A stretch of DNA of 64,000 nt from an uncultured Acidobacteriota bacterium (GTDB lineage Bacteria; Acidobacteriota; UBA6911; RPQK01): the NCBI GenBank assembly GCA_964421755.1, contig CAYQYP010000368.1, positions 39,352-103,351 of the forward strand, in the 5' to 3' direction. The notes beneath the pieces were generated by a model that had not been told where the DNA came from, did not search any database, and saw only the letters and a list, made by a program, of their open reading frames with translations. Below, in pieces: positions 1 through 64,000 of this stretch (positions are counted from its first letter, which is position 1; the number at the start of each line of letters is the position of its first letter). The position numbers and the translations under genes are program-made.

Positions 1-1
1 G

Positions 2-688
2 GCCGACGTAACGGCCAGCGGGGACTTCACCCTGCGCGGCACGCTCGATGACCCTGTAATCCTGGGGACGATCACCGTCGACGAGGGAGTGCTTCACTTG
101 GAAAATAATGATTATGAAGTCACTCGGGGCACGGTCACGTTCAACAACCCGCGTCGGACTCGGCCGGTGTTTGCCTTCGAAGCGGAGACCGACATCCAGG
201 ACTACACGATCTCCGTTGGGCTCCGTGGCCCCCTTGAACAGCTGAAAATGTCCTTCCGCTCCGACCCGCCTCTTCCAACGGCTTCGATTGTCACCTTGAT
301 CGCGGTGGGCCAGACTCAACAGGAGCTCGGGATAGCCCCAACCAGCCAGAGCCAGGTCGGGGACCTGGCGGTCCAGGGAGCGGTGACGTTGCTGAGCAAG
401 AGCCTCGGGGAACAGGTGGAGGCTCGGGCGAGCAGGTTGTTCGGGTTCGACCGGCTGTCAATCGACCCCTTTCTTTCACAGACTGGACGTGACCCGTCCG
501 CTCGTATTACCCTCGGCAAACAGCTGCACAAGGGATTGACGGTCACATACAGCACCGACTTGGGAAACCCCCAACTGGGACAAATCGTGACCCTTGAATA
601 CAAGTTGACCGACTGGTTAACCGCGATTGGCACTCGTGAACAGGATGGATCACTAGCTGTTGACTTCAAATTCAGAAAGCGATTTTGA
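2..688 (+). CDS. tamB: Translocation/assembly module TamB (DUF490) C-terminal part, 5'-truncated by the window
   Basis: Frame is open from base 2. Beta-rich TamB-like C-terminus (ARITLGKQL...TYSTDL...LEYKLTDWL...VDFKFRKRF). Overlaps the start of an Omp85 gene. Confidence 0.8.
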   Translation, partial: ADVTASGDFTLRGTLDDPVILGTITVDEGVLHLENNDYEVTRGTVTFNNPRRTRPVFAFEAETDIQDYTISVGLRGPLEQLKMSFRSDPPLPTASIVTLIAVGQTQQELGIAPTSQSQVGDLAVQGAVTLLSKSLGEQVEARASRLFGFDRLSIDPFLSQTGRDPSARITLGKQLHKGLTVTYSTDLGNPQLGQIVTLEYKLTDWLTAIGTREQDGSLAVDFKFRKRF

Positions 689-3609
689 TTAACAGCGGAC
701 GTTGTTCAAGGCAGGCGATTTGGAAAACCAGAGAACCAAGCGCCCGCTCGCACCTCTGGCTCTGTTCGGTTGTGTGCCTGGTCCTTTGTCTGGCGCCAGC
801 CTCGACCCACGCCCAAGACCCGCCGGAGGGCAAGATCGTCACCCAGGTCGAGATCAAATCCGATGGACCGCTGAGCCGCATTTCGCTCGACGACGTTTCC
901 AAACTGATCGAGCTGCGCCACGGCGAGCCTTACTCCCAGGCTCAGGCCAAAAACACCATCCAGCGCCTTTACTCGACTGCGCTCTTTCACGACATTCATC
1001 TGGAATGGCAACCGGAGGCGGGCAACACCATCCACGTCACCGTCATCTTGATCCGTCGGTACTTCATCAAGGAGGTGACTTTCGACGGCGATCTCGGTGT
1101 CGATGAACAGATCCTGAGACGAGAGCTGGGTTTTCGCGCCGGAGAGCCGTACTCCGCCGAACGCATGGAGGAAACAACCGCTCAGCTTGTCCAAACTTAT
1201 CAGCGGTACGGCTACTACCGGGTGAAAATTCAGCCTGAATTCGAAATCCGGGAAGAAGCCGGATTCCTGCATGTGACCTTCAAGGTCGAATCAGGGGAGC
1301 GGGCCAAGGTCTCCGGCCTGGACTTTGACACCGAGGGCAATCTGGATATCAGCCAGATTCAGCGCCTCATCAAGACCAGACCGGGGGGATTCTATTCCGA
1401 GGAACAGATGGATCAGGACATTCTCGCAATCGAACGGCACCTGGCCTACCAGGGCTTCCTCGACCCGGATATCTATGTGCGAGGTGGAGCAGTCTACGAG
1501 CCGACGGCAAATACGGTTTCCGTAACCCTCAGAATCGTCCCGCGAACGCAAACACGCCTCGTGTTTGAGGGCCTCGACCCGCAAAGCAAAGAGGTCCGGA
1601 ATCTCCCGCTTTTTACTGAGCCCGGTGCTGGAGAGGCGTTTCTGGAGGACAGTGCACAGATCTTGGAGGACAGTTTCCACTCGGACGGCTATTTCCTCGC
1701 GGAAGTGACTCACGAGCTGACCGGTCCGGAGGACCAGCGAGTGCTCACCATCCGCGGTGAAAAGGGCCGCAAATGGGAGTTGGAGGCGCCGCGGTTTGAA
1801 GGGAATGCCACCATACCTTCCGAGAGGCTGGTTCAGATTCTCGGGATCCGTCCGACTGGCGTTTTCAGACGGGGCCGATTGACCGACGAGATGGTCCAGA
1901 GGGACAGGGAGAGAATTCAGTCGTTCTACGAGCAACGGGGATTCATGGAGGTTCGGGTCGATTCCGAGACCCGGCCGGACTTCCCAAGCCGGGGTGAGTT
2001 GACAGTTGTCTTCAAGATCCAGGAAGGCCCTCAGTTTTTCGTCGATAGCGTGGAGATTACCGGGAACCAGCGGGTTGGGCGGGATGTGCTGCTGAGGCAA
2101 GTCGGCTCCCGGGCGGGCCAACCATTTTCGCCCTACCAGGTTGCCCAGGATCGCTCCAATCTGGTTGCAACATATGAAGGCCTGGGATACCGCGATACGG
2201 ATCTCCGGCATGATATTTCCTATCCCCGCGCGAAGAACCACGTGGCGATCCGATACACTATAAAGGAAGGGCCCCAGTCGTTTGTCGAGCAGGTGATCGT
2301 GTCCGGGCTTCTCGACACACGAAAGTCTTCGATCCTGCGCGAGGTACAGATCGCACCCGGAGATCCTCTGTCCTTCGATCGGATTCTGCAGACGGAAAGC
2401 AACCTTCAAGACCTGGCGGTTTTCAACCGGGTGGATGTGCGTGAGGCCCCATCGTTTTCGGATCCGAATCGAAAGAGCGTCATCATCAACCTGGAAGAAG
2501 CCCGGCGGTTCAACCTCCTCTACGGTCTCGGTTACAGTTCCTACGGGGGCTTCCGGGGGACGTTCGGGGTCAGTGACTCGAATTTCCTCGGCCGGGTCAG
2601 GACGCTCTCTCTGGCTTTGCGAGGAGGCAGGCAGCGACAGAGGGGCACGCTTTCATACACGCTGGGCCGGGTGCTTGGCTGGAAGCTCCCCACCGTAGTC
2701 TCGCTGCTGGCCGACAACGAAAAGTCGGTTCGAGAGGAGATTGAGCAGGGCCGACGGGTCATCGAGGGACGCCCCTTCGACGCCTTCAGAATACAGGCAG
2801 CCGCTCAGGCGGAACGGGCACTGTCCGCAAGGGAGTCTATCTTTTTTCGCCTCAATTTCCAGAACGTGCGGATTACCGTCCCCCCCGAGCTCGCCTCCTC
2901 CGTGAAGTTTTTTCGAGAGGAAGAACGGCTTCGCCTGTCCAGCATGTCCGCGTCGTACCTGAACGACTCGCGAGACGACGCTGTCAATCCGCGAACTGGA
3001 TTCCTGCTGAGCGGCGAGGCTCTCCTTTCGACGAAACTGCTGGGCTCGGAACGGCAGTTCTTCCGGATTCTTACCCAGGGCCAATACTACCGGGAAGTCA
3101 GTCAAGGCGTGGTCTTAGTCGGCTCCCTGCGCCTCGGGACCGTTTTCCCGTTTGCCGCAGACCCGCAGCTCGAGAACGCCGTTCCCATATCCGAACGTTT
3201 CTTTGCGGGAGGCGCCACAACCTTGCGCGGGTTGCCCCAAGACCTGGCAGGTCCACTGCTTCGTGATCCGGAAACCGGGGAAATCATTCTCGTGGATGAA
3301 AACGGGGTCCCTGACCCCGACGGCCGGCCGGTTCCGCTCGGCGGAAATGCGCTGTTCATTTGCAACCTGGAGCTCAGGTTCCCGCTGTTCTGGCTCCTAT
3401 CCGGAGCTCTGTTCTACGACACCGGCAACGTCTTCCGAAGCATCACCGATTTCTCCCAGGCGGGGTTCAGCAACGCAATTGGCTTCGGGTTGCGCGCCAA
3501 CACTCCGGTTGGCCCGGTGCGCTTCGACGTCGGATACAACCCGAGTCCGCCGGCTCAGGTCGGCTTTCGCGAGTGGAACTTCCACCTGACGCTGGGACAC
3601 CCATTCTAG
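685..3609 (+). CDS. Omp85 family outer-membrane assembly factor (BamA/TamA-like) with about 7 POTRA domains
   Basis: Signal peptide; repeated POTRA-like units (e.g. IKEVTFDG...LGFRAGEPYS, VDSVEITGN...GQPFS); barrel motifs ERFFAGGATTLRG, FYDTGNV, GFGLRANTPVGPVRFDVG; terminal Phe. Start codon uncertain. Confidence 0.9.
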   Translation: MINSGRCSRQAIWKTREPSARSHLWLCSVVCLVLCLAPASTHAQDPPEGKIVTQVEIKSDGPLSRISLDDVSKLIELRHGEPYSQAQAKNTIQRLYSTALFHDIHLEWQPEAGNTIHVTVILIRRYFIKEVTFDGDLGVDEQILRRELGFRAGEPYSAERMEETTAQLVQTYQRYGYYRVKIQPEFEIREEAGFLHVTFKVESGERAKVSGLDFDTEGNLDISQIQRLIKTRPGGFYSEEQMDQDILAIERHLAYQGFLDPDIYVRGGAVYEPTANTVSVTLRIVPRTQTRLVFEGLDPQSKEVRNLPLFTEPGAGEAFLEDSAQILEDSFHSDGYFLAEVTHELTGPEDQRVLTIRGEKGRKWELEAPRFEGNATIPSERLVQILGIRPTGVFRRGRLTDEMVQRDRERIQSFYEQRGFMEVRVDSETRPDFPSRGELTVVFKIQEGPQFFVDSVEITGNQRVGRDVLLRQVGSRAGQPFSPYQVAQDRSNLVATYEGLGYRDTDLRHDISYPRAKNHVAIRYTIKEGPQSFVEQVIVSGLLDTRKSSILREVQIAPGDPLSFDRILQTESNLQDLAVFNRVDVREAPSFSDPNRKSVIINLEEARRFNLLYGLGYSSYGGFRGTFGVSDSNFLGRVRTLSLALRGGRQRQRGTLSYTLGRVLGWKLPTVVSLLADNEKSVREEIEQGRRVIEGRPFDAFRIQAAAQAERALSARESIFFRLNFQNVRITVPPELASSVKFFREEERLRLSSMSASYLNDSRDDAVNPRTGFLLSGEALLSTKLLGSERQFFRILTQGQYYREVSQGVVLVGSLRLGTVFPFAADPQLENAVPISERFFAGGATTLRGLPQDLAGPLLRDPETGEIILVDENGVPDPDGRPVPLGGNALFICNLELRFPLFWLLSGALFYDTGNVFRSITDFSQAGFSNAIGFGLRANTPVGPVRFDVGYNPSPPAQVGFREWNFHLTLGHPF

Positions 3610-3623
3610 CGGCGATAAACAGT

Positions 3624-4424
3624 ATGACTTCGACTAATTGGACATTCTGGACAAGGTGGACAGCGTGGACGGATACCTGCCGACCCTTGCTGTCTTTGGT
3701 CCACTATGTCCACCTCGCTGTTTTTCTGGCCCTGCTCACGAGCGTGCTACCAGCCCAGACGAACACCCTCGATCAAGTGGCCGCGTCAGTTGATGACGAG
3801 GTGATCACGCTGTCCGATCTCCGCTGGATTGCCCAGTATCGAAACCTGAAGGTCCCGGAGGACGAAGCCGGGAAACAGAAGTTCTACTCGACACTTCTCG
3901 ATCAGCTCATCGAGCAGAAGATCATCGCTATGGAAGCGTCCCAGACCCCGATCATCGAGGTGACCGAGGAAAAGGTCGAAAACCAGATAAAGGCCTACCA
4001 GTCACAATTCCCGGATCTGGAGGCATTTCGTTCCAAACTGCGGCAGATGGAGATATCCGAACCTGAATTCCGGCAGATGATCCGCCGGCAGTTGTCGGTT
4101 AACGAGTTCGTGGAAATCCGATTCAAGCCTTTCATCATCGTCCTCCCGACTGAAATCGAGGAATACTACCGTCAGACTTTACTTCCCCAGATGCAGGGCT
4201 CCAACCAGCCTGTCCCGCCCCTTGAGACCGTTGAAGAATCAATCCGCCAGATACTCACCGAGGGAAAAACTAACCAGGAGCTGGATCGCTGGCTGCGCTC
4301 GGCCCGAAGGAAGAGCCGTATCATCAACTTGCTGTTTCGGGAAAACCCCTACGCACCGAATCTGCCGGAAGGACTTGGCAAGGGGCGGGAGCTTCGAACC
4401 ATTACCGGGGACCCGGAACGTTAG
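3624..4424 (+). CDS. SurA N-terminal-domain chaperone-like periplasmic protein
   Basis: LDQVAASVDDEVITLSDL and LLDQLIEQKII motifs; no parvulin domain. The true start is unclear because the 5' end runs through a 9-mer repeat. Confidence 0.7.
   Translation: MTSTNWTFWTRWTAWTDTCRPLLSLVHYVHLAVFLALLTSVLPAQTNTLDQVAASVDDEVITLSDLRWIAQYRNLKVPEDEAGKQKFYSTLLDQLIEQKIIAMEASQTPIIEVTEEKVENQIKAYQSQFPDLEAFRSKLRQMEISEPEFRQMIRRQLSVNEFVEIRFKPFIIVLPTEIEEYYRQTLLPQMQGSNQPVPPLETVEESIRQILTEGKTNQELDRWLRSARRKSRIINLLFRENPYAPNLPEGLGKGRELRTITGDPER
3639..3712. repeat. 9-bp-period TGGAC tandem repeat with an inverted GTCCA partner array
   Basis: TGGAC at 3639, 3648, 3657, 3666; GTCCA at 3699, 3708. Same family at 42930-42988. 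Confidence 0.8.
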
Positions 4425-4435
4425 GAAGAAGGAAC

Positions 4436-4885
4436 TCAGTACTCTTTACGGGAATCCAGAAGCACGGTGACGGGCCCGTCATTCACCAGCGCGACTTTCA
4501 TCATTGCCTGGAAGACCCCGCATTCCACAGGAACACCGTCCCCTCGAATTGCGCATGCAAGCTCCTCGTAGAGCTGCTGCGCTTCGGCTGGAGGCGCAGC
4601 CCTGGTGAAATCCGGACGATTGCCATGCCGGGTATTTCCGAGCAAGGTGAACTGCGAAACCAGGAGAACAGCGCCGCGGATATCCACAATGGAACGGTTC
4701 ATCCGGCCTGCGTCATCCTCGAATACCCGGAGGTGAACGATTTTCCGCCGCATGTACGCAAGATCAGGCGCTCCATCTCCTTCTTCGACGCCCAGAAGCA
4801 CGAGCAAGCCGTTTTGAATCCGGCCAACCACCCGACCTTGAACCGACACCGACGCCGTTTCAACCCGCTGAATGACTGCTCGCAT
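4436..4885 (-). CDS. dtd: D-aminoacyl-tRNA deacylase
   Basis: MRAVIQRV, SQFTL and NDGPVT motifs. Confidence 0.97.
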   Translation of the reverse strand: MRAVIQRVETASVSVQGRVVGRIQNGLLVLLGVEEGDGAPDLAYMRRKIVHLRVFEDDAGRMNRSIVDIRGAVLLVSQFTLLGNTRHGNRPDFTRAAPPAEAQQLYEELACAIRGDGVPVECGVFQAMMKVALVNDGPVTVLLDSRKEY

Positions 4886-4901
4886 GCGCTATGACCTGGA
4901 C

Positions 4902-5171
4902 TCAGTGGATCATGCTATCCAGACCCGTACCCCAGCGTTCGTGCAGAATTCGCTCAAAACGGGGCAATAAGACTATGTCAAAGGTTTGCTGCTTATCGGG
5001 AAACATCGCAAGGATGGCTTTTTCCGTATTCCGGACCATGACTCTTGCCTCTTCCAACGTCAGGCTCGAGTCTTGATACAGGACATTGGTTGTGAGATCA
5101 ACCAGAAACCGCAGTCGGCGGATCTTCTTCTCCTCTTCCTGAATCAGCCGGTCTCTTTCCTCTTTCTCCAT
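4902..5171 (-). CDS. Hypothetical helical protein (89 aa)
   Basis: Clean ORF co-oriented 16 nt upstream of dtd, protein-like composition; no function recognised. Confidence 0.7.
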   Translation of the reverse strand: MEKEERDRLIQEEEKKIRRLRFLVDLTTNVLYQDSSLTLEEARVMVRNTEKAILAMFPDKQQTFDIVLLPRFERILHERWGTGLDSMIH

Positions 5172-5249
5172 GAAATCACTGTAACATTTTGACTCTGCCG
5201 GAAGGGCGACCCACCCGGCTGACCAGCTGAACAGCTGGCCTGCCGTATC

Positions 5250-5295
5250 TTCACCTATTTTTCACTTGACATTACACCTTTGCTTCACCTACCTT
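5250..5295 (+). promoter_or_regulatory. lexA sigma70 promoter overlapped by four phased TTCACCT-like direct repeats (candidate SOS operators)
   Basis: TTGACA at 5266-5271 and TACCTT at 5290-5295; repeats TTCACCT 5250, TTCACTT 5261, TACACCT 5273, TTCACCT 5284. Confidence 0.6.
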
Positions 5296-5315
5296 GGTTT
5301 CAAAAGGAGCGATGG

Positions 5316-5915
5316 ATGCCCGTTACCCGCAGACAAAGCGAGGTCCTGCAGTTCATTAGCGAATTCCTGAATGAGCACGGCTATTCGCCGACGCTCGAGG
5401 AGATTGCTCACCACTTCGGGATGACCTCGCTCAATGGAGTCTACAAGCACCTGAAGGGACTGGAAGAGCGCGGGTTCATCCGGCGGCTCAACAAGCACGC
5501 CCGTTCAATTCAGGTGATTGAAAGAGAGACACGAGCGAGAAACACGCTTCCCCTGCTGGGCCGGGTAGCGGCGGGCCGTCCCATCGAAGCGGTGCCGTTC
5601 CCTGAAGAAATCGATGTTCCCGCTCACTTCCTCACGACACCGTCGAACTATGTGCTCAAGGTGCAGGGTGACTCCATGATCGAGGAACACATCGAAGACG
5701 GCGACTATGTGGTGCTGGAGCACCGTGACCGGGCCGAGAACGGAGAGATCGTCATGGCTCTCATCGACGGTGAAACGGCGACTCTGAAGAAATACTACCG
5801 GGAAGGCACCCAGATTCGGCTGCAGCCGGCCAATCCGAGCCTGAGCGCGATTGTTATCCCGGAGGAGCGGGTCAGAATTCAGGGTGTGGTGGTCGGCCTG
5901 ATGAGGAAATACTAA
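5316..5915 (+). CDS. lexA: SOS repressor LexA
   Basis: wHTH (TRRQSEVL...SPTLEEIA), Ala-Gly site RVAAGRP, Ser in GDSM, Lys in ATLKK; AAGGAG RBS before ATG 5316. Confidence 0.96.
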   Translation: MPVTRRQSEVLQFISEFLNEHGYSPTLEEIAHHFGMTSLNGVYKHLKGLEERGFIRRLNKHARSIQVIERETRARNTLPLLGRVAAGRPIEAVPFPEEIDVPAHFLTTPSNYVLKVQGDSMIEEHIEDGDYVVLEHRDRAENGEIVMALIDGETATLKKYYREGTQIRLQPANPSLSAIVIPEERVRIQGVVVGLMRKY

Positions 5916-5921
5916 GGAGCC

Positions 5922-6000
5922 GGGTTACACGGTTCACGGTTCAGGGTTGCACGGTTCACATAGAGGAACCGGAAAACCGTGAACCGGAAAACTCTGAACT
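5922..6000. repeat. ACGGTTC-type tandem repeat with an inverted GAACCG array
   Basis: acggttc units at about 5929-5957 and gaaccg(t/g) units at 5966-5999, immediately after the lexA stop. Confidence 0.7.
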
Positions 6001-6018
6001 CAGGAGGAGGATAATCAC

Positions 6019-6198
6019 ATGGTGTACCGGGTTGAGATAGCGGGGAGAGTCTTTGAGGGAACGGACCATCGGGAGCTCATCAAGCTCGCGGTCCAGGCAC
6101 GGCTTCACGCCGCAAAAACTCAATGGCCCTGGGAAACTGTCGCATCGCCGCAGAGGAACATCAGGATTCATCCAACGGAGAGAGCCACTTACGCATAA
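6019..6198 (+). CDS. Small hypothetical protein (59 aa, MVYRVEIAGRVFEGTDHRELIKLAVQARL...), below the ORF-track cutoff
   Basis: Strong AGGAGGAGG RBS 8 nt upstream of ATG 6019; TAA at 6196-6198. Confidence 0.65.
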   Translation: MVYRVEIAGRVFEGTDHRELIKLAVQARLHAAKTQWPWETVASPQRNIRIHPTERATYA

Positions 6199-6342
6199 GT
6201 GATTGGGATATCAAGATTTACCTGCCTGCACAAGAATTAAGCAAAACGCTGAAACAGCGATGCGAAAAGGGCTCCGGGAGACGTTCAAATGGTTTTCCAC
6301 TGGTTTTTCCACAGCAACAGTGGAAGATGCCTACACGCCTTG

Positions 6343-6545
6343 TAGGATTGCGGGATTTCGGATTGCCGATTGCGCATTGCGGATGTGGGGGGAGCTGGAA
6401 GGCACGCGGGTAAACTCGGAACTGCGGGAACGCGGAATGCCGAATGCGGAATAGAAGGACGCTGGCGGGCACCAGGAGCAAAGGGGATAGACCTGGTGAG
6501 ATAGCCTTTTTTCTATTCCGCATTCCGCATTCCGCATTCTCCGTT
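6343..6545. repeat. 7-bp-period GCGGAAT/ATTCCGC inverted tandem repeat element
   Basis: Heptamer runs at about 6345-6385 and 6412-6452 and the inverse (CATTCCG)n at 6514-6540, between convergent genes. Same family at 57688-57810. Confidence 0.85.
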
Positions 6546-6548
6546 CGA

Positions 6549-7379
6549 TTAGAGTCGGGCCGGTTCCTCTGCGTCACTCCGGTCTCTTGGCTTGGGTCTC
6601 TCGATCGTGACCTTGACCGACTGGCGCTTCTTGTCGCGAACGAGGTCCACGCTCAGTTCCCCGTCTCGGACTTCCGAGCTCAGTTCCGACATGCTGTCGA
6701 CGGCTTTGCCGTTCACAGCGACGATGACGTCGCCAGCCTTGATTCCGGCCTTGGCCGCGGGAGAGTCGGCGCGCACTTCCATGACCAGCACGCCCTCCTT
6801 ACTCGGGACTCCCAGGAATTCAGCCATCTGATCCGTCAGGTCCGATCCCTGGATGCCCAACCTGGGTCTTCTAGCAACTACCACGCCTCCGCGATTGCGC
6901 CCAAAGGGCTGGACCTGAAGATCGAAGTCCTCAATCTCGGGAATTCGCGGCATCTGAAAACGGAAGTTGCGACCGAGGTTGCCCCAGCTTTCCGAAACGG
7001 GGCTGTCCGACTCGCCGATCTTCACAGTCTTCTGCAACCTTTCGCCGCCTCGGATCAACGCGATCTGGACTTCCCGGTCCGGCGGAGTGTCGGCCACCAG
7101 CCGCTGGAGCTGGCGAACGCTCCAGACCGGCATTCCGGCGTACTCGACAACCACGTCCTTTGCGGCCAGACCAGCCCGCGAGGCGGGACTGTCGTCTGCA
7201 ACCCGCTCCACGTAAACGCCGGCTTCCCTGGGCAGCTTCAGGTCTTTAACATCCTGCGAAGAAACGTCGCGCAGATTTACACCAAGATAGCCTCGGGAGA
7301 ATGCGGCCGGCTGAGCCGTCAGCAGGGCGGTGCCGAAAAGGCTGATTACGGTAGATAACAGCAGTATCCTTTTCGTCAT
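6549..7379 (-). CDS. Secreted tandem-PDZ protein (DegP-like PDZ pair, no protease domain)
   Basis: Signal peptide; GYLGV...DSPASRAGL and RLGI...DSPAAKAGIKAGDVI PDZ motifs; no trypsin domain. Confidence 0.85.
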   Translation of the reverse strand: MTKRILLLSTVISLFGTALLTAQPAAFSRGYLGVNLRDVSSQDVKDLKLPREAGVYVERVADDSPASRAGLAAKDVVVEYAGMPVWSVRQLQRLVADTPPDREVQIALIRGGERLQKTVKIGESDSPVSESWGNLGRNFRFQMPRIPEIEDFDLQVQPFGRNRGGVVVARRPRLGIQGSDLTDQMAEFLGVPSKEGVLVMEVRADSPAAKAGIKAGDVIVAVNGKAVDSMSELSSEVRDGELSVDLVRDKKRQSVKVTIERPKPRDRSDAEEPARL

Positions 7380-7400
7380 TCTTTCACTCCTTCTAAGGAC

Positions 7401-7428
7401 TTACACGTAGAGCTGGCGGGCGAGTTCC
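7401..7428 (-). promoter_or_regulatory. Candidate ECF-sigma promoter of the PDZ gene
   Basis: Minus strand GGAAC-N16-CGTGTAA, upstream of an AAGGAG RBS. Confidence 0.5.
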
Positions 7429-7575
7429 TGAAAATGTCGGTCACATGAAATGTTGAAACGGGTTGCAGACGGACTGCGAGGCGGCTAACTTGTTAGAAGG
7501 ACACGACGATTCGGCCTGTGCGGATCCGCCGAGTTAGTTATTGTTGTTGTCGGTTCTGATATTCTAAGAAGCCTG

Positions 7576-8496
7576 ATGAAGAAAAACTGCCAACTGCCAA
7601 GTGCCTTTATTGTCCTCGTCTCGTTGATTCTCTCGACAGCCGCCTACGGACAGGCGGCTCAGACGCCCCCGCCTGCGACGCCACCGAGCGCGCAGGGCCA
7701 GCAACCTGCCGAGCCACAGGCCCCTGCGCCTCAACCGATAAACCCTGATCAGCCAATCGCCGAGATGGGCGACTACAAGTTGACCGAAGGTGATGTCAGC
7801 ATCATCATCGCCATGTTGCCCGGAACGGCGAGGCAGAACCTGAACCCCGATCGCAGGCAGCAGATAATACGCTCCTGGCTGCAGATCGTGGCCTTCGCGA
7901 GACAGGCGACGGAGCTCAACCTGGACAAAGATGCGCTGCTCCCGAAACAAGTCGAGTTCTACAGAACGCAACTTCTGGCCGAACGCTATCAGCGGCAGGT
8001 CCTCGCGGATGTGACCGTGACCGACGAGGAGGTTCGTCAGTACTTCGAGACCAACAAAGAGAAGTTCGCACTCCCCGCGTTGGTCCGCATCAGCCGCATC
8101 TTAGTGCCGACACGTGAAAAGGCGGCCGAAGTGGAACAGGCCCTCAAGCAGGGGACCCCCTTCGAACAGGCCGCGAAAACCCACTCTACGGACGGCGTCA
8201 CCAAGGACAAGGGCGGGGACATGGGGTGGCTGCGACCGGGGACGACGGAACCGGTTTTCGAGAAGACCGCGTTGGCTACCGAGGTCGGCCAGGTGAGCAG
8301 CCCGATCCAGACGGCACTGGGATTCCAGCTGATCAAGGTCAACGAAAAACGGCCGGGCCAGCAGAAGACTTTTGAGGAGGTCCAGAAGGTCATACAACAG
8401 CAACTCCTCACTCAGAAGCGGCAACAGAAGGTGGAGGCCATCTCAAAAGACCTTTTCGAGAAGTACGGACTCAAAATGAGCGAGGGTCAGAAGTAG
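7576..8496 (+). CDS. Parvulin (PpiC/rotamase) peptidyl-prolyl isomerase, PrsA-like
   Basis: Signal peptide; VRISRILV, FEQAAKTHSTD, KGGDMGW, FEKTAL, SSPIQTALGFQLIKV. Confidence 0.9.
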   Translation: MKKNCQLPSAFIVLVSLILSTAAYGQAAQTPPPATPPSAQGQQPAEPQAPAPQPINPDQPIAEMGDYKLTEGDVSIIIAMLPGTARQNLNPDRRQQIIRSWLQIVAFARQATELNLDKDALLPKQVEFYRTQLLAERYQRQVLADVTVTDEEVRQYFETNKEKFALPALVRISRILVPTREKAAEVEQALKQGTPFEQAAKTHSTDGVTKDKGGDMGWLRPGTTEPVFEKTALATEVGQVSSPIQTALGFQLIKVNEKRPGQQKTFEEVQKVIQQQLLTQKRQQKVEAISKDLFEKYGLKMSEGQK

Positions 8497-8545
8497 CTCC
8501 GGAACGCCCAAAATTTGCAACTTTCGAGCCAGCGGCCAATCACTA

Positions 8546-9190
8546 GTGAGAGAAAAGGATCGTGGTGAAACGAGAGCCAAGAACCCGGGATCGATCATAG
8601 ATCCCGAGCGTTTGGACGCTCTCGTAGATGCAGGCAAGAACGGTGACGTCACCGCCTTCTCGCAGCTCTATGCGCTTTACGGAAAGAAGATATTGAACTA
8701 TATCTTCCGACTGACGGGCTCGCGGGAAGAGGCAGAGGACTTGATGCAAGATACGTTCGTGCTGGCTTTCAGGAACCTGCATTCCCTCAAGGAGAATGCA
8801 AAGTTCCAAAGCTGGCTCTTCAGGATCGCGCAGAACAACGTGTTTCAGAAGTACCGGGGCAAGTTGCCGCAAATTGAGTCCATTGACGCCGAGGGATCGG
8901 AAAACTCAGCCGTTACCGAGCTTGCGAGCGGGTCGAAAGGACCCGAGGAAGCGGTTCTCTCCGCAGAACTGGAAAGAGTGGTTCAGCGAGTCATCGGCGA
9001 GTTGCCGGAAAAATACCGACAAGTCTTCGTGCTTTCCGCCATTCAGAAGCTGTCCTATCAGGAAATCAGCGAGATCGTCGGCCGATCGCTTGCCTCCGTC
9101 AAATCAGACATTCATCGCGCCCGAGTGGAAGTGAGGGACAAGATCAAGGAGTACCTAGGGGATAACTATGGAATGTCGAATCTACACTGA
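8546..9190 (+). CDS. ECF RNA polymerase sigma factor
   Basis: Region 2 AEDLMQDTF...FQSWLFRIA; region 4 LPEKYRQVFVL...SYQEISEI...VKSDIHRAR. Confidence 0.93.
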   Translation: MREKDRGETRAKNPGSIIDPERLDALVDAGKNGDVTAFSQLYALYGKKILNYIFRLTGSREEAEDLMQDTFVLAFRNLHSLKENAKFQSWLFRIAQNNVFQKYRGKLPQIESIDAEGSENSAVTELASGSKGPEEAVLSAELERVVQRVIGELPEKYRQVFVLSAIQKLSYQEISEIVGRSLASVKSDIHRARVEVRDKIKEYLGDNYGMSNLH

Positions 9191-9677
9191 ATCCCTAACC
9201 GCCCTCATGGACGGGGAATTGACACCGAAGGAAGAGACGGCGATCCGGACGCACATATCAGGCTGCCCCAGTTGTCGGGCCGAGTTCGAATCGCTTGATT
9301 ACAGCTACCGACTGGTCGATCAGATCGACCAGATCGAGTTTCAACCGGCCTCCTGGCCGCAGATCCAGGCCCGGCTGACGACCTCTTCGTCGAGGGGCTT
9401 CTTTTCCAAGCTGAAATTCCCCGGCCTCTGGATACCGATAGGCGCCGTTGGCGCGTTACTGCTGGTGGCAACCTCCTTGATGATGCAGTTCCCGGAAGAT
9501 CATACCGATCAAACTCGACAGGCTTTCCAGAGTTACATGCAGGAACGGCAACAGGAGATGATCAGCAGGGGTCTCATACAACCTACTGATCGAGGCAACC
9601 CGATTTTTGTTCATTACAACCCCTTCGCCGACGCAACCGCCAGGCCCAAGGGGAATCCTTTCCGGTCGGAGCGATAA
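9168..9677 (+). CDS. zf-HC2 anti-sigma factor with a transmembrane helix
   Basis: DGEL...HISGCPSC zinc motif and TM LWIPIGAVGALLLVA; overlaps the sigma gene. Confidence 0.88.
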   Translation: MECRIYTESLTALMDGELTPKEETAIRTHISGCPSCRAEFESLDYSYRLVDQIDQIEFQPASWPQIQARLTTSSSRGFFSKLKFPGLWIPIGAVGALLLVATSLMMQFPEDHTDQTRQAFQSYMQERQQEMISRGLIQPTDRGNPIFVHYNPFADATARPKGNPFRSER

Positions 9678-9681
9678 GCGC

Positions 9682-10110
9682 ATGTCAAGACTGGCTTCAT
9701 TATTCACGATTCTGGTTGTTTCGACCGCCTGGCTGGTTGGTCAAACCGACTGGGAAAAAACCCGCAGCATCGCGGAGGCGCAGCATGAGATCGTCATGCT
9801 GGCCATTAAGAATAAGCAGTACGACAAAGTCCTGCCCAATTCCAAGAAAATCTTCGCGTTGACGTTCCCGGCCAACCGCGAGCACCTCTTGGTAGACCAC
9901 GCCAAGCTGTCAAGCAGTCTCCTGGTTGAGCAGGCCAACTACCCCCTCGCCCACCAGATCGTGGACGAAGCGATAAAAGTGGTCCACAACAACAAGTCCA
10001 AAGCCGCCCTCCTCAAGGAAAAAGCCGTTATCTGCAGTCGCGAGGGGCACGATGGCGACGCTATGAAGTTCTTCGAACAAGCGGTTAAACTTGAGGAAGG
10101 AAAACCGTAG
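9682..10110 (+). CDS. Secreted helical/TPR-like protein
   Basis: Signal peptide; C-terminal TPR-like KEKAVICSREGHDGDAMKFFEQAVKLE; 4 nt after the anti-sigma gene. Confidence 0.65.
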   Translation: MSRLASLFTILVVSTAWLVGQTDWEKTRSIAEAQHEIVMLAIKNKQYDKVLPNSKKIFALTFPANREHLLVDHAKLSSSLLVEQANYPLAHQIVDEAIKVVHNNKSKAALLKEKAVICSREGHDGDAMKFFEQAVKLEEGKP

Positions 10111-10161
10111 CGCGGCTTCGAGCAGCCCGGCAGCCACAGCAGGGGCGGTTCAGCCGCCCCT
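10107..10161. repeat. Two GTAG/GCAG-led REP-like hairpins
   Basis: GTAGCGCGGCTTCGAGCAGCCCG overlapping the stop codon, and AGGGGCGG-TTCAG-CCGCCCCT (8-bp stem, 10141-10161). Confidence 0.5.
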
Positions 10162-10167
10162 CAAGCT

Positions 10168-11793
10168 ATGAAAACAAAACAGCCCGGGCAATCTTCCCTC
10201 CGGACCGATCGCAAAAGCGAATTCAAAACGGTTTCGGGTAAGGTCATCCAACCACTCTACTCCCAGGAAACACTCGGTCAGGTGGACTATGCCCAGGAAC
10301 TGGGCGATCCCGGCCAGTTTCCTTTCACACGAGGCATCTACCCGAGCATGTACCGGGGAAGGCTCTGGACCATGCGCCAGTTCTCGGGGTTCGGGACACC
10401 GGAAGAGACAAACCAACGCTTCAAGTACCTCCTGACGCACGGACAGACAGGGCTTTCTGTTGCCTTTGATCTCCCCACCCTGATGGGCCTAGATTCGGAC
10501 GACGGACTCTCAACCGGCGAGGTGGGTAAATGCGGGGTCGCCGTTGATTCGCTGGAAGATATGCTGATCCTCTTCGACGGGATCCGGCTGGACGAGGTCA
10601 GTGTCTCGATGACGATCAACGCCCCGGCGCCCGTTCTGCTGGCAATGTATATCGCCGTCGCCGAAAAGCAGGGCGTACCGGCCGATCAGCTTCGCGGAAC
10701 TCTGCAGGCGGACATCCTGAAGGAATACATCGCGCAAAAGGAATGGATCTACCCACCCGAGCCATCGATGCGCCTGGTGGTCGACACCATCGAGTACTGC
10801 TCGGCCAATCTTCCGCTGTACAACAGCATTTCGATTAGCGGCTATCACATCAGAGAAGCCGGGTCGACCGCAGTCCAGGAGCTTGCTTTTACCCTCCGGG
10901 ACGGAATCGAATACGCGGATTGGTGTCTGCAGAGGGGCATGCAGGTCGACGAGTTTGCACCCCGGCTCTCGTTTTTCTTCAACTGCCACAACGACTTCTT
11001 CGAAGAAGTCGCGAAATTCCGGGCCGCCCGCCGCCTCTGGGCGCGAACGATGAAAGAACGGTTCGGGGCGCGCAACGAGAAGTCCCTCATGTGTCGCTTC
11101 CACACCCAGACGGCGGGTTGCAGTCTGACCGCCCAGCAGCCTTACAACAACATCATCCGGACGACCATTCAAGCGCTGGCCGCAGTGGTGGGCGGAACCA
11201 ACTCGCTTCATACCAACTCGCTGGATGAAGCGCTCGCCCTTCCGACCGAACAGGCCGCGCGAATCGCCCTGAGGACACAGCAGATCATCGCTCATGAAAG
11301 CGGAGTGACCAACACGCCCGACCCTCTTGGAGGCTCGTATTTCGTCGAAACCTTGACGGAAGAGACAGAACAGGCCGCCGAGGAGTACTTCCGAATCATC
11401 GATGCCATGGGCGGCATGGTGAACGCGATCGAAAGGGGCTTTCCACAGACGGAGATTCAGGAGGCCTCATACCAGTACCAGAGAGCGGTCGAAAGCAAGG
11501 AGCAGATTGTCGTCGGAGTCAACGAGTTCGTCAGTTCGGACGACCAAGGCCCGGAGATCCTGCAGATCGGACGGCAGGCCGAGGAGGCGCAGATCAGACG
11601 GTTGCGGGAAGTGCGGAGTCAACGGGACTCGCAGGCCGTAGAATCGAACCTGGATACGTTGAAGCGAGCAGCTGAAACGACCGCCAACCTGATGCCGTTA
11701 CTTCTCGATTGCGTCAGGAGCTACGCCACTATTGGAGAGATCTGCGGAACACTCAAGGAAGTCTTTGGAACTTATACGGAGCCGGAATTCTAG
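10168..11793 (+). CDS. icmA: B12-dependent acyl-CoA mutase large subunit, isobutyryl-CoA mutase (IcmA)-like
   Basis: [45 protein letters not shown]; no B12-binding domain in this chain. Confidence 0.75.
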
Positions 11794-11821
11794 CCACACG
11801 TGGGGGACCAACGAGGCATTG

Positions 11822-12214
11822 ATGCAAATTTCCCGAATTCTGATCGCAAAACCGGGGCTCGATGGCCATGATCGGGGGGCGAAGGTTGTCGCTCGGGCTT
11901 TGCGAGACGCCGGTTTTGAGGTTATCTACTCCGGGTTGCGTCAGACACCGGAGCAGATCGTCAACGCGGCGATCCAGGAGGATGTCAACGCGATCGGGTT
12001 GTCGATACTGTCGGGTGCTCACATGCCTCTGTTCGACCGTGTCCTTGGCCTCTTGCGTAACCAGGGAGCAGACGATATCCTCCTGTTCGGAGGCGGAATC
12101 ATACCGGAGGCGGACATCTCGGAACTCAAGCGTATGGGAGTCGCGGAGATATTCCTGCCCGGGAGCGATACCCGTGAAATCGTGAAGTTTCTGCAGCAAA
12201 GGCTTAGTTCGTGA
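11822..12214 (+). CDS. icmB: Acyl-CoA mutase cobalamin-binding small subunit
   Basis: [13 protein letters not shown] (DxHxxG), [15 protein letters not shown]. Confidence 0.85.
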
Positions 12215-12912
12215 ATCCGGAGCACTACCCAGGCCTGGAACGCACTTTCCGTGAAAACTACCAGAGGCTGAAGGGCCAAGCCGCACCCGCCTTTGCCGTT
12301 CAGTTTTACCCGTATCGGAACCTCACGAACACGATTCGAGCCCGTGACGGGCGCATCCTGGTGAGAATCAGTGACATCCTGGAGGAAGCGCCCGAGCCTG
12401 TCCTGTCGGCACTAGTGGCAATTCTGCTCTACAAGCTCTGCCGTCGACGGGTCCCGCGATCCCATCTTGCGCTTTACCGCAGCTACGTCAACGAGCCGGC
12501 CACCAGAGCAAGAACCGATGCTATGAGGCGCCTCCGGGGACGCAAGCAGTTCGGGACTCCGGCCGGAGAGATTTTCAATCTCAAACAGATGTTCGACCGG
12601 CTGAACGCGGATTATTTCGACCACCGCGTGGAGGTCGCTCACCTGTCATGGAGCGCTCGCGTGAGCCGCCGCGTCCTGGGGCATTTTGACCAGGCCCATC
12701 GGGCTATCGTCATCAACCGGAAGCTTGACCACCCGCTTGTACCCGAGTCCGTGGTCCAGTACGTGCTTTACCACGAAATGCTCCATGTCGTTCTCGGCAT
12801 CGAGCACTCTGCGGAGGGGCGGCGTCACTGTCACCACGCAAGATTCCGCCAGGAAGAACGCAGGTTCGCCCACTACGCACGGGCCCGGCAATTCATCCGG
12901 GAGAGCTTGTGA
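12211..12912 (+). CDS. SprT-like/M48-like zinc metalloprotein
   Basis: HExxH in YVLYHEMLH; [13 protein letters not shown]; RVLGHFD. Confidence 0.75.
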
Positions 12913-13376
12913 AGATTGGGGTCCTCGCTGACACGCATGGTGTTCTAAGACCTCAGGTACTCGAAGTCTTTCGCGGCGTGGATCGTATCATCCACGCTGG
13001 TGACGTCGGCTCAGCCGAAATCCTCACACAGCTGCAGGGGCTGGCAGCAGTCCACGCGGTCTACGGCAATTGCGACCGCTTCCCGCTGACCGAACAGCTC
13101 AACGATCGCGAGATCATCGAGCTGGAAGGAATAAGGACGTTTGTCACGCATATCGGCGGCAAGCCAAAAGAAATTCGGCGGTTTTACCCGGACGTTCAGG
13201 ACGCCCGGCTGGTCATTTACGGCCATAGCCACCGCCCAAGCCGTGTAGAGGACGAGGGAACGCTGTTCTTCAATCCCGGGGCGGCCGGCCCCCGACGGTT
13301 TTCGCTGCGCCCAAGTGTCGGCCTCATCGAAATCCGGGACGGGCGGGTAGAAGCGGAGATCGTGGAGATCGGCTGA
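12909..13376 (+). CDS. YfcE/MJ0936-family metallophosphoesterase
   Basis: ADTH, HAGD, GNCD, GHSH and FNPG motifs. Confidence 0.9.
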   Translation: MKIGVLADTHGVLRPQVLEVFRGVDRIIHAGDVGSAEILTQLQGLAAVHAVYGNCDRFPLTEQLNDREIIELEGIRTFVTHIGGKPKEIRRFYPDVQDARLVIYGHSHRPSRVEDEGTLFFNPGAAGPRRFSLRPSVGLIEIRDGRVEAEIVEIG

Positions 13377-13615
13377 CCGGCCGACCGGCCCGGTTGGCCA
13401 GCTTTTGCGAGTCTCTCGTTGGTCCGACTTCCAAGTCGGACATTCGGCATGCCGGCCGGTTGGCTCGATGTTGCTGGCGGTGTGTAGTGTCCGACTTGGA
13501 AGTCGGACCAACATACACCGGCAAGCGCTGCTGCCCCCCGCTGACGGTGTGTTGTGTCCGACGACTCCTTCCCGCAGTGCGCAGTGGGCAGTGCGCAGTG
13601 GGTAGTGCGCAGCCG
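13377..13615. repeat. Composite repeat region: CCAACCGG palindrome, inverted REP doublet and GCAGTG(C/G) heptamers
   Basis: GTTG-GTCCGACTTCCAAGTCGGAC at 13418-13441 and its reverse complement at 13489-13512; six heptamers at 13574-13615. Confidence 0.85.
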
Positions 13616-13616
13616 G

Positions 13617-14606
13617 TCAGCTGGCCTGGGCTTCCACGCTCGCGAGGATGTCCTCCCGGCTTGCCGACGCCGTCCCGACACGCCCGACGACCACGCCGGC
13701 CGCATGATTGGCCAGATACGCGGCTTCCTGTACGTTCGCCCCGGCCGCCAGGGCCGCGGAAAGCGTGGCGATCACGGTATCTCCAGCCCCGGTGACGTCG
13801 TATACCTCCCGGGCAGCAGTCGGCAGGTGGAGGTACCGGTCGGGCTCCACCAGAGTCATTCCTTCCTCGCCCCGCGTGATGAGGATGTGCTCCGCGCCGG
13901 TCGTTTCAAGAAGCCGCCGCCCGGCCCGGATGAGGTCCTCGTCGCTGCTGATCGGTATGCCGGCGGCACGCTCTGCTTCCCGCTTGTTTGGAGTGATGAC
14001 CGACGCGCCGCGGTAGACAGCAAAATTCTCCACTTTCGGATCGACTGCCACGAACTTATCCCTCGCCCTGGATTCGCTTATGACTGCGCTGAGGAAGTCG
14101 GACATGAGAACTCCCTTGGCATAGTCGGAGATGACCGTGCCAACAGTGCGGTCAACTGCGCTGGAGGCGGCGGCGAGCAACTGATCGAGCACCGCGCCGC
14201 TCACTGCGTCGCGGCACTCGCGGTCGGCGCGACAAACCTGCTGATGATGCGCGATGATCCGTGTTTTAACCGTCGTCGCCCGGGCCTGGTCGATGATGAC
14301 ACCCCCCGTATCCATCCCCATCCTTCCCAATTCGTTTCGAAGCGTCACGCCTGCCTGGTCCCGGCCGACAACGCCAATCAATACGGGGCGTGCGCCGAGC
14401 GCGACGAGATTGGCGGCAACGTTTGCGGCACCGCCCAGATGGATCGTCTCCCGGGTAATTTCTATGACGGGAACCGGCGCCTCCGGCGAGATCCTTTCCA
14501 CTTTTCCCCAGATAAACTGGTCGAGGATGAGGTCACCAATCACGGTTACAGGCACGCCGGTAAAGCGCTGGAGCAGTTCCTGGACTCTGGTTCGGGTCAT
14601 TTGCAT
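13617..14606 (-). CDS. hldA: D-glycero-beta-D-manno-heptose-7-phosphate kinase (stand-alone RfaE domain I)
   Basis: GDLILDQFIWGKVERISPEAPVPV, GGAANVA, DVTGAGDT. Confidence 0.93.
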   Translation of the reverse strand: MQMTRTRVQELLQRFTGVPVTVIGDLILDQFIWGKVERISPEAPVPVIEITRETIHLGGAANVAANLVALGARPVLIGVVGRDQAGVTLRNELGRMGMDTGGVIIDQARATTVKTRIIAHHQQVCRADRECRDAVSGAVLDQLLAAASSAVDRTVGTVISDYAKGVLMSDFLSAVISESRARDKFVAVDPKVENFAVYRGASVITPNKREAERAAGIPISSDEDLIRAGRRLLETTGAEHILITRGEEGMTLVEPDRYLHLPTAAREVYDVTGAGDTVIATLSAALAAGANVQEAAYLANHAAGVVVGRVGTASASREDILASVEAQAS

Positions 14607-15667
14607 AGCAACCTGCTCACCGCGGCGAAGACGCGGTCAACGTCAATGGATTGAATACAACGTGGTTCGGAGTATTCCAGGCAGCGATAGCCCGGGCACG
14701 GTATACAGGGAAGATCGGACCGAACCAGTTCGTACCTAACTCCCCAGGGACGCCAGACAGCCGAGTCGGACGATCCAAAAACTACTGCAATGGGCTTTCC
14801 AAGCGCAGCCGCAATATGCGTGGCTCCGGTATCGTTGCCCACGTAGAGATCACAGAGCGAGGTCATCGCAATGAAATCGGGAATTGACATGGGCGGTACA
14901 ATACACGCCGACCCGGCGGTGAGCCCTCGAATCTCTTCCAGCAGCGGCTCCTCACCAGGGCCCGCGGTCACGACCACCTGCCTCGATGTCGCTGCGATCC
15001 GGCCGATCAATTCCGCGAAATTGCGGGCGGGCCATTGCTTGGTAGTGAATGCGGCAGCCGGATGCACGAGGACGAACGGCGAAGTGACGCCCAGTTGCGC
15101 CAGGAGGATCGCTATCTGGCTGACGCGGTTCGGGTGCACTGGTACCCGCAACGGAGGCACAGGTTCAACCGGGCACCCCAGGTATTTCAGCGGCGCCAGC
15201 TGGTGCTCCACCGTATGGAGTACGCTCGTCCCCCAGACGACGCGCGTATCGGGGACCCGGACGTTGTACAGGCGGGCGTTTCGACTCGTAGCATACCCAA
15301 CCCGGCGGCCCGCACCCGAGAGGAATGTCATGAGAGCGCTGGTGGTCCCGCCGTGCAGGTCGATGGCGACGTCCGGTCGGAATGCCCGAATGCTCCTGAT
15401 CGCCCGGACTCGGGCCGCGAACTTGCCTGTACGGCGATCGATAGCGACAATCGCGTCCAGGGCCGGATTGCCCTCGAGCACCTGGTTAAAAGGACTTTCG
15501 ACGACGACGCCAATCCGGGCACCGGGCAGTCGCCTGGCGGCTTCCAGGACCGGGGTCATCAGCACCGTGTCGCCCAGCGATCGCAGGCGCACGAAGAGCA
15601 ACCGCGGACTGGCCAGACGGCTCAGGTCGAATGGCTCGCCGCTCCCTTCCCCAGCTTTAGGAGTCAC
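14597..15667 (-). CDS. GT9 family glycosyltransferase (heptosyltransferase-like)
   Basis: RLRSLGDTVL, HPAAAFTTKQWP, GNDTGATHIAAA; GTG start chosen next to the Trm112 gene. Confidence 0.88.
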   Translation of the reverse strand: MTPKAGEGSGEPFDLSRLASPRLLFVRLRSLGDTVLMTPVLEAARRLPGARIGVVVESPFNQVLEGNPALDAIVAIDRRTGKFAARVRAIRSIRAFRPDVAIDLHGGTTSALMTFLSGAGRRVGYATSRNARLYNVRVPDTRVVWGTSVLHTVEHQLAPLKYLGCPVEPVPPLRVPVHPNRVSQIAILLAQLGVTSPFVLVHPAAAFTTKQWPARNFAELIGRIAATSRQVVVTAGPGEEPLLEEIRGLTAGSACIVPPMSIPDFIAMTSLCDLYVGNDTGATHIAAALGKPIAVVFGSSDSAVWRPWGVRYELVRSDLPCIPCPGYRCLEYSEPRCIQSIDVDRVFAAVSRLLCK

Positions 15668-15860
15668 TCTCCCTGCCTTGTGCCTCGGCTGGAGGCTCGA
15701 TCGTCGCCTCATCGATCAGCATGACCGGAATACCGTCTCGAATCGGGTAGACTCGGTAGCATTTCACGCATTTGAGCGCGTTGCCTGCCGGCGTCAACAC
15801 TACGTCGGATTTGCAGGCCGGGCACGCAAGGATGCTCAACAGCTCTTCACTTATTGACAT
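15657..15860 (-). CDS. Trm112-family (UPF0434) protein
   Basis: LLSILACPACK...C..C..VYPIRDGIPVML. Confidence 0.9.
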   Translation of the reverse strand: MSISEELLSILACPACKSDVVLTPAGNALKCVKCYRVYPIRDGIPVMLIDEATIEPPAEAQGRESDS

Positions 15861-15902
15861 CGGTTCCTCGCAAACGTTTTCAGTTTCAGACTCTAGCAGC
15901 TT

Positions 15903-16478
15903 TCACGCCGGGGGCAAAGATCCCAGCGTTACCGAGCGGAGCTTGGTATAGAGGGCGCCATCGGGCCGCAGATCGCTTCGGAACAAGTGCACTTCAGAGG
16001 CAGAGAACGAGCCCGCCTGCTCGCGACCGCCATCTTTCTGCAGGTAATCTTGGAGGATCCTGATGTTCGCGCGACCTTTGAGACGGGCCAGGGTCAAGTG
16101 CGGACTGAAAGGCCTGTCTTCCCGGGGAAAGCCGAGGATCTCCAGTTCGTCGTCGATCCGGCGCTGCAGATCCGTCAGCTCGGGGACCGCCTCGATTCCC
16201 ACCCAAACGACCCGGGGGCTGGCCGGGCCCGGGAAGACTCCGACCCGGCGGCATTGAATACGTAAGACCGGGATGCCGGCCGCCGCCTTCGTCAACGCCT
16301 CTCCGATCGCGTCCACCCGAGTTTCTTCGATGTTTCCGAGAAACTTAAGCGTCAGGTGTACCGAGTCCGGTTTGGTGAAGGACCCGTCCAGACCCATCTT
16401 CATAACCTTCTGAGCGATCACGGCAAGGTCACGCTTGACGTCATCGGACAGGGCAATAGCGACAAAAGTTCGAATCAA
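15903..16478 (-). CDS. thpR: RNA 2',3'-cyclic phosphodiesterase (2H family)
   Basis: Two HxT motifs (HLTLKFLG, HLTLAR); RTFVAI start. Confidence 0.92.
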   Translation of the reverse strand: MIRTFVAIALSDDVKRDLAVIAQKVMKMGLDGSFTKPDSVHLTLKFLGNIEETRVDAIGEALTKAAAGIPVLRIQCRRVGVFPGPASPRVVWVGIEAVPELTDLQRRIDDELEILGFPREDRPFSPHLTLARLKGRANIRILQDYLQKDGGREQAGSFSASEVHLFRSDLRPDGALYTKLRSVTLGSLPPA

Positions 16479-17725
16479 ACGAGCCTCCTTCTCAGCCAGT
16501 CAAGCGCGGTCCGGGCCGCTCGGATCCTGATAACGGCCCGGTCCCCGTTCAGCTGCAACTTGCGGGATTCCGTCCCGCTACCATCCGAGATACCCAGATA
16601 GACCAAACCGACCGGCTTCTCGGTTGTTGCTCCACCGGGCCCGGCGATTCCCGTGGCAGCGAGACCGATACTGGCCTTGGATCTCGCTCTTGCACCTGCG
16701 GCCATCTGTTCAGCCACGCATGGACTTACTGCGCCGTGCACGCTCAAGTCATCTTCTTTCACTCCAAGCCAATCGATTTTCGCCTGGTTGCTATACGTCA
16801 CGAAGCCGCCCAGCAGGTAATCGGAGCTCCCAGGCACCTCGGTCAGCATCTGCATGATCAATCCTCCGGTGCAGGACTCGGCCACGGCCAGCGTCTTGCC
16901 CTGTTGTCTCAGGAGCTCGCCCACGGCGCACTCGAGCGTTTGCTCCGCCTCGGCGTAAACCAGGTCGCCGAGAACCCCGCGGACCCGAGCGACCAGTTCA
17001 TCGAGCAACCGATGGCCTTCGGCTTCAGGCTGGTCCGCGTCGAGAGGACGCCAATAGAAGAAGAGATCGATAATGCCGGTTGATGCAAGGATCGTCGTCT
17101 CGACGTCCGCATAGGAGCGGTAGATCGGAGAAGCGAGGAAATCCACGCGGGATTCGGCCTCGCCGGCAATCTTCAGTTGCCGGTAAAGAGTAGTCTCGGT
17201 GCCAAGCCGTGTCCTGATTGCCGGGATCACCTGATCAACCACCATCGGTTCCAGTTCTCGAGGGGGCCCCGGCAGCAGAAAAATCAACTTGCCCGATTCC
17301 TCGAGCATGAGTCCGGGCGCGGTTCCGTTCGGATTGGGGAGCACTTGTGCGCCGCTTGGCACAAGCGCCTGCCGCTGGTTGTTCGGAGGCATGGTCATCC
17401 CCGTTCGCTGATACCGCCTCCGAATCTTCTCCAGGACCTGTTCGTCGAGCCGGAGCGGACGCTCGAGCACATCGGCAACGACTTCACGATTGATGTCGTC
17501 TGTGGTCGGACCGAGGCCACCGGTCAGGAACACCACATCGGAGGTCTCCAAGGCCCGGGCGATGCTGGCGCGTAAATCCTCGGCGCGATCTCCGACCACC
17601 GTCTTGCGTGCGACCAGCGCTCCGATCAAGTTCAGCTGACGGGTGATGAACAGTGAATTGGTGTCCAGACGCCAAGGCGTCAGGAGCTCAGATCCAACGG
17701 CGATGATCTCGGCACGAATAGGCAT
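16475..17725 (-). CDS. cinA: Competence/damage-inducible protein A (CinA, with NMN deamidase domain)
   Basis: AEIIAVGSELL, DTNS, GGLGPT.DD, AESCTGG, TGIAGP.G. Confidence 0.93.
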   Translation of the reverse strand: MPIRAEIIAVGSELLTPWRLDTNSLFITRQLNLIGALVARKTVVGDRAEDLRASIARALETSDVVFLTGGLGPTTDDINREVVADVLERPLRLDEQVLEKIRRRYQRTGMTMPPNNQRQALVPSGAQVLPNPNGTAPGLMLEESGKLIFLLPGPPRELEPMVVDQVIPAIRTRLGTETTLYRQLKIAGEAESRVDFLASPIYRSYADVETTILASTGIIDLFFYWRPLDADQPEAEGHRLLDELVARVRGVLGDLVYAEAEQTLECAVGELLRQQGKTLAVAESCTGGLIMQMLTEVPGSSDYLLGGFVTYSNQAKIDWLGVKEDDLSVHGAVSPCVAEQMAAGARARSKASIGLAATGIAGPGGATTEKPVGLVYLGISDGSGTESRKLQLNGDRAVIRIRAARTALDWLRRRLV

Positions 17726-17730
17726 GAATA

Positions 17731-18216
17731 TCAGCGGAAATAGTTGATGCCGGTAATGACGAGACCCGCATAAACGCCTGCGATCAGGTCGTCGCCTATG
17801 ATCCCGAAACCGCCCGGCAGGTGCTCCGCCCTGCCTGCTGGAAAGGGCTTGGAAATGTCGAAAAACCGGAACAGTACGAACCCGAGGATGAGGCTGGTCG
17901 TCGTGATAGGAACCCAAAGAAAACAGACCATTTGGCCGACCATCTCGTCGGCCACCACATTCTGAGGATCCGGGTCCTCTTCCAGACTAGCCATGCGGTC
18001 AGCTGCAACGATCGCAAGGATGCCCAGCACAACGAAGAGAATCCAGATGAGCGGAAGTTGAATCGCGGGCAGAAAAACGTGAATGAGGATAACCAGCAGG
18101 AGCCCCTCGGCCGCGCCCCAGGTCCCTGGGGCAAGGGGCATACGACCTGCGCCGAAGCCGGTCGCGAAAGCACGGACGAGGTGGTCGGTCTTATTCTGGT
18201 TCAGCATCCGTGTCAT
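17731..18216 (-). CDS. pgpA: Phosphatidylglycerophosphatase A
   Basis: [39 protein letters not shown]. Confidence 0.93.
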
Positions 18217-18391
18217 GATCCTGAGCGACCGGTTTTTCCTGTTCCTCTTTTTTCTCGCCTGCTACTCGATACTCGCCCTCTAACCAACGGTAAAGATCAA
18301 CCATTCGGCAACGTTCACTGCAAAACGGCAGGAATGGGTTGTCGCGAGCGACTTCGGTCTTACAGTTGGGACACCGGAGGACAGCAGTCAT
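18191..18391 (-). CDS. yacG: DNA gyrase inhibitor YacG
   Basis: CPNC...PFCSERC..VDL..WL.GEY. Confidence 0.92.
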
Positions 18392-19722
18392 CGAGCAACG
18401 TTTCCAACAAGGTCGTAGTCAAAGACCTCCGTGATCAGAACTTCGCGAATCTGGCCCGATTCCACGCCATCATTGATCCCGTCGTTCAGATAGACAACAC
18501 CGTCGATGTCGGGCGCCTGCGTGGACAATCGCCCCTGCCAGAGCAGGTCACTCTCAGCTGACGGACCTTCGATGAGCACCGGGTGCTTCTGACGGACGAG
18601 TTGTCGGTTGCTCCGTCGGGAGATCCGGGCTTGCAGTTTCATCAGTCGGTCTCGTCTCTCGTCTTTTAGCTCTTCCGGAACCTTATCGTCCAAATCGTTG
18701 GCGCCGGACCCTTCCTCGTCAGAATAGGAGAAGACGCCAAGCCGATCAAACTGTACGTTTGAAACGAAATCGAGCAGTTCCCGATAGTCTTCTTCGGCCT
18801 CGCCCGGGAAGCCGACGATCATGGTAGTACGAATTGCGACCGCCGGGATAGCGGCTCTTATGCGCCCCACCAGTTTCTCGAGCGACATCCGGTTGCCGCC
18901 GCGTTTCATCCGTTTAAGAACACGTGAAGACACGTGCTGAAGCGGTATGTCGATGTACTTACAGGCGGTCGGCGTTTCCGCGATCGCCCTGAGGAGCTCG
19001 GGGTACAGGGTATTCGGATACGTGTACAGCGACCGGATCCAAGGCAGCCCCTCGATCTTGCCCAATTCCCTGATCAGCTGGGCCAAACCCTGACGATTGC
19101 CCAGGTCCCACCCGTACATCGTCGTGTCCTGACCAATCAGGTTCAACTCTCGCACTCCTCCTGCGACGAGGCGCCGAGCCTCAGCGAGGATTGACTCCAT
19201 TGTCCGGCTGCGGAATCGACCGCGCATCGTGGGAATGACGCAGAAAGTGCAGGGATGATCACACCCTTCGGCGATCTTGAGATAGGCGGAGTAGGAAGGG
19301 GTTGTCAGAAGCCTCGGGTCGGAGTCGGTGTACAGGTAAGGCGCCTGGCCGTTGACCGGAATCTCCCGAACCAACTGATCCGAACAGACGTCGAGGATTT
19401 GCGGAATCTGGTTGGTGCCGATCACCGCATCCACTTCCGGAATCTGCTCCAGGATCTCGCGTCGGTACCGCTCGACCAGGCATCCGGCGACTACCAGGCG
19501 TCGGCAGTTGCCCGAGACTTTCTGCTCGGCCATCTCGAGAATGGTGTCGATCGACTCCTGCTTGGCGCTTTCAATGAACCCGCAGGTGTTCACGACGATA
19601 ATCTCGGCCTCCGATTGGGTCGCCGTTATTTCGTGCCCGTGTCTTGTCAGGAGTCCAAGCATCACCTCGCTATCGACGAGGTTCTTCGGACACCCAAGGC
19701 TGACAAAACCGATCTTGGCCAT
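18388..19722 (-). CDS. rimO: Ribosomal protein S12 methylthiotransferase
   Basis: [12 protein letters not shown], radical [12 protein letters not shown]-terminal TRAM with APDIDG. Confidence 0.96.
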
Positions 19723-19823
19723 AAACGCTCATTATACAGGACACAATAGGTCCGACTTCCAAGTGAGGACTGACGTGGTTTTCTGCGCACTCTCCGAGAC
19801 GCGCAGCTTTGGGGCGTTACCCA

Positions 19824-19950
19824 GCCAACCGGGCCATAAAGCGGCGGATTCTGAACCGCGAATCCGCCCTACGACTGAGTGCTTCCGCACGGTGAGCGGT
19901 CGTAGGGCGGATTCGCGGTTCAGAATCCGCCGCTTTATGGCCCGGTTGGC
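19824..19950. repeat. REPIN-like element: perfect 52-bp inverted repeats around a 23-nt spacer
   Basis: Arms 19824-19875 and 19899-19950 are exact reverse complements; each carries GTAG-GGCGGATTC...GAATCCGCC. Confidence 0.92.
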
Positions 19951-19978
19951 GAGATTGTTCGAGCGCGACTGTGGCCCC

Positions 19979-22096
19979 CTACCCCGCGCTTGCTCTTCTG
20001 ATCTGGCTGAGCACGGAGCGGATCGCCGAAACATCCGCGCTCCGGAGAGGCACGTTGCCGAAGCGGTTTCGGTAGTACGTTTCGGTGAGATCGATGGCAG
20101 GTTCGGCCAGTGTGGCGGGAGTGAGTCGAACCGCGAATTCTCTAGGCGTCTCCGCGAGGTTCTTGATATGTCCCTTCTTGCGTAGGATCTCCAGCATCTC
20201 GAGGTAATAATCCGGAGCCAACTGATCCGATGAACGCCTCAGTATGTCCTTCCGGATCAAGAGCCGTATGAACCTGCGATATCGATAGGCAACGAATCCG
20301 ACAACTATCGGGGACAGGAGCCAGAGCCATGACAAGGTCACTGACTTTCGCAAATTCCCGAGCCACAGATAGACGGCCGTCTTCGCGTGATGGATTTGCC
20401 GGCTGATTCCGAAGCCGCCCTCCCAGCGTTCGGTCAGCCAGAGCCCGAACGAATGGAACAGGGTTATCTGCCGCATCCGGTCGAAGCTCATCAACTCCGT
20501 CCAGAACGTATCCAAGGCATCCAGCCACTCGCTGCTGATTCTCGCGATCAGGTAAGGACTCGGAGGCCGACCCGACGGCGTTGGGTCAAATTCGATCCAA
20601 CCCGCTCGGCCGAAGTAACCCTCCACCCAGCTGTGGGCATCCGACTGCCTGACCACAAAATGCCCACTCCAGTTGTTGTATTCGCCCTGCCTGAAGCCAT
20701 TGACCAGCCGGCATGGAATACCGAGGCTGCGCATCAGCACAGCCTGCGCGGTAGCGAAATACTCGCAATGGCCGGACTTGTGGACGAACAGGAAGTCATG
20801 GAGTGGATTTTGTCCTCCACCAGCCTTGTTGCTGAGATCGTAGGTATAGTTGCGCTTCAAATACCTCTCAATCGCCAAAGCCGCATCCAGCGGGCTTCGT
20901 GTGCCGACCGTAATGGTTTCGGCCAATCGCGCAATACCGGGTGCGAGAGCAGGTTTTTGGAGGAATCGAGGCAGAATCTCCCGATCAACCGGGATCACGC
21001 CCTGATTGGACAGGTCGACTGTCTGCAGCCTGGCCCGGAGCACTCTGTCACGGCGACTCGAGACATCCGAGTAAACCGTGTAAATAACCCGACCGGAGGG
21101 GTGGGGCAGAAAATAGAAGCAGTCGTTGGCGTCCGGCACCACGACGCCCCGGTGCCCGCCCCCTCGCGTGTACGTAATCATGTTCGGAGCTGCGAAAATC
21201 AGATTCGTAAAAGGCTCGACATAGAACTCCTGCCTGACCAGAAACTCGTCGGGCCGTCGGCTCCTCGGTACAAGAAATCCGCTAGACGTTCCTTGATGAA
21301 GCATTTCCTGCCGGTGCCGGAGGCTGTTTACCCACGTCTTGCCGTCGAAGTGATCCAGACCAACGCCTCGCCATTTGACCTCGGCCGGGAAAAGCTCCAG
21401 GTCGACGTCGACCTTGACGCGCATGACCATCCGGCTGTCGGAGAGAATCGGTCCCATTTCCCCTAGACTCACGCGGTTCGAGAATCCGGTGAGGCTGGAC
21501 ATCCCTCGTCCGTTGGTCGCCAGAAAACCGAAAGGTGTCCTGGGGATGACGATGAAAAGCGGAATCGACAGGAGGACGATCAATCCGGTCACCAGCCCGG
21601 CCATCTGCAGATACGCCCCGTGCGAAAAGGGTATCTTTCGGTTTTCCAGGTGCGCCTTCCTCGTTTCGTGGAGCATGAAGGTCAAGATTGCGCAGAAAAG
21701 GTAAACACCCAGACCGACGACGAAGAAGATGGACAGCGTGTAGCTCGAGGCAAGCAGGACGTAGACGAACGAAATCAGATAGAGAATCAGATAATCCCGG
21801 CCGGTTTTCAGGCTGAACAGCTTGACGAGACTTACCAGCAGCAGAAGGTGAATTAGGGAATCCATCAGACTGGTCACGAGAACCGAGTCGACCAGCAGCC
21901 AGACCATCAAAGCGAGCACCACCACCAGCTGAAACCGCCCCGCCAGGAACCTTAGCTGGTATCTCCAACTGATTGCTGTAGCGCCAAGATAGACAGAGGC
22001 CAGGGCGATGGAGATCCCCCCTGAAAAAACCAGCGTCAGGAAGGAAACGATCAGGAGCAGGTAACTGTAAAACTTAAATGCCCCGTCACACGTCAT
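19979..22096 (-). CDS. TgpA-like membrane transglutaminase-domain protein (DUF3488 + TGase)
   Basis: N-terminal TM helices; GHCEYFA, DAHSWVE, WIEFDPTP (Cys-His-Asp triad). Confidence 0.9.
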   Translation of the reverse strand: MTCDGAFKFYSYLLLIVSFLTLVFSGGISIALASVYLGATAISWRYQLRFLAGRFQLVVVLALMVWLLVDSVLVTSLMDSLIHLLLLVSLVKLFSLKTGRDYLILYLISFVYVLLASSYTLSIFFVVGLGVYLFCAILTFMLHETRKAHLENRKIPFSHGAYLQMAGLVTGLIVLLSIPLFIVIPRTPFGFLATNGRGMSSLTGFSNRVSLGEMGPILSDSRMVMRVKVDVDLELFPAEVKWRGVGLDHFDGKTWVNSLRHRQEMLHQGTSSGFLVPRSRRPDEFLVRQEFYVEPFTNLIFAAPNMITYTRGGGHRGVVVPDANDCFYFLPHPSGRVIYTVYSDVSSRRDRVLRARLQTVDLSNQGVIPVDREILPRFLQKPALAPGIARLAETITVGTRSPLDAALAIERYLKRNYTYDLSNKAGGGQNPLHDFLFVHKSGHCEYFATAQAVLMRSLGIPCRLVNGFRQGEYNNWSGHFVVRQSDAHSWVEGYFGRAGWIEFDPTPSGRPPSPYLIARISSEWLDALDTFWTELMSFDRMRQITLFHSFGLWLTERWEGGFGISRQIHHAKTAVYLWLGNLRKSVTLSWLWLLSPIVVGFVAYRYRRFIRLLIRKDILRRSSDQLAPDYYLEMLEILRKKGHIKNLAETPREFAVRLTPATLAEPAIDLTETYYRNRFGNVPLRSADVSAIRSVLSQIRRASAG

Positions 22097-22115
22097 ACCG
22101 GCGTTTCGTCCACGA

Positions 22116-23402
22116 CTAAAGTCTCAGATAATCGACAACCTCGTTGGCGGGCCCGGCGCCCTGAATGCCGGCGCCCACGAGCAACGAGTACGGAGGCAAA
22201 TCGTCGAGCACCAGATCGCACTGGTCGGTCGGCTGCACGGTTGCCAGTTGCTCCATCAGAGCCCGATAGCTTTCAGGTGCCCCGTTTACCGTAATCGAAA
22301 ACTCGCCACTCTTCACCGTAAACCGCTGGCCATTCTCGCGCAGCGTATGACAAAGCGTCGCGATGTACGAGACGCCTTTCTCAAATGCGGCCGTGGTTTC
22401 AGGCGTACGCACCGGCAGGTAGCGGGAGAAGACGAGGTTCAGCGTCTGGTCTTCTTCGGCCGCCAGATCCTTGACCATCAGCTTGGACGTCTTGGCGGTC
22501 GACTTCCAATGTACGAAGCGGGCGTTGTCGCCGGCCGCGTAGCCGCGAATATTGTACAAACCTCCTCCCTGACCCCGGACAAATTTCTCGACCAGACTTT
22601 GTGTTTGTGGATAACGAGAGGAAAGCGCGCTGACCTCCGAGAGAGCGGGATAGATCACGATGTTTCCAGACGCGGTGATCCTCCGGCCCCGGAGGAAGAA
22701 GCCAAACGGAAAGGTAGTTTTTGCTTCGAACCCGTCCACGGGATAAAGGCCGCGTTTTTTGAACGCGCACTTGAGAATCAGGCTCAGTCTTTCCCCGGCT
22801 CTCACGAACGGAAACTCTTGTTCCTGTGCAAAGAAGTCTGTCGCCTCTTCCACCGGAGAAGCTTCACCGGGGGATCCCGATGTCTGGCCGCGACCTTTCA
22901 GCCGGATACCAAACGAGGGGAACCATCTCTTCATATTGTGCAGCGTCAAGAGGAAAACAGCCGTCTGCCCCGCGTGAATGGACTCTGGAGCTTTTAGACT
23001 CACGTGCAGGTTCTGAAGAACCAGGTTTGCCACAATGCCCGAAACGATCAGAGACGCCAGCAGCGCAGCCAGAATCAGGATCAGCAGGTTGTTTCCGGTA
23101 TTCAGAGCGGAAAACGCCAGGATAAAGATGATGAGGATGAAAAGCGCGCCCCGACGGGTGAACCTGAAGTAATACATGCGGGTCAGGAAATCGAGCTTCA
23201 GGCGCAGGACCAGCCTCGGAATCAGGAGCGCACTAACCAGTATCAGCAAGACCAGAGAGATCACGGACAGAAAAATGGCAGCGTAATATTCCCCCTGAGC
23301 GCGGGCGACCGAGCCAAACAGAGCAAGCACCCCGGCGACAACAAGCGAGATGGTGCTCCACACCAGCCTCTTCGCGTCAGGGGATTTCAGAAACCTCGGC
23401 AT
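22116..23402 (-). CDS. DUF58-domain membrane protein
   Basis: NTGNNLL, IRGY..GD..R.VHWKSTAK..KLMVK; lies between moxR and the TGase gene. Confidence 0.88.
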   Translation of the reverse strand: MPRFLKSPDAKRLVWSTISLVVAGVLALFGSVARAQGEYYAAIFLSVISLVLLILVSALLIPRLVLRLKLDFLTRMYYFRFTRRGALFILIIFILAFSALNTGNNLLILILAALLASLIVSGIVANLVLQNLHVSLKAPESIHAGQTAVFLLTLHNMKRWFPSFGIRLKGRGQTSGSPGEASPVEEATDFFAQEQEFPFVRAGERLSLILKCAFKKRGLYPVDGFEAKTTFPFGFFLRGRRITASGNIVIYPALSEVSALSSRYPQTQSLVEKFVRGQGGGLYNIRGYAAGDNARFVHWKSTAKTSKLMVKDLAAEEDQTLNLVFSRYLPVRTPETTAAFEKGVSYIATLCHTLRENGQRFTVKSGEFSITVNGAPESYRALMEQLATVQPTDQCDLVLDDLPPYSLLVGAGIQGAGPANEVVDYLRL

Positions 23403-23404
23403 GA

Positions 23405-24370
23405 CTATAGGGGGATTTCCACCTGCTCCATCAGGGCCTGGACCACTGCCTCCGCTTCCTGGGTTCGTGACAGTGGAGACGAGTATTTGCTGCTCACCAT
23501 GATCCGATGCGAAAAAACTGGAATGACGAGGCGCTTGACATCGTCCGGCACACAATAGTCCCGCCCCTGAAGGAATGCGAGCGCCTGCGCAGCACGATAG
23601 AGCGACATCGTGCCCCTCGGGCTGACGCCTACGGTTATCAAGTCCGAGGACCGGGTCGCCTGCGCGAGCGTCATGATGTAATCCAGCAGATCTTCGTGGA
23701 CGGAAACTGCGTCGATCGACTTCTGAGCCCTGAGGATGTCCTCGGCCGTCACTGCCGGTTGCAGGTGATCCGCCGCCTCGTAGCTGATTTGCGAGCGGAT
23801 GATCTGCTTTTCGTCCTCTTTCTTCGGGTAACCCATCCGGATTCTCATCAGGAACCGGTCGAGCTGCGATTCGGGAAGCGGATAAGTGCCATGGTGTTCG
23901 ACCGGGTTCTGCGTGGCGACAACGACGAAGGGCGCCGGAAGAGGGTAGCTCTGATCCTCGACTGTCACCTTCCCTTCGCTCATCGCTTCCAGCAACGCAC
24001 TCTGGGTCTTGGGGGTCGTGCGATTGATCTCGTCGGCCAGCACCACGTTGGCAAACAAGGGCCCTTTTCGGAATTCGAACCGTTGCGCCGCCTGATTGAA
24101 AATCGAGACGCCGGTCAGATCGGAAGGCAGAAGGTCGCTGGTGAACTGGATCCTCTGAAAACTGCAGTCGAACGACCGCGCCAACGCGTGGGCCAGTGTA
24201 GTTTTCCCTACTCCGGGAACGTCTTCGATCAGGAGATGGCCACGGGCCAGAAGGGCCACGATCGCCAATTCGATGACATCGGGCTTGCCTTTGATGACCT
24301 GCTCGACCGAGTCCTTGAGAGACCGCACTCTTGTTTCAAACTGCGTGGCTGTTTCCACGGTCTGTATCAT
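23405..24370 (-). CDS. moxR: MoxR-family AAA+ ATPase
   Basis: HLLIEDVPGVGKT, RIQFTSDLLPSD, LADEINR, ATQNP.E..GTYPLPESQLDRF. Confidence 0.95.
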   Translation of the reverse strand: MIQTVETATQFETRVRSLKDSVEQVIKGKPDVIELAIVALLARGHLLIEDVPGVGKTTLAHALARSFDCSFQRIQFTSDLLPSDLTGVSIFNQAAQRFEFRKGPLFANVVLADEINRTTPKTQSALLEAMSEGKVTVEDQSYPLPAPFVVVATQNPVEHHGTYPLPESQLDRFLMRIRMGYPKKEDEKQIIRSQISYEAADHLQPAVTAEDILRAQKSIDAVSVHEDLLDYIMTLAQATRSSDLITVGVSPRGTMSLYRAAQALAFLQGRDYCVPDDVKRLVIPVFSHRIMVSSKYSSPLSRTQEAEAVVQALMEQVEIPL

Positions 24371-24603
24371 ACCGTGTTTACCGCGACCGGCGAAAGACAC
24401 GGCGGGGGGAGAGCAGCGGGGAGGCAATCAGTCCACGTAAGAAACCATTGGGGAACCGATTTTCCGTATGACATCGGCATGACGGCGCAACTTGTCGCTA
24501 GCGGGACAGGCCCCACCTCCGGCATTGTCGAAAGGCACGGTAGTAGAACGACGGCATCCGTCGGATCGAGGAACAGTCGCAGTGTAAGGAGGAGAGTCCG
24601 GAC

Positions 24604-27579
24604 ATGACCACGTTTCGCAGACTCATTACGCCGCTCAGCTGGTTAGTGCCGCTGGTCGCCCTGTCGGTTTGCAGTCTGTTCTTTTTCACCGGCGCATCCC
24701 GGGAGCCGAAGAGGTCCGTGGCGGACTGGCTAATCGAAAATCAAGTGATCTCTGCCGCCGAAGCGCAAGCGGCTGTCCTGACACTGCCCGGAGGCTGGAG
24801 AGTCCCGCTGACGTCCATCTCACGCCCTGTGCTTCCAGCGGTCCTGCCGCCAAACGTTTCGGCCGCCGGGAACACCGGGCGCCCCATCATCTTTCCTCAT
24901 TTCGGCGATGGCGCGATGGGCGGGGGACTCGCCATGAGCACGACCCTCTTCCTGGCCAACGACCTCGCAACTGCGGTCAATGCCCAGATTCGATTCTTTG
25001 GGAATGACGGGAGCCCCCTGAGTTTATCCTTGGATGGCACCGCAGGCAGCACGTTTGCGGTCGCACTCAACCCGCGCGAGATGAAACGGCTGAAGACGTC
25101 GGGTTCGGGTGCCGTCAAATCGGGCTGGATCCGAATCGACGCCGACCAGCCACTGAGCGCGACCATCAGCTTCGGAATTTCGCAATCCAACGGGTCCCTG
25201 GTTACCGACCTGGGCATCGCGGAATCGATCCCAGGAACGAATTTCACGCTTTTCGCCGACACCATCGGAGCAGCGAACACGGGAATCGGGGTGGTTAACC
25301 CGAGCGAGTCGCAGGCCCTCACCCTGCACTTGGAGTTGCGCCGCGCTAACGGGGCACTGGTCGGCAGCACCGACATCAACCTTCCTCCCAGAGCCCACAT
25401 GGCCTCGTTCTTGAACGAGATTTTCCAGGGAGTCGTCGGCATAGGGGAGTTCGAAGGATCGATGGTCATCACGTCGGCTCAGCCGTTCGCCGGGGTGACT
25501 CTCAGGACGCTGGCGGACCAGCTCACCTCCGTCCCGCTGGTGTCTCCGGCACCGGCGGACAGTACCCGGACTAACCTGGCACTCAGTCACGTGGGCAACG
25601 GCTCGGCGGGCGGCATCCAGTTAAGGACGACCGTCCTTCTGATCAACAACACGGACCAGGCCACGACCGGCACCGTAGATTTCCTCCTTTCCGACGGGAA
25701 CCCGATGTCCGTCAAGATCGGCAACACCACGGCAAGCTCGTTTCCCTTCAACCTTCCGCCCCGTGCGGTCTCGCGGCTCGTGACAAGCGGCGAGGGAACG
25801 CTTGTGGCCGGCTGGGCGCGAGTGTCGATGGACCAGCCGATATCGGGGTCCGGGATCTTCCACATGTACAACGCGGCGGGAAGCGTGATCAGCGAAGCGG
25901 GCGTTGAAGCGGCTCCGCTGAAGACGAAGTCTCGTCTCGTCGCGGACACCATGGGGAACGCTAACACCGGGATTGCGCTCGTCAATCCGAACGCCGACGG
26001 CGAAGGCGACATCATGTCTGCCACCGTCCGGCTTTTCCGCAAGACAGGGGAACAGGTCAGCTCAAAGAGCATCGATTTGGAGCCGCTGAAGCACACCGCC
26101 CAGTTCCTGACCGAGATCTTCTCGAACGTTCCGAACATCGGGGAGTTTGAGGGTGTGGTCTGGATAGAGACAGACCTGCCCGCCGCACAAATGAGCTTGC
26201 GACAAGTCGGAGCGACGACCACCTCGATGCCGGTCTGGGCGAGGAAATATGGCTTTGCGCCACATAGCGTTTTGACGGTTGCTCAGAACGTGGCGGGCCA
26301 ACCACCCGCGCTCGAATGGCTCGTCCATCAGAACAGTGAGGATTACAGTATCGAGACCATCACGCTTTCCTGCCCCGATTTCGGGTTCAGCCCGAACAAT
26401 TTCGAGCGGGGCGAGGAGATCGGGCAAGGATACGTTCCAGCCGAGACGAACACCGGCGCCTATTCGCTGGTTGCGACCAAGAACGGCGCCGGCGAATTCG
26501 ACGTCATCGACATCAGTTCTGGGGCGTCCCGATTTGCGACAGGCAAGATCCTGGGCTCCGCTTCTTCGGGGTTCCAGATCCAACTCACGATGCTCCAAGC
26601 TCTGGCTTCAACTTACTCCTGGAGTGCTTCCGATCTCCGATTTTTCATTCACGCGGGACTCATCAATCCCCCCTCTTCAACCAAGACCGTCGCGGTAACG
26701 ACTGATTTCACGTCCGTGTCCGGCAACAAGAACTACGAGGCGCGATATGCCCGGAAAACGACTCACCCCTTGTCTTTCGTCGCACCTGACGTCACGAGGG
26801 CAACGGCCATCCGGCTGGGGTCTCTGTTTCTCTCCCCTCGGGCCACGGGCACGATCTTCGGTTCGAACCTCGGGGCCACTCCCCAGGTCATTTGCCCCGT
26901 GGCCGGCGGCGGGACTGCGGCCGCCGACATCATCGAAGTGGCTGCCGACCGGGTCGACTTCTTCGTTCCGCCAGACATCGCACGGGGAGTCATCCGGGTT
27001 GACAACGGAACGGGACCGGGGAATGCGCTAACCTGCCCGGTTATCTTCGCACCGAGCATGGACGTCCAACCGGCTTCCAAGATAGGCGGGGCCGACACGA
27101 CCTTCACGTTCACGTTCAACCAAGGGTTGGAGGAGTACGCGCTCAGCACCTTCGCGCTGACGCTTCACGGTGTCACAGCCAATCTCGCAGGACTTGCGGC
27201 CGGCACAAAGGTGGGCGGCGGAACGGTGGAGGGACCCGATTCCGCCAGCTTCGATATCAAAGTGGACACGGCCGGCACCGCGACAGTGAACCTGGGTCTG
27301 TACCAATCGGGGGCGACAAATCCCACGGCCACGGTGATCCTATCGAAGGTAACCGGGGGAGTCAGATTCGTGTACTCTCCAGTCGAGGCGCCCACTCTCC
27401 CGGAAATCTACTCCGAGGCAAACGAACTGGAGCTCAACTTCACCGGTATTCCCATCCGGCTGCCGGCAGCGACGAACCGGGTTTCGGCGGTGGCTTTGCT
27501 GCAATCGGGACCAACCGGACCGGGTGGCGCGCAATCTGCGGCGCAGGTCTTGGCCAGACAGACATTCAAGACTGAATAG
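24604..27579 (+). CDS. Large secreted repetitive beta-sandwich protein with an IPT/TIG-like domain
   Basis: AGGAGG RBS, signal peptide, internally duplicated domain pairs (NTGIGVVNP/NTGIALVNP; IGEFEGS/IGEFEGV), and GTIFGSNLG...VDFFVP. Confidence 0.75.
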   Translation: MTTFRRLITPLSWLVPLVALSVCSLFFFTGASREPKRSVADWLIENQVISAAEAQAAVLTLPGGWRVPLTSISRPVLPAVLPPNVSAAGNTGRPIIFPHFGDGAMGGGLAMSTTLFLANDLATAVNAQIRFFGNDGSPLSLSLDGTAGSTFAVALNPREMKRLKTSGSGAVKSGWIRIDADQPLSATISFGISQSNGSLVTDLGIAESIPGTNFTLFADTIGAANTGIGVVNPSESQALTLHLELRRANGALVGSTDINLPPRAHMASFLNEIFQGVVGIGEFEGSMVITSAQPFAGVTLRTLADQLTSVPLVSPAPADSTRTNLALSHVGNGSAGGIQLRTTVLLINNTDQATTGTVDFLLSDGNPMSVKIGNTTASSFPFNLPPRAVSRLVTSGEGTLVAGWARVSMDQPISGSGIFHMYNAAGSVISEAGVEAAPLKTKSRLVADTMGNANTGIALVNPNADGEGDIMSATVRLFRKTGEQVSSKSIDLEPLKHTAQFLTEIFSNVPNIGEFEGVVWIETDLPAAQMSLRQVGATTTSMPVWARKYGFAPHSVLTVAQNVAGQPPALEWLVHQNSEDYSIETITLSCPDFGFSPNNFERGEEIGQGYVPAETNTGAYSLVATKNGAGEFDVIDISSGASRFATGKILGSASSGFQIQLTMLQALASTYSWSASDLRFFIHAGLINPPSSTKTVAVTTDFTSVSGNKNYEARYARKTTHPLSFVAPDVTRATAIRLGSLFLSPRATGTIFGSNLGATPQVICPVAGGGTAAADIIEVAADRVDFFVPPDIARGVIRVDNGTGPGNALTCPVIFAPSMDVQPASKIGGADTTFTFTFNQGLEEYALSTFALTLHGVTANLAGLAAGTKVGGGTVEGPDSASFDIKVDTAGTATVNLGLYQSGATNPTATVILSKVTGGVRFVYSPVEAPTLPEIYSEANELELNFTGIPIRLPAATNRVSAVALLQSGPTGPGGAQSAAQVLARQTFKTE

Positions 27580-27590
27580 AGGGAGCGCAC

Positions 27591-28358
27591 ATGACAAAAG
27601 CAAGACTTCGAAGAATTAGTTCATACAAGCTGTTGTTTCTCATGGTCCTCCTGGCGTTCACAGCGATCGCGGGGTATGACGAAGAGTCCGACGGCTGCTC
27701 GTGCACCGGTGGCAACACCTCGGGCATCATATTCGCTCCTGGAAGCTCAGTAACACTCACCCAGGGCGAGACGGGGACTGTAACCGCTTCGACGGCAAGC
27801 GGGAATTCGGCGGACTGGGACATCGCGGATGGAATCTACCTCGATATCCTCAGCGTCTCGCCCGGCACGGGAACGTCCACGACGATCACCGCAAAGGCTG
27901 CCGCCAATTTCCCGACCTGGCACACGGCAGGGGTCACAACGCAGGTCTCCTATACTCCAATGGCCTTCCCGGTCACGGCCAATGAGCAGACGGGTGACGG
28001 CACGGCCAAGGCGTCCCAAGCCAACTTCTTCGTGAACCTCGTGCCGGCCCAGGTGCGGTTCGATCTGCAAAGAGGCGAGAATTGCGTCGCCGATGCCATA
28101 GAACCAGGCGCCACTGCGAAGATCTACGTTTTCGCGGCTGACAAACCGGGCCAGGAATACACGTTTTCAGCGGCGACAACCGGGGCCAATCCAGGCAGAG
28201 CCTCCGTCGTGGGGGTCGAGCAACTGAGTCCCACGTCCGCCTTCCTGCTGGTCAGGGCGGGCAATACTCCCGGGACATTCCTTGTCAAGCTTTCGGGCAT
28301 GAACTCTGATGGCCTGATTCGCTTTGCCTATCAACGGTTCGAGGTGCTCGGCGGCTAG
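27591..28358 (+). CDS. Secreted Thr/Gly-rich beta-domain protein
   Basis: GAGG RBS, signal peptide, GYDEESDGCSC after the signal; 11 nt downstream of the large secreted gene. Confidence 0.7.
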   Translation: MTKARLRRISSYKLLFLMVLLAFTAIAGYDEESDGCSCTGGNTSGIIFAPGSSVTLTQGETGTVTASTASGNSADWDIADGIYLDILSVSPGTGTSTTITAKAAANFPTWHTAGVTTQVSYTPMAFPVTANEQTGDGTAKASQANFFVNLVPAQVRFDLQRGENCVADAIEPGATAKIYVFAADKPGQEYTFSAATTGANPGRASVVGVEQLSPTSAFLLVRAGNTPGTFLVKLSGMNSDGLIRFAYQRFEVLGG

Positions 28359-29191
28359 CCGCGGGGCATTTCCGGGGTGCCGCCTCGGATTGAAGTTCTG
28401 TTCCTGCTCCGACGGAGTATGAACCACAAGGCGGCACCGAAGATTAGCAGGGACACCAGTTGTGCGAAGGAGAAAATCCCGAAAGGCCTTAGTCCACCGT
28501 TGTCGGCCCGAATAAACTCCGTCATGAACCGATAGGCCGAATACCAGAGCATGCCGGTAAAAAAAACCTGCCCCTCAAACTGCCGATGCTTGAGCAGAGG
28601 GTACAGAAGCCCGAAACAGAGCAGGCCGAAAAACGATTCATACAACTGGGTCGGATGAACCGGCATGGACCGCGCAGATTCCGCCGGGAGGAGCCCGGCG
28701 GTCACCTGCAGACTGTGGACACTCGTCCCCGGAGGAAAGCGCGCACCCCATGGCAGGTCTGTGACGGCGCCGCCATTGCACCCAGCGAGGAAGCAGCCGA
28801 TCCGCGTCAGGAACAGTCCGAGTGCGAGTGACGGAGTCGCCGAATCCAGGAAACGCCGAACGGGGTAAGGCCGCATCAGGTAGATCAGCCCCCATGCAGC
28901 CAGCACGCCGAGCAAGCCTCCGTACAGGCTGAAACCCGACTCAGACCACCCACGCCAGGACGACAGGCCAAATTGGGCCACGTAGAGCAGCTTCGCTCCA
29001 ACAAGGAGAGCCGGGATTCCCCAGAAAAGCAGATCCGTCGCCGTCTGGATTTCCCCTCCCTGCTTCCGCCAAAGCCGGATCGTGAGCAGGCTGCCGAGAA
29101 TCAAGGAAAGGCAAAGCATGAACCAGTAGTTCGGCACGATCCACGGATTGACACCGTGCTCTACCAGCCATTGCATCAGCACCCGTCTCAT
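28355..29191 (-). CDS. lgt: Prolipoprotein diacylglyceryl transferase
   Basis: GAKLLY, SLYGGL, RIGCFLAGC, HPTQLYE, YRF.TEF.R. Confidence 0.88.
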   Translation of the reverse strand: MRRVLMQWLVEHGVNPWIVPNYWFMLCLSLILGSLLTIRLWRKQGGEIQTATDLLFWGIPALLVGAKLLYVAQFGLSSWRGWSESGFSLYGGLLGVLAAWGLIYLMRPYPVRRFLDSATPSLALGLFLTRIGCFLAGCNGGAVTDLPWGARFPPGTSVHSLQVTAGLLPAESARSMPVHPTQLYESFFGLLCFGLLYPLLKHRQFEGQVFFTGMLWYSAYRFMTEFIRADNGGLRPFGIFSFAQLVSLLIFGAALWFILRRSRNRTSIRGGTPEMPRG

Positions 29192-29311
29192 GAGGGAGAG
29201 TATAGGGCTTGGGAAACCCGCAGCACTACTGCTTCAGCGAAAAAGGGGAAAAGCGCATCAGTGGGGAACGCGGAAGCCACGAAACCAGCCAACCGGCCCG
29301 GTTGGTTCGGA

Positions 29312-30340
29312 CTACTCGAACAGGCCTTTCTGCCGGGTGCCGCGGCGGATGCCGAAATGGTCAAGCGCCAGGTCGGTCGCCATCCTCCCGCGCGGTGTCC
29401 GGTTCAGGAAGCCGACCTGGATCAGGTACGGTTCATAGATGTCTTCAATCGCATCCTTTTCTTCACTGATCGCGGCTGACAGGGTGTTGACTCCGACCGG
29501 TCCCCCGCCAAACTTCTCGATGATGGTCAGCAGCAGCTTGCGGTCTATTTCGTCAAACCCGAGGCGATCCACATTCATCATTTCCAGCGCTTTACAGGCC
29601 GTTTCGTGGGTGATTGTCCCGTCCGAACGGACCTGAGCGTAGTCTCTCACCCGCCTCAACAGACGATTGGCGATTCTCGGCGTCCCCCGGCTTCGCTTGG
29701 CAATCTCCACCGCGCCATCTGCATCCACCTGCACCGCCAGGATGCCTGCAGACCGTCGAACGATGCTCGTCAGGCTGGGAACGTCATAGAAATCCAACCG
29801 TTGGACGATCCCGAAACGGCCGAGAAGCGGCGAGGTAAGCAGTCCCGTGCGGGTCGTCGCGCCAACGAGCGTGAATTTCGGGATGTCGATCTTGATCGAT
29901 CGTGCACCCGGCCCTTCGCCGATGATGATGTCGATCTGGAAATCCTCCATGGCGGGGTAGAGGATTTCTTCAATCGCCGGGTGCAGGCGGTGGATCTCAT
30001 CAATGAACAGGACGTCGTTTTCTTCCAGGTTGGTAAGGATGGCGGCGAGATCCCCCCGCTTCTCGATTGCCGGTCCCGCGGTGGATCGAAAACTGACATT
30101 CAGCTCGTTGGAGAGAATCTGCGCGAGCGTCGTTTTCCCGAGGCCAGGCGGGCCGAACAACAAAACGTGATCCAGCGCCTCTTTACGTTGCCTGGTCGCC
30201 TCCACGGCGATGCCCAGGTTGTCTTTGACCTTCTGCTGACCGACGAACTCCTTGAGGACCCGCGGACGGAGATGGTTCTCGAAAGTGAACTCGTCTTCCC
30301 GATCGAGAGGATTCATCAGGCGATCGTCGTCTTCTTGCAT
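29312..30340 (-). CDS. ruvB: Holliday junction branch-migration ATPase RuvB
   Basis: [37 protein letters not shown]. Confidence 0.98.
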
Positions 30341-30354
30341 AGAGGCGAACCTGC

Positions 30355-30951
30355 TTATCCGGAAATCTGTTTGAGCGACTTCCTCAGTAGATCTTCGAAC
30401 CGTCGCGTATCGGTCTGGCCCAACACTCGCCCGACCGCCTTTTCAGCGACATTGCGAGCATACCCGAGGTTCACCAGCGCCGAGACGACGTCTTCCTGAA
30501 CAGGAGATGTCAGAGTCGCCGACTCGGGGAGCTGTTCGGCGGATGCCAGGGTCCGCGCCTTCTCCTTGAGCTCCAGAACGATACGCTCGGCCGTTTTCTT
30601 CCCGATCCCCGGAATACTGCTCAGCCGGACGATGTCTCCCTGGCTGACGGCCCGGATCAACTCGTCGACCGGCAGCCCCGACAACGCCGTCACGGCCAGT
30701 CGCGGTCCAACACCGGAGACCTGGATCAGAAGTGTGAATACGCGCTTCTCGAGCGATGTCAGAAAGCCGTACAGCAAGAGTGCATCCTCGCGCACGTGGG
30801 TGTAGATATGGAGGTCGACCAGTTCGCCGGGATCCCCCAGGTCGTAATACGTCGAGAATGGAATCAGGACCTCGTATCCGACGCCGCCCACGTCCACAAC
30901 GATTCGATCGGCAGCCTTGCTGCGCAACGTCCCCTTGAGCCAGGCAATCAT
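30355..30951 (-). CDS. ruvA: Holliday junction DNA-binding protein RuvA
   Basis: [46 protein letters not shown]. Confidence 0.97.
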
Positions 30952-31014
30952 ACTAGAAGGGATTATACGGGATAGGGATGGCTTTTCCGTCCGAAGTTTG
31001 TGACAGGTGCAGGA

Positions 31015-31023
31015 TGCTATAAT
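31015..31023 (+). promoter_or_regulatory. Extended -10 promoter for purFMN
   Basis: TGcTATAAT, about 90 nt upstream of purF. Confidence 0.6.
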
Positions 31024-31113
31024 AGTGGCCTTCCTAACGGCTGGATGATCAACAAGAAACCAGTCCGTTTGCTCTCGGTAAAAACGCGAACCCAAGGGAG
31101 GCGACGGAGGGTC

Positions 31114-32598
31114 ATGTCATCAGGAGCCCTTAAGGACCAGGACTGGTACGACATAGACGAGGATAAGTTCCGCGATGAATGCGGCGTTTTTGGAATTGCG
31201 CGCAGCGAGGAGGCATCGCGCCTGACTTACCTCGGGCTGTACGGGCTGCAGCATCGCGGGCAGGAGTCCGCAGGTATCGTAACCTCGGACGGTTCCAGGC
31301 TGCACCATCACAAAGGGATGGGGTACGTTTCGGACGTCTTCGACAGCCAGCGGATCGCCTCGCTACCAGGTGACAGCGCCATCGGACATGTCCGGTACTC
31401 CACGACAGGCAGCAGTATTGTCGCGAACGCGCAGCCGATCCTCACCGAGTCATGGCGGGGCCCGATGGCGGTCGCCCACAATGGGAACCTGGTCAATGTC
31501 AGCCAGATCCGCCAAAGGCTGGAAAGTGACGGCGCAATCTTCCAGTCAACCAGCGATACCGAAGTGATCCTACACCTGCTGGCCCGCTGTCCGCTCCACG
31601 ACTTCGACGCCGCCCTAAAGAATGTGCTGTCGTACGTTCATGGTGCGTTTTCGCTCGTATTGCTGACCCCCAGAACCCTGTATGCAGTGCGCGACCCGTT
31701 CGGCGTGCGACCGCTCTGCCTCGGCCGCCTCGGCGAAGCATTCGTGGTTGCATCGGAGACGTGCGCTTTTGACCTTCTGGGCGTGGAATACATCCGAGAC
31801 GTCCTGCCCGGCGAGATTCTGCGAATCCAAGACGGGGAGCTGCGTTCCGCGTTCCTGCCCACTGCGCCGCGTACCGCCCACTGCATATTTGAGCATGTCT
31901 ACTTCAGCCGGCCGGACAGTAAGGTCTTTGAGCGAAGCGTCCACAAAAGTCGGTACAAGATGGGGAGGCAATTAGCCAAGGAAGCTCCGGTGGAGGCCGA
32001 ACTCGTCGTGCCGGTGCCGGACTCGGGAGTCACCGCCGCCCTTGGGTATTCCGACGAGTCAGGAGTGCCGTTTACGATGGGGCTCGTTCGGAACCATTAC
32101 GTCGGGCGGACCTTTATTCAGCCTTCGCCTTCGATCCGGCATTTCGGAGTCCGCGTGAAGCTGAACCCCGTCAAGGAACTGCTGAGGAACAAGAGAATCA
32201 TTCTGATCGACGACTCAATCGTCCGCGGCACAACCAGTCAGAAAATTGTGGACATGGTGCGGTCAGCCGGTGCCCGGGAAGTTCACTTCAGGATCAGCTC
32301 GCCGCCCACCATCGCGCCCTGCTACTACGGCATCGATACACCGACTTACCGGGAACTGATCGCCGCCCAAAAAAGCGTGGAGGAGATTCGCCAGTTTGTC
32401 GGAGCCGACACCCTCGCATACCTTTCCCTCGAGGGGATGAAAGCGGCGGTCGGCGATCGTGGAGACTTCTGCTCCGCCTGTTTCGATGAACAATACCCAA
32501 TTACTGTGGGGGGCGAACACCGCCAGAAGGAGTTGTTCAGTCTTCAGGAGCTTCGCCGCTCAGAGCAGCTTGTGAGCAAAGAAAAGAACACGGACTAA
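31114..32598 (+). CDS. purF: Amidophosphoribosyltransferase (propeptide and Fe-S type)
   Basis: DECGVFG, LQHRGQESAG, HNGNL, CIFEHVYF, DDSIVRGTT, FCSAC; GGAGG RBS. Confidence 0.97.
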   Translation: MSSGALKDQDWYDIDEDKFRDECGVFGIARSEEASRLTYLGLYGLQHRGQESAGIVTSDGSRLHHHKGMGYVSDVFDSQRIASLPGDSAIGHVRYSTTGSSIVANAQPILTESWRGPMAVAHNGNLVNVSQIRQRLESDGAIFQSTSDTEVILHLLARCPLHDFDAALKNVLSYVHGAFSLVLLTPRTLYAVRDPFGVRPLCLGRLGEAFVVASETCAFDLLGVEYIRDVLPGEILRIQDGELRSAFLPTAPRTAHCIFEHVYFSRPDSKVFERSVHKSRYKMGRQLAKEAPVEAELVVPVPDSGVTAALGYSDESGVPFTMGLVRNHYVGRTFIQPSPSIRHFGVRVKLNPVKELLRNKRIILIDDSIVRGTTSQKIVDMVRSAGAREVHFRISSPPTIAPCYYGIDTPTYRELIAAQKSVEEIRQFVGADTLAYLSLEGMKAAVGDRGDFCSACFDEQYPITVGGEHRQKELFSLQELRRSEQLVSKEKNTD

Positions 32599-32653
32599 GA
32601 CGGTTCACCGGTTCAACGGCGGGGGAATTCAGTATCATATCCCCCGAAACTCT

Positions 32654-33676
32654 ATGAAATACAGCGACAGCGGAGTAGACATCGACCGATCCAACGAGGC
32701 CAAACGAAGAATCAAGGAGCTCGTCCGCTCCACGTACAACCAGGCGGTCGTAGGAGACATTGGCGCTTTCGGCGGTATGTTCAGGCCGGATTTCCTCAAC
32801 TTTCAAAAACCGGTTCTTGTGGCCAGCGTCGATGGAGTGGGCACCAAGCTGAAAGTCGCCTTCATGTCCGGCATTCACAACACGGTCGGCGTCGACCTGG
32901 TGTCACACTGCACCGACGATATTCTCGTGCAGGGCGCCCTCCCTCTATTCTTCCTGGACTATATCGCGACCGGGAGAGTCGAACCACAGGTCATCGGAGA
33001 ATTGGTGGCGGGACTGGCGGAAGGGTGCAGGCAGTCACAGTGCGCCCTGATCGGCGGCGAAACGGCGGAAATGCCTGATTTCTACCAACCGGGTGAATAC
33101 GACGTGGCTGGCTTCATCATTGGCGTCGTGGACGAATCGAAGATCCTGGGTCCTGCCAGGGTGCAAGAGGGAGATGTCCTGATTGCTCTTGCCTCAAGCG
33201 GTCTCCACACCAACGGGTATTCCCTGGTTCGAAAGCTCTTCTTCGAGCAGGAGCATCTGGCCGTCGACTCCTATGTTCCGGCTCTCGGCAAGACGGTGGC
33301 CGAGGAATTGCTCACCCCGCACAGGAACTATCTGCCGCTTTTGCGAGAACTGGTTCACAGCGACGATCTGCACGCCATGGCTCACATCACCGGGGGCGGA
33401 ATCACCGAGAACCTGGACAGGGCGCTCCCTCCACACCTGGACGCGGCCGTTAAGCGCGGTACCTGGGAGGTGCTCCCGATCTTCCGCTTCATTCGCGAGC
33501 GGGGATCAATCGAAGACAGCGAGATGTATCGCACCTTCAACATGGGGGTTGGCATGGTCCTCGTAGCGGATCGAAACCGGATCGAGCGAGTCGAGGACTA
33601 CCTGCGCAACCGCAACGAGCAGTACTACTTGATCGGTGAGATCACCGAAGGCGCGGGCAAGGTCAGGTACGTATGA
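32654..33676 (+). CDS. purM: AIR synthetase
   Basis: Y..SGVDID, DGVGTKL, PLFFLDY, GGETAEMP, SSGLHTNGYSL, HITGGG. Confidence 0.98.
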   Translation: MKYSDSGVDIDRSNEAKRRIKELVRSTYNQAVVGDIGAFGGMFRPDFLNFQKPVLVASVDGVGTKLKVAFMSGIHNTVGVDLVSHCTDDILVQGALPLFFLDYIATGRVEPQVIGELVAGLAEGCRQSQCALIGGETAEMPDFYQPGEYDVAGFIIGVVDESKILGPARVQEGDVLIALASSGLHTNGYSLVRKLFFEQEHLAVDSYVPALGKTVAEELLTPHRNYLPLLRELVHSDDLHAMAHITGGGITENLDRALPPHLDAAVKRGTWEVLPIFRFIRERGSIEDSEMYRTFNMGVGMVLVADRNRIERVEDYLRNRNEQYYLIGEITEGAGKVRYV

Positions 33677-34341
33677 AAAAAGTAGCCATTTTGCTCAGCG
33701 GCAGGGGCTCAAACTTCCGTGCCTTATCGGACGCGATAGACCAGGGGCGGATTCCAGCCAAAATCGCCCTGGTGATTTCCAACCGCCCAGAGGCTCCCGG
33801 TCTCCAGTACGCTCGTGACCGGGGTTTCAAGAGCGTCTGCATCCCCTCGGCCGGAATGGACAGGGAAGCCTTTGACCGGTTGATGGCCCGCGAGATCGAC
33901 GCGGAAGCCATTGACTTCATCTGCCTCGCCGGGTTCATGCGGATTCTCAGTTCCTGGTTCGTCCAACGCTATCCGCTCAGGATCTTGAACATCCATCCTT
34001 CCTTGCTGCCTGCTTTTCCCGGCGTCCATGCCCAGCGACAGGCCCTTCTGTGGGGAGCCAAGGTGACGGGGTGCACCGTTCATTTTGTGGACGAGGAGCT
34101 GGATCACGGTCCGATCATCGTCCAGTTCCCCGTTCCGGTCCTGGAGGGCGACACCGAGGATACGCTCTCCGATCGCATCCTTGTCCATGAGCACGAGATC
34201 TACCCTGACGCGCTCAAAATCGTTTGCGAAGAACGATATCGAATCGAGGGACGCCGGCTCATCATCAAACCCGAAGACGTCGACGTAGGGCCGACACCGA
34301 AGTCGGACATGCCTCTCGGAAGTGAAATTCACGACGTCTAG
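33673..34341 (+). CDS. purN: Phosphoribosylglycinamide formyltransferase
   Basis: SGRGSN, LAGFMRIL, NIHPSLLP.F.G, GCTVHFV..ELDHGPII. Confidence 0.97.
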   Translation: MKKVAILLSGRGSNFRALSDAIDQGRIPAKIALVISNRPEAPGLQYARDRGFKSVCIPSAGMDREAFDRLMAREIDAEAIDFICLAGFMRILSSWFVQRYPLRILNIHPSLLPAFPGVHAQRQALLWGAKVTGCTVHFVDEELDHGPIIVQFPVPVLEGDTEDTLSDRILVHEHEIYPDALKIVCEERYRIEGRRLIIKPEDVDVGPTPKSDMPLGSEIHDV

Positions 34342-34353
34342 CCCGGCGATCGG

Positions 34354-35511
34354 TCACGCCTTCAGGTACTGCTCCAACCGATCAAGCCCCTCGACCAACC
34401 GATCGTACGGTGCCGCATAAGAGAGCCTGAGAAAGCCCTCCCCGCCGGGTCCGAAATCACTCCCCGGCGTTACGGCGACGTGAGCCTTCTCCAGGATTTC
34501 GAACGCGAGGTCATAGGACGAAAGATGCCGAGCTTCGCATTGGGAACGAGCGTCTGCCAGGACGTAAAAAGCACCGGTCGGAATGACCGGGAGCCCGAGA
34601 TCCATCTTAGGGAGCCGCTCGATCAGCAGTCGCCGGCGGCGGTCATACTCGGCCGCCATTTCCGCCAGGTAAGGACCGCAAGGCGCCTCAAAAGCGGCGA
34701 GGGCCGCCGTCTGCGCGAAATGGCAGGCAGAGATAAAGAAGTTCTGCTGCATTTTCTGCACGACTCGGACAAGCGGCTGCGGAAGGATGAGGTACCCGAG
34801 CCGCCACCCAGTCATCGCGAAAAGTTTCGAGAATCCATTGACTACGACGCTCGTCTCAGTAAATTCGCGGATTGAGTGGGCACGGTCAGCGTAGACCAGC
34901 CCGTGGTAGATCTCATCCGAGATGATCAGTAGTCCCAGCTGTGCCAGCTCTTTCATCGTCTCGCCGGGCATGATCGTCCCGGCCGGATTCGACGGCGAGT
35001 TGATCAGGACAGCGCGCGTCCTCCCGGTCACGGCACGGAGCACGCTCTTTGGGGACAACTGCAGACGGTCTTCGGGCGTCACCGGCGCGGTGACAGGCCG
35101 CCCGCCCGCAAAGGTAATCAGATTCGGATAGCAGGCGTAGTATGGATCGGAGATGATCACCTCATCACCCGGCTCGCAGATCGCCATGAAAGCGAGAAGC
35201 ATCGCCGGGCTGGTACCGGATGTGACAACGATGCTATCCCGGTCGATCGTCGTCCCGTAGGAAGCCGAGTGCCATCGGGCGATTGCTGCGCGCAACTCCG
35301 GAGTGCCCATGGAGTGTGTGTAGTGCGTGTGGCCCTGGTCCAAGGCGCCGTGAGCCGCCTCGACGACCGGGGACGGCGTGTCGAAACCGGGTTCGCCGAC
35401 TTCCATATGGACGATGTCGATTCCCTGTCGCTCGAGGAACTGCGCGCGCTCGAGCACTTCCATCACCATGAAAGGCGACATCGAACAGGCACGGGCCGCT
35501 GGTTTTAGCAT
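34354..35511 (-). CDS. Class I/II PLP-dependent aminotransferase (AspC-like)
   Basis: VGEP.FDTP, NSPSNPAG, SDEIY, NGFSK.FAMTGWRLG. Confidence 0.92.
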   Translation of the reverse strand: MLKPAARACSMSPFMVMEVLERAQFLERQGIDIVHMEVGEPGFDTPSPVVEAAHGALDQGHTHYTHSMGTPELRAAIARWHSASYGTTIDRDSIVVTSGTSPAMLLAFMAICEPGDEVIISDPYYACYPNLITFAGGRPVTAPVTPEDRLQLSPKSVLRAVTGRTRAVLINSPSNPAGTIMPGETMKELAQLGLLIISDEIYHGLVYADRAHSIREFTETSVVVNGFSKLFAMTGWRLGYLILPQPLVRVVQKMQQNFFISACHFAQTAALAAFEAPCGPYLAEMAAEYDRRRRLLIERLPKMDLGLPVIPTGAFYVLADARSQCEARHLSSYDLAFEILEKAHVAVTPGSDFGPGGEGFLRLSYAAPYDRLVEGLDRLEQYLKA

Positions 35512-35655
35512 GTCTCTAAGCATAGGGGTCAACCAGAGAGTGTCACGCGCGCAGGACCGACGCAAGTTCTTTGTCTTTGACCTGTGCCGCTGCTAAACTG
35601 GAATTAAGTCAGTCCTTCCCTTCCTGGACCCTAACAAACAAAGGAGCCGTCACTT

Positions 35656-35916
35656 ATGGGTATTCTCGCGTGGGTGGTTTTCGGGTTGGTCGTCGGAGCC
35701 CTGGCCAAACTGATTATGCCTGGAAGAGATCCCGGAGGGTGCATCATCACGATCCTCCTTGGCGTCGCTGGTTCGTTGCTGGGAGGATTTGTCGGCAAGG
35801 CGATCGGCCTTTACTCAGAAGAAATCTCGGGCGGCGGCTTCATCATGTCCCTGCTGGGGGCGGTGCTACTCCTGGGTATCTACCGATTCGCTTTCGCTCC
35901 CCGAAATGTCGTCTAG
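35656..35916 (+). CDS. GlsB/YeaQ/YmgE-family membrane protein
   Basis: WVVFGLVVGALAKLIMPG.DPGG.I.TI.LG.AGS..GG; AAGGAG RBS. Confidence 0.9.
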   Translation: MGILAWVVFGLVVGALAKLIMPGRDPGGCIITILLGVAGSLLGGFVGKAIGLYSEEISGGGFIMSLLGAVLLLGIYRFAFAPRNVV

Positions 35917-35937
35917 GCAGGCGGCTGAGTTCTGGCC

Positions 35938-36059
35938 TTTCAGAGCCGCACGCAGCGTTTTCCAGCGGAGTAAGCGGGTTCTCCGTGCCCCAGAGACTCT
36001 TCGGAACAGCTTCGAACCCGCTTACTCCGCTGGAAAACGCTGCGTGCGCGGCTCTGAAA
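35938..36059. repeat. Long inverted-repeat element (44/46-bp arms), between convergent genes
   Basis: Arms 35938-35981 and 36014-36059 are complementary except for a 2-nt indel. Confidence 0.88.
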
Positions 36060-36083
36060 TACACTGCTCGGTGGACCTACTGC

Positions 36084-36512
36084 CTACTCGGCGTCAAGTT
36101 TGGTGGCGCGGTAGGTTTCAAAGTAAAGGTTCTCCACCTGCTGTAGCGCCTGGGGATCCGCCGCAGCGAGTGCAGATGCGACAGTGTCTTGCCGTTCCAG
36201 CACGGAAGCGAAATTCGCCCGAGCGTGCGGGTCTTCAACCGCCTGCGCCAGGCGGGCGAGCTGTTGGAAGTAGCGCGACGCGTGTTGCCCAGCCAGTCCG
36301 TAGTTCTTCCGGTTCACCTCAACGTACATGAGGGCCGCCGTATCCCGAATCGCTGCCATCTCGGATTCCGTGCGCAGGCGTGCCGTCTGCTGTTGCTCGG
36401 CCTCGAGCTGCCGCTGGACACGCCCGACGCGGTACTGCCCCAGCAGCAAGCCGAGAAGGAGGGCCACAAGCAGGGCGGCCGCGATCATCATCGGTTTGCG
36501 TAGCTTTTCCAT
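36084..36512 (-). CDS. Membrane-anchored coiled-coil hypothetical protein
   Basis: N-terminal hydrophobic helix followed by a Gln/Glu-rich helical region. Confidence 0.7.
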   Translation of the reverse strand: MEKLRKPMMIAAALLVALLLGLLLGQYRVGRVQRQLEAEQQQTARLRTESEMAAIRDTAALMYVEVNRKNYGLAGQHASRYFQQLARLAQAVEDPHARANFASVLERQDTVASALAAADPQALQQVENLYFETYRATKLDAE

Positions 36513-36675
36513 AGTGCCGGCCTATTATTCTCGTCCCGTTTGGGTCGCCGGGGACCTGTTCTTGCACCATGATATCCGGATTGATCGGGGCTGCAAATAA
36601 AGCGTCGGTGAAGCGCGGCCGCACGGTTCACACCCGTGGATCTGGATGTTAAGCTGATCCAAGGCCGCGACGACC

Positions 36676-37668
36676 ATGAACCAGACAAAAGAGCAACTTG
36701 ACCCGATAGATCGACTCGTAGACGGTTTCCGCACGGCACAGATTGTAATGACGGCAAACCGCCTGGGTGTCTTTGCACTTCTTGACCGGGGCTCTTTGAA
36801 AGCCTCGGAGATCTCGGATGGCCTGCAGGTCAGCATGAGAGGCATCACGATACTTTGTGATGCCCTGGTCAGCCTCGAGCTCCTGGGAAAGGAAGGCGAC
36901 CGCTATCGAAACAGCCAGATTGCGCTGGAGTATTTGCTCCCATCCTCCCCGCTCGGCAAATCCGCGCTGTTGCTGCATTCCGCACGGCTGTACAACCGCT
37001 GGGGCAAGCTTTACGAGACGGTAAAGCAGGGAAAACCGCTGGAGGAGGAAACGGGCGATCCCGGGCTGTCCAGAAACGACGCCGACTTCGCCCGTGCGAT
37101 GGCCGATTCCGCCAGAATCCCAGCCCGGGAGACGGCTTCGGAGCTTGATTTAAAGGGCGTGCGTCGCCTGCTCGACGTAGGGGGTGGCCCCGGCACTTTC
37201 GCAATCGAGATCGCCAAGGCAAATCCCGACCTGTCAGTTGTCGTGATGGACTCCGAAAAGACTCTCCAGGTAGCGGCCGGGAATGTGAAGGCAGCCGGCC
37301 TATCCAACCGCATCACTTTCAAGATCGGCGACGCATTCCAGGACGATCCGGGACGAGACTTCGATTTTGTCCTGCTTTCAAACGTGGTGCACAGTTATTC
37401 CGCCGAAGAAAACCGGGAATTGATTGGGCGCTGCGCGCTCGCTTTGCGACCCGGGGGCCAAATTTGTCTGAAAGACTTCGTTTTGAACTCCGATCGCACG
37501 TCCCCCGTCGGAGCTGCGCTGTTCGCGGTGAACATGCTGGTGAATACCGAGGGAGGCAACTGCTATACCCTGGAGGAGATGCGCTCCTGGTTCGAGGCGG
37601 CAGGAATCGAATACGAGGAAGCGCGCCCGGTCTCCCGATACTCGATGCTGGTCCTCGGACGGAAGTAA
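36676..37668 (+). CDS. Class I SAM-dependent O-methyltransferase (type 2, with dimerisation domain)
   Basis: N-terminal LGVFALL wHTH-like region, [22 protein letters not shown]. Confidence 0.9.
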
Positions 37669-37855
37669 TGACGGCGGGCAGACGGCAACGGGCAGACGGC
37701 AACGGGCAAAGGGCAGCGGGCGGAGGGCAGTAGGCGGAGGGCAGTGGGCAGTGCGCAGTGCGCAGTGGTCCTTGCGTCTGCACTGCTGTTGCCTGTTCTT
37801 CAACCTTTTCCCGCCCGCAACCTTCCCTTCCCGCCGCCTTCTGCCTTCTGCCTTT
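37669..37855. repeat. GGCAG-type heptamer tandem repeat with an inverse CTGCCTT array
   Basis: Heptamers at 37677-37768 and (CTGCCTT)n at about 37835-37855. Confidence 0.75.
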
Positions 37856-39422
37856 ACGAGCTGCTGGCCGAGATTCTGCAAATTGGGGGTTTGCTGGCAC
37901 TCGGATGTTCGATCTCGGTCTGGCTCGCCTGGCAGAAAACCAAGATCCCGCCAAAGCGGCCGTACGTGGTCCTAGCCGCCGAACCACTGCTCTTTTCGTA
38001 TGCGCTCGTCTGCGGCCTGATCCTCGAGTACCCGAGCTTGCTGACGATCAGCCTTCTCGACTTTCTCCACGACTACGGCGTTTTCTGGGCCTCTGCCCTG
38101 CTGATCTATTGCCTCCTGCTGGCTGCCGTAGCGATTGGCTACCTTGCCGGGGGGACGCAGGGCCTGGCGCGTCTGTTGCTCTTCGCGCTGGCTTGGATGG
38201 GCATCGGATGGTGGATCGCTCAACCAGCCGGCGTGCGGCCCGGCCAGTCAAGTGCCAACAGCGTGGTCATCCTGGGCTTTGACTCCCTCTCCCAGGAAAC
38301 AGACGATCTCGAGCTTCTTCGCAAATACGTCGACGAGGCAGGCGGAACCTGGTTTCAACACCCGGTGACACCCGCGCTCCTGACAAACCCCGTCTGGACT
38401 TGCATCCTGGCTGGTCAACCAGCCAGCCAGACCGGGGTTTTCTACATCAACCAGATCGCCGACTGGGAGCAGATCCCCGACCATCTCGTCGCGCGGGCCA
38501 AACGGGCGAAATACGCAACGTTCAGCTTCTTCTCCGACAAGTTCACGACTTACGTCGGCAGCATGGCCGGATTCGACGATGATCGGAGCGGGCCGATCGG
38601 CTGGAAGCAGGCGACAACATCGCACATCAAGAATTCCAGCTTCCTCCTGCCGCCGCTGCTTTCTATCCTTCCGCAGCTTCCCTGGGCCAGGACTCCCCGG
38701 AATCAATCGGGAACGTTCACTTACGACGTGCGTCAAGAGATCGTTGAGATTCTAACCGCCGGGACATCCAGCTCGAAGAGCCTGGTCATCGCGCACCTGG
38801 ATTTCCTGCATCAACCCCGTTACCCCAGTTACTCGGAGCTGGACTCGGAGGAATCAAGAATCATCCGAGCCGCCAGGGCCGGAGCATTGTTGGACCACAG
38901 TGTTAACTGGCAGATGCCCGTGCGACCCGGTGAACCCCTCCCAATCTATGCGCGGAAAGGCAGGCAACTGCAGCAGGTTGTTGTCGAATGCCTGCGGACC
39001 ACGGGCTTCCTCGAGCCAAGGAGAAACAACAAGCTCGTGATCCTCTCGGACCACGGACCACGCACCGGAATGACGCCCGACAATTTCGGGATGCCAAGTA
39101 TTACCGAGTCCCGTTAATCGGTTTCAACACCGCCAAGCGGGACCCGTCCGAACCGATCTCATTGATCGACATCGCGGACTTGATTGGTTTAGCCAATGCC
39201 GCCTCTCAAAGCCCGGCCGACCCGGTCGTGGAGTACACAAACTGCTCACCATTGGAGTGGACGCGGTTCATGCAGGAATCGCAATGGCAGGCCGATGGGA
39301 CCACGCGGATGGTCCCTGAGATACTGCGAAGTGTCTCAAAGCGTCTTCGCGGTTACCGGCCCTACGGCGTTCATCCCGGATACTTCCAGGTTCCGCCGAA
39401 CGAATCCGCCCGGGCGCGGTAG
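37744..39422 (+). pseudogene. Membrane-anchored alkaline-phosphatase/sulfatase-superfamily protein split by a -1 frameshift near 39090
   Basis: ILGFDSL, LLTNPVW, HLDFLHQP and ILSDHG in one frame; VPLIGF and PISLIDIA continue in the other frame. The 5' end lies in a repeat, so the start is uncertain. Confidence 0.7.
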
Positions 39423-39514
39423 GGCGACCAGACGCCACGGGTCCTTTCCACGTCGGAAATAGTTGTCCTGCTTGCGGCGCTTTTCCGCTAACATGGCTGC
39501 TCCGAGGGCCACGG

Positions 39515-41134
39515 ATGAGTGCAAAACAACGGGAGCAGCCGGCAAAGTTTGGATCGGAACCCAATTCGGCACGCCTGCTCTGGACAGCTCTCTTTCTCGC
39601 CTTCGGGGCGTACGCGGCGCTGTTCATCTACAAGACCAGTTTCGTGATCGACGGCGTCAGGTACTTCTCGCTGTTTGATGACGCGATGGTGGCGATGAAG
39701 TATGGCCACAACCTCGCCGCAGGCCATGGGCTGCTTTGGAATCCCGGCGAACCGCCCGTCGAGGGAGTGACCGACCCACTCTGGGTCTTGTACATGGGCC
39801 TGCTCCACCTTCTGCCGGTATCCGTGGCAAAGCTTAGCCTCCTGGTGCAGACGACTTCAGCGGTACTTCTTTTCCTCAACTTGCTGGTTATCCGCCGAAT
39901 AGCCGAGCGAGTTACCAGTACCGGGTTTGCGGGAGCCTTCTACGCGGCCGTCCTCACAGCCTTTTACTACCCCCTGAATAACTGGTCGTTGCAGGGCATG
40001 GAGGTAGGGTTGCTGGCTCTGATCGTCAGCCTAGCCGCCCTGCTTGCACTCGCCGGACAGCGGACAACCGGTTCGCTTCACCAGTTGTACCTGCTTCTCG
40101 GTGCGGCGACCCTGGTGAGGATGGATGCGGCGGTTGTCTGTCTCTCGGTCTGTCTCTTCCTTGCTTGGAGCGAGCCCAACTGGCGGCGAAAGCACCTGCT
40201 CATCGGCCTCGGTTGGCTGCTCGCGTTCCTGGCGCTCCAAACAACCGCCCGTTGGCTCTACTACGGCGAAGTGTTGCCCAATACTTACTATCTCAAGATG
40301 GTGGGATATCCGGCATTGGGAAGAATCAAGCGCGGATTTTCCGTCGCCGGAGAGATGCTCTTTCGACTGAATCCAATCCTGATCATTGCCACGGCTTTCG
40401 TTGTATGGAAAGAGGGCCGAAAGGAACTGCGGCTACTGGCTTTTATGATCCTCGGGCAGTTTGCATACTCGGTTTACGTGGGCGGAGACGCATGGGAGAT
40501 GCTGGGCGGCGCCAACAGATATATTTGCGTGGCAATGCCACTGTTCTTTGTGTTGTTTTCACATTCTCTCTTCACGCTGGCCTCCCGGCTGAAGGACGAC
40601 CGGATCAAGCGGAGAATTCTCCTTGCTCTTGTACCGTTTGCGCTAGTTACCTTCAACTGGACAGCCGGTCGTTACTGGCTTCGCGAGTGGCTCCTGCTGA
40701 CGCCACCCACGCAGGTGACAGAGAACGCACACTGGGTAAGCGTGGCTCTCCAACTGAAAGAAATCACCGAGCCGGATGCCACTATCGCGGTTATCTGGGC
40801 GGGTTCAATCCCTTACTTCTCTGACCGAAACTGCGTAGACATGCTGGGCAAGAGCGACAAGTACATTGCCCACCTGCCGATGCGCCGTCTCCTGATGGGC
40901 TTCTACCCCGGCCACATGAAGTGGAACTACGCTTACTCGATCGGAAGACTGCGACCAGACGTGGTCGCACAGATCTGGATGAACCGCGCCGAAGCTCGTC
41001 CTTTCGTCGAAGCGTGGTACGTCCCCCTGGACACGGGACGACTCTCCGTTTCTCTTCGCAGGGATTCAACGAGAATTCGGTGGCAAAAGGTCCGGGAACT
41101 GCTGCGAACTAACCGCGCGCCCCGATCTTCTTGA
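39515..41134 (+). CDS. GT-C-fold membrane glycosyltransferase
   Basis: LFDDAMVAMKYGHNL...GLLWNPGEPPVEG.TDPLW, many TM helices, R.DA, PNTYYLK, DMLG..D. Confidence 0.75.
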   Translation: MSAKQREQPAKFGSEPNSARLLWTALFLAFGAYAALFIYKTSFVIDGVRYFSLFDDAMVAMKYGHNLAAGHGLLWNPGEPPVEGVTDPLWVLYMGLLHLLPVSVAKLSLLVQTTSAVLLFLNLLVIRRIAERVTSTGFAGAFYAAVLTAFYYPLNNWSLQGMEVGLLALIVSLAALLALAGQRTTGSLHQLYLLLGAATLVRMDAAVVCLSVCLFLAWSEPNWRRKHLLIGLGWLLAFLALQTTARWLYYGEVLPNTYYLKMVGYPALGRIKRGFSVAGEMLFRLNPILIIATAFVVWKEGRKELRLLAFMILGQFAYSVYVGGDAWEMLGGANRYICVAMPLFFVLFSHSLFTLASRLKDDRIKRRILLALVPFALVTFNWTAGRYWLREWLLLTPPTQVTENAHWVSVALQLKEITEPDATIAVIWAGSIPYFSDRNCVDMLGKSDKYIAHLPMRRLLMGFYPGHMKWNYAYSIGRLRPDVVAQIWMNRAEARPFVEAWYVPLDTGRLSVSLRRDSTRIRWQKVRELLRTNRAPRSS

Positions 41135-41840
41135 GCGCCCCATCGCGCGTCAGGAAAAAGCCTTCGGGCAGCGTCTCCTCAACCTTCGGCCGATAGCCCC
41201 GCACGCTCCATCCCAGTTCGGACAGCCGATCGAGGATGTGGGCCTTGATCCGCGGGCGTTCGAGCGACGCGAGATAGCATTCGAGAATCAGGTTCCGGCT
41301 CTCCTCGTCATCCAGCTTGAACAGGTAATCCAGGGCGGCCAGCAGGACGTCGTCGTCTTCGTGCTCCAAAAACAGTTCGATCGTCTTGCGCAGGGTTGGG
41401 GAGTGCAGGGAGTCGGACAGGCGTATGAGCTGCGCGGTCGGATCCGAGCTGGCAGGCGGGTTGTCCCACTGGTACTTCAGGATTTCTTCAGTTTTTTCCG
41501 CTAACTGCTCGGCACCGAGATAGGACTGCAGTGCCCGGAAAGGCCAGTAAACTTGCCTTTGCCGTTTCAGGAAACGCACGATCGGGGGCACGGCTCGATC
41601 TCCCATCTGAATGAGCCAGGAAAGGACCTCTTCTTTTTCCTCCTCGTCCTGCCGGGAAGGCGACGCCGCAATCGAGAAGCGGTCAAGAAGCGCGAGAATC
41701 GATTCTTCGGTTCCCATATCGCGCAGTTTCCGCGCGGCATTGATCCGGTTAGCCGGATCTCCATGGGGTTCCTTGACCTTCTTGCGAAGCCGTTCGATTT
41801 GCTGTTGGGGTGACGGGCGGAAGAATGAGAGCAGGTCCAT
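41109..41840 (-). CDS. HEAT-repeat protein
   Basis: Alpha-helical repeats (RINAARKL, LALLDRF, VPPIVRFL, DDVLLAAL). Confidence 0.7.
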   Translation of the reverse strand: MDLLSFFRPSPQQQIERLRKKVKEPHGDPANRINAARKLRDMGTEESILALLDRFSIAASPSRQDEEEKEEVLSWLIQMGDRAVPPIVRFLKRQRQVYWPFRALQSYLGAEQLAEKTEEILKYQWDNPPASSDPTAQLIRLSDSLHSPTLRKTIELFLEHEDDDVLLAALDYLFKLDDEESRNLILECYLASLERPRIKAHILDRLSELGWSVRGYRPKVEETLPEGFFLTRDGALKKIGARG

Positions 41841-41915
41841 GTTCTAGTCCGGCAGTATACACCTTAAACGCCCCAAGAGTCAGCGGTTAGCGGACCGGGG
41901 TGTTATCCTGACTCT

Positions 41916-42902
41916 ATGAAAGCGATCATAATTAAGGAGTTCGGTGGTCCGGAAGTCCTCGCGCCTGCCGATATCCCCGAACCGGAGTTGGGGCTGGACG
42001 ACCTGCTCGTGCAGGTCAAAGCAACCGCGGTAAACCGGGCGGACCTTCTGCAGCGACAGGGCCGGTATCCCGCGCCTCCGGGCACACGGAGCGACGTCCC
42101 CGGACTGGAGTTCGCCGGCACCGTCGAGGCCACCGGGACACGCCAGATCCGGTATCAACGAGGGCAAAGGGTCATGGGACTCTTGCCGGGTGGTGGCTAT
42201 GCCGAACGAGTTGTTGTCCATGCCGATCTGGCTATCCCGATCCCTGACCGCCTGACCTTCGAGCAGGCCGCAGCGGTGCCCGAAGCCTACGCAACCGCGT
42301 ACGATGCCCTGTTTCTGCAGATGGGTCTTTCGGTGGGCGAATCAGTTCTCATTCACGCCGTTGGAAGCGGAGTGGGAGTCGCGGCCCTTCAGATGGCAAA
42401 ACAGGCGGGCGCAACGGTCTTCGGCACAGCGGGGTCTGATGAAAAACTCAAGAAAGCAGGCGATCTCGGACTGGATTTCGGCATCAACTACCGAACCGGG
42501 GATTTCGAACAGACGATAACCGAGCGGACGGGCAAGCGGGGAGTTGAAGTCATCCTGGACCTGGTCGGTGCAGCCCACTGGCCGAAAAACCTCACCTCGC
42601 TGGCAATCGGCGGAAGGATGATCGTGGTCGGGCTGACCGGAGGCGCAAAAGCCGAAACCAATCTCGCCGTCATCCTCAACAGACGGCTGAAAGTCGTTGG
42701 GACGGTTCTTCGTTCCCGGTCACTGCACGAGAAGATGAAGGTCACCGCCGCCTTCGAACGCCAGATAGTTCCGCTCCTCGCCTCGGGTGCCATGGAGCCT
42801 ATCATCGATCGCGTCTACAACCTGGAGCAGGCCGCGGAAGCGCATGACTACGTGAGCAAAAACCTGAATTTCGGGAAGGTGGTGCTCCGGGTGGGCAGCT
42901 GA
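41916..42902 (+). CDS. NAD(P)H:quinone oxidoreductase, PIG3/zeta-crystallin family
   Basis: VNRADLLQRQG.YP, GLEFAG, GGGYAE, HAVGSGVG, FGKVVL. Confidence 0.92.
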   Translation: MKAIIIKEFGGPEVLAPADIPEPELGLDDLLVQVKATAVNRADLLQRQGRYPAPPGTRSDVPGLEFAGTVEATGTRQIRYQRGQRVMGLLPGGGYAERVVVHADLAIPIPDRLTFEQAAAVPEAYATAYDALFLQMGLSVGESVLIHAVGSGVGVAALQMAKQAGATVFGTAGSDEKLKKAGDLGLDFGINYRTGDFEQTITERTGKRGVEVILDLVGAAHWPKNLTSLAIGGRMIVVGLTGGAKAETNLAVILNRRLKVVGTVLRSRSLHEKMKVTAAFERQIVPLLASGAMEPIIDRVYNLEQAAEAHDYVSKNLNFGKVVLRVGS

Positions 42903-43036
42903 CCGGCTGACCAGCTGACCGGCTAATGGTGGACAGCGTGGACAATGTGGACTCAGTCGACCCAAAACTAATTGTGCACAGGTCCACAGTCTAGAAGTCA
43001 GCAGGTCAGCTGGTCAGCCGGTCAGCTGGTTAGCTG
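42898..43036. repeat. Nested element: 8-mer GCTGACC(A/G) inverted arrays enclosing a 9-mer TGGAC/GTCCA element
   Basis: GCTGACC units at 42898-42921, TGGAC at 42930/39/48, GTCCACA at 42982, GTCAGC units at 42997-43036. Confidence 0.85.
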
Positions 43037-44427
43037 TTTCGCTCCAGCAGCGCGACGGTCTCGATATGGTAGGTCTGGGGAAACATGTCCACCGGCTGGA
43101 CCCGAGCAACGCGGTACGATGCGCTGAGGATCTTGAGGTCCCGTGCCTGGGTTGCCGGGTTGCAGCTTACGTACACGACTCTTGGCGCCTTCAATTCCTC
43201 AATTGTGCGATACAGCTCGGGATGAAGGCCCGACCTCGGGGGATCGAGAACCACCAGATCGGGCGCGATTCCCCGCTGACGGACAATCTCCAATGCAGCC
43301 GTCGCGTCGGCGGCGGCGAAATCACAGTTGACGATATTGTTGCGGCGCGCGTTGGCACGGGCAAGCTCGACCGACGGGGTGTGGTTTTCGACGCCGAGAA
43401 CCGACCGTGCCCGCGCGGCGATGGACAGCGCTATGCCTCCGGTCCCGCAATATAGATCAAGCACCGACTGACTGCCGTTCAGCGACGAAAACTCCGCCAC
43501 CGCCTCGTACAGTTTGGCCGCCTGTTCGGTGTTCGGCTGGAAAAACGTCGTGGGCCCGATCGTAAAACTAATCTGACCAATGCTATCGGAGATTGCCCCG
43601 GTGCCGTGGAAAATCACCTGCGCTCCGACCGGCGATGGCGAACGGGTAGTGTTGACGATGTTCACAAAAGTCGAGATTTTAGGAAAACAGCCGACCAGGA
43701 GTTCCTTGATCTCTTCCATCCTGTCCGGCGCGCTGGCACTGGTCACGAGGGCGACCATGACCTCTCCGGTGGCGCGCGAGTTGCGGATGATCAGGTTGCG
43801 AAGGAACCCGCTACGTTGCCTGGTGTCGTACGCGCTCCAGTTGCGGGCCCGAGCCAACCGCCTCACCTGGTTGACGATCTCGGCCGAAGGCGGTTCCTGG
43901 AGATGACAGATTTCGAGATCCAGGACTTTGTCGAAGCGTTCAGGGACGTGCAGGCCGAGCGCTACCGCCTTCTCAATCGGCTGCCCGGATGCGATCTCTT
44001 CTCGGGTCAGCCACCGCCCGGGCGAAAAAGTGAACTCCATCTTGTTGCGGTAGTAGTAGATCGCTTGGGCCCCGAGGACCGGAAGGACCTCCACGTCGGT
44101 AAGCCCGCCGATGCGGCGAAACAGATCGTCAACGTGCTGTCTCTTGAATTCAAGTTGAGCCGCGTAGTCGACATTCTGCCAACTGCAGCCGCCGCAGGTG
44201 CCGAAATACGGACAGCGCGCCTGTACACGAGCCGGAGACGAGCGTAACAGGTCCACCAGCTCGGCTTCGGCGTGCCGCCGCTTCTTTTTCGAGATACGCG
44301 CCATGATGCGGTCGCCGGGGACCGCGCCTCGCACAAAGACCACGAAGTCGCCCACATGGGCGACACTCAGCCCCTCGAACGCGGCAGATTCAATCTCGAG
44401 TTCCAGCAAATCGCCCTTCGCGACCAT
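43030..44427 (-). CDS. rlmD: 23S rRNA m5U1939 methyltransferase
   Basis: TRAM domain, CPYFGTCGGC, YYRNK, FFQPN, DLYCGTG, DPPRSG, YVSCNP, DMFPQT. Confidence 0.93.
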   Translation of the reverse strand: MVAKGDLLELEIESAAFEGLSVAHVGDFVVFVRGAVPGDRIMARISKKKRRHAEAELVDLLRSSPARVQARCPYFGTCGGCSWQNVDYAAQLEFKRQHVDDLFRRIGGLTDVEVLPVLGAQAIYYYRNKMEFTFSPGRWLTREEIASGQPIEKAVALGLHVPERFDKVLDLEICHLQEPPSAEIVNQVRRLARARNWSAYDTRQRSGFLRNLIIRNSRATGEVMVALVTSASAPDRMEEIKELLVGCFPKISTFVNIVNTTRSPSPVGAQVIFHGTGAISDSIGQISFTIGPTTFFQPNTEQAAKLYEAVAEFSSLNGSQSVLDLYCGTGGIALSIAARARSVLGVENHTPSVELARANARRNNIVNCDFAAADATAALEIVRQRGIAPDLVVLDPPRSGLHPELYRTIEELKAPRVVYVSCNPATQARDLKILSASYRVARVQPVDMFPQTYHIETVALLERNS

Positions 44428-44525
44428 CCAACGATGATACCAGACGACCGCGGAATTCCCGGTTAACTCGGCGCCGGCCTTTGCCGTAAGATGTGGGTAG
44501 GCAAGTCTACTAGAGGAGGATAGCT

Positions 44526-45413
44526 ATGGGTTCAGCCGGAGTGAACAGGCGGGAGTTTCTGCGAACCTCAACGGTTGCCGCCGCGGTGGCGCCACTAATC
44601 AGTCGAAATGCCGCGGCAGCTGGTGCGGGTGAGATCAAAAAAGCCGTCTTGATCGGGATGCTTCCCAAGCAGCTCAGCTACCTGGAGCGTTTCACCCTCG
44701 CGAAGCGGGTCGGGTTCGAGGGTCTGGAGACCCAGACAGTCACCGAGCCGGGCATCGTGCAGGAAATTAAGGAAGCGGCCGCACAGGCTGGGTTGAAGAT
44801 CCATTCAGTGATGAACATGGACCACTGGAAGTATCCGCTCTCGAGTGCCGACCCCAAGGTTGTGGATCAGAGCGTCAAGGGGATGGAGACCTCGCTCCGA
44901 AACGCCAAAGACTGGGGCGCGGACGTCGTGCTTCTGGTGCCTGCGGTCGTCAACCCGGAAACCAGCTATAAGGACGCGTACACTCGGTCGCAGAAGCGAG
45001 TCAGAGACATGATCCCCCTCGCCAAAGAGCTCGGGGTGGTGATCGGGATTGAAGAGGTATGGAACAAGTTCCTACTCAGCCCGATCGAGTTTGCCCGGTA
45101 TATAGACGAGCTCGACAGCCCATGGGTGAAAGCCTATTTCGACGTGGGGAACGTCGTGCTGTTCGGGTATCCGGAAGACTGGATTCGAACACTCGGCAAA
45201 CGGATCGTCAAGCTGCACCTGAAAGACTTCAAATCCGAAACGAAGCAGTTCGTCCCGCTACGGGAAGGAAGTGTGAACTGGGTGCAGGTCCGAAAGGCGA
45301 TTGACGAGGTGGGCTTCAAGGGCTTTGCAACCGTGGAGCTCGAGGGCGGCGACGAGGCGTATCTTCGCGAAGTGAGCGCCCGCGTCGACAAAATAATCGC
45401 TGGCGCCAGCTAA
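44526..45413 (+). CDS. Tat-exported xylose-isomerase-like TIM-barrel sugar isomerase/epimerase
   Basis: NRREFL twin-arginine signal; IEEVWNKFL, YFDVGN, HLKDF, EGSVNW; GAGGAGG RBS. Confidence 0.85.
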   Translation: MGSAGVNRREFLRTSTVAAAVAPLISRNAAAAGAGEIKKAVLIGMLPKQLSYLERFTLAKRVGFEGLETQTVTEPGIVQEIKEAAAQAGLKIHSVMNMDHWKYPLSSADPKVVDQSVKGMETSLRNAKDWGADVVLLVPAVVNPETSYKDAYTRSQKRVRDMIPLAKELGVVIGIEEVWNKFLLSPIEFARYIDELDSPWVKAYFDVGNVVLFGYPEDWIRTLGKRIVKLHLKDFKSETKQFVPLREGSVNWVQVRKAIDEVGFKGFATVELEGGDEAYLREVSARVDKIIAGAS

Positions 45414-45424
45414 GAAAAAGAACC

Positions 45425-45490
45425 GACAGGATTAACACGATTCACAGGATTCGCAGGATTCAAAATCCTGTTAATCCTGTGAATCCTGTC
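45425..45490. repeat. 9-mer ACAGGATT/AATCCTGT inverted tandem repeat
   Basis: Four units at 45426-45461 and three inverse units at 45464-45490. Confidence 0.88.
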
Positions 45491-45629
45491 CACTCTCTTT
45501 GTTTTTGCCTGCCTCCGGCAGGCGACAACTGTTCGACATTCACGTTTGAACGCCAAACCGCGGCAGCACCCAACGCATCAGGATGAGATAGACGACCAGA
45601 AAAGCAATAACAATAATAAAGTCCATGGT

Positions 45630-46247
45630 TTACTGCACCCACTTCTGGAGCTCGGCCTTCAGGACTGCGGTGTCCCATTTGACACCGATCTTAAGATCTC
45701 TCGCCTGCATAAATAGGGTCGGTTCCGGTGGCTGCTCCCGCCACTGCAGGTGCGGTTTATACATGACCAGCATGTCCCACGCGAATTCCTCCGGCGGCGA
45801 GTATTTCAACTGGTCCGTGAGAACCTTGCTGGTGAATCTCCACAGATCCCAGTAATGCTCGGCTCGCGGATCCGGAAGATAGGCGGACGCTTCGACTGCA
45901 CGAAGGCGCGTGTCAGCACCCATGATCGGCGTCCACATGACGAATACCTTGACCTTTGCTTGCGGTAACTGGTTCAGAACTGATCGAATTTCGGAGGCCC
46001 CCCGAACACAGTGCGGTCAAGTCGGGGCTAAGATCGTCACGATCCGGGCACGGTCCGCCGAAGCGTTGAACGAGCTGATGAACTCAGCACCATTGAAGGC
46101 GAGCGACGAAACGACCTGCGGCTGACCGGGAGGCAGCATCTCGGGCACTTGCTGTTTGGGTGCCTCCAGTTTCGGGCGCGCAGGAACTTGTTGTGGAACT
46201 GCCTGGGGGAGCAACAACATCAGTAAGAGCGAGAACACCCATTCCAT
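45630..46247 (-). CDS. Secreted thioredoxin-fold selenoprotein (UxxC), about 205 aa with Sec at codon 77
   Basis: ORFs 46017..46295 and 45630..45938 are in frame across TGA 46019-46017, giving ILAPT-U-PHC-VRGA; signal peptide; SECIS-like hairpin follows. Confidence 0.85.
45990..46006 (-). promoter_or_regulatory. Bacterial SECIS-like hairpin
   Basis: UUCGGG-GGGCC-UCCGAA, with a G-first loop starting 17 nt after the UGA. Confidence 0.65.
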
Positions 46248-46288
46248 AGTCGTTAAAGATATCGGAAGCGGTCGGAGAGTTGCAACCT

Positions 46289-49006
46289 CTACCAAGCCGG
46301 CCCGAAGAATACGGCGTTCAACACCAGCAGATGCAATCCATCACAGAATGCCCGGAAACTCGGATCCTCTGAAAAGGCCACCACGTGACCGGATCCAAGC
46401 GGCTGATGGATGAGATAGGCCTTTTCCGCCAGCTGCCTGGTGGACTCAGGCCAGCTGTAGCCTGACAGCAGCAGTTTGTCCTCGGGCATGTACAGGCCTA
46501 CGTTTTGGCCCTTGTCGAGCTTGATCGGGGTAAAGATGTTCCGGCTCTGGACCAGGACGTTCGCGTCCCCATCGTAACCGAAAGCGAGCCAGTGCTCCGT
46601 GTCCAGCTTTACCCGCAGTATGGCCCCCGGCGTCACTTCGGGTAGTTCCTTTTCTGGTTGAATAGCCTTTTCCAGATCGAACGGTCGGCTTTCGGGCGGC
46701 TGTTTCTGGGCCTCCGGAGCCTTGCCATCCGCGTCAACCGGTTCTTTGGCGGGTTCGGCCGGGCGTTTTTCACCGCTACTTCCTCGAAATTCTCTCGAGC
46801 TGGCCAGCAGATCAACCTTCTCTTCGGTCAACCAGCGAGTCGCTTCCCCCATGGTTACAAGCGTTCCACCCGCCGAAATCCAGTCCTTGAGTCTGCGCAC
46901 CGCCTCGTCTCCGAAAATCGCAGAATAGCCGGCCCGCGAATCCGGGAGTACCAGCACGTCGTACTTTTGCAGCCGCGCGTTGCGAAGGCCCTGCGCATGC
47001 ACGATGGTGACAGGAACGGCGTACACCTGCTCGAGGAGGAATCGCAGTGCCCCGGCCGAAGCCGATGACGTCGGGGTGTTGTAGGCGAGCAGGACTTTGG
47101 GTTTCTTGACGTACTGTACGTGTCCGCTGCCGAAATTGATGCCTTGGTCAACCCATCCGGTGTCGGTTGAGTAGATATCCACGCCGCATTCCGAGCTGAC
47201 CTGCCCCATCAGGTCGTGCAGCTTGTCGGGGTTGCCGTTCACCTTTACGATAAGCGTTCCAGCCGGAAAGCTGGTCGCCCTCTGAACGAACGACTTGCCG
47301 GCTGAATAGACGCGCACATCTTCGGCGAGCAACCGGGAGAGCGCGCGTGCCGAGGAATCACCCGTCCAGGGGATGAGGTATGCCAGGGTGGCTTTGCCAC
47401 CGATCACCTTGCCTTGGTATCGAGGCGCAGCCGCAAGGATTTCCAAACGGGCTTTCGTTTCCTCTTCGGCTGCGAAGCAGTCAACGTCGTAGAGGAGAGG
47501 CAGTGACCAGGCGGTTATGTCATAGAATTCGTCGTCCAGGCGCTTCTTCCTGCGACGTTCCTGTTCCTTTATGAAATCCGCTTCGATTACCGTGTGCCTG
47601 GACAAAAGCGTGGATGCCAGCGCTTTGGCTGGCTGGGCCAGGGACACCACGTAGCTGCCTGCTGGGAACTCGCGAGCTTGCAGGGAGTCTCCGTAGAAAT
47701 CCTTCACTTTGGAATTCTTGAACGGCTCCTCCGCGCGTTTGACCTCGACGCCCTGAGCTATCAAATTCGCGGCCAGCTTCGCTGCCCGGGAAGGGTTCCT
47801 TTGCGGATCGATTATGTACTCGAGCACGGGCCCTTTTCTGCCCGATTCGATTGCTCCCTGGCGCGTGGCATGAAAGTACTTCAGCAGTTCCAGGCGATTC
47901 TTTGCAGCCGTCTCGACGGTTGCGAGCGAGGCAATGAAATGATGCTGGATCGCCTCGCGGTAATGGAGCAGTGTTTCGTCCTCTTTGCGCACGAGCAACC
48001 CTCGGGTCGACGCCTGCTCGAAGGTCATCCCGATGGACCCGTGAAACATGGGCCACCCTTCCCCGTACCCCGGGTAGAAGGAATCGAATACTTCCCGAGT
48101 GAAGTAATCGAAGTGCATTTTGTCGAACCACGCAGCGTTGTTCTTGCCGAACTGAACAAGCCAGTGGTTTTGCTCGCTGGTGAACTCAGGATTGAGCGGA
48201 GGCGCCGGGGGCGCGAAATAATACGTCGAGTCGGCCCCCATCTCGTGTAAGTCGACAAAGACCTGCGGGAACCAGGACAGATAGGCTTTCACACGCCCCT
48301 GGGTCTCAGGCTGCGTCAGTGCGAACCAATCCCGGTTCATGTCGAACAGGTAATGATTGGACCGTCCGCCAGGCCACGGTTCGTTGTGCTCGGCCGCTTC
48401 CTGGCTTTCATCCGGCCAGCGCCCGCGCGTCTGCCTGAAATAGCTGACGAACCGTTCGCGGCCGTCCGGGTTCTGAAGGGGATCGACAATGACAACGGCA
48501 TTTTCAAGGGCCAGTTGAGCCAGGGGATCGTCCTTGGCCGCGACGAGATGATAGACAGTAAGAAGTGCCGCCTCGGGGCTCGAGATCTCGTTCCCGTGAA
48601 CGCCGTAGCCCAACCACACGCAGACGGGCAGGGATTTGAGCAGTCTGTCCGCCTCACCTGAGGACAGCCGGTCCGGCCGGGCGAGCTTTTGAAGCCCTTC
48701 TTGTATTTGCGCCACCCGACCGATATTGGCCTGCGATGAAACGACGATATAGTGCAGGGGACGCTTCTCCCACGTCTCGCCGTACTTGACCAACTGCACT
48801 CGAGGCGAGGCTTTTGCCAGGGCCGCCATGTACGTCTCAATGCCTCGAGGATCCGTGATGTCTTCGCCCCAATCGTAGCCCATCACCTGCTTGAGCGTTG
48901 GAATGGAAGGGTCGTAGGAGGTCCCGGGGTAAAAATCAAAGCCGACAGCCTGATGGGTCAGCAGGCCGAACCATATCGCAAGCAGCAACGGGATTCTTGT
49001 TCGCAT
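46289..49006 (-). CDS. Secreted M14 zinc carboxypeptidase with a C-terminal GATase-like domain
   Basis: Signal peptide; GVHGNE, RSNHYLFDMNRDW, VDLHEMG. Confidence 0.88.
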   Translation of the reverse strand: MRTRIPLLLAIWFGLLTHQAVGFDFYPGTSYDPSIPTLKQVMGYDWGEDITDPRGIETYMAALAKASPRVQLVKYGETWEKRPLHYIVVSSQANIGRVAQIQEGLQKLARPDRLSSGEADRLLKSLPVCVWLGYGVHGNEISSPEAALLTVYHLVAAKDDPLAQLALENAVVIVDPLQNPDGRERFVSYFRQTRGRWPDESQEAAEHNEPWPGGRSNHYLFDMNRDWFALTQPETQGRVKAYLSWFPQVFVDLHEMGADSTYYFAPPAPPLNPEFTSEQNHWLVQFGKNNAAWFDKMHFDYFTREVFDSFYPGYGEGWPMFHGSIGMTFEQASTRGLLVRKEDETLLHYREAIQHHFIASLATVETAAKNRLELLKYFHATRQGAIESGRKGPVLEYIIDPQRNPSRAAKLAANLIAQGVEVKRAEEPFKNSKVKDFYGDSLQAREFPAGSYVVSLAQPAKALASTLLSRHTVIEADFIKEQERRRKKRLDDEFYDITAWSLPLLYDVDCFAAEEETKARLEILAAAPRYQGKVIGGKATLAYLIPWTGDSSARALSRLLAEDVRVYSAGKSFVQRATSFPAGTLIVKVNGNPDKLHDLMGQVSSECGVDIYSTDTGWVDQGINFGSGHVQYVKKPKVLLAYNTPTSSASAGALRFLLEQVYAVPVTIVHAQGLRNARLQKYDVLVLPDSRAGYSAIFGDEAVRRLKDWISAGGTLVTMGEATRWLTEEKVDLLASSREFRGSSGEKRPAEPAKEPVDADGKAPEAQKQPPESRPFDLEKAIQPEKELPEVTPGAILRVKLDTEHWLAFGYDGDANVLVQSRNIFTPIKLDKGQNVGLYMPEDKLLLSGYSWPESTRQLAEKAYLIHQPLGSGHVVAFSEDPSFRAFCDGLHLLVLNAVFFGPAW

Positions 49007-49090
49007 AGGCAGCAGGAGTCTAGCGGCTACGAGCGCCGATTTCAACAACTGCGCCTGCTTTGGCCCCTTAGAGGTTTCATCCGAAAAGCG

Positions 49091-49112
49091 ATATGATTCG
49101 GTTGAATCATAT
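49091..49112. promoter_or_regulatory. 22-bp palindrome, candidate transcription-factor operator
   Basis: ATATGATTC-GGTT-GAATCATAT between divergent genes. Confidence 0.4.
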
Positions 49113-50433
49113 GAAAATAATTAATAGACGTGATTTCGTCGGCGCGGCAGCAGTTGGCACAACAGGACTTCTTCAGCGGCAAAACCGGAGGCAACCGACT
49201 ACCCGACCTTCGGTCCCGACACGGGCGGTTCCCAAGAATCCAAACCGACGACTTCAGCTCGGCGTCATCGGGTGCGGATGGTACGGAATGGTGGATGCGA
49301 AGGCGGCACTGCAAGCTGGCGCAGCCGATGTGGTGGCCCTCTGCGACGTCGACGGCAGCCACTTGACCGCGGGCGTAGCCGAGGTCCAAAAAGCGCAGGG
49401 AAAGACGCCGAAGACTTTCAAGGACTTCCGCGAACTGATCAATCTCCCCGGTCTGGACGCGGTGATCATCGCGACCCCGCCTCACTGGCACGCCTTGCCG
49501 TTCATCGCCGCCTGCGAAAAGGGCGTGGACATTTACTGCGAGAAGCCCCTGGCCTACGACATCCGAGAGGGCCGGGCGATGGTCAACGCCGCAAGAAAGG
49601 CCAAAGTGATCGTCCAGGTGGGCTTCCAACGCCGCAACAGCCTGGCCATTCAGCAGGCCGGCGCATATGTTCGGGAAGGCCACCCGGGCCGGCTGGTCCA
49701 GATCGAAGCGCAGATTAACTACACGGCCCAGCCGCGGGACAACACCGCTCAGACGCCTCCACCTTCGCTCGACTGGGAATTCTGGTGCGGTCCGGCACCC
49801 AAGCTCGACTATTCGCCTAACGTCGCGCACGTCGCCTGGAGACTGGAGTCTGCCTACGGGAACGGGCACATGGTCGATTGGGGGATACACTGGATCGACG
49901 CGATCCGCCGGTATCTTGGAGCGAAGACCCCGCATACGATCCAAGCGATGGGTGGCATCTACCAGCTGAAGGGAAAGATCACCACGCCAGACATTCTTCA
50001 GGCGCAATTCGACTTTGACGAATGCCCGGTCATCTGGCGTCACCGGCTCTGGGGATCCACCGAATACGATCCGGAGATCAGCAACGGGATCTTCTTCTAC
50101 GGGGAAAAGGAGACAGTCTTTGCGACCGACGACCGCTGGGTGGTCGTTCCGCATGACAAGAAAAGCCCAAAGAAAACGATCCCAGCTGTGGGCGGCAAGC
50201 TGGACCTGATGCACATGGCCAACTTCCTCGAAAGCGTGCGGACGCGGCAGGCGCCAATCTGCGACGTTCTGGATGGGTTTTACTCAACCGCGACCGTTCA
50301 ACTGGGGATGATTGCGTATCGAACCGGTCGGCAGATCAAATGGGACGGTGAGAACGATCAGATCCTGAATGATCCCGAGGCTTCGAACCTGCTGATGAGG
50401 CCTTACCGGGCGCCTTGGAAGCACCCGGCTTAG
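49111..50433 (+). CDS. Tat-exported Gfo/Idh/MocA oxidoreductase
   Basis: NRRDFV signal; GVIGCGWYG, ATPPHWH, YCEKP, DWGIHWID. Confidence 0.9.
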   Translation: MKIINRRDFVGAAAVGTTGLLQRQNRRQPTTRPSVPTRAVPKNPNRRLQLGVIGCGWYGMVDAKAALQAGAADVVALCDVDGSHLTAGVAEVQKAQGKTPKTFKDFRELINLPGLDAVIIATPPHWHALPFIAACEKGVDIYCEKPLAYDIREGRAMVNAARKAKVIVQVGFQRRNSLAIQQAGAYVREGHPGRLVQIEAQINYTAQPRDNTAQTPPPSLDWEFWCGPAPKLDYSPNVAHVAWRLESAYGNGHMVDWGIHWIDAIRRYLGAKTPHTIQAMGGIYQLKGKITTPDILQAQFDFDECPVIWRHRLWGSTEYDPEISNGIFFYGEKETVFATDDRWVVVPHDKKSPKKTIPAVGGKLDLMHMANFLESVRTRQAPICDVLDGFYSTATVQLGMIAYRTGRQIKWDGENDQILNDPEASNLLMRPYRAPWKHPA

Positions 50434-50452
50434 GCTGTTGGGGAGTGCCGAA

Positions 50453-50556
50453 CCCCAAGGACGACAAGGACCTCAAGGACACCAACGACGAAAGCCAAGC
50501 TCCGGATTGGGTCTTCGTCCTTGGTGTCCCTGAGGTCCTTGAGGTCCTTGGGGTCC
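50453..50556. repeat. 9-mer CAAGGAC/GTCCTTG inverted tandem repeat
   Basis: Units at 50456, 50465, 50474, 50483; inverse units at 50517, 50526, 50535, 50544. Confidence 0.88.
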
Positions 50557-50565
50557 GGCTATCTG

Positions 50566-51705
50566 TTACCGTGAAGAGGCCCCGGCCCTTCTGATAATAA
50601 TATCGCCGTTGACTGTATCCAGCCGGATGATCTCGCCACCGCCGTTCAGGTCAAAAACCGCCCGGATTTCCTCCGCCTGCTCATCCCGGACGTGCTCGGT
50701 TGCCTTGAAGTCCGAACGGACATCGTACCTGCTGCCTTCCGCCCTCCATCGGCCCTGGATTTTGATGGTCGCTTCAATCCGGGCCCTGGCGCCTTCAGGG
50801 ATGTTCAGCGTAATGCTGCCGCCGGAAGTGCTCAGCGTACTCGGGCCCTTGCCGGAGGGATTCAGTTCGGCAATCACGTCACCGCCCGCTGTTGAACCAT
50901 CCAGGGTCCCGGAAATTCCACGGAGCCGAAGGTCTCCCCCGGCCGTTCGCGCCTTGACATGACCGGTTGCGGACTGGCACTCGACATCGCCGCCGGCGGT
51001 CGTCAGGGTCGCCGACCCGCTCACCTGGCCTACTCGCACATCGCCACCGGCCGTGGTCAGGCTCGCCTCTCCGCCAACATCGCCGACCCGGACGTCCCCA
51101 CCTGCGGTGGTTGCCTTCAGCGATCGGCCGACATCGCCGACAACGACGTCGCCACCGGAGGTGCCGACAATCACGTCCCCGTCAGCACTGGTGAGGCGGA
51201 TATCGCCGCCCGCTGTTTTCAGTTCAACGTCTCCTTGGACGGCGCCTGCCGTCACATCTCCGCCCGAAGTCTTCAGGCTGACTTTGCCGTTCAGATCGCC
51301 GACCGTGATGTCGCCGCCCGCTGTCGAACCTGTGACTGTCCCCGTCAGGGTTCCCACGATCCGGATATCGCCACCGGCCGTTTTCAGCTGGACGTCAAAG
51401 CGCGACGGTATATTGATTTCGAAGTGAACGTCCCCACTGGACTCCTCGGGCCGGAAGTCGACATGAACGACATTCCCCGACTGGGTCATCGACAGACGCG
51501 CCACCTCTTCTTCATCGATACCGAACACCTCAACCGACACCTGGTTTTGTCCCCACGTGTTCAGGGTTACGTCACCGACCGAAGTGTTCAGCACGAGAGA
51601 TCCGCCGGCGCCGACCTCGAACGTCTTGGAGCGATCCGCCGCCAGCACCGGCGAAATGAAAATCAACATCAGCACGACACTTGAACACCAGGCTCTCTTG
51701 CTCAT
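50566..51705 (-). CDS. DUF4097 beta-strand-repeat secreted protein
   Basis: Signal peptide and many (T/S)AGGD(V/I) repeats. Confidence 0.85.
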   Translation of the reverse strand: MSKRAWCSSVVLMLIFISPVLAADRSKTFEVGAGGSLVLNTSVGDVTLNTWGQNQVSVEVFGIDEEEVARLSMTQSGNVVHVDFRPEESSGDVHFEINIPSRFDVQLKTAGGDIRIVGTLTGTVTGSTAGGDITVGDLNGKVSLKTSGGDVTAGAVQGDVELKTAGGDIRLTSADGDVIVGTSGGDVVVGDVGRSLKATTAGGDVRVGDVGGEASLTTAGGDVRVGQVSGSATLTTAGGDVECQSATGHVKARTAGGDLRLRGISGTLDGSTAGGDVIAELNPSGKGPSTLSTSGGSITLNIPEGARARIEATIKIQGRWRAEGSRYDVRSDFKATEHVRDEQAEEIRAVFDLNGGGEIIRLDTVNGDIIIRRAGASSR

Positions 51706-52631
51706 TTTTCTTTGGCCTCCTCGACCACGGCCCTCGACCGCACCCGGATGTACTCGTTCGCATCCGTCTGCATACTTTCTTCCAAAACCCTCAGTACCTT
51801 GGGATCGCGAGAATTCTGAGTCTTGATTGCATCTATCGCAGCGATTCGCAAAGCCGGATTGGGATCCGACGTCAGTACATAGAGCAACGAATCGCGTACC
51901 TCAACATCGAATGGAAAATTCAACAGGGCTGCAAGGGCTTGCTTTCTGACGCCGTCATTCTCATCAAGCTTCACGGCCGTGATCAGCGCGTTTTTGACTT
52001 CCGGATCCGGCTGCTTCATCTGATCGGTGTTCAATACTCCAACCGCTCGCAGGCGGGTCCCCGGGTTTTGTCCGTTGACCAGCGCCCTGCTCAGAATTTG
52101 TTGGATTCGCTCGTCGTTCACGTCGCCCTTGAGGCGGACCGGCATCGTCGCCTCGTAACTGAACTCCACCTGCCCATCGCTCGGATCAGCGTCCAGAAAG
52201 CGGACATTGCTGATGGCAGCGTCTTCGATCGAAGCCCACTTGTTCGGCACGCTGGGGGTGATCAGCGTCCCCGGGGGGCCGTCCTGACGACCCCTGAACA
52301 CCAGGTACCCGATCCCCAGGCCCAACAGGATGCACAAAGCACCTGCAAGCGCGCCTTGCCACGCGGGAAGCCAGGACCAAAGCCACGAAGCACTCTTGCG
52401 CTCGCTCATCGACAGCATCCGGATCCGGAGCTCGCGTCGAGCCGATTCGAGCACCTGGTCCGGGATTTCGGACCGTCGACCGAGCATCTCCTGCACGTGG
52501 TTCAGCTCTTCCAACTGGCTCGTGCACTCGGGGCAGGCCTTCAGATGCTGCTGGAGCAGGTACTTTTGGTCTTCGTCGAGTTCACCGTATCCCAGCAGCG
52601 GGATCCATTCTTTGAACTGACTGTGTTTCAT
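51702..52631 (-). CDS. zf-HC2 anti-sigma factor with a TM helix and periplasmic HEAT repeats
   Basis: YGEL...HLKACPEC; TM helix; NPGTRLRAV, NDGVRKQAL, NPALRIAAI, NEYIR repeats. Confidence 0.85.
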   Translation of the reverse strand: MKHSQFKEWIPLLGYGELDEDQKYLLQQHLKACPECTSQLEELNHVQEMLGRRSEIPDQVLESARRELRIRMLSMSERKSASWLWSWLPAWQGALAGALCILLGLGIGYLVFRGRQDGPPGTLITPSVPNKWASIEDAAISNVRFLDADPSDGQVEFSYEATMPVRLKGDVNDERIQQILSRALVNGQNPGTRLRAVGVLNTDQMKQPDPEVKNALITAVKLDENDGVRKQALAALLNFPFDVEVRDSLLYVLTSDPNPALRIAAIDAIKTQNSRDPKVLRVLEESMQTDANEYIRVRSRAVVEEAKEK

Positions 52632-52651
52632 ATGGCTCTCCTGCGACTCCG

Positions 52652-53248
52652 CTATGTCAGGACCGGCTTCAGGCTGTCCCGCAAACGCTCCGTTGCGGTA
52701 AAGAGGTACTTTTTGACCGTCCCCTCGGCACAGTTCATCATCGCTGCGATTTCTCTGAGTTTGTATCCCTCGTAATGGCGGAGGGTAAAGACCAGACGTT
52801 GTTGCGGTGAAAGTGTTTTCATGGCCATCGCAACGTGCCGCGCCACCTCACCGTCGTACGCTTTCTGGTCGGAAGACCGTTCGTCCGACGCTTGTTTTTC
52901 GAGCAGGCTCTGGCTCTCCTCGTCCTCGACGAAATCCAAGGAGTCAGCCTCCCGGTTCTTCCGTCGGCGTTGCTGTGTCAGGCAGACGTTCACCACGATC
53001 CGGTACAACCACGTGGAGAACCGGGCATCGAACCGGAACTTCGGCAGCGCCTTGAAAACTCTGAGGAAGACTTCCTGGTAAACATCCTTGGCATCGTCCA
53101 GGTTGTTGCCCGTATAGCTGGCCGCAATGGCCAGGACTTTCCGGTCGTACCGATACACCAGGTCCTCAAACGCGCGCCTGTCGCCCCGTTGTGCCAAGAG
53201 TATCAGCTCCCTTTCTTCCTCGAGCGTCCCTGAGTGATCGCTTAACAC
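52652..53248 (-). CDS. ECF RNA polymerase sigma factor
   Basis: GDRRAF..LV.RY, DAKDVYQEVF, FSTWLYRI, LSPQQRLVF.LRHYEG..LREIA, GTVK. Confidence 0.93.
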   Translation of the reverse strand: MLSDHSGTLEEERELILLAQRGDRRAFEDLVYRYDRKVLAIAASYTGNNLDDAKDVYQEVFLRVFKALPKFRFDARFSTWLYRIVVNVCLTQQRRRKNREADSLDFVEDEESQSLLEKQASDERSSDQKAYDGEVARHVAMAMKTLSPQQRLVFTLRHYEGYKLREIAAMMNCAEGTVKKYLFTATERLRDSLKPVLT

Positions 53249-53289
53249 GGTCGTTAGACTCCGTAAGGGTTGAAAAAGTTGTGGGCCTG

Positions 53290-53368
53290 GTTGGTCCCGC
53301 TTCCAACTGGGACATTCTATCCAAAGCACTGCAAGAGGACAGCTGTCCGACTTGGAAGTCGGACCTCG
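53290..53368. repeat. Inverted REP doublet (GTCCGAC family)
   Basis: GTTG-GTCCCGCTTCCAACTGGGAC at 53290-53313 and GTCCGACTTGGAAGTCGGAC-CTCG at 53345-53368. Confidence 0.8.
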
Positions 53369-53380
53369 TGAAGCAAAGTA

Positions 53381-54379
53381 CTAGGCGATTCGCGGGCGGA
53401 AGACCTGGCAGGATAGCTCGGCAAAAGCCTCGCGGAGTTTCGCGAACACTTCATCGCTCTCGCAAATCCCGACGATCGAACCGCCCGAACCTGCGTACTT
53501 GGCCGATACCCCGAAACTGCGGGCAAGACAAACCATCTCGACATTGCGCGGATCCAACTTGCAGATGGAGGCGCGCGTGTCGAAATTCAGGTTCATGAGC
53601 TTGTGGAGCGTCTTGTAATCCCTGCGAAGCAGGGCGTCGCGACCTTGAGCTGCCAGGTCGGCAAACGTCTTCATAGCGTTGATCACGGCCGGCTCACCCT
53701 GTTCCCAGCGAGTTCTCAGATTACTGTGGAAGATGCCCGAAATCTGGCTGAGGTCCGTCCGGCAGGCGATGTAAAGCGGCGGCAGAAGCGCCGGATCGAG
53801 CGGCTCGTACGTCCCGTACCCCCTGGTCTCCAGCAATTCCCGGTCAAAATCCATGTAAACCAGCCCCTCGTAGACTTGGCAAACCCGGTCCTGGAGACCC
53901 GCGTCGATGCCGATCTCGCTCTTTTCGACTTCGAGGATAAGGTTCGGAAGCATCTCCCTTGGAATCGAAACCGAATAGAATTCAGTAAGGGCCCGAAAAA
54001 CCGCGGTGATTATGGCGCTTGATCCCGACAACCCGACCTGACGCGGGATGTCGCTGTCGTACCGAAGCGCGAAATTCTCGCCCGAGAGGTTGATCTTCTG
54101 ACTCTGACAGTACTCGACGAACCGCTTGATTGACGCCTTGATCAGGCGCAGGCCGCCATAAAGGCCGTTGAGTTTTACATCCTCGACCAGATCTTCCAGG
54201 CGGTCGAATTGGCAGCGATCCTGCCGGCTGAGAATGATCTCGATCTCCGGCCACTCGTAGACGACCACTTCGGCGCAGAAGTTCTTGACGATCACCGAGA
54301 TCGTCTTCCCGAAATAACCGTCGGAAGGATTCCCGAGCAGCCCCGCCCGAGCGTACGCCTTAGCTTTAACGATCTTCAC
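53381..54379 (-). CDS. GHMP kinase, glucuronokinase-like
   Basis: ARAGLLGNPSDGYFGKTIS, YDSDIPRQVGLSGSSA, AGLQDRV.QVY, MDF, MNLNFD.R, AKYAGSGG: the motif set of plant glucuronokinases as recalled. Confidence 0.8.
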   Translation of the reverse strand: MKIVKAKAYARAGLLGNPSDGYFGKTISVIVKNFCAEVVVYEWPEIEIILSRQDRCQFDRLEDLVEDVKLNGLYGGLRLIKASIKRFVEYCQSQKINLSGENFALRYDSDIPRQVGLSGSSAIITAVFRALTEFYSVSIPREMLPNLILEVEKSEIGIDAGLQDRVCQVYEGLVYMDFDRELLETRGYGTYEPLDPALLPPLYIACRTDLSQISGIFHSNLRTRWEQGEPAVINAMKTFADLAAQGRDALLRRDYKTLHKLMNLNFDTRASICKLDPRNVEMVCLARSFGVSAKYAGSGGSIVGICESDEVFAKLREAFAELSCQVFRPRIA

Positions 54380-55256
54380 GGCACAACTCCTGAAGCCGCT
54401 GCCTTAGTTTCGGCCCGAGTTGAGGATCGTCAAGGGCGAACTCGAGAAATGCCTCGAAATAGCTTTCGAAATTGCCTATGTCGTAGCGCTCTTCGCCGGG
54501 AGGGAGACGGACACCCAGGATTTTCTCCCCCTGCTTGAGAAGCAAGCGGATGGCATCGGTGAGCTGAATCTCGCCATTTTTCCCCGGTAGTGTTTGCGCG
54601 ATCGCCTCGTAAATTGCCGGTGAGAATACGTAACGAGCGGCTATCGCAAGCCGACTGGGGGCTTCTTCGGGCGACGGCTTTTCAACGAGATCTTCGATTT
54701 CGAAGGTACTTCCGTTCCCCACCGCCTTAACGATGCCGTACTGACCGACAGCCGCCGCAGGCACTTCTTCCACCGCGATCACGCAGGCAGCCTGGCAGCT
54801 GACGAAGTCCCGGATCATCTGTCTTACGACCTGCGACGAGGCATTGCGACCCAGGATGCTGTCGCCCAGGGCTACCACGAACGGGCGGTCCTGGGTGAAA
54901 TGCCGCGCGCACAAGACTGCGTCACCCAGTCCTTTTTGTCGTCGTTGGCGGGAGTAGAAGAACTCCATCCGCATCCGTTCGTATTCCAGTTCCGGAAGCA
55001 GATCTTCTTTCCCCCCTTCCCGCAATCGGCGGGTCAGCTCATAGTCGAAATCGAAGTGATCTTCGATTGAGCTCTTGTTCCGACCCGTAACGAACAGGAT
55101 CTGTTTGATCCCGTTGCCCTCGAGCTCCTCGACCACATACTGCACAACCGGTTTCTTTCCAACCGGAAGCATTTCCTTCGGTTGGGACTTGGTGGCGGGC
55201 AGCAGACGAGTTCCCAGTCCGGCGACCGGTATTACCGCAATCTGAATGTCATCCAT
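54366..55256 (-). CDS. galU: GalU-family UTP:sugar-1-phosphate uridylyltransferase
   Basis: AVIPVAGLGTRLLPATKSQPKEMLPV, IEDHFD, KGLG.AV, LVEKP, EIQLTDA. Confidence 0.85.
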   Translation of the reverse strand: MDDIQIAVIPVAGLGTRLLPATKSQPKEMLPVGKKPVVQYVVEELEGNGIKQILFVTGRNKSSIEDHFDFDYELTRRLREGGKEDLLPELEYERMRMEFFYSRQRRQKGLGDAVLCARHFTQDRPFVVALGDSILGRNASSQVVRQMIRDFVSCQAACVIAVEEVPAAAVGQYGIVKAVGNGSTFEIEDLVEKPSPEEAPSRLAIAARYVFSPAIYEAIAQTLPGKNGEIQLTDAIRLLLKQGEKILGVRLPPGEERYDIGNFESYFEAFLEFALDDPQLGPKLRQRLQELCREDR

Positions 55257-55259
55257 TGA

Positions 55260-56690
55260 TTACTTCCCCGTTGGCTGCCCTGTTTCGGCCATCTCGAGCG
55301 CTTTGGTCGTCGTGTAGTATTTAGCGATCATGTTGGGGACTTCCCAATCCGGCAAACGTCCGCGCACCAGGTAGCCCAGGTACTTCTCCGCGACCTGCCC
55401 GAAGTGAGCCTCATGGCCCACCCGGTATTTGTCGGGTATACGAACGTGGTAGAGCTTTCCGACTTGCCGAACCTCGAGACCGGGATACGCGGAGTTCAGG
55501 CCGTCGACCGCCTTGTTCAAAGCGTCGAACACCGCTATCGCATCCATTTCCGGGGTCGGCTCAACGTAGAGCTCAGGCCTGTAGTTCTCCTCTTTGCCCT
55601 GTTGAATAATGATGTTGGACCTGGTGCCTCGCATGATCGAATAGTGTGTATCGCCTGCGCCTTGAGGAGCTTCGAAATTCCAGATCACTGATACTTTGGC
55701 ATGAAGACCGCGGAGCCTGTAGATCATCTCCCCGTTCGAGTAATAGGGGAGATTCCCGTCGCTGTCCAGCTGCGATTTCAGGTAATCGGGGAACTCCGTG
55801 GCAATGGTGACCTTGGCCAACTGCTCCTTTGTCACGATGGTGGGCCATCGGCGAGCCTTGATCATCTGTATTTCTGTCTTGTAGTTGACCTTGTAGCCCG
55901 GGAAGGCACCCCACATGACGAGGTCGACGAGGTGGGTGGCAACATCCACCAACCCCTCGCCCTGCTGCTTGACATCGAGGTACCAGAGCGGTCTCTTCAG
56001 AGGCTGACCGGCCACGTATTTGAACAGATGGTGGACGCTCTCCTTGGTGATGGTCGGTTCCTCTGGCGAGCCTATCCGATAGTTCCCGAACACCTGCCAG
56101 TTATGAGACAGCTCCTTCTGGAGGATACTGGTGATCTCATAACGTTCGGTCATAATGTCGTAGAGCTGGACGTTGTTTTTCCGGGCCGACTCGAACGCCA
56201 CTCGCAGGACTTCCCAGCCCTTCTGGTCGATGCACATCGGTTTGTCGGCGAGGACGTTTATCCCGGCATCCACGCATCTCTTGATGTACTCGGTCTTCCG
56301 CTGATTGTTGCCGGCGAGGATGACCACATTACCGGGCCGTTCCGACATCATCTTGTCGAAGAAATCAGGACCCCGGTAGATCTTTTGCTCCCAGCGCGTC
56401 GGGTTTTCGGCGCGAGTATTGAAGCCCTGCACCCGCTTCAGGTGTTCTTCAAGGTCCCACCCGTCCGGAGCATAGACGTGAACGAGGGGGGCAACCTGCG
56501 GATACATCGTTTTCTGGACGAGGGCCGCATGGAAGTGACCAGGGTCTACCACCATGAGTTTGACCTCTCCGGGAGCTCCGCTGAACTTGCCTTTTGTCTG
56601 CATAGCGACGGTAAACAAGGCCCCGATGCAAAGAAGTAACACCAGCGGCCTGAGTTTCGATGATGGTGATTGGGGATTTTTGTGTTTCAT
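55260..56690 (-). CDS. Secreted Gfo/Idh/MocA-like oxidoreductase with a putative oxidoreductase C-terminal domain (BT2159-like)
   Basis: DPGHFHAALVQK, GNNQRKTEYI, VLADKPM, YDIMTER, GEGLVDV.THLVDL. Confidence 0.75.
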   Translation of the reverse strand: MKHKNPQSPSSKLRPLVLLLCIGALFTVAMQTKGKFSGAPGEVKLMVVDPGHFHAALVQKTMYPQVAPLVHVYAPDGWDLEEHLKRVQGFNTRAENPTRWEQKIYRGPDFFDKMMSERPGNVVILAGNNQRKTEYIKRCVDAGINVLADKPMCIDQKGWEVLRVAFESARKNNVQLYDIMTERYEITSILQKELSHNWQVFGNYRIGSPEEPTITKESVHHLFKYVAGQPLKRPLWYLDVKQQGEGLVDVATHLVDLVMWGAFPGYKVNYKTEIQMIKARRWPTIVTKEQLAKVTIATEFPDYLKSQLDSDGNLPYYSNGEMIYRLRGLHAKVSVIWNFEAPQGAGDTHYSIMRGTRSNIIIQQGKEENYRPELYVEPTPEMDAIAVFDALNKAVDGLNSAYPGLEVRQVGKLYHVRIPDKYRVGHEAHFGQVAEKYLGYLVRGRLPDWEVPNMIAKYYTTTKALEMAETGQPTGK

Positions 56691-56766
56691 GTCTTCTTAT
56701 TGATTCGCCATTCGCCGATTCGGCCAACCGGGTGGAAGCCACCCGGGACTCGAGCCGATTGCCGGC

Positions 56767-57606
56767 TCAGAGACCCAGCGCCTTCATTGTCCCGCGCAGG
56801 TATCCGATGGATTCGGCTGCCCCCGCCAGCGGATCGTCCTCGTCCTTCTCGTATTCGAGAGCCAGAACTCCGGTGTACTTGATTTTCTTCAGAGTCCTCA
56901 GAAAACCCGGGATGTCTATAACACCGCGCCCGACCTCGACCGTACTTCCTTTGGCCGTGGCCTCGGATACGTCCTTGATATGGACGTCAAACAGTCGATC
57001 CGCTGCCTTCCTGGCCGCCTGTGCTGGATCGATGCCGCTCCTCTGGGTGTGCCCGACATCGATGCACAGCCCCAGTTTCGGATCGCGTTTGTCGATTTTT
57101 TCCAACACGCTCTCCGGCGTAGGGTACAGCTTATCTCCGGGTCCGTGGTTGTGAATGGCCAAGCGGATATCATACTCCTTCACTTTGGCCTCCACGAGAT
57201 CCAGCAACTCGTGGTTCGGAACGCCGATAATGAGCTTCATGCCGGCAGCCCGCGCATAATCAAAGCCCTGGCGAACCTCCGCTTCCGACTTCATGTAAAC
57301 CACACCGCATCCATACAGGTCTAGCCCCTGCTCGCGTACCTGGGCTGCGATTGTCTTGATCTCTTCAAGCCCGGTTTCCAGCGGCAGGTGCATGCTCTTG
57401 AATGCGACCCTGGTCAAACCCAGACGCTTGGTCATCGCGAGGGCTTGCTCCCGCGGGAACTTCCGGAAAGTGTACGACGCCATCCCAAGCGGCAAATCGC
57501 CCGCGGCACTTTGCGTCCGGCCCTGAGCGTGAACAAGGGCCGGCGCAAGAACCGCCCCGCCTGCCGCGACAAGGAAATTTCTCCGGTTTGGAGTGACTCC
57601 TGCCAT
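56767..57606 (-). CDS. Tat-exported xylose-isomerase-like TIM-barrel protein (BT2156-like)
   Basis: NRRNFL signal; ASYTFR, AIHNHGP.D..YP, DVGHT, HIKDV, EVGRG.IDI, LEYEKD. Confidence 0.8.
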   Translation of the reverse strand: MAGVTPNRRNFLVAAGGAVLAPALVHAQGRTQSAAGDLPLGMASYTFRKFPREQALAMTKRLGLTRVAFKSMHLPLETGLEEIKTIAAQVREQGLDLYGCGVVYMKSEAEVRQGFDYARAAGMKLIIGVPNHELLDLVEAKVKEYDIRLAIHNHGPGDKLYPTPESVLEKIDKRDPKLGLCIDVGHTQRSGIDPAQAARKAADRLFDVHIKDVSEATAKGSTVEVGRGVIDIPGFLRTLKKIKYTGVLALEYEKDEDDPLAGAAESIGYLRGTMKALGL

Positions 57607-57687
57607 AGCGACCTCCTGATCGAAAAATGCGTCTAACTCGGTTTCACTATTGCACATCGTGGTCCCCATTGTGAATCACGAACTAGC

Positions 57688-57810
57688 CCGAATGCGGAAT
57701 GTGGATGCGGAATGCGGAATCAAGAAGTGAAAGCGTCGCTGTCGCCGCGCGGTGTGCTTGTTTGCCTTTCTATTCCGCATTCCGCACTCCGCATTCCGCA
57801 TTCCGCATTT
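57688..57810. repeat. GCGGAAT/ATTCCGC heptamer inverted tandem element
   Basis: Forward run at 57689-57720 and inverse run at 57771-57809, in the divergent intergenic region. Confidence 0.88.
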
Positions 57811-57870
57811 CTTGACGCCATCCGGGCGGTATAGCAGAATCAGGCGTTTGACAAGGAGCGCCACTCGCCC

Positions 57871-60800
57871 ATGTACCGCAGTTCTATTCGACCCTGGGAC
57901 TATCTGATCGTGACCGCCTCAAACCGGCAGCAGGCTCTCGCCTACGAGCGGCAGCTGGAACTGCGCACCCGACTCGGATACCTGACCGACGTCCGGCGGA
58001 GCCTCGTCGTCGCCGATCCCGACGGCAAGCGGATCGGCAGCGGAGGAAGTACCCTCTACTCCCTGCTTGCCGTCCTGAACCAGGAATTGAGCCAAATCAC
58101 CGGCGACCGCCTGAATCCCAACCTGTGGGAGCAGGTATTCAGAAAACTGAGAATCCTCATTGTCCACGCCGGGGGGGACTCGAGGCGGCTGCCCGCCTAT
58201 GCCCCTTGCGGAAAGCTTTTCATTCCGGTTCCCGGAGATAACGACGGGGCGCTCACAACCACGCTGTTCGACCGCCAGATCGCTACCTACCTCGGGTTGC
58301 CCGGACCGGCAGACGACGCAGGTCAGATCGTGGTGACGGCCGGGGACGTACTGCTCACCTTCGATCCATCTCAGGTCTGCTTTGCTCCCGCAGGGGTGAC
58401 CGGACTCGGCTGCCACTCTTCGCCGGAAGAGGCCTCGAGGCACGGAGTTTACTGTGTCGGATCGGGCGGCGCGGTCCGCCTCTACCTGCAGAAACCGTCC
58501 GAAAGCCAACAGAGAGCGGTGAATGCGATCGACCGCTACGGGCGAAGCGTCCTCGATATTGGAGTTCTGAACTTCGACAGCGGGACCGCCGCGCGGCTCC
58601 TGGCGCTTTTCGAGATAGAGGTGAGCGGGGCGAACGAGCTCCAGTGGAGCCAGACCATCGATGATCTCCTCAAGGCACGGGGGCTCGATGTTTACCGGGA
58701 AGTGTGCTGCGCGATGGGTAGCGGCGTCGACTTTGACCGTTACCTGCAGTCGGCCGTGGAGAGCGGCTCGATCCTTGGCAAGAGTTTCCTCTCACGTCTG
58801 TTCGAAGGCCTCTCGATAGTCCCCTTCCATGCTCAGACGATCGAACGCTGCGGCTTTCTGCATTTCGGGACGACGCGCCACATCATTGAGAGCGGCGCGG
58901 AGCTGGCCCGCCGAGACCGTGGGCTGTCGAGGCTGAATGAACCCCTGACGGTCAATACGGTTTTCTTCGAGGGCGGAGGCGTCCTCGGCGCCGACTCGTG
59001 GATCGAAGGTTGCCGAGTGCACTCGCCGGTGCAACTGGGGGGAGCGAACATCGTCGTGGGCGCGGACATCGAGAGACCGCTCGAACTCGGGGTGGGTGAC
59101 TGCCTGGACGTTGTAGAGGGGCAAGACCGTTTGGGTCACCGAGTTTTCTTCAATCGGCTGTACGCGGTCTCGGACAGCTTCAAGGGCACCTCTGCAGAGA
59201 CGCGCTTTTGCGGGCAGCCTCTTCGGAACTGGATCCAGGCGATGGGCGCCCGGGACGAGCAGATCTGGCCAGCCGAGGTGTCGCCTGAAGCGCGCAGTAT
59301 CTGGAATGCGAGGTTATTTGTAGCGACGGCGGAGCCCTCCGGCTTCTTCGAATGGCTCTGGCTCTTCAAGCCTGAAGATGCAGGGGACTCCGACCGCAAG
59401 CGCTACCTGGACGCCGACCGGTACAGTCTGAGCGAGATGGGGAACCTTGCGGATTTTGAAGCATTCTACCGACGCCGCGCCGAGATCCGCGCGACCGAAA
59501 TCGGGCAGTCTCTATCCGCAATCTTCCGACCGGACAGTCGCTTCTCGGCCTCCGAGCTGGCCTGGATACTCGAGCGCTCCGACCAGCCGGACAGGCTGAT
59601 CCAAGGACTGATTGCCGAGGCGCGATGGCATGCCGGATCGTGCGCCGAAGCCGGCATGCAGATCTTCACGCTTTCCCGGTTGGTCCATTCCCTGGGCACC
59701 GCTGTCGCCTTGCTTGGGGAAACGAACAACGAGATGGCCGAGCGACTCGTCGGCGCGCTTCAGACGAGCCTGGGAACTGAAGACCGCGAATGGCTGGCAT
59801 CCCAGCAACTCTGCCCTGAAGCCCGGAATTCCGGCAAATGGAGGGATCAGGCGCAGGACTTCGCCTTCGACCAGCTCGGGTGCGCCATCCTCGACAGCGC
59901 GTCGACAGAGTTGCAGGATCCGCCCCGCAATGCCCTGCGACCCGACGAAATCGTCTGGGGACGGGCACCGGCCAGGCTCGATCTGGGAGGCGGCTGGACC
60001 GACACTCCTCCGTATTCGCTGGAATTCGGCGGGAGCGTGATCAACGCAGCCGTGAACCTCAATGGACAGCCACCTATCCAATGCTACGCGCGGGTGACGG
60101 AAGACCGGGTGATTCGTATCGGCTCGATCGATCAGGGCACAAGGATCCAAATCGCCGATTTCGACTCGTTGCTCGACTATCGGCAGGCAACGAGCGAGTT
60201 CGGGCTTGCCAAAGCTGCCCTGGCCCTCTCCGGCTTTTGTCCGGCCGTAACCCGAGCGAATCGGCCGGCGACCCTCGGGGCATTGCTTGACCGGTTTGGA
60301 GGCGGAGTCGAGCTCACTACTTTGGCTGCGATCCCAAAGGGGAGCGGGCTCGGAACATCAAGCATCATGGGCGCGGTGGTCTTGTCCGTGATCGCAAGAA
60401 TGCTCGGGCGAACCCTGTCTCAACGAGACCTCTTCCACGCGGTTCTCCGGCTGGAGCAGGCGCTCACGACCGGCGGCGGCTGGCAAGACCAGATCGGGGG
60501 AGCAGTGGATGGCGTCAAGGTCATCAGCTGCGCGCCGGGACTTATCCCCGACCCGCGTATTCATTACGTCCCTGCGGATGTCCTGGACCCGCGCTCCAAC
60601 CGAGGGACGACGCTGCTGTTCTACACGGGGATCACTCGATTGGCAAAGAACATCCTGCGTGACGTGGTCGGCCGGTATCTCGACAGGGACCGCACCGCCC
60701 TCGCGACTCTCCGGCAGCTCCACGGGCTACCTCCCTTGGTTGCGGACACGATGGCCCGAAAAGATCTGCCCGCGTTCGGCCGGATGATTGACACCGCCTG

Positions 60801-61053
60801 GCGGCTGAACAAACAGCTCGACCCGCACTCCAGCAACGAGAAGATCGAAAGCCTGCTTCAGACGCTGGCACCGCACTTGCACGGGGCTAAGCTCCTGGGT
60901 GCAGGCGGGGGCGGATTCCTGCTCATGGTCTGCAAATCCCCGGAGGCCGCCGCAGAGGTCCGGGCGCTCCTGACATCGGCTCCCCCCAATCCCCGCTCGC
61001 GCTTTTTCGATTTCGACGTGAGCGCGGAGGGTTTGGTTGTCAGCGTCTGCTGA
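57871..61053 (+). CDS. fkp: Bifunctional L-fucokinase / fucose-1-phosphate guanylyltransferase
   Basis: N-terminal DPDGKRIGSGG.T and HAGGDSRRLP..APCGK; C-terminal PARLDLGGGWTDTPP, PKGSGLGTSS, TTGGGWQDQ, GAKLLGAGGGG. Confidence 0.88.
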   Translation: MYRSSIRPWDYLIVTASNRQQALAYERQLELRTRLGYLTDVRRSLVVADPDGKRIGSGGSTLYSLLAVLNQELSQITGDRLNPNLWEQVFRKLRILIVHAGGDSRRLPAYAPCGKLFIPVPGDNDGALTTTLFDRQIATYLGLPGPADDAGQIVVTAGDVLLTFDPSQVCFAPAGVTGLGCHSSPEEASRHGVYCVGSGGAVRLYLQKPSESQQRAVNAIDRYGRSVLDIGVLNFDSGTAARLLALFEIEVSGANELQWSQTIDDLLKARGLDVYREVCCAMGSGVDFDRYLQSAVESGSILGKSFLSRLFEGLSIVPFHAQTIERCGFLHFGTTRHIIESGAELARRDRGLSRLNEPLTVNTVFFEGGGVLGADSWIEGCRVHSPVQLGGANIVVGADIERPLELGVGDCLDVVEGQDRLGHRVFFNRLYAVSDSFKGTSAETRFCGQPLRNWIQAMGARDEQIWPAEVSPEARSIWNARLFVATAEPSGFFEWLWLFKPEDAGDSDRKRYLDADRYSLSEMGNLADFEAFYRRRAEIRATEIGQSLSAIFRPDSRFSASELAWILERSDQPDRLIQGLIAEARWHAGSCAEAGMQIFTLSRLVHSLGTAVALLGETNNEMAERLVGALQTSLGTEDREWLASQQLCPEARNSGKWRDQAQDFAFDQLGCAILDSASTELQDPPRNALRPDEIVWGRAPARLDLGGGWTDTPPYSLEFGGSVINAAVNLNGQPPIQCYARVTEDRVIRIGSIDQGTRIQIADFDSLLDYRQATSEFGLAKAALALSGFCPAVTRANRPATLGALLDRFGGGVELTTLAAIPKGSGLGTSSIMGAVVLSVIARMLGRTLSQRDLFHAVLRLEQALTTGGGWQDQIGGAVDGVKVISCAPGLIPDPRIHYVPADVLDPRSNRGTTLLFYTGITRLAKNILRDVVGRYLDRDRTALATLRQLHGLPPLVADTMARKDLPAFGRMIDTAWRLNKQLDPHSSNEKIESLLQTLAPHLHGAKLLGAGGGGFLLMVCKSPEAAAEVRALLTSAPPNPRSRFFDFDVSAEGLVVSVC

Positions 61054-61116
61054 GGCACGCGCATCGCGAAGCGAGCGAAAAAATGGGGCAGGATGAACAG
61101 GTTGCCGAGCGGCACG

Positions 61117-61241
61117 GAACCGCAAACGCAGCGTCTTTCGCGGAGTGCGCGGATCGTCACCGGTAGCAACCAGCAAGCGGGTTTGACGGCGGGCGCGGTG
61201 ACAATCCGCGCACTTCGCACAAAACGCTCCGTTTGCGGTTC
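61117..61241. repeat. Imperfect 45-bp inverted-repeat element related to 35938-36059
   Basis: Arms 61117-61161 and 61197-61241; shared core CCGC..ACGCAGCGT.TT.C.GCGGAGT..GCGG. Confidence 0.75.
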
Positions 61242-61319
61242 TGTTCTGCCCGGTAGGCCCTTTGTCTTTCCCCCGACGGTGATAACCAATCGGGAATTAA
61301 GTATCATGTGCCGGTAACT

Positions 61320-62465
61320 ATGGCAAAGCAGTCAAGCAGCACAAGCCCCCGTACCAAGCTGGCAAAGGCCCGACGGGTCGTCGTCAAAGTCGGCTCGGGG
61401 GTACTCACGGGAGCCGATCAGCGGCTCAACCAGGAGCGGATTCGCTCCCTGGTAGGAGGTCTCGCCTGGCTCAAGCGGCGCGGCACGGAGGTCGTGCTGG
61501 TCACCTCTGGAGCGGTAGCGACCGGGGCTCCGGTGATGGGACTTGCCGGCCGCGCGAAGACAATCCCGCAGAAACAGGCATGTGCGGCCATCGGGCAAGT
61601 GCTTCTGATGGCTCACTACGAGCAGATGCTTTCGGAACACGGGTACCACAGTGCACAGATCCTGCTAACCCAGGAGGACGTCCGCAGCCGCGAACGGTAC
61701 CTGAATGCCCGCAATACATTCGAGACCCTTCTCGCTTCGGAGCTCATTCCAATCGTGAATGAGAACGACACCGTGGCGGTCAGTGAGATCAAGTTCGGGG
61801 ATAACGACAATTTGTGCGCCGAAGTGGCTGCGCTGATCAGGGCGCATCTCCTGCTCGTTCTTTCCACGGTCGACGGCTTGTACGAAAGCTTCGGGAGCGG
61901 CGGAAAGCCCATTCCCCTGGTTGAGAAGATCGGCCAGGCGCACTTTGACCTGGCTCAAGACCAGCTTAAGGCGACCAGTATCAGCACCGGCGGGATGAAA
62001 TCGAAGCTGATGGCCATGCGGAAGGCGACACAGTACGGGATTCCCGGAGTGCTTGCCGGCGGGCTGAAAGAAGAGATCATCCAGAGAGTCATCCTGGGCG
62101 AGGAAGAAGGGACGCTGTTTCTCCCGAGCGAGGACCGCCTGTCGGCGCGGGAATACTGGATTCTGCACACGCTCAGCCCGAAGGGCGCTATTCTGGTCGA
62201 CGCGGGGGCCGTTGAGGCGATTCGGGCGCGCGGAAGGAGCCTTCTTCCCATTGGAGTCCGCGCCGTCGAGGGCACTTTCCGGTCCGGGCAGCCTGTTCGG
62301 ATCGTTGGGCCGGAGGGAGAGGAAATCGCGCGAGGCATCAGCTACTACAGTTCCTCCGAAGTAAGCTCGATCCTGGGATGCCGAACCGATGAGATCGAGT
62401 CCCGGCTCGGTTACAGGTACTACGATGAAGTCGTGCACCGCGATAACCTTGTTCTCGTAAAATAA
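61320..62465 (+). CDS. proB: Glutamate 5-kinase with PUA domain
   Basis: VVKVGS, SGAVA, NENDTV, FGDND, TGGMKSK, VHRDNLV. Confidence 0.97.
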   Translation: MAKQSSSTSPRTKLAKARRVVVKVGSGVLTGADQRLNQERIRSLVGGLAWLKRRGTEVVLVTSGAVATGAPVMGLAGRAKTIPQKQACAAIGQVLLMAHYEQMLSEHGYHSAQILLTQEDVRSRERYLNARNTFETLLASELIPIVNENDTVAVSEIKFGDNDNLCAEVAALIRAHLLLVLSTVDGLYESFGSGGKPIPLVEKIGQAHFDLAQDQLKATSISTGGMKSKLMAMRKATQYGIPGVLAGGLKEEIIQRVILGEEEGTLFLPSEDRLSAREYWILHTLSPKGAILVDAGAVEAIRARGRSLLPIGVRAVEGTFRSGQPVRIVGPEGEEIARGISYYSSSEVSSILGCRTDEIESRLGYRYYDEVVHRDNLVLVK

Positions 62466-62476
62466 CGTATAACACC

Positions 62477-63742
62477 ATGTCTCAAACTACTCACGACTCG
62501 GTCGTCGACATGTGCCGGCGGGCTCGGGCCGCTTCCAGAAAGCTCTCTACACTGGACGCCAACACCAAGAACCGCGTGCTGACGGAAATCGCTCAACTTC
62601 TGTCAGTAAGAGAAGTGCAGGATGAACTGCTTGCGGCCAATGAACTGGATTTGGAGGCCGGAAGGCAGAAGGGACTGAGCAAGGCTATGCTCGACCGCCT
62701 GGCCCTGGACGGCAAGCGAATAGCCGGAATGGTCCGAAGTATCGAAGAGGTGACGCTCCTTCCAGATCCTGTCGGTATCGTTACGAGGATGTGGACCCGT
62801 CCGAATGGGTTGAAGGTGGGCAAGCGAACCATCCCACTGGGTGTCATCGGAATCGTATACGAGGCGCGACCCAACGTAACAATTGACGCTTTCGCTCTTT
62901 GCTTCAAAGCCGGCAACGCGACGGTTCTCAAGGGCGGCTCGGAAGCCCTGAATTCGAACCGGTGCCTGGTCGGCGTTCTCCGAAGAATACTCGACCTCGA
63001 ATTGCTCTCGGACGTCTGCCAACTGATCGACACGGCGGACAGGGAGGCCGTGCTTGCTCTACTGCAGCAGGAAGAGTACGTTGATCTGGTAATTCCGCGG
63101 GGAGGCGAAGGACTCATCCGTTTCGTCGCTCAAAACAGCCGCATTCCTGTGATCAAGCACTATAAAGGCGTCTGTCACATCTATGTCGCGGCCGACGCGC
63201 AAATACCAATGGCCCTTCAGATCGTGGAGAACGCTAAATTGTCCCGCCCTGGCGTGTGCAATGCCCTCGAAACACTGCTTGTCGACCACAAGATCGCCGA
63301 CCGCTTCCTGCCTGAATTCGCCCGGCTTATGAGCGAAAAAGGGGTCGAGATCAGGGGAGATGACGAGACCCGGCGAAGCGTGCCCGATGCAAAACCGGTG
63401 ACCGAGGACGACTACTACGCGGAATTCCTCGACCTGATCCTGGCGGTAAGGGTGGTAGACGGCTTGGATCAGGCGATTGATCACATTCACAAGTACGGCT
63501 CTTCTCACACCGAGGCCATCGTGACCCAGAGCTACGAGCAGGCTTGCCAATTCGTGGACCGCGTCAATTCGTCCGTCGTCATGGTGAATGCGTCGACCCG
63601 TTTTTCGGACGGGGGCGAACTTGGACTCGGGGCAGAGATCGGCATCAGCACCACTCGTCTTCACGCGTACGGGCCGATGGGACTGGAAAGCCTGGTAACC
63701 GAGAAGTTTATCGTTTACGGCAGCGGGCAGGTACGCGGCTAG
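62477..63742 (+). CDS. proA: Gamma-glutamyl phosphate reductase
   Basis: PLGVIGIVYEARPNVT, IPRGGEGL, GVCNALETLL, NASTRF.DG..LG.GAEIGIST. Confidence 0.98.
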   Translation: MSQTTHDSVVDMCRRARAASRKLSTLDANTKNRVLTEIAQLLSVREVQDELLAANELDLEAGRQKGLSKAMLDRLALDGKRIAGMVRSIEEVTLLPDPVGIVTRMWTRPNGLKVGKRTIPLGVIGIVYEARPNVTIDAFALCFKAGNATVLKGGSEALNSNRCLVGVLRRILDLELLSDVCQLIDTADREAVLALLQQEEYVDLVIPRGGEGLIRFVAQNSRIPVIKHYKGVCHIYVAADAQIPMALQIVENAKLSRPGVCNALETLLVDHKIADRFLPEFARLMSEKGVEIRGDDETRRSVPDAKPVTEDDYYAEFLDLILAVRVVDGLDQAIDHIHKYGSSHTEAIVTQSYEQACQFVDRVNSSVVMVNASTRFSDGGELGLGAEIGISTTRLHAYGPMGLESLVTEKFIVYGSGQVRG

Positions 63743-63754
63743 GGAGATCGGGGA

Positions 63755-63835
63755 TTTCGGGGACATGATACCTAATTCCCTCACCGCCGGCGGGACCTTG
63801 CGGAAGCGAAGGAATTAAGTCTCGTGTCCCCGAAA
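63755..63835. repeat. 25-bp imperfect inverted-repeat element after proA
   Basis: Arms 63755-63779 and 63811-63835 match at 22 of 25 positions. Confidence 0.7.
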
Positions 63836-63875
63836 CCTGCTCACGACGCCGCGATCTCACAAGAGGACTCTGCCG

Positions 63876-64000
63876 ATGGAAGCTGGTATCAAAGAGCGGG
63901 AGCACCTGGCACGGTACGCCTGGCTTTCCGTCGGCGCCGCCATCTCGACAATCCTTCTCAAAACCGCCGCATACTGGGCCACTCAATCGGTCGGGCTCCT
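63876..64000 (+). CDS. Cation diffusion facilitator (FieF-like) transporter, N-terminus only
   Basis: GAGG RBS; LARYAWLSVGAAISTILLKTAAYWATQSVGLL matches the first CDF TM region; runs off the window. Confidence 0.7.
   Translation, partial: MEAGIKEREHLARYAWLSVGAAISTILLKTAAYWATQSVGL

Follow-up and report, generated by a model that had tools for sequence, protein, structure and literature searches.

TTCACC direct repeats in the lexA promoters of uncultured Acidobacteriota, a probable sequence variant of the direct-repeat SOS box

Four phased TTCACC-type repeats in the lexA promoter of an uncultured Acidobacteriota bacterium were read as two LexA autoregulatory operators that would block RNA polymerase, and a probability of roughly 0.7 was assigned to this reading. 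The repeats, very probably LexA's own sites, appear to be a previously undescribed form, differing in sequence, of the established direct-repeat SOS box. They were located within a contig stretch of 64,000 nucleotides, and this whole stretch is referred to as the window. LexA as the binding protein, a stoichiometry of two dimers and service of the motif at other SOS genes are predictions made from the sequence.

Read directly from the DNA, positions 5250-5290 of the forward strand are TTCACCT-ATTT-TTCACTT-GACAT-TACACCT-TTGC-TTCACCT. The repeats start at 5250, 5261, 5273 and 5284 (start-to-start distances of 11, 12 and 11) and are arranged as two dimers of the type TTCACC-N5-TTCAC, a distal one at 5249-5267 and a proximal one at 5272-5290. 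The repeats, the predicted promoter elements and the gene are listed below.

5250-5256 (+): repeat 1, TTCACCT, opening half-site of the distal dimer (weight-matrix site 5249-5267, 28.6 bits)
5261-5267 (+): repeat 2, TTCACTT, closing half-site of the distal dimer; its final two bases are the initial two of the -35 hexamer
5266-5271 (+): putative -35 hexamer TTGACA, assigned from the sequence and from conservation of cTTGAC directly before the proximal dimer in the alignment of relatives
5273-5279 (+): repeat 3, TACACCT, opening half-site of the proximal dimer (weight-matrix site 5272-5290, 27.0 bits)
5284-5290 (+): repeat 4, TTCACCT, closing half-site of the proximal dimer, abutting the -10 hexamer
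5290-5295 (+): putative weak -10 hexamer TACCTT, 18 nt past the -35, assigned from the sequence and the alignment of relatives
5304-5309 (+): ribosome-binding site AAGGAG, assigned from the sequence
5316-5915 (+): lexA, 199 aa, TIGR00498 match with E = 3.4e-59

The heptamer TTCACCT by itself occurred at chance level, with 7 copies found in the 64 kb against 6.9 expected. The phased chain was above chance. Linked pairs were defined by at most one mismatch and a spacing of 10-12; three such pairs were found on the forward strand, every one of them at the lexA promoter. Random sequences (60, first-order Markov, matched to the window in composition) averaged 0.63 pairs, and in none of them did a chain of three occur. 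The four helically phased repeats described in the initial annotation were confirmed by the sequence in their starts and spacings, and as a chain they are non-random.

The distal dimer overlaps the predicted -35 hexamer, while the proximal dimer (repeats 3 and 4) fills the 18-nt spacer to the -10. The lexA promoter was not called in a scan for consensus promoters because its -10 hexamer matches TATAAT at only three of six positions; TACCTT fits the TAnnnT skeleton only. In relatives the -10 position is occupied by CATAAT, TACATT or CATACT. The assignment of both hexamers, the short leader and the transcription start are predicted from these comparisons. That the repeats lie over the lexA promoter, as was also claimed in the initial annotation, was borne out: the -35 is overlapped, the spacer is filled and the weak -10 is touched.

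A residue-level alignment of the encoded LexA to the LexA structures of E. coli and T. maritima spans the whole protein. The encoded LexA is of the canonical type, with a winged helix-turn-helix domain and an S24 self-cleaving repressor domain; the catalytic Ser (in GDSM) and the Lys are present, as is the Ala-Gly cleavage site. Its recognition helix is TSLNGVYKHLK. Between the repeats and the divergent small gene p89 lies a 16-bp palindrome, CCAGCTG-AA-CAGCTGG (CCAGCTGAACAGCTGG, 5223-5238). As a possible LexA site in place of the repeats it was rejected, since it is missing even in the closest relative (L001).

For comparison, 80 lexA loci were collected in one scan of species-representative genomes, nearly all of them from Acidobacteriota MAGs. 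A TTCAC-type dimer was present in 18 of the 19 loci with a 58-86% identical LexA (L001-L019), the exception being L009. The clade dimer has the consensus TTCACCtttnnTTCACC and is placed directly 3' of cTTGAC and 5' of the -10. In the alignment of relatives the proximal dimer, TTCACCTTTnnTTCACC, was the most conserved block of the promoter, above the -10. A second dimer, TTCACCtttnnTTCACT, was found upstream of the -35 in 12 of 20 promoters (window counted). Every clade dimer has a period of 11. The offset between the two dimers is mostly 30-31 bp in relatives and 23 bp in the window and L001, and all offsets are near whole helical turns.

A weight matrix of 19 nt was built from 30 sites, that is, 60 half-sites (23 bits). 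Within the window its next-best score was 11.9, against 28.6 and 27.0 for the two lexA dimers, and sites of at least 18 bits were confined to lexA promoters across the window, the 80 loci and clade loci added later. The strict pattern TTCAC-N6-TTCAC gave 26 matches in the 3,275 nt upstream of lexA, distributed over 19 of the 22 clade promoters; the initial annotation had named absence from recA and orthologous lexA promoters as a refutation of its proposal, and the lexA half of this test was passed. Outside the lexA promoters the strict pattern had no match in the remaining sequence of the window and the clade loci, which amounts to 442,115 nt with both strands counted. Likewise, no second site was seen in about 221 kb of clade DNA (the 64-kb window and about 157 kb of related loci). 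The 10-kb flanks of the clade lexA genes, which mostly hold the window's syntenic genes, contained no further site.

The box was also present in L421 and in L420, where lexA has different gene neighbours. It follows lexA rather than the neighbouring genes, being kept in L420 and in loci that lack p89. In L009 the TTCAC box was absent within 3 kb upstream of lexA, though the LexA helix is the same as that of the clade. There (2660-3000) the upstream gene, on the same strand, is dtd, and in place of the box the intergenic region contains repeats of AGCGCACA words. Among the nearest 120 LexA clusters, all unnamed or MAG-derived, 114 keep the helix S[LV]N[GA]xxKHL.

Conservation of this kind could also arise with no specific binder, if the repeats were an inherited promoter architecture such as phased T-rich or bent DNA or reiterated -35-like words. 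In favour of it, the repeats have a helical phasing and a high T content, the -35 shares bases with repeat 2, and monophyly of the clade makes part of the conservation a matter of inheritance. We nevertheless consider this account very improbable. The -35/-10 spacer, which here holds the most conserved block, normally varies freely, and the half-sites remain unchanged while LexA identity drops to 58%. The strict dimer is absent from the remaining 442 kb, in which many other promoters lie. Finally, sister clades swap the word and keep both the repeat and its position, as follows.

Vicinamibacterales, Marinacidobacterales and allies carry TTCGCC-N5-TT(C/T)GC in the lexA promoter. The lexA promoters of Thermoanaerobaculia and Holophagales (L031-L080) contain a near-invariant block, cTTGCA-TTACGC-N4-TTACCGC-CTATACT, about 40 nt upstream of lexA, with an ATG within about 10 nt. 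The repeat in this block, TTACGC-N4-TTACCGC, is a second candidate LexA motif for which no description was found. The sister operators share with the TTCACC type the position in the lexA promoter (from TTGAC or TTGCA to the -10), the direct repeat and a period of 10-11 bp. They differ in word and helix: TTCGCC is one half-site base away (G instead of A), and the helices of the cognate LexA proteins are others. As judged from these alignments, the TTCACC motif belongs to a series of putative direct-repeat operators that runs through the phylum (TTCACC, TTACACC, TTCGCC and TTACGC).

In the LexA tree three well-supported clades correspond one-to-one with the operator types, and the three label changes required are the possible minimum. 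The TTCACC clade has the helix SLNG[VI]YKHL, the TTCGCC/TTTGC clade SS[LV]ATVHKH and the TTACGC-N4-TTACCGC clade SSYGT[AV]YKHL. The form SLNGVYKHL is one that we take to be unlike the alphaproteobacterial LexA type. L020 and L021, a long-branch pair nested in the TTCACC clade, combine the helix SPNAAFKHL with the word TTACACC-N4-TTACACC. By alignment, the variable helix positions are the equivalents of Pro40, Ala42, Ala43, Glu44 and Glu45 of E. coli LexA; the Asn41 equivalent is retained only in both putatively CAC-reading groups. In the LexA-DNA structure the recognition helix makes base contacts. Co-variation of half-site and helix is the behaviour expected of a LexA site and is taken as supportive rather than conclusive because the independent events are few: it covers three to four clades, and shared ancestry alone could yield the same pattern.

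The pattern has a second possible reader. The repeats could be bound, in place of LexA, by an OmpR/PhoB-family response regulator of the winged-helix type or by another tandem-binding regulator that controls lexA. PHO boxes consist of at least two tandem direct-repeat units of 11 nt, each with 7 conserved and 4 variable, less conserved bases, and their core is CTGTCAT in E. coli and GTTCACC in Streptomyces coelicolor (PMC4415409). M. tuberculosis PhoP likewise binds 7-bp direct repeats with a 4-bp spacer (PMC4832192). The lexA repeats share the tandem 11-nt units, the division into 7 and 4 bases and, with the Streptomyces box, a nearly identical core word; moreover, lexA is the only SOS gene seen with the motif in this clade. 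On the viral contigs L378 (about 1163-1290), L399 and L328, TTCACC-type units recur every 11 bp in long arrays that look like iterons, with at least seven copies of TTTCACCCTGT on L378. Scans of viral contigs for one or two dimers returned, among the matches listed, unrelated AT-rich DNA and phage iterons. Since PHO boxes and phage iterons share the pattern, the pattern alone does not identify LexA.

PHO boxes are, however, found in promoters of the phosphate regulon, and the response regulator that binds them is phosphorylated, whereas the TTCACC site is confined to lexA promoters and co-varies with LexA. In L421 a Na/Pi cotransporter gene and phoU form a pair 5 kb from lexA, and no site near them reached 12 bits; with a single locus, this test is weak. 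The site occupies a repressor position, the -35/-10 spacer in front of an autoregulating repressor's own gene. Its half-site shifts in step with the LexA helix, which a foreign regulator would track only by coincidence, and a sister-type repeat occurs at a recA promoter (see below). A response regulator as the binder in place of LexA was therefore regarded as improbable, and LexA remains the preferred candidate.

Two small genes flank lexA, and either product might be suspected of binding the repeats.

6019-6198 (+): p59, a conserved small ORF with a strong ribosome-binding site, directly 3' of lexA after a gap of 103 nt
4902-5171 (-): p89, 89 aa, divergent from lexA, with which it shares a 144-bp intergenic region

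By tblastn, p59 was detected downstream of lexA in 15 loci, namely 14 of L001-L019 and L026 (the promoter of L026 lies outside the dataset). It was undetected by tblastn in L004, L010 and L018, which keep the box. In CP070717.1 p59 is a called gene of 56 aa. Its first 30 or so residues are conserved (M.Y[RQ][VI].[VI].G[RK].F[EQ]G.D.R.L[LI][KR].AV) and the tail is variable. It was modelled as a beta-hairpin followed by a helix, at low confidence (pLDDT 64). p89 was detected by tblastn in 13 related loci, in 11 of them on the opposite strand upstream of lexA, and has 20 invariant residues. It was modelled with confidence (pLDDT 93) as a three-helix bundle. No match to p89 was obtained in Pfam or NCBIfam, and no fold match in the PDB.

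Both proteins are clade-confined, lexA-linked and without known function, which would suit a dedicated binder. The distribution argues against either of them. For p89, a plain three-helix bundle, no DNA-binding relative was found, and it is missing beside lexA in L004, L011, L017, L019 and L420, all five of which retain the box. The conserved core of p59, about 30 residues with a beta-hairpin and one helix, is small, and the protein was undetected in three loci with the box. In the sister-clade loci, where equivalent repeats are present, homologues of p59 and p89 were not detected by tblastn. Binding of the repeats by p59 or p89 was accordingly given a very slim chance. p59 probably shares a transcript with lexA, in which case the lexA operator would control it too, and its product may be a micro-protein induced by damage. 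p89 may be co-regulated, and the repeats do not need p89.

Other SOS genes were searched for the motif. With E. coli RecA and UvrA queries, neither recA nor uvrA was found by tblastn in the window or the related loci. The window holds ruvA, ruvB and cinA-thpR, and no site was found at ruvAB or cinA. The half-site TGCACCT that had been pointed out upstream of ruvA is real (31005-31011, reverse strand; ruvA ATG at 30951); it is unpaired, with the partner half-site absent, and at chance level, as 5 copies were found and 5.5 expected. On the reverse strand of the window (15903-17917) cinA is followed by thpR, which encodes an RNA 2',3'-cyclic phosphodiesterase, and then by a heptosyltransferase gene rather than recA. 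Deinococcus and Thermus have the arrangement cinA-ligT-recA, of which cinA-thpR in the window corresponds to the first part.

For recA, metagenomes were scanned for TTCAC-N6-TTCAC placed 81-141 nt upstream of codons for the RecA motif [FY]GKGx[IV]M. Five recA matches were obtained, none of them from the TTCAC clade. The window organism is in the collection, but the scan was narrow, as only an assembled recA with exact half-sites within a set range of distances could match. Because of this narrow pattern, the null result counts only weakly against control of recA by the motif in this clade. Two of the five matches were from Terriglobia (L200 and L202) and carried the sister motif; the rest were from other taxa, and the match in L201 overlaps the ribosome-binding region directly before the ATG. 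The recA loci of IMG/VR were phage or foreign recAs in which the motif was absent. Contigs from two metagenome runs containing the window, when aligned to a recA gene, proved to be an inseparable mixture from many organisms. On L203, a metagenome contig of low GC content (34%), recA is preceded at about 90 nt by GTTCACCCTCTGTTCAC, which fits the alphaproteobacterial GTTC-N7-GTTC type.

The recA promoter of L200 and L202 reads TTCAC-aataat-TTCAC-tga-TTCGCC-tttta-TTCGC ... TATAAT, and Sulfotelmatobacter-type recA promoters carry TTTCGCCtttgTTTCGC at the equivalent place. In Terriglobia TTCGCC-N5-TTCGC is located in the -35 region of recA, upstream of the TATAAT -10 (L200, 619-660; L210, about 9880-9930), and is the sole such site in each locus of 11-21 kb. 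The dimer upstream of it varies, being TTCAC-N6-TTCAC in L200 and TTCGT-N6-TTTAG in L210. A search for RecA homologues starting from L200 returned Terriglobia only, at 90% identity or above. The occurrence of the sister word both at lexA, in other classes, and at the recA of Terriglobia ties the repeat family to the SOS system, across genomes and not within one genome. The reading given in the initial annotation was partly supported: the site is conserved in lexA promoters (19/22) and its half-site changes with the LexA helix. As an SOS box in the sense of a regulon the motif is a candidate, no second clade gene with it having been encountered in the approximately 221 kb.

Direct-repeat LexA boxes of the form GTTC-N7-GTTC are found in Alphaproteobacteria, among them Caulobacter, Rhodobacter and Sinorhizobium (PMC8565304, PMC9578287). 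The GTTC-N7-GTTC type has been reported for Acidobacterium capsulatum as well (Mazon 2006, cited in PMC7739468). The window motif shares with this box a direct repeat rather than a palindrome, the 11-bp period, the TTC core and the location in the lexA promoter, LexA being the predicted binder here. It differs in the word, which in the window clade is TTCAC(C) with the consensus tTTCACC. The base before TTC is mostly T; of the 60 half-sites used for the weight matrix only 2 have a G there, and none of the four window repeats does. The claim of an equal 11-bp direct-repeat period with a sequence different from GTTC-N7-GTTC was upheld by these counts.

In Balneolaeota a LexA motif, TTACACATATTTTWTACATA, was found by motif discovery on lexA promoters and validated by EMSA, and the reconstructed regulon comprises lexA, recA and translesion polymerases (PMC7739468). 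This motif too is a direct repeat recovered from lexA promoters of a poorly studied lineage, and its TTACAC resembles the TACACC of repeat 3 and the TTACACC of L020 and L021. Its spacing, as taken from the printed consensus, is about 13 bp and not 11 bp, and the window motif is known from sequence only. No description of a TTCAC-type LexA box was found in the full-text literature, Mazon 2006 and Zhang 2010 being outside this search. As the architecture is shared, the GTTC word is replaced and a description was not found in that literature, the repeats were filed as a putative variant of the direct-repeat SOS box.

LexA autoregulates in essentially all studied bacteria. In the proposed mechanism each operator would be a TTCACC direct repeat with an 11-bp period and the consensus tTTCACCTTTnnTTCACy, bound by one LexA dimer apiece. 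The proximal operator (5272-5290) would occupy the -35/-10 spacer and the distal one (5249-5267) would overlap the -35; because the operators fill the spacer and overlap the -35, bound LexA would exclude RNA polymerase from the lexA promoter, resulting in negative autoregulation. Upon DNA damage, RecA-stimulated self-cleavage of LexA would free the lexA promoter and, with it, probably p59.

A broader reading was formulated as well and is offered as a tentative proposal, doubtful when all of its parts are taken jointly. According to it, Acidobacteriota LexA proteins would form a series acting on direct repeats, in which the half-site drifts with the helix through TTCGCC, TTCACC, TTACACC and TTACGC/TTACCGC, and the residues concerned would be the equivalents of E. 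coli Asn41, Ala42, Glu44 and Glu45. The TTCACC clade would be an undescribed specificity class whose regulon may have shrunk to lexA and the linked p59, with recA outside LexA control. If this were true, the TTCACC specificity class would span a large uncultured lineage of at least 120 protein clusters.

Prediction of the SOS regulon in a lineage depends on knowing its LexA-binding motif, which has had to be worked out separately for each major group, including Alphaproteobacteria, Verrucomicrobia, Patescibacteria, Balneolaeota and Bacteroidetes. The SOS response as generally understood would stay unchanged, and no new principle would be added. The TTCACC motif and its sister motifs make up a graded series in which one half-site base changes with a handful of helix residues. 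This series could be used to test how LexA specificity changes and how a direct repeat is read by a symmetric dimer. For a large clade of Acidobacteriota from soil and freshwater sediment that is represented by metagenomes only, the TTCACC motif would supply the key to the SOS regulon.

What the first reader, a model, noticed from the sequence alone, without database searches (positions are those of the whole stretch)
45630..46247. Hidden secreted UxxC selenoprotein with a SECIS
Two called ORFs are one reading frame interrupted by TGA exactly at the first position of a thioredoxin-like CxxC (LAPT-U-PHC-VRGA). A hairpin UUCGGG-GGGCC-UCCGAA has its G-first loop at +17, within the bacterial SECIS window. 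The protein has a signal peptide, so it would be an exported selenoprotein, and it lies directly downstream of a secreted M14 peptidase. It implies selABCD elsewhere in the genome.
Basis: partly seen in the sequence, partly recalled or inferred. Interest (0 to 1): 0.85.

Follow-up and report, generated by a model that had tools for sequence, protein, structure and literature searches.

The report
Exported thioredoxin-fold selenoprotein, unannotated family
Two small "hypothetical" ORFs in this Acidobacteriota window are really one gene for an exported thioredoxin-like redox protein whose active-site cysteine is replaced by selenocysteine (UGA plus a conserved RNA hairpin). The protein belongs to a family that public annotation splits or truncates and that no protein-family model covers.

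Summary
On the minus strand, 46247..45630 is one 205-codon frame with a single in-frame TGA (46019..46017) at the first position of xxxC (LAPT-U-PHC).

Evidence that the UGA encodes selenocysteine:
- Six independent metagenome contigs carry the identical sequence, so it is not a sequencing error.
- Relatives in about 100 Acidobacteriota or metagenome loci carry either TGA (never TAA or TAG) or TGC/TGT at this codon.
- Every TGA form has a 7-bp hairpin with a GGC (once GGU) loop 17 nt after the UGA. Three of its pairs show compensatory changes.
- The hairpin is 99% paired in TGA forms and 50% in Cys forms, which encode the same LRGA residues with other codons.
- Both halves of the gene are under similar purifying selection, and TGA is an ordinary stop in other window genes.

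An AlphaFold model (pLDDT 92) is a thioredoxin fold of the TlpA/ResA/Sco/GPx type, with Sec at the nucleophilic position. All family members have N-terminal signal-like segments.

No Pfam or NCBIfam model reaches threshold, including the models cited for known selenoprotein families. Public names are "hypothetical", "DsbA family" and similar.

Not shown: the Sec machinery (none in the window) and the substrate. The M14 neighbour is conserved only in the closest clade. This is a new family of a well-known kind.

The parts
45630..46247 (-). Complete selenoprotein gene: ATG at 46247, 205 codons including Sec77, stop TAA at 45632..45630
   Evidence: Single frame with one internal TGA. Full-length Cys homologues are 48-64% identical over both halves. 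pN/pS is 0.09-0.33 both upstream and downstream of the TGA.
46188..46247 (-). N-terminal signal-like segment MEWVFSLLLMLLLPQAVPQQ, followed by a Pro/Lys/Gln-rich linker. Cleavage site not determined.
   Evidence: Hydrophobic h-region of about 11 residues. Every family member has an equivalent, many with a classical n-region and an AXA-like site such as VEA|Q or ALA|S. The linker has low pLDDT in the model. Inspection only; no predictor was run.
46017..46019 (-). UGA read as selenocysteine (Sec77)
   Evidence: TGA in 36 of 51 loci and in 37 real metagenome loci (a 38th regex match, L110, is spurious). Never TAA or TAG; otherwise TGC or TGT. Identical in 6 independent contigs.
46008..46019 (-). 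Redox motif U-P-H-C (Sec77...Cys80), preceded by the family signature (S/A)-P-T
   Evidence: P75, T76, C77 and C80 are invariant in A2. The motif aligns with the CGHC of protein disulfide isomerase. In the model the first position lies between strand 58-63 and helix 68-83, the canonical thioredoxin-fold nucleophile site.
45990..46006 (-). bSECIS-type hairpin UUCGGGG-GGC-CUCCGAA, lying inside codons V81-E86
   Evidence: 7 pairs, 99.1% canonical in 33 distinct Sec forms against 50% in 10 Cys forms. Three pairs show compensatory double changes, and no register shift does as well. In every Sec form the first two loop bases are G; the third is C, or U in L063. Spacing is 17 nt.
46289..49048 (-). 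Upstream M14 zinc carboxypeptidase-family gene, 41 nt away on the same strand and probably co-transcribed. Context only, not a family-wide partner.
   Evidence: PF00246, E 1.9e-16. It is conserved upstream only in the closest clade: L001, L003-L006, L009.
45540..45626 (-). 28-codon hydrophobic ORF (MDFIIVIAFLVVYLILMRWVLPRFGVQT) starting 4 nt after the selenoprotein stop
   Evidence: Conserved at the same place in L003, L005, L006, L007 and L009, with motif LM(R/K)WVLP(R/K)xG(V/I)(Q/S)T. No Pfam hit. Whether it belongs to the system is unknown.

Best explanation
The locus is one gene for an exported (most likely periplasmic) thioredoxin-fold selenol/thiol-disulfide oxidoreductase.

Shown from sequence and comparison: the mRNA carries UGA at codon 77, followed 17 nt later by a 7-bp hairpin with a GGC loop, embedded in the codons for (L/V/I)RGA(S/L)E.

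Inferred from the established bacterial pathway: this hairpin acts as a bacterial SECIS. It would recruit SelB.GTP.Sec-tRNA(Sec) to the ribosome paused at the UGA, so that selenocysteine is inserted and translation continues for another 128 codons.

The product has an N-terminal Sec-pathway-type signal segment and a flexible Pro/Lys-rich linker. Its roughly 165-residue thioredoxin-like domain is of the TlpA/ResA/DsbE/Sco/GPx structural class. The selenol sits at the N-cap of the active-site helix, the attacking position, and Cys80 is the resolving residue.

The PH/GH dipeptide resembles those of DsbA (CPHC) and PDI (CGHC). The enzyme would therefore exchange a selenenylsulfide with substrate thiols or disulfides in the cell envelope.

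The substrate is unknown. The family belongs to a much larger uncharacterised 'SPTCxxC' thioredoxin-like superfamily, often fused to heavy-metal-associated (HMA) domains. A role in keeping metal-binding or other envelope cysteines in the right redox state is therefore the leading guess. Sec forms occupy all major clades of the Acidobacteriota subfamily, with Cys forms nested at least four times.

The confidence given applies to the core claim (a genuine Sec-encoding UGA with a bSECIS in an exported thioredoxin-fold protein), not to the guessed substrate.
For: - Continuous frame with a single TGA.
- Identical TGA in six independent assemblies from different samples.
- 36 of 51 loci and 37 further metagenome loci have TGA, never TAA or TAG. 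The remainder have TGC or TGT.
- All called full-length database proteins are Cys forms, and about 21 clusters of 100-126 aa are 3' fragments of Sec forms.
- Hairpin: 7 pairs, 3 with compensatory changes (G-C to A-U in 8 sequences, C-G to G-C, G-C to A-U). 93.9% of cells pair against 28-70% for slid registers, and 0 of 500 shuffles reach the covariation score.
- The core is 99.1% paired in Sec forms and 50% in Cys forms. Cys forms with the same LRGA residues use codons (CTC CGG GGA GCG) that destroy the hairpin.
- This was replicated on an independent metagenome sample: 7 of 7 pairs in every real TGA locus, 1-6 in Cys loci.
- The element meets the published bSECIS constraints: loop 3-9 nt, G in the first two loop positions with the pattern N1-G-[G/U]-N-N2, and spacing 16-37 nt (PMC13188914).
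- pN/pS is about 0.1-0.3 on both sides of the TGA.
- TGA is a normal stop for 5 of 19 domain-supported genes in the window, so the recoding is local.
- AF2 model: pLDDT 92.2, pTM 0.83. Foldseek hits with probability 1.0 include ScoI, GPX8, M. tuberculosis DsbE and DsbF, ResA and TlpA. The profile aligns PtCphC to the PWCGHC of PDI.
- Signal-like N-termini occur throughout the family.
- The Sec trait is documented in Acidobacteria/Acidobacteriota (PMC1794560; PMC12013277; PMC13582414).
Against: - No selA, selB, selD or tRNA-Sec was found in the 64-kb window or in about 0.9 Mb of related flanks. Presence of the machinery in this genome is therefore unverified.
- The hairpin alone is marginal: -6.7 to -7.5 kcal/mol, z-score not significant, an alternative local fold has lower energy, and 6.6% of random TGAs do as well.
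- No Rfam match.
- No protein-level evidence of any kind.
- Export was inferred by eye. In the window's own clade the signal lacks a basic n-region and a clear AXA site, so it could be an uncleaved anchor.
- Function and substrate are inferred from fold and motif only, and no conserved gene partner was found.
Confidence: 0.88

Rival explanations
1. The UGA is recoded or read through, but not as selenocysteine. Possible routes are near-cognate Trp or Cys insertion, or a hairpin-stimulated read-through that needs no SelB.
For: The Sec machinery could not be demonstrated for this genome. The hairpin is short and only borderline by the bSECIS energy criterion.
Against: The codon alternates only with Cys codons, at the nucleophilic position of a CxxC motif. 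That is the signature of Sec/Cys pairs. The G-rich loop and the spacing match the SelB-dependent bSECIS model. The phylum is known to decode Sec. Trp would destroy the redox motif.
Confidence: 0.05
2. The TGA is a true stop. The locus is then either a pseudogene or two separate small genes, a 76-aa secreted peptide and a 102-aa protein, as current gene callers annotate it.
For: Public gene calls split it this way. The 102-aa ORF has its own ATG.
Against: The stop would cut a thioredoxin fold inside its active site. The same TGA, and never another stop codon, is kept in about 70 diverged loci, with purifying selection on both sides. A covarying hairpin follows it. Cys forms are contiguous. The downstream start codons used by gene callers are not conserved in position: the truncated calls begin at different residues.
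Confidence: 0.03
3. A sequencing or assembly error turned TGC or TGT into TGA.
For: None beyond the prior possibility.
Against: The 618-nt sequence is identical, TGA included, in six contigs from six samples. TGA is also present in dozens of diverged relatives.
Confidence: 0.005

Closest known systems
[quoted passage not shown]
   Same: The Sec/Cys pair sits at the first position of a CxxC motif in a thioredoxin fold. A bSECIS lies directly after the UGA inside the coding region. The N-terminus carries an export signal. The proteins are predicted from sequence only.
   Different: None of these models matches. NF041057 gives E 0.21 in 1 of 24 members, PF01323 gives E 0.28 in 1 of 24, and PF13098 and PF08534 give nothing. 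There is no lipobox cysteine. The signature is (S/A)PT-U/C-xxC together with invariant WDLW, AWD and PxPT motifs. The subfamily was found only in Acidobacteriota MAGs, one of them labelled Aminicenantes.
TlpA / ResA / DsbE(CcmG) / M. tuberculosis DsbE-DsbF periplasmic thiol-disulfide oxidoreductases and Sco1/SenC copper chaperones
   Same: These are the best structural matches (Foldseek probability 1.0; TM normalised to the target 0.46-0.66). They are extracytoplasmic and have a CxxC or CxxxC motif at the N-cap of the first long helix. Distant relatives of the window protein are fused to HMA metal-binding domains, echoing the TlpA-Sco copper pathway.
   Different: Sequence identity is only 7-19% and no Pfam family threshold is reached. 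The PH/GH dipeptide is like those of DsbA and PDI, not TlpA or ResA. There is a larger insertion between the two halves of the fold, and the nucleophile is selenocysteine.
E. coli fdhF-type bacterial SECIS and the consensus bSECIS model (bSECISearch)
   Same: The hairpin starts 10 nt after the UGA inside the ORF. The loop starts 17 nt after the UGA, within the 16-37 nt range. The small apical loop has G G in its first positions, closed by G-C (pattern N1-G-[G/U]-N-N2).
   Different: The element is much shorter, with 7-8 bp and no bulged U or long lower helix. It is at the extreme short end of the spacing range, and its energy is only at the -7.5 kcal/mol threshold. Binding to SelB is untested.

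Membership tests
Bacterial selenoprotein gene (Sec-UGA plus bSECIS) | In-frame UGA with coding sequence conserved on both sides | tested here: met
   pN/pS is 0.09-0.33 on both sides.
Bacterial selenoprotein gene (Sec-UGA plus bSECIS) | Cys-containing homologues with Cys aligned to the UGA, and UGA-containing homologues in other organisms | tested here: met
   36 TGA and 15 TGC/TGT among the genome and first-look loci. 37 real TGA and 13 TGC/TGT loci in metagenomes. No TAA or TAG.
Bacterial selenoprotein gene (Sec-UGA plus bSECIS) | [quoted passage not shown] | tested here: met
   7-bp stem, GGC loop, 17-nt spacing. Energy is -7.5 with dangles for the window (borderline) and -7.5 to -10.3 in all but one relative (-6.0 in L037). 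Covariation. Model constraints quoted from PMC13188914.
Bacterial selenoprotein gene (Sec-UGA plus bSECIS) | selA, selB, selC (tRNA-Sec) and selD present in the same genome | not testable with these tools
   Absent from the 64-kb window and the flanks. Whole genomes could not be fetched. Only phylum-level precedent exists.
Bacterial selenoprotein gene (Sec-UGA plus bSECIS) | Selenium actually incorporated at the UGA position | not testable with these tools
   Needs 75Se labelling or mass spectrometry.
Thioredoxin-fold CxxC oxidoreductase (structural superfamily) | Thioredoxin fold with the CxxC motif at the N-terminus of the helix that follows a central beta-strand | tested here: met
   AF2 pLDDT 92 with strand 58-63, C67xxC70, helix 68-83. 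Foldseek hits to Sco, GPx, DsbE/F, ResA and TlpA. A PxPT motif lies before a late strand, consistent with the cis-Pro loop, but this was judged from sequence position only.
Pfam Thioredoxin (PF00085), Thioredoxin_4, Redoxin and AhpC-TSA sequence families | Score above the curated gathering threshold | tested here: not met
   Best result is PF00085 at E 0.0077 (window protein 13.4 bits against a cutoff of 23.5).
DsbA family (the name given to P0045 in NCBI) | Match to PF01323 / NF047695, and an inserted helical domain after the active-site helix | tested here: not met
   PF01323 gives E 0.28 in 1 of 24 members and NF047695 gives E 0.079 in 2 of 24. The model's secondary structure alternates helices and strands rather than showing a four-helix insert. 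Top structural matches are not DsbA.
Known selenoprotein families with NCBIfam models (those in PMC13188914 Table 1, e.g. NF041057, NF041383, NF040730, NF047660, NF045500) | Match to the family model | tested here: not met
   An NCBIfam release 20.0 scan of 24 members found nothing below E 0.01. NF041057 gave E 0.21 and TIGR02187 gave E 0.26, each in one member.
Sec-pathway exported protein | N-terminal signal peptide (n, h and c regions) | tested here: inconclusive
   A hydrophobic N-terminal segment is present in all members, and many are classical. The window's clade lacks a basic n-region and a clear cleavage site. No SignalP-type tool was available.

The most novel reading that the evidence does not exclude
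This may be the selenocysteine-bearing branch of a large, undescribed 'SPTCxxC' thioredoxin-like superfamily of the cell envelope. That superfamily has about 2,200 clusters at 50% identity, no Pfam or NCBIfam model, and frequent fusions to HMA metal-binding domains or to secreted hydrolases. In Acidobacteriota, Sec would be the ancestral state, and the protein would define a new periplasmic selenium-dependent redox pathway. That pathway might service metal-binding (Cu or Hg) cysteines or exported peptidases, and it might act together with the conserved 28-residue membrane peptide encoded next to it.
Probability: 0.2. Interest if true: 0.65.

Novelty: new member of a known kind. Interest (0 to 1): 0.5.

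Why it matters
Bacterial selenoproteins are systematically mis-annotated. Here one gene is split into a 76-aa and a 102-aa "hypothetical protein" in every public record seen, and NCBI entries for relatives are truncated to about 110-120 aa.

Recognising the family has three consequences:
- It adds a selenoprotein family to the roughly 119 catalogued. This one is phylum-wide in Acidobacteriota, abundant soil and sediment bacteria whose selenium use is little studied.
- In the loci sampled, Sec rather than Cys is the majority state.
- It provides a compact, well-conserved bSECIS (7 bp, GGC loop, 17-nt spacing) that could help train selenoprotein gene finders.

It also flags a large thioredoxin-like superfamily without any family model. 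The kind of object itself, a thioredoxin-fold UxxC selenoprotein, is the most common type known, so the advance is incremental rather than conceptual.

Tried and rejected
- Rfam gave nothing, at gathering thresholds on the whole window or at E <= 10 on the 131-nt region.
- The single-sequence folding test was not significant (z 0.23), so thermodynamics alone was rejected as evidence.
The one AIRS-domain gene (32654..33676) is PurM (TIGR00878, E 1e-120), not SelD.
- A scan for a second selenoprotein in the window (164 TGA-joined frame pairs) gave only noise from frames overlapping real genes. It was not pursued.
- A conserved gene partner was sought by clustering ORFs within +/-5 kb of about 48 loci. 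None is family-wide. M14 is clade-specific. In another clade an M19 dipeptidase lies upstream and an HDOD-GGDEF protein downstream.
- The label "DsbA family protein" was rejected.
- The 28-aa downstream ORF has no Pfam match.

Full report
**1. What is in the sequence**

On the minus strand, window 46247..45630 translates as a single frame of 205 codons with one internal stop. That stop is TGA at 46019..46017, in the context ...DRARIVTILAPT-*-PHCVRGASEIR.... The mechanical ORF list shows the two halves as separate ORFs of 92 aa and 102 aa.

Directly after the TGA comes CCGCACUGUG, then UUCGGGG-GGC-CUCCGAA (46006..45990). This is a 7-pair hairpin whose loop starts 17 nt after the UGA.

The gene sits 41 nt downstream of a 919-codon ORF with a Peptidase_M14 domain (E 1.9e-16) on the same strand. 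It is convergent with a xylose-isomerase-like TIM-barrel gene. The window has 59% G+C.

**2. Is it more than chance?**

The hairpin on its own is not.
- Its bare energy is -6.7 kcal/mol, or -7.5 with dangling ends.
- The 58-nt context folds no better than dinucleotide shuffles (z 0.23) and prefers an alternative pairing.
- 6.6% of all 1,922 TGA trinucleotides in the window have an equally good perfect hairpin with a G-first loop 16-37 nt downstream.
- Rfam has no match.

The case therefore rests on comparative data, which are strong.

**3. Relatives**

A first protein search with the U-to-C translation found two full-length Cys homologues, P0001 (LAPTCGHC) and P0002 (FSPTCPHC). It also found a 112-aa protein, P0003. 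The contig carrying P0003 has the same in-frame TGA in LAPT-*-PHCLRGASE, so P0003 is a truncated gene call.

A scan of one genome per species returned 48 loci. All are Acidobacteriota MAGs, one of them labelled Aminicenantes. Together with the first loci and the window:
- 36 carry TGA at this codon.
- 15 carry TGC or TGT.
- None carries TAA or TAG.

An independent scan of JGI and ENA metagenomes gave 37 more real TGA loci and 13 TGC/TGT loci (a 38th TGA match, in L110, is a spurious regex hit outside the motif).

In the protein database, every full-length called member (about 55 clusters) has SPTCxxC. About 21 clusters of 100-126 aa begin downstream of the motif and are 3' fragments of Sec forms. 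Source names are "hypothetical protein", "thiol-disulfide isomerase/thioredoxin" and "DsbA family protein". None mentions selenium.

The window's own 618-nt sequence, TGA included, is identical in six contigs from six samples. Each annotates it as a 76-aa plus a 102-aa gene. A sequencing error is therefore excluded.

**4. The hairpin is selected as RNA**

The region from the UGA to +42 aligns without gaps (A3, 33 distinct Sec forms).
- RNAalifold predicts the same 7 pairs. Three have compensatory double changes: G-C to A-U in 8 sequences, C-G to G-C in 1, and G-C to A-U in 1. The wobble pair is G-U in 22 sequences, G-C in 9 and A-U in 2.
- For the 8-pair version, 93.9% of cells pair, against 28-70% for registers slid by 1-3 columns. 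0 of 500 shuffles reach the observed covariation score.
- The loop bases GGC and the preceding G are invariant in the 33 Sec forms of alignment A3. One later metagenome locus, L063, has GGU instead.
- The seven core pairs are canonical in 99.1% of cells in Sec forms but in 50% in the ten distinct Cys forms. Local energies are -6.0 to -10.3 kcal/mol against -1.8 to -5.1.
- Cys forms that encode the same residues L-R-G-A use CTC CGG GGA GCG. Sec forms use CTT CGG GGG GCC almost invariantly. The conservation is therefore at the nucleotide level and tied to the TGA.
- The metagenome sample reproduces this: 7 of 7 pairs in every real TGA locus and 1-6 in Cys loci.

The element satisfies the published bSECIS constraints. 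These are a 4-16 bp stem, a 3-9 nt loop, G in the first two loop positions with the pattern N1-G-[G/U]-N-N2, spacing of 16-37 nt, and MFE <= -7.5 kcal/mol (PMC13188914). The window's copy is exactly at the energy limit, and the spacing is near its lower bound.

**5. Coding evidence and genetic code**

pN/pS between the window and seven relatives is 0.09-0.33 for the 36 codons upstream of the TGA and 0.10-0.35 for the 70 codons downstream. L009, which has an upstream frameshift, is the exception.

TGA terminates 5 of 19 domain-supported genes in the window. The codon is therefore not reassigned genome-wide.

A neighbour-joining tree places Sec forms in all major clades, with Cys forms nested at four or more places. 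In one clade of 14 loci, Sec and Cys orthologues share the same neighbours. This is the expected picture of Sec/Cys exchange at an orthologous site.

**6. What the protein is**

No Pfam or NCBIfam model reaches threshold for any of 24 members. The best results are Thioredoxin at E 0.0077 and TrbB at E 0.012. NF041057 (Rcas_1661 family (seleno)lipoprotein) gives E 0.21 in one member.

A family profile weakly matches PDI a' domains (E 0.004), aligning PtCphC with PWCGHC.

AlphaFold2 on the Cys homologue P0001 (64% identical to the window protein) with a 49-sequence alignment gives pLDDT 92.2 and pTM 0.83. The model has a disordered N-terminal linker and alternating strands and helices typical of a thioredoxin fold with a central insertion. 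C67, which corresponds to Sec77 of the window, lies between strand 58-63 and helix 68-83. This is the canonical nucleophile position.

Foldseek against the PDB returns B. japonicum ScoI, human GPX8, M. tuberculosis DsbE and DsbF, ResA and the TlpA-ScoI complex. Probability is 1.0, TM normalised to the target is 0.46-0.66, and identity is 7-19%.

Every member begins with a hydrophobic signal-like segment. Many are classical (MKRALILCALLVSQIGSLRS......SFVEA|QN...SALA|SD). The window's clade has M-E/S/T-W followed by about 11 hydrophobic residues and a PKPKLEAP linker. There is no lipobox cysteine.

I therefore read it as an extracytoplasmic selenol/thiol-disulfide oxidoreductase. The direction of the reaction and the substrate are not determined.

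**7. Wider family and context**

An exhaustive profile search finds 2,229 representative clusters at E <= 1e-3, and 1,110 at E <= 1e-10. Most carry (S/A)P(T/S)CxxC with a variable dipeptide.

The longest of the best-scoring hits were then checked:
- Three of the ten scanned are fused to an HMA heavy-metal-associated domain, as are P0075 and P0076.
- Others are fused to an aspartyl protease, to a beta-lactamase-PDZ module, or to an alpha/beta-hydrolase.
- The shared domain itself has no Pfam hit.

The M14 peptidase is upstream only in the closest clade, which includes its Cys member L003. No neighbour is conserved family-wide. The metal-related and peptidase-related ideas are therefore leads, not findings.

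**8. What could not be shown**

There is no tRNA-Sec, SelA, SelB or SelD in the window or in the flanks of related loci. The AIRS-domain gene at 32654..33676 is PurM. Whole genomes could not be retrieved with the scans that remained.

Sec decoding is documented in the phylum:
- 3 families and 4 selenoproteins in Acidobacteria (PMC1794560).
- Occallatibacter riparius with 3 known selenoprotein genes (PMC12013277).
- Acidobacteriota NiFeSe hydrogenases (PMC13582414).

**9. Comparison with what is known, and novelty**

Thioredoxin-fold UxxC proteins are the commonest type of bacterial selenoprotein. Exported examples are already catalogued, including DsbG-like NF041057, DsbA-like, thiol:disulfide interchange and TlpA-like proteins (PMC13188914).

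What is new is the family. None of the family models cited in that catalogue, nor any other NCBIfam or Pfam model, matches it. Public records truncate or split it. The two full-text searches I ran on Acidobacteria/Acidobacteriota selenoproteins, and the review and three papers I then opened, turned up no description of it. I cannot exclude that it is among the unvalidated candidates of Deng et al. 2026 (cited), which I could not read.

**Verdict:** a genuine and well-supported selenoprotein gene. It is a new member of a known kind, of moderate interest.

Noticed in passing
window 45540..45626 (minus strand): A 28-codon hydrophobic ORF (MDFIIVIAFLVVYLILMRWVLPRFGVQT) starts 4 nt after the selenoprotein stop codon. 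It is conserved at the same position in L003, L005, L006, L007 and L009, with a C-terminal motif LM(R/K)WVLP(R/K)xG(V/I)(Q/S)T. It has no Pfam match. JGI calls it as a 28-aa gene.
   Followed up: partly
window 45412..45506: Between the convergent selenoprotein and TIM-barrel genes lies a long imperfect inverted repeat. It is built from 9-nt units (ACAGGATTN, 3-4 copies, facing AATCCTGTN, 3 copies; 40-43 nt arms, 74-80% complementary). It may be a bidirectional terminator or a REP-like element. L001 has a different short-unit repeat (TAGGTCCTA-like) in front of its copy of the gene.
   Followed up: partly
P0075, P0076, P0079, P0092, P0096, P0099, P0107, P0183 (protein ids): The domain belongs to a large superfamily (2,229 clusters at 50% identity with E <= 1e-3) with the signature SPTCxxC and no Pfam or NCBIfam model. 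It is repeatedly fused to HMA heavy-metal-associated domains. It is also fused to an aspartyl protease, a beta-lactamase-PDZ module and an alpha/beta-hydrolase.
   Followed up: partly
L090, L091, L093 (metagenome loci, near the TGC/TGT codon): These Cys forms (LQGASE, CTTCAGGGAGCTTCAGAA) still form 6 of the 7 hairpin pairs. This may be a relic SECIS left by a recent Sec-to-Cys change.
   Followed up: no
L013-L036 and L051 (14 loci): In one clade, Sec-form and Cys-form orthologues share the same neighbourhood: an OmpA/PKD protein and an M19 membrane dipeptidase upstream, and an HDOD-GGDEF protein and an Fe-alcohol dehydrogenase downstream. As in the window, the gene again follows a peptidase.
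   Followed up: partly
L009 (CAVUUN010000025.1), about 10001..10240; L049: In L009 the closest genome-collection relative has its N-terminal part out of frame (an apparent frameshift upstream of the TGA). L049 ends prematurely after about 136 residues. These are probably assembly errors in those MAGs.
   Followed up: no
L053-L058; GAB4108269.1 (P0234): Public gene calls split the window's gene into a 76-aa and a 102-aa ORF in all six metagenome contigs. An NCBI MAG record names a 119-aa truncated Sec-form relative 'hypothetical protein'.
   Followed up: yes
window 31000..34341: A purF-purM-purN cluster. The AIRS-domain gene at 32654..33676, which could be mistaken for selD, is PurM (TIGR00878, E 1e-120).
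   Followed up: yes

Follow-up and report, generated by a model that had tools for sequence, protein, structure and literature searches.

A glucuronokinase-family kinase gene overlapping a GalU-type uridylyltransferase gene: a candidate bacterial module for glucuronate salvage to UDP-glucuronate

To our knowledge, bacterial UDP-glucuronate (UDP-GlcA) is assumed to arise solely by oxidation of UDP-glucose. A pair of genes in the 64-kb stretch of DNA analyzed here (the window) raises the question of whether it may also be made from free glucuronic acid (GlcA). Both genes lie on the minus strand. The first (54366..55256; 296 amino acids [aa], ATG start) encodes a GalU-family sugar-1-phosphate uridylyltransferase paralogue, predicted to act as a GlcA-1-phosphate (GlcA-1-P) uridylyltransferase; the second (53381..54379; 332 aa, GTG start) encodes a GHMP kinase of the glucuronokinase family. 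The first-pass annotation had reported an overlap of 14 nt, and this is exact: GTGAAGATCGTTAA (54366..54379, minus strand) extends from the kinase start codon GTG (54377-54379) to the transferase stop codon TAA (54366-54368). An AGGAG Shine-Dalgarno sequence for the kinase, read from the sequence, sits within the 3'-terminal part of the transferase gene (54387..54391, minus strand), 7 nt ahead of the GTG. The transferase and the kinase are two open reading frames (ORFs) in different frames and do not form one GKUP-type fusion polypeptide. The overlap implies that the two genes are likely to be translationally coupled. According to gene calls, the same 14-nt overlap is present in the loci L001 to L004, and tblastn showed that the two genes overlap or abut in most of the loci L005 to L084.

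Pfam analysis of the kinase revealed the domains GHMP_kinases_N (PF00288, 3.3e-12) and GHMP_kinases_C (PF08544, 2.5e-6). In searches of a database of 1.84 billion proteins, it matched the plant glucuronokinase-1 cluster representative (Ziziphus) over the full length with 44-46% identity (E = 1.4e-73, 264 bits) and the fish GKUP representative with E = 4.1e-83 (296 bits). Since these E values are so low, as is that of the transferase against Bacillus subtilis YngB (2.3e-69), the similarity is far beyond chance for both proteins. The kinase shared 45% identity with the kinase domain of Carassius GKUP and 45-46% with ichthyosporean and chytrid fusions. Among other characterized families, the best scores were 46 bits for HddA and 45 bits for mevalonate kinase, and the best PDB chain scored 42 bits; a sequence search of the PDB found no solved glucuronokinase (GlcAK) structure. 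In a neighbor-joining tree, the bacterial and eukaryotic kinases formed one tight family, with a long branch to the Fkp kinase-domain outgroup.

The plant motif series that the first-pass annotation had read along the kinase was recovered in full, with GLLGNPSDGYFGKTIS at residues 13-28, IPRQVGLSGSSA at 111-122, GLQDRVCQVY at 161-170, LPPL at 199-202, RWEQG at 224-228, and MNLNFDTR at 262-269. The motif series of the family (LGNPSD.Y.G.TIS, IPRQ.GL.GSSA, GLQDRV.QVY, RW..G, NFD.R, and GSGG) is complete in the window kinase, and its alignment with plant, fish, ichthyosporean, and chytrid kinases contains 48 invariant columns. Furthermore, the peptide VGFLGNPSDVYFGR from purified Lilium glucuronokinase (Pieslinger et al. 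2010) matches residues 12-25. The window kinase thus belongs to the same GHMP-kinase family as plant glucuronokinase (Arabidopsis GlcAK1/At3g01640; Lilium; EC 2.7.1.43) and has every family motif in common with it. Both characterized members, the Arabidopsis and zebrafish kinases, accept only GlcA; use of Glc, Xyl, Ara, Gal, and GalA was not detectable, and the zebrafish kinase also rejects Man, Fuc, and Rha. We infer from family membership that the window kinase is a glucuronokinase-family enzyme that would use GlcA as its substrate.

The two genes are a conserved module. A GalU-like gene was located directly upstream of the kinase gene in 79 of the 80 genome loci selected by the kinase (L005 to L084), and no neighbor other than the transferase and kinase genes was conserved in these loci. 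Moreover, several bacterial proteins are transferase-kinase fusions (P0129, P0302-P0306, P0308, P0314, and P0329); P0129 shares 43% and 47% identity with the two window proteins. Exceptions occur on both sides: kinase genes without an adjacent transferase gene were found in L063 and L087, and Ser-type transferases (see below) without an adjacent kinase in L128, L131, L132, and L134.

The transferase contains an NTP_transferase domain (PF00483, 1.3e-31), its only other match being PF12804, and is 41% identical to Escherichia coli GalU. Because it is a PF00483 protein of 296 aa without a domain of the UDPGP family, to which the plant USP type of approximately 500-600 aa belongs, the second step would be carried out by a different enzyme family from that in plants. 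There, a large eukaryotic-type USP is encoded elsewhere in the genome, whereas the window kinase is paired with a small GalU-type enzyme whose gene overlaps that of the kinase. The transferase has the fold and length of bacterial GalU/GtaB/YngB (EC 2.7.7.9) and retains the GalU-type GxGTR loop and the VEKP motif. The residues T16, R17, K27, E28, Q104, G109, D132, G174, E192, and K193, which follow the binding and catalytic list for Klebsiella KpUGP (referenced to the Pseudomonas aeruginosa structure), are all kept and vary little or not at all among 120 kinase-linked enzymes. They cover the uridine, phosphate, and Mg2+ contacts of GalU as well as those to the 2-, 3-, and 4-hydroxyls of the sugar.

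The position that contacts the sugar 6-OH differs. Glucose and glucuronate are distinguished solely by the 6-position. Ser133 (codon at 54858..54860, minus strand; ALGDSIL) follows the Mg-binding Asp132 and corresponds to D131 of PaUGP, which hydrogen-bonds the Glc 6-OH, and to V138 of E. coli GalU. The residue after the Mg-binding Asp was S, T, or C in all 127 kinase-linked transferases, as opposed to D or E in 23 of 28 unlinked ones; among the 120 linked enzymes mentioned above, it was S in 114, T in 4, and C in 2. In a metagenome set chosen on the transferase alone, flanks were readable for 49 S/T-type proteins, 44 of which had an adjacent kinase gene; conversely, all 44 kinase-adjacent proteins belonged to the S/T subfamily. 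For the Ser/Asp contrast in a set chosen in this way, Fisher's test gave p = 2.5e-14, a value that ignores phylogeny, and the contrast is largely one between clades. We propose that Ser133 may act as a specificity switch for C6. A short side chain at the 6-OH contact has been linked to promiscuity, not to a switch. E. coli GalU has a Val there, yet it is a genuine UDP-glucose pyrophosphorylase; the Ser therefore leaves Glc-1-P possible as a substrate.

The transferase signature says only that the 6-position departs from glucose, and the module could thus salvage another sugar that is gluco-configured at C2-C4 and altered at C6, such as xylose, quinovose, another uronic acid, or a 6-modified glucose, with a product other than UDP-GlcA. 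GHMP anomeric kinases can shift their specificity, and 54-56% of residues differ between the bacterial kinases and the eukaryotic kinases that have been assayed. In addition, a bacterial GalK and a Glc-1-P uridylyltransferase, those of Solitalea canadensis, are reported to salvage xylose by promiscuity, making a UDP-sugar straight from the free sugar (Shi et al. 2022, as cited in PMC11267548). As far as that citation describes it, the Solitalea route combines a promiscuous galactokinase with a general uridylyltransferase, whereas the window pair consists of dedicated, co-inherited subfamilies. However, the strict GlcA specificity of the two assayed kinases holds across the plant-animal split, and the bacterial kinases have the same invariant motifs and group tightly with their eukaryotic counterparts in a single family. 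We therefore consider another sugar rather unlikely as the substrate.

The first-pass annotation had also pointed to GLGDA in place of the usual GLGHA. The replacement is indeed present (residues 109-113, 54918-54932); both E. coli GalU and B. subtilis YngB show the usual GLGHA at the corresponding site. It is part of the uridine-binding loop RQRRQK-GLGDA (residues 103-113; 54918..54950, minus strand), in which Asp112 stands for the usual His and Gln104 is followed by extra basic residues. At position 112, the 127 linked transferases had D (100), H (26), or S (1), and the 28 unlinked ones had H (27) or D (1); at position 105, a basic residue (R or K) occurred in 119 of the linked and 6 of the unlinked transferases. 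GLGDA was found in all 79 pairs from Acidobacteriota and in most fusions. GLGHA was retained in planctomycete pairs (L090, Thermostilla), in L088, and in many metagenome pairs, and L089 has GLGSA. Because other kinase-linked transferases retain GLGHA, GLGDA is a clade trait only. It was rejected as a specificity signature, in view of the 26 linked transferases that keep GLGHA and because the His is absent from the KpUGP binding and catalytic list. As judged from these alignments, the better candidate marker is the position that follows the Mg-binding Asp. An acidic residue (or Val in enterics) at that position and the His of GLGHA are structural traits of characterized GalUs and do not formally define the family.

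A scan for subfamily-specific positions, aligned with E. coli RfbA, GalU, and YngB, revealed further replacements in the loop DIGNFES (residues 259-265; 54462..54482, minus strand), in which the canonical Lys and Gly of the DxGxKxG loop are replaced by Phe263 and Ser265. Together with Ser133 and Arg105, this loop would be a candidate for contacting the carboxylate of GlcA. The transferase also differs from GalU by two small insertions. Altogether, 23 alignment positions set the linked subfamily apart from unlinked GalUs, the 6-OH contact among them. On the TIGR01099 galU equivalog model, the window transferase reached 297.6 bits, short of the 326.8-bit cut-off (E. coli GalU, 385.8), and seven further kinase-linked transferases, with 220-296 bits, also all fell below it.

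These data bear on the reading that the transferase is the lineage's ordinary, possibly promiscuous UDP-glucose pyrophosphorylase beside a housekeeping sugar kinase, with GlcA-1-P at most a side substrate. The similarity to E. coli GalU and YngB, the intact catalytic residues and 2-, 3-, and 4-OH contacts, and the fact that E. coli GalU, too, has no acidic side chain at the 6-OH position are consistent with this reading. In line with it, NCBI and JGI label close relatives 'UTP--glucose-1-phosphate uridylyltransferase', and no second GalU-like gene was found in the 64-kb window. However, near-constant coupling or fusion to one kinase is unexpected for a housekeeping enzyme. Furthermore, all linked transferases tested fell below the GalU equivalog cut-off, the 23 positions, including the 6-OH contact, separate them from unlinked GalUs, and GlcA-1-P has no other known fate according to the literature. 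An ordinary GalU is, in our judgment, unlikely.

We consider it probable, though well short of certain, that the overlapping genes form a self-contained module for the salvage of free GlcA to UDP-GlcA via GlcA-1-P. As expected from its family, the kinase would transfer a phosphate from ATP to C1 of free D-glucuronic acid, yielding alpha-GlcA-1-phosphate. The linkage, the fusions, and the active site suggest that the transferase would then join GlcA-1-P and UTP in an Mg2+-dependent reaction to UDP-glucuronate and pyrophosphate. With Ser133 in place of an acidic 6-OH contact, charge repulsion on the C6 carboxylate would be removed. The 14-nt overlap and the internal Shine-Dalgarno sequence would couple translation of both enzymes. 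The GlcA may come from turnover of the cell's own polymers or from the environment, and the UDP-GlcA presumably enters envelope or exopolysaccharide (EPS) synthesis, bypassing UDP-glucose dehydrogenase. Of the bacterial route from GlcA to GlcA-1-P to UDP-GlcA suggested by the first reading of the sequence, the kinase family, the two-way pairing, the fusions, and the residue at the 6-position speak in its favor, while GLGDA as its marker did not hold.

The arrangement resembles two further known systems. In the zebrafish and Xenopus GKUP (Gangl et al. 2014), a kinase of the same family is physically joined to an NTP_transferase-fold domain, although in one polypeptide with the order transferase-kinase, while the window has two overlapping genes. 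On a profile of the eukaryotic UP domain, the window transferase scored 19.7 bits, the best of the references tried (E. coli GalU, 11.4; RfbA, 4.6), a weak, rank-order result; the UP domain is very divergent, and BLAST at 1e-3 did not link it to the window transferase. The GKUP UP domain has a degenerate GxGTR loop (GHGTI in fish), and pyrophosphorylase assays of it in vitro and in yeast never gave robust activity, whereas the window transferase keeps all catalytic residues. The second system, the L-fucokinase/GDP-fucose pyrophosphorylase Fkp of Bacteroides, follows the same logic, with a GHMP anomeric kinase and a nucleotidyltransferase that convert a free sugar to a nucleotide sugar. Fkp differs by acting on L-fucose with GTP, by a pyrophosphorylase of another family (PF07959), and by a kinase domain only distantly related to the window kinase.

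A broader proposal, which we offer tentatively and regard as doubtful, is that the linked GalU subfamily as a whole may be a dedicated GlcA-1-P uridylyltransferase with the Asp/Glu-to-Ser replacement as its C6 switch. It would then be the first GalU-type UDP-glucuronate pyrophosphorylase. The eukaryotic GKUP would have its functional prototype in the bacterial pair or fusion and may have evolved from it.

The first-pass annotation had known of no characterized bacterial equivalent, and in the literature searched, we likewise found no enzyme activity for any bacterial member. The bacterial family itself had been noticed earlier: bacterial glucuronokinase homologues were listed by Pieslinger et al. 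2010, and JGI already names these kinases 'glucuronokinase'. The fusion of the zebrafish kinase to a bacterial-type nucleotidyltransferase has also been published. The glucuronate salvage route has been shown in plants and fish, and a bacterial counterpart would most likely be new. If the module works as proposed, it would provide a second route to UDP-GlcA and change models of uronic acid-rich envelopes and exopolysaccharides in abundant soil and sediment phyla. The systematic database label 'UDP-glucose pyrophosphorylase' on the linked transferases would be corrected, and one residue at the 6-position contact would predict specificity across the GalU family. The zebrafish and Xenopus fusions contain a 'putative pyrophosphorylase' whose activity has eluded reconstitution since 2014, and the bacterial enzymes, with their intact catalytic loop, could offer an experimentally accessible model for it. 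The compact pair or the natural fusions could also stand in for plant kinase and USP in one-pot UDP-GlcA synthesis.

Upstream of the pair, 3 nt from the transferase start, lies a gene for a secreted PF16490/GFO-IDH-MocA-type oxidoreductase (55260-56690, minus strand), preceded by one (56767-57669, minus strand) whose product is a TIM-barrel protein and appears to carry a twin-arginine (Tat) signal. They are possibly cotranscribed with the pair and are outside the conserved module. A wider operon was rejected: these two genes, an Fkp homologue (57871-61053 in the window), and a downstream ECF sigma factor gene were kept in L005 and L006, the two closest loci, but in no others. A promoter and terminator scan of 52.5-58 kb gave nothing above shuffle expectation and nothing convincing between the pair and the upstream genes. 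Among the approximately 26 annotated window ORFs of at least 200 aa, no glucuronidase, transporter, myo-inositol oxygenase, or GlcA-using glycosyltransferase was seen.

The pair might instead be catabolic or regulatory, trapping imported GlcA as GlcA-1-P or UDP-GlcA to be converted further to UDP-Xyl or UDP-GalA, or for detoxification, not for polysaccharide supply. The position of the window pair after the oxidoreductase and TIM-barrel genes would fit such a role, as would that of the L089 pair amid sugar-acid-type catabolic genes (ILVD/EDD dehydratase, MR/MLE family, and short-chain dehydrogenases). However, the context differs between genomes and only the two genes are conserved, and the clearest contexts are EPS biosynthesis clusters. 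The P0302 fusion and the L088 pair, from two other lineages, are within exosortase EPS clusters that hold glycosyltransferases, SDR-type epimerases, and a nucleotide-sugar dehydrogenase. We regard a catabolic or regulatory role as very unlikely; it would concern only the fate of the product, with both enzymatic steps the same as in GlcA salvage. The SDR epimerase gene beside the L091 fused gene and a similar one in the L088 cluster might have indicated a UDP-GlcA 4-epimerase or decarboxylase, but gave generic GalE or dTDP-glucose-dehydratase-type matches, below the cut-offs, which carry no information on this point.

In one pattern scan, at least 503 species genomes matched. The closest 80 genomes were mostly Acidobacteriota, and planctomycetes also carry the module. 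Complete genomes with the pair include OY764083.1, CP070717.1, OZ220706.1, and that of the cultured Thermostilla marina. The closest D-type GalU in the metagenome set (L145) came from Nitrospiria.

The gene pair is located on the reverse strand of the window and comprises a GalU-family transferase gene (54366-55256; 296-aa ORF with an ATG start; Pfam NTP_transferase) and, downstream of it, a kinase gene (53381-54379; 332-aa ORF with a GTG start; both GHMP-kinase Pfam domains). Reading of the sequence showed that the kinase start precedes the transferase end by 14 nt, inside GTGAAGATCGTTAA, and that an AGGAG Shine-Dalgarno sequence lies within the transferase gene, 7 nt 5' of the kinase GTG. 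In the alignment, the GLGHA motif of E. coli GalU and B. subtilis YngB reads GLGDA in the window transferase. The first-pass annotation had described this ORF pair, its overlap, a plant-type kinase motif series, and GLGDA. Since every quoted motif was found at the expected place and the domains and the overlap were present, this observation was confirmed.

When 1.84 billion cluster representatives were searched exhaustively, 554 relatives of the kinase were found at E <= 1e-30. Named relatives include Ziziphus jujuba glucuronokinase 1 (46% identity; 1.4e-73), the Carassius carassius "glucuronokinase with putative uridyl pyrophosphorylase" (47% identity; 4.1e-83), and ichthyosporean and chytrid fusion proteins. 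A ten-sequence alignment contained 48 invariant columns, and in it eukaryotic members of the glucuronokinase family were 44-46% identical to the window kinase; more distant bacterial members (38-50%) were as close as the eukaryotic ones. Furthermore, a peptide of the enzyme purified from lily pollen, VGFLGNPSDVYFGR, aligns with AGLLGNPSDGYFGK of the window kinase. Matches to other characterised kinases were far weaker (HddA, 46 bits; mevalonate kinase, 45 bits; best PDB chain, 42 bits). In a neighbour-joining tree of 124 sequences, which is without support values and descriptive only, the kinases formed one tight family with a long branch to the outgroup, the Fkp kinase domain. The proposed membership in the plant glucuronokinase family was thus borne out.

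In assays of Arabidopsis GlcAK1 and zebrafish DrGK, D-glucuronic acid (GlcA) was the sole accepted substrate. Neither enzyme acted detectably on glucose, xylose, arabinose, galactose, or galacturonic acid, nor did DrGK on mannose, fucose, or rhamnose. Given this GlcA-only use, family membership makes a reasonably strong case for GlcA as the substrate of the window kinase, and we consider it likely that the enzyme is GlcA specific.

With one genome taken per GTDB species, a pattern scan detected a kinase relative in 503 genomes. In 79 of the 80 closest of these, mostly Acidobacteriota MAGs, a GalU-like gene is present immediately 5' of the kinase gene on the same strand. According to the gene calls, the identical 14-nt overlap occurs in four other loci, whose surroundings are quite different, and a neighbourhood comparison found no other conserved neighbours of the pair beyond the two closest loci. 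Distant kinases (38-55% identity) with a transferase partner were found in a Planctomycetia locus (L090), in the cultured planctomycete Thermostilla marina, and in locus L088; in locus L089, the gene order is reversed. Moreover, at least nine bacterial protein clusters fuse both enzymes in one polypeptide, transferase first. Gene fusion is a classic sign of two enzymes acting in one pathway. Conversely, when metagenome contigs were scanned with the transferase alone, every kinase-adjacent transferase among the best 80 loci belonged to one subfamily, and the lower-identity transferases (44-50%) almost all had no kinase neighbour. Two kinases of the glucuronokinase family have no adjacent transferase gene (L087, 8001-8999, located between sfsA and a mutY-like gene; L063, 2701-3696). 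These kinases may have their partner gene at another genomic site, or may do without one.

The window transferase shows 41% identity to E. coli GalU and matches YngB at 2.3e-69. By sequence it belongs to the GalU family, but its TIGR01099 score of 297.6 bits (cut-off, 326.8) places it outside the curated GalU equivalog; seven other kinase-linked transferases scored 220-296 bits, and E. coli GalU scored 385.8. Despite the sub-cut-off score, close relatives are labelled "UTP--glucose-1-phosphate uridylyltransferase" by NCBI and JGI. The closest D-type GalU-like sequence found was from Nitrospiria. The 64-kb window harbours no second GalU-like gene, and its content says little either way on the galU of the genome.

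GLGDA, which the first-pass annotation had pointed out in place of the usual GLGHA, did not hold up as an informative specificity residue. Of the 127 kinase-adjacent (linked) transferases, 100 have Asp, 26 have His, and 1 has Ser at position 112, and therefore GLGDA is a clade trait. In addition, the His of GLGHA is absent from the substrate-binding and catalytic residues listed for Klebsiella KpUGP, a list that refers to the P. aeruginosa structure. When the listed residues were mapped onto 120 linked transferases, the catalytic Thr and Arg, both phosphate-binding lysines, the Gln, Glu, and glycines that bind uracil, the Asp that binds Mg, the VEKP Glu (which binds the sugar 2- and 3-hydroxyls), and the backbone contact to the 4-hydroxyl were invariant or nearly so. 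The single exception was the residue after the Mg-binding Asp, Ser133 in the window transferase. As stated in the supplement of the P. aeruginosa UGP paper, a hydrogen bond links the equivalent Asp131 to the 6-OH of glucose, and the D131A variant is almost inactive.

Residue 133 is Ser in 121, Thr in 4, and Cys in 2 of the 127 linked transferases, and acidic in none; its equivalent is acidic in 23 of 28 transferases without an adjacent kinase (unlinked; Asp in 12, Glu in 11). In a set chosen regardless of the kinase, Ser/Thr versus Asp/Glu was 44/0 for linked and 5/23 for unlinked enzymes (Fisher p = 2.5e-14, which overstates independence because the sequences are related). C6 is the exact point of difference between glucose (CH2OH) and glucuronate (COO-), and loss of the acidic side chain at the C6 contact is what we would expect for a carboxylate-accepting enzyme. 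Ser133 does not forbid the use of Glc-1-P, since E. coli GalU has Val at this position and a link between short side chains there and promiscuity has been described. This leaves room for an ordinary or promiscuous GalU, which we regard as unlikely; if the kinase is GlcA specific, the linked transferase would very probably use GlcA-1-P.

Twenty-two further alignment positions separate the linked from the unlinked subfamilies. A basic residue (R/K) follows the uracil-binding Gln in 119/127 linked versus 6/28 unlinked transferases, and in the DxGxKxG loop of the linked subfamily, the invariant Lys is changed to Phe and the invariant Gly to Ser. Two small insertions also mark this subfamily. Adjacent to the altered loop is RmlA Trp224, which we take to line the sugar C6 pocket and which was reportedly engineered to accept 6-modified sugars (a W224H structure title exists). 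Set beside the substrate range of the plant and fish kinases, it seems rather unlikely that the module handles a different C6-modified gluco-sugar.

Four Ser-type and one Thr-type transferases have no adjacent kinase. Ser-type GalU-like genes (LGDSI/LGDSM) in four metagenome loci (L128, L131, L132, and L134) encode proteins 57-58% identical to the window transferase, with no kinase gene within 2.5 kb downstream; an RQSEQL loop is common to three of them. Either these are subfamily members without kinase linkage, or they form a third functional group.

The route from GlcA via GlcA-1-P to UDP-GlcA is established in plants, with GlcAK and a broad UDP-sugar pyrophosphorylase, and was proposed in fish via GKUP, a transferase-kinase fusion. 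We hold with moderate confidence, as the most likely reading, that the module would convert free glucuronate to UDP-glucuronate. The earlier statement that no characterised bacterial equivalent is known stood in part: full-text literature searches found no characterised bacterial glucuronokinase or GalU-type UDP-GlcA pyrophosphorylase, but homologues had been listed by Pieslinger et al. in "a few bacteria" (Solibacter usitatus, Dyadobacter fermentans, and Verrucomicrobium spinosum), and many kinase relatives carry the JGI annotation glucuronokinase. Another literature match for "UDP-GlcA pyrophosphorylase" proved to be an artefact from a footnote. Gangl et al. related the eukaryotic N-terminal domain to bacterial nucleotidyltransferases and stated that the bacterial relatives encode the pyrophosphorylase alone. 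They never obtained robust pyrophosphorylase activity. In P0134 and 21 other eukaryotic GKUP N-terminal "UP" domains, the GxGTR catalytic loop is degenerate (GHGTI in Carassius; GVGNS, VDTE, etc. in others), and the catalytic Arg of bacterial GalU is missing from many of them. This degeneration may explain the failed reconstitution of the zebrafish and Xenopus pyrophosphorylase activity. Since bacterial homologues and their JGI names were already known and no bacterial characterisation was found, what is new is that pairing or fusion is nearly obligate in bacteria, that it extends broadly across genomes, and that the C6 contact carries a signature.

In other genomes, a fused gene (P0302; L091, 1-17902) and a separate pair (L088, 1-17023) are located inside exosortase (EpsH) exopolysaccharide (EPS) clusters. 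These contain genes for glycosyltransferases, WecB and a nucleotide-sugar dehydrogenase, SDR-type epimerases, a heparinase II/III-like protein, a sulfotransferase, and CysNC/CysD sulfate activation. The setting fits sugar-donor supply for surface polymers, and the gene content suggests a sulfated, uronic-acid-containing polymer; a non-biosynthetic fate of the product of the pair appears very unlikely. On one Acidobacteriota chromosome (L004, 11025-12071), a D-2-hydroxyacid dehydrogenase gene begins 2 nt past the kinase stop and is possibly cotranscribed with the kinase; no such gene was seen behind the kinase in the window.

Directly upstream of the transferase gene in the window are genes for a PF16490/GFO-IDH-MocA-type oxidoreductase and, further upstream, a xylose-isomerase-like TIM-barrel protein (55260-57669, reverse strand). 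Just 3 nt separate the stop of the oxidoreductase gene from the transferase start, and both upstream genes are probably cotranscribed with the pair. The oxidoreductase is of the secreted type, its N-terminus being a signal or membrane anchor; the TIM-barrel protein appears to carry a twin-arginine (Tat) signal, RRNFLVAAGG. The same strand continues downstream of the kinase with genes for an ECF sigma factor (52652-53329, at a distance of 51 nt), a putative anti-sigma protein that contains HEAT-like repeats (51702-52631), and a secreted repeat protein in which AGGD(V/I) repeats are abundant (50566-51705). Next to the pair, both this group (50566-53329) and the two upstream genes are conserved only in loci L005 and L006. 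A 919-aa secreted protein (46289-49048, reverse strand) has an N-terminal M14 zinc carboxypeptidase domain as its sole recognisable domain, and nothing in Pfam matches its large C-terminal part. Among the annotated ORFs of the window (about 26 of those of >=200 aa), the remainder is housekeeping; no myo-inositol oxygenase, ugd, or glucuronidase gene was seen among these ORFs. Divergently transcribed and 2.6 kb from the pair is a gene for a 1060-aa homologue of Fkp, L-fucokinase/GDP-fucose pyrophosphorylase (57871-61053, forward strand; PF07959 and GHMP domains; 588 bits on PRK13412, cut-off 721). This second two-step sugar-salvage enzyme of the window adjoins the pair elsewhere only in L006.

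Follow-up and report, generated by a model that had tools for sequence, protein, structure and literature searches.

A glucuronokinase (GlcAK, EC 2.7.1.43) has been characterised biochemically in Arabidopsis (PMC2823444), and zebrafish GKUP is a fusion of an N-terminal pyrophosphorylase and a C-terminal glucuronokinase (PMC3938481). The BT2156–BT2159 and AL1–AL4 systems of Bacteroides and Alistipes (10.1101/626366, 10.1101/2024.03.25.586180), which run an oxidation-elimination-hydration glycoside pathway, combine an exported PF01261 barrel and an exported protein whose fold is of the Gfo/Idh/MocA type. The 3-keto-O-glycoside beta-eliminase AtOGE of Agrobacterium tumefaciens (8BVK, PMC10628242) is also a TIM barrel, and its partner is a flavin-dependent oxidase.

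We analysed a stretch of 64,000 nucleotides from an uncultured Acidobacteriota bacterium (the window), in which a sequence-only reading had joined four genes into one route from periplasmic glycoside cleavage to UDP-sugar synthesis. Gene identities, family memberships, signal types and synteny were read directly. The kinase/uridylyltransferase pair of the unit is widespread, and its adjacency to the TIM-barrel/oxidoreductase pair occurs in only one acidobacterial clade.

Layout and surroundings of the four-gene unit

All four open reading frames are present and co-oriented as first described, with gaps of 76, 3 and −14 nt in the order TIM barrel, oxidoreductase, uridylyltransferase and kinase (Table 1). 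The 14 nt overlap lies at the kinase start. For the TIM barrel the start at 57606 was preferred over the ORF start at 57669, because an AGGAGG Shine-Dalgarno sequence is found 5 nt upstream of its ATG. Judged from their spacing, the four genes are probably one transcript. In this genome, the 3 nt between the end of the oxidoreductase gene and the uridylyltransferase start speak for a common transcript and perhaps also for coupled translation. The sigma-70-like match in front of the unit is the sole minus-strand one in the region, the scan giving 4 sites against 2.0 ± 1.6 expected; overall, promoter-like and terminator-like sites were not above the shuffled-sequence level.

Table 1. Features of the unit and its surroundings, in window positions.
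Feature	Position	Strand	Length	Remarks
TIM barrel outside the unit	44526–45413			Tat motif VNRREFL
Gfo/Idh/MocA protein	49093/49111–50433			Tat motif INRRDFV
ECF sigma factor, zf-HC2/HEAT anti-sigma factor, DUF4097 protein	50566–53329	−		downstream of kinase
GHMP kinase	53381–54379	−	332 aa	Pfam GHMP_kinases_N and GHMP_kinases_C
NTP_transferase/GalU-like uridylyltransferase	54366–55256	−	296 aa	
PF16490 (Oxidoreduct_C) oxidoreductase	55260–56690	−	476 aa	
AP_endonuc_2 (PF01261) TIM barrel	56767–57606	−		xylose-isomerase-like
Sigma-70-like promoter match	57646–57675	−		consensus match, directly upstream of TIM-barrel start
Palindromic element of GGAATGC heptamers	57689–57811			divergent TIM-barrel/fucokinase intergenic region; second copy at 6427–6540
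Bifunctional L-fucokinase/fucose-1-phosphate guanylyltransferase-like gene (FKP)	57871–61053	+		Fucose_pyrophosphorylase and GHMP domains

The palindromic element has a fold z-score of −6.25, and its 16-mer is matched 10 times across the window (0.1 expected). The divergent FKP-like gene scores 588 bits with NF009948, under the cut-off of 721; it is found in locus L001 and is missing at the equivalent position in L089, L090, L169 and L172. The three genes downstream of the kinase took their Pfam labels from syntenic genes in L001 and L169 (tblastn, 54–68% identity) and are absent in L090. The genes around the unit are housekeeping genes (proBA, purF-like, purM-like and a tRNA methyltransferase), and the scanned ORFs of the window and four tblastn queries yielded neither a sugar transporter gene nor one for a glycosidase or a DUF1080 protein. 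The Tat-type Gfo/Idh/MocA protein and second Tat-type TIM barrel noted by the sequence-only reading are both present, and the lack of DUF1080 it reported agrees with our limited test, a tblastn search of the window with one DUF1080 query. The Gfo/Idh/MocA protein matches BT_2158_fam at the superfamily level only (125.8 bits, cut-off 750).

The kinase and its uridylyltransferase

The kinase is a full-length, orthologue-level homologue of the Arabidopsis glucuronokinase P0242 (45% identity over 321 aligned columns, E = 4e-90), with the long identical motifs GNPSD.YFG, IPRQ.GLSGSSAI, GLQDRV.QVY, LLPPL and SGGA/S. Against other GHMP kinase models in NCBIfam it tops out at ∼46 bits, far under their cut-offs, and galactokinase models give about 25 bits or less, so that its designation as glucuronokinase-like is borne out. 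It has more than 8000 homologues, of which the top 120 (63–89% identity) come from Acidobacteriota, Planctomycetota and Aminicenantes, and many carry the automated JGI name "glucuronokinase". The glucuronokinase literature that was searched contained no characterised bacterial member and no activity data for one.

The uridylyltransferase matches Pfam NTP_transferase (E = 1.3e-31) and scores 297.6 bits with the galU model TIGR01099, slightly below the cut-off of 326.8; its nearest solved structures are YngB and GalU (E = 2e-69). Among 80 species-representative genomes carrying the kinase, a GalU-family gene is directly adjacent on the same strand in 58, spanning many phyla. This neighbour lies upstream in 31 loci (59–72% identity to the uridylyltransferase of the window) and downstream in 27 (35–47%), and both of the downstream copies scanned (2 of 27) pass the GalU equivalog cut-off. 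The overlap between the two genes, of 14 or 8 nt, recurs in L001, L003, L004, L169 and L172. In 5 loci the pair is followed by an NAD-dependent epimerase/dehydratase, which fits onward conversion of the UDP-sugar.

A glucuronokinase-like kinase paired with a GalU-family enzyme supports well the earlier assignment to nucleotide-sugar salvage. The pair would act in the cytoplasm, with translation coupled through the 14 nt overlap. The kinase would add phosphate at C1 of a free sugar, most likely D-glucuronic acid (GlcA) in view of its 45% identity to the plant enzyme, and the uridylyltransferase would convert the sugar-1-phosphate and UTP into a UDP-sugar, most likely UDP-GlcA. The two genes may thus represent an unfused bacterial counterpart of the plant route of glucuronokinase and UDP-sugar pyrophosphorylase. 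Their order, pyrophosphorylase (here of a short bacterial type) and then kinase, is that of GKUP, although they are two separate overlapping genes and not a fusion. Unlike the plant partner, which is of the USP type, the partner here is of the GalU family. GalU enzymes usually act on glucose-1-phosphate, and this counts against the GlcA assignment. The scanned ORFs of the window did not include a gene for myo-inositol oxygenase.

The exported TIM barrel and PF16490 protein

The TIM barrel matches PF01261 (E = 9e-25) and the PDB entries 3LMZ (E = 1e-66), 3P6L (1e-30) and 4KW2 (6e-23). On these matches it is a member of the 3LMZ subgroup, which consists of structural-genomics entries without assigned function. 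Its Tat-type signal, already noted from the sequence, is seen in the motif NRRNFLV, and RRNFL is kept in the orthologues. The proposed resemblance to BT2156 reaches no deeper than the PF01261 fold, which is very broad; the nearest relatives are the three structures above. The top NCBIfam match is IolE (E = 5e-11, 42.6 bits), far below the cut-off of 290. AtOGE, from the same superfamily, aligns weakly (E = 3.8e-5, 26.6 bits, about 95 residues), yet its residues for Mn2+ binding and catalysis, base included (His132, His134, Asp163 and His189; His-x-His, Asp, His), are identical in the window protein, the metal ligands being common to the whole superfamily. No partner comparable to the flavin-dependent oxidase of AtOGE is present in the window.

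The oxidoreductase had been likened to BT2159. It is instead a PF16490 protein (408.9 bits, with a weak match to PF01408) that scores 11.5 bits with BT_2159_fam (cut-off 650) and has no match to BT_2158_fam, and it was rejected as a BT2159 relative. Its closest PDB entry is 4OO3 from Parabacteroides merdae (PARMER_00841; E = 1.7e-174), onto which its AlphaFold model (pLDDT 84.8) superposes with TM-scores of 0.89/0.96 at 56% identity; the remaining structural neighbours are all Gfo/Idh/MocA enzymes with 10–16% identity. The N-terminus carries a Sec-type signal or anchor without an RR motif, and the orthologues have Sec or lipoprotein signals, whereas BT2159 stays in the cytoplasm and BT2158 is exported by Tat. 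An invariant DPGHFHA stands where the Gly-rich dinucleotide loop is expected. Sec export, moreover, would bring along no pre-loaded NAD(P), and on both counts the protein may be something other than a classical dehydrogenase.

By HMM and structure comparison, neither exported protein is an orthologue of BT2156 or BT2159. They share with the BT2156–BT2159 and AL1–AL4 systems an exported PF01261 barrel and an exported protein of Gfo/Idh/MocA-type fold. They differ in that the oxidoreductase lies outside the BT_2158 and BT_2159 families and in that no DUF1080 protein (by tblastn), cytoplasmic reductase or BT2160-type regulator was found in the window. Their true nearest relatives, 4OO3 for the oxidoreductase and 3LMZ, 3P6L and 4KW2 for the barrel, are all uncharacterised structural-genomics proteins and supply a fold and no mechanism.

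Metagenome contigs with at least 1 kb upstream (n = 53) or at least 2 kb downstream (n = 49) of a PF16490 gene were used for its neighbourhoods. TIM-barrel orthologues (60–68% identity) occur upstream in 12 of the 53 loci and in several lineages, either adjoining the PF16490 gene or one short Gfo gene away; the human-gut contigs have no TIM barrel beside it. Recurrent neighbours are Tat-type Gfo/Idh/MocA proteins (22 loci), TIM barrels, DUF6807 (which also occurs fused to PF16490), DegT aminotransferases and SSF symporters; neither the kinase nor the uridylyltransferase ever belongs to this recurrent set. In locus L007, from Phycisphaerae, the TIM-barrel and PF16490 orthologues stand beside a DUF1080 gene and a Tat-type Gfo gene whose product is BT_2158-like at the superfamily level, and L105 carries a gene for an inositol monophosphatase close to its PF16490 gene. 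The pair would be extracytoplasmic, a Tat-exported, metal-dependent barrel and a Sec-exported protein of Gfo/Idh/MocA-like fold. The two probably act jointly on some carbohydrate or cyclitol; redox chemistry combined with elimination or isomerisation is tentatively proposed for them.

Synteny and competing readings

The block of PF16490, uridylyltransferase and kinase genes is found in at least 6 contigs of one acidobacterial clade, with 74–89% pairwise amino-acid identity, so the linkage extends beyond this genome, though not beyond that clade. The block is kept while the flanking genes differ, which could reflect selection rather than inertia. Within the clade the TIM-barrel gene is absent in L090 and L169–L171 and hence dispensable there, and in L169–L171 a thioredoxin gene sits between the PF16490 and uridylyltransferase genes. 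All 80 kinase-bearing genomes lack a PF16490 gene at 10 kb or less from the kinase, and 47 of the 49 contigs informative downstream of PF16490 have no kinase there; the other two are close relatives (73–79% identity). On these counts, and with the barrel dispensable and the thioredoxin gene inserted, a functional coupling is not supported.

A single pathway restricted to the clade, in which the exported proteins would oxidise glucuronosides and cleave them by elimination, and the uronic acid would be imported and converted into UDP-GlcA, would agree with the co-orientation and short gaps, the persistence of the block and the glucuronokinase-like kinase. The residues shared with AtOGE, the match to IolE (a keto-cyclitol dehydratase) and the neighbours in L007 also point this way, and P2B11 is a known glucuronide-cleaving 3-keto cluster without DUF1080. 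We nevertheless consider such a pathway very improbable. The PF16490 protein fails both BT family models, is exported by Sec and not Tat and has a degenerate dinucleotide loop, and the P2B11 glucuronide 3-dehydrogenase (8TDI) comes only 37th in the ranking of its structural neighbours (13% identity). The known route gives a 3-keto sugar that needs reduction before a C1 kinase can use it, and the window held no cytoplasmic 3-keto reductase among the scanned ORFs and no transporter gene among these or with one SSF tblastn query. The missing linkage at all 80 kinase loci and 47 of 49 PF16490 loci, the absence of the proposed lyase (the barrel) in L090 and L169–L171 and the thioredoxin insertion in L169–L171 add to this. 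Still less probable is a periplasmic cyclitol (inositol-type) oxidation and dehydration pair like IolG and IolE, unrelated to glycoside cleavage: the PF16490 model counts scyllo-inositol and inositol dehydrogenases among its structural neighbours, IolE is the best NCBIfam match of the barrel (as a myo-inosose-2 dehydratase) and L105 has its monophosphatase gene, but the IolE score is far under cut-off, many other sugar dehydrogenases rank equally and the scanned window ORFs include no other iol genes.

The cytoplasmic pair might instead salvage another sugar (for example galacturonic acid, glucose, galactose, xylose or arabinose), its likeness to glucuronokinase reflecting subfamily ancestry. 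The GalU-like partner, the downstream copies that pass the GalU cut-off with glucose-1-phosphate as canonical substrate, a specificity change possible at 45% identity and the lack of a characterised bacterial member in the searched literature would all allow this. We hold it to be unlikely, given the full-length identity and long motifs shared with the plant enzyme, the low galactokinase scores, the JGI names and the epimerase/dehydratase that fits UDP-sugar conversion. It seems reasonably probable that in the unit two independent modules of two genes each stand side by side, in this one clade and probably on one transcript, and that the uridylyltransferase and kinase would salvage what is probably GlcA.

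Layout and surroundings of the four-gene unit

The sequence-only reading had proposed a unit of four co-oriented genes, and all four are present as minus-strand open reading frames within 53381-57669. They begin with a TIM barrel gene, followed 76 nt later by a PF16490 oxidoreductase gene and, after a gap of only 3 nt, by a uridylyltransferase gene whose end overlaps the start of a GHMP kinase gene by 14 nt. AGGAGG lies 5 nt upstream of the TIM barrel ATG at 57606, and this coordinate, also used in the sequence-only reading, is most likely the true start. The TIM barrel carries the twin-arginine motif NRRNFLV, and the oxidoreductase has a hydrophobic N-terminus of the Sec type. The 76-nt gap contains a hairpin that is rich in GC (CCGGGTGG-CTTC-CACCCGG) and has no T-run; instead of ending transcription it could serve in transcript processing or stability. 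A terminator-like match on the minus strand (54336-54321) falls within the kinase gene and was discounted, since the whole scan yielded no more sites than shuffled sequence.

Features of the four-gene unit and its surroundings (window coordinates)
Feature	Position	Strand	Basis or remark
GHMP kinase	53381-54379	-	ORF + Pfam
NTP_transferase (GalU-family uridylyltransferase)	54366-55256	-	ORF + Pfam
PF16490 'Oxidoreduct_C' protein, 476 aa	55260-56690	-	ORF + Pfam
AP_endonuc_2 TIM barrel	end 57606 (longer ORF to 57669)	-	ORF + Pfam
Hairpin	56700-56760	-	
Palindromic element	57689-57811		tandem GGAATGC heptamers on both arms
Palindromic element, second copy	6427-6540		
Bifunctional fucokinase/GDP-fucose pyrophosphorylase-like gene (FKP)	57871-61053	+	NF009948, 588 bits (cut-off 721)
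ECF sigma, zf-HC2/HEAT anti-sigma and DUF4097 protein, after kinase	50566-53329	-	
Tat Gfo/Idh/MocA gene	49093-50433	+	
M14 protein, 919 aa	46289-49048	-	N-terminal zinc carboxypeptidase domain
ORF, 991 aa	24604-27579	+	no Pfam match at E ≤ 1e-5
ORF, 457 aa	37744-39117	+	no Pfam match at E ≤ 1e-5
ORF, 539 aa	39515-41134	+	no Pfam match at E ≤ 1e-5

The two further Tat proteins suggested to lie nearby, at 49093/49111 and 44526, are both real. The first, a Gfo/Idh/MocA protein, is encoded on the opposite strand about 3 kb past the kinase end of the unit, from which the ECF sigma/anti-sigma/DUF4097 trio separates it. The listed ECF ORF begins ∼35 codons upstream of the region of homology, so translation probably starts further inside the ORF. 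The position of the trio is kept in the comparison contigs L001, L089 and L169-L171 but not in L090, and L172 ends after the sigma gene. The gene for the M14 protein, whose long C-terminal region has no assignment, has the second Tat TIM barrel gene on one side and the Tat Gfo/Idh/MocA gene on the other. The surrounding genes are housekeeping genes: proBA, purF-like and purM-like genes and a tRNA methyltransferase gene. Neither the ORFs scanned nor the tblastn queries used revealed a gene for a sugar transporter, a glycosidase, DUF1080, DUF6807 or DegT.

On its other side the unit faces the divergent FKP gene, which places a second nucleotide-sugar salvage enzyme beside the first. The palindromic copy between the two has a predicted fold of -72 kcal/mol (z = -6.25), and its 16-mer is matched 10 times across the window (0.1 expected). 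The element resembles an intergenic repeat of the REP or MITE kind, or else an operator within the promoter region that the divergent genes flank. An FKP gene (14216-17395) also occurs with gmd and a WecG glycosyltransferase gene near the PF16490 gene of the unrelated locus L105, while L005 and L169 have alpha-L-fucosidase genes close to PF16490. This pattern is too sporadic to support a link to fucose.

The kinase and uridylyltransferase as a probable salvage pair

The kinase belongs to a very large, highly conserved family with more than 8000 matches; the best 120 share 63-89% identity with it and come from Acidobacteriota, Planctomycetota and Aminicenantes, and identity in species-representative genomes is 51-69%. 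Many of these relatives bear the automated JGI name 'glucuronokinase'. As a reference we used the Arabidopsis database protein P0242 (NCBI name 'putative glucuronokinase'). The alignment between the two spans practically the entire window kinase (45% identity, 262 bits, E 4e-90), while its scores with the curated models for HddA (heptose kinase), mevalonate kinase and galactokinase do not exceed 46 bits. This full-length homology clearly exceeds that to other GHMP kinases and places the protein with the plant glucuronokinases (EC 2.7.1.43), which bears out its earlier description as glucuronokinase-like. In Arabidopsis, the glucuronokinase has been characterised as an enzyme of the route that leads through myo-inositol oxygenase to UDP-GlcA (PMC2823444). 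By homology, GlcA would be the substrate of the window kinase, phosphorylated at C1 by ATP. An exact-sequence look-up with the kinase gave no match, and no characterised bacterial glucuronokinase was found among the 71 papers in the searchable library that mention glucuronokinase.

The closest solved relatives of the uridylyltransferase are YngB and GalU, and it scores 297.6 bits against the GalU equivalog model TIGR01099, just under the cut-off of 326.8. A zebrafish protein combines an N-terminal bacterial-type pyrophosphorylase with a C-terminal glucuronokinase (PMC3938481), and this domain order is the same as the gene order in the window. The kinase homology, the GalU-family partner and the matching fusion order together make a reading as nucleotide-sugar salvage well founded. 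In the cytoplasm, the kinase would phosphorylate a free sugar (most likely GlcA) to its 1-phosphate, which the uridylyltransferase would turn into the UDP-sugar.

The exported pair and the BT2156-BT2159 pathway

The oxidoreductase scores 408.9 bits against PF16490 (threshold 27) and matches the Gfo/Idh/MocA Rossmann domain weakly. Its closest relative is 4OO3, an uncharacterised structural-genomics protein from Parabacteroides merdae (E 1.7e-174), and its AlphaFold model (pLDDT 84.8) superposes on 4OO3 with TM 0.89/0.96 and an rmsd of 1.6 Å. With the threshold passed and the fold shared, it is a member of the PF16490/4OO3 family. The remaining PDB neighbours of the model are generic Gfo/Idh/MocA enzymes with 10-16% identity, among which the P2B11 glucuronide 3-dehydrogenase comes no higher than rank 37. 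An invariant DPGHFHA takes the place of the Gly-rich (GxGxxG-type) dinucleotide loop. DKP (149-151) and D249-x3-H253 are also invariant in the family and resemble the Lys/Asp-x3-His triad described for BsIDH and BT2158; a profile-profile comparison of the PF16490 alignment with the window Gfo/Idh/MocA protein gave no meaningful alignment (probability 0.4%). In the searchable literature no information on function was found for PF16490, 4OO3, 3LMZ, DUF6807 or PARMER_00841, and a mention of PF14100 in a beta-galactosidase metagenomics paper proved unrelated.

The closest relatives of the TIM barrel (3LMZ, E 1e-66; 3P6L; 4KW2) are likewise all uncharacterised, with 3LMZ supplying the fold. The protein matches AtOGE, the 3-keto-O-glycoside beta-eliminase of Agrobacterium tumefaciens (8BVK; PMC10628242), weakly, and in the phmmer alignment its HNH, D and H stand opposite AtOGE His132, His134, Asp163 and His189. 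As these residues are widespread in the superfamily, they do not establish membership of the AtOGE-type eliminases. The best curated-family match, far under the cut-off, is IolE, a keto-cyclitol dehydratase. In view of the residue alignment and the IolE match, elimination or isomerisation of a keto-sugar or cyclitol is a plausible activity for the TIM barrel, and together with the PF16490 protein it would act on a carbohydrate or cyclitol outside the cytoplasm.

The TIM barrel and the oxidoreductase had been likened to BT2156 and BT2159. In the known oxidation-elimination-hydration pathway of Bacteroides and Alistipes (bioRxiv 10.1101/626366; 10.1101/2024.03.25.586180), BT2156/AL1 is a beta-lyase with a Sec signal, BT2157/AL2 (DUF1080) an alpha-lyase/hydratase, BT2158/AL3 a 3-dehydrogenase whose Tat export is linked to tightly bound NAD, and BT2159/AL4 is predicted to be cytoplasmic. 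The likeness to BT2159 did not hold: the oxidoreductase reaches only 11.5 bits (E 0.11) against BT_2159_fam (NF058563, 'disaccharide 3-dehydrogenase'; cut-off 650) and, unlike BT2159/AL4 with its predicted cytoplasmic location, it has a Sec-type signal. It gave no match at E ≤ 10 to BT_2158_fam (NF058561, glycoside 3-dehydrogenase; cut-off 750) and lacks the RR motif of the twin-arginine signal that characterises this family. Among its orthologues the signals are of the Sec or lipoprotein type and in no case Tat, the opposite of BT2158/AL3. The separate Gfo protein of the window scores only 125.8 bits against BT_2158_fam. The TIM barrel matches the broad PF01261 fold common to BT2156, and no BT2156-named NCBIfam model matched it (E ≤ 10) or its orthologue in the comparison locus L007; such a model may not exist. 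Nor did any NCBIfam model match a DUF1080 protein, and a BT2157 model may also be missing from the library. A tblastn search with one DUF1080 query found no DUF1080 gene in the window, and no neighbourhood combining DUF1080 and a Tat glycoside 3-dehydrogenase in one operon, as for BT2156-BT2159, was seen.

Gene order across genomes

Two sets of loci were compared, 80 from species-representative genomes with the kinase as anchor and 80 from metagenome contigs with the PF16490 protein as anchor, and the window genes were placed in them by tblastn. Of the 80 kinase loci, 58 have a GalU-family gene that directly adjoins the kinase in the same orientation, either upstream (31 loci, 59-72% identity to the window copy) or downstream (27 loci, 35-47% identity). 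Both downstream copies that were scanned exceed the TIGR01099 cut-off (344.6 and 382.3 bits). Among L009-L088, the arrangement with a sub-threshold GalU-like gene upstream, often overlapping, is found mainly in Acidobacteriota, Planctomycetota and Sumerlaeota, and that with the gene downstream in Verrucomicrobiota, Bacteroidota, Phycisphaerae and others. Apparently this pairing came about, or was rearranged, on at least two occasions. The kinase has no other recurrent partner except an epimerase/dehydratase in 5 loci, which NCBIfam places between GalE and dTDP-glucose dehydratase, under both cut-offs; this placement is too generic to identify the UDP-sugar.

None of the 80 kinase loci has a PF16490 gene within 10 kb or an orthologous TIM barrel, and a single one (L018) has a convergent TIM barrel paralogue (43% identity). 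Conversely, kinase and uridylyltransferase genes follow PF16490 in 2 of the 49 loci with at least 2 kb downstream, both of them relatives of the window (73-79% identity). A TIM barrel orthologue (60-68% identity) lies upstream of PF16490 in 12 of the 53 loci with at least 1 kb upstream, either adjoining it or one short Gfo gene away. Clustering of neighbouring ORFs gave Tat-type Gfo/Idh/MocA proteins (22 loci), TIM barrels, DUF6807 proteins, DegT aminotransferases and SSF symporters as recurrent PF16490 partners. Synteny and clustering thus resolve the four genes into two independently conserved pairs. The DegT-type aminotransferases are unusually long (449-497 aa) and the symporters large (partners at L105 4198-12918, L111 8149-9534 and L007 4975-9378), and PF16490-DUF6807 fusions occur (P0161, P0164, P0205, P0219). 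This recurrence hints at an oxidation/transamination pathway.

PF16490 stands next to the uridylyltransferase and kinase genes in the contigs L001, L089, L090, L169-L171 and L172, so the linkage is not unique to one genome; it is, however, confined to one acidobacterial clade, with pairwise amino-acid identities of 74-89% among four lineages (window, L001, L089 and L090). The flanks vary, with FKP and proB on one side in L001 and alaS through a glycerate-kinase-like gene upstream in L089 and L172. In L090, proBA lies directly upstream of PF16490, and the TIM barrel, FKP and downstream ECF sigma genes are all absent. L169-L171 also lack the TIM barrel and have a gene for a 148-aa thioredoxin-family protein between the PF16490 and uridylyltransferase genes. 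The juxtaposition tolerates both the absence of the proposed lyase gene and the presence of an unrelated gene between the pairs.

We consider it probable that the unit consists of two modules sharing a promoter region in this clade, a cytoplasmic salvage pair and an extracytoplasmic PF16490/TIM barrel pair. The alternative is a clade-limited coupled pathway, in which the exported pair would cleave an extracellular or periplasmic uronic-acid-containing glycoside non-hydrolytically and the product would be converted to UDP-GlcA by the putatively co-transcribed kinase and uridylyltransferase. The 3-nt gap between the PF16490 and uridylyltransferase genes, the fact that the clade has kept the block, and the AtOGE-like residues speak for such a pathway, as does L007, where an orthologous TIM barrel/PF16490 pair has a DUF1080 gene and a Tat Gfo gene as neighbours. 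Yet the oxidoreductase falls outside the BT_2158 and BT_2159 families, the export signals are reversed, no transporter or reductase gene turned up among the scanned ORFs, and the synteny separates the pairs, which makes the coupling improbable. If true, it would tie oxidative glycoside cleavage genetically and directly to nucleotide-sugar salvage.

If instead the two-module reading holds, the four-gene "pathway" is a gene-order accident in one clade that needs no new biology. Both halves are further members of known or catalogued families, and the four-gene finding itself is of modest interest; it would be reasonable to characterise the kinase/GalU pair and the neighbourhood of PF16490. For PF16490, a family of thousands of members with about 60% identity between phyla, a structure has been solved, and the recurrent partners offer a concrete starting point for assigning its function. 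The coupling of a glucuronokinase-type kinase to a GalU-type enzyme extends over Acidobacteriota, Planctomycetota, Verrucomicrobiota, Bacteroidota, Sumerlaeota and others, and the pair may give many bacteria an experimentally undescribed way to UDP-GlcA that does not need UDP-glucose dehydrogenase. If UDP-GlcA is made from free GlcA in this way, it would constitute a salvage route absent from genome-scale models of these organisms.
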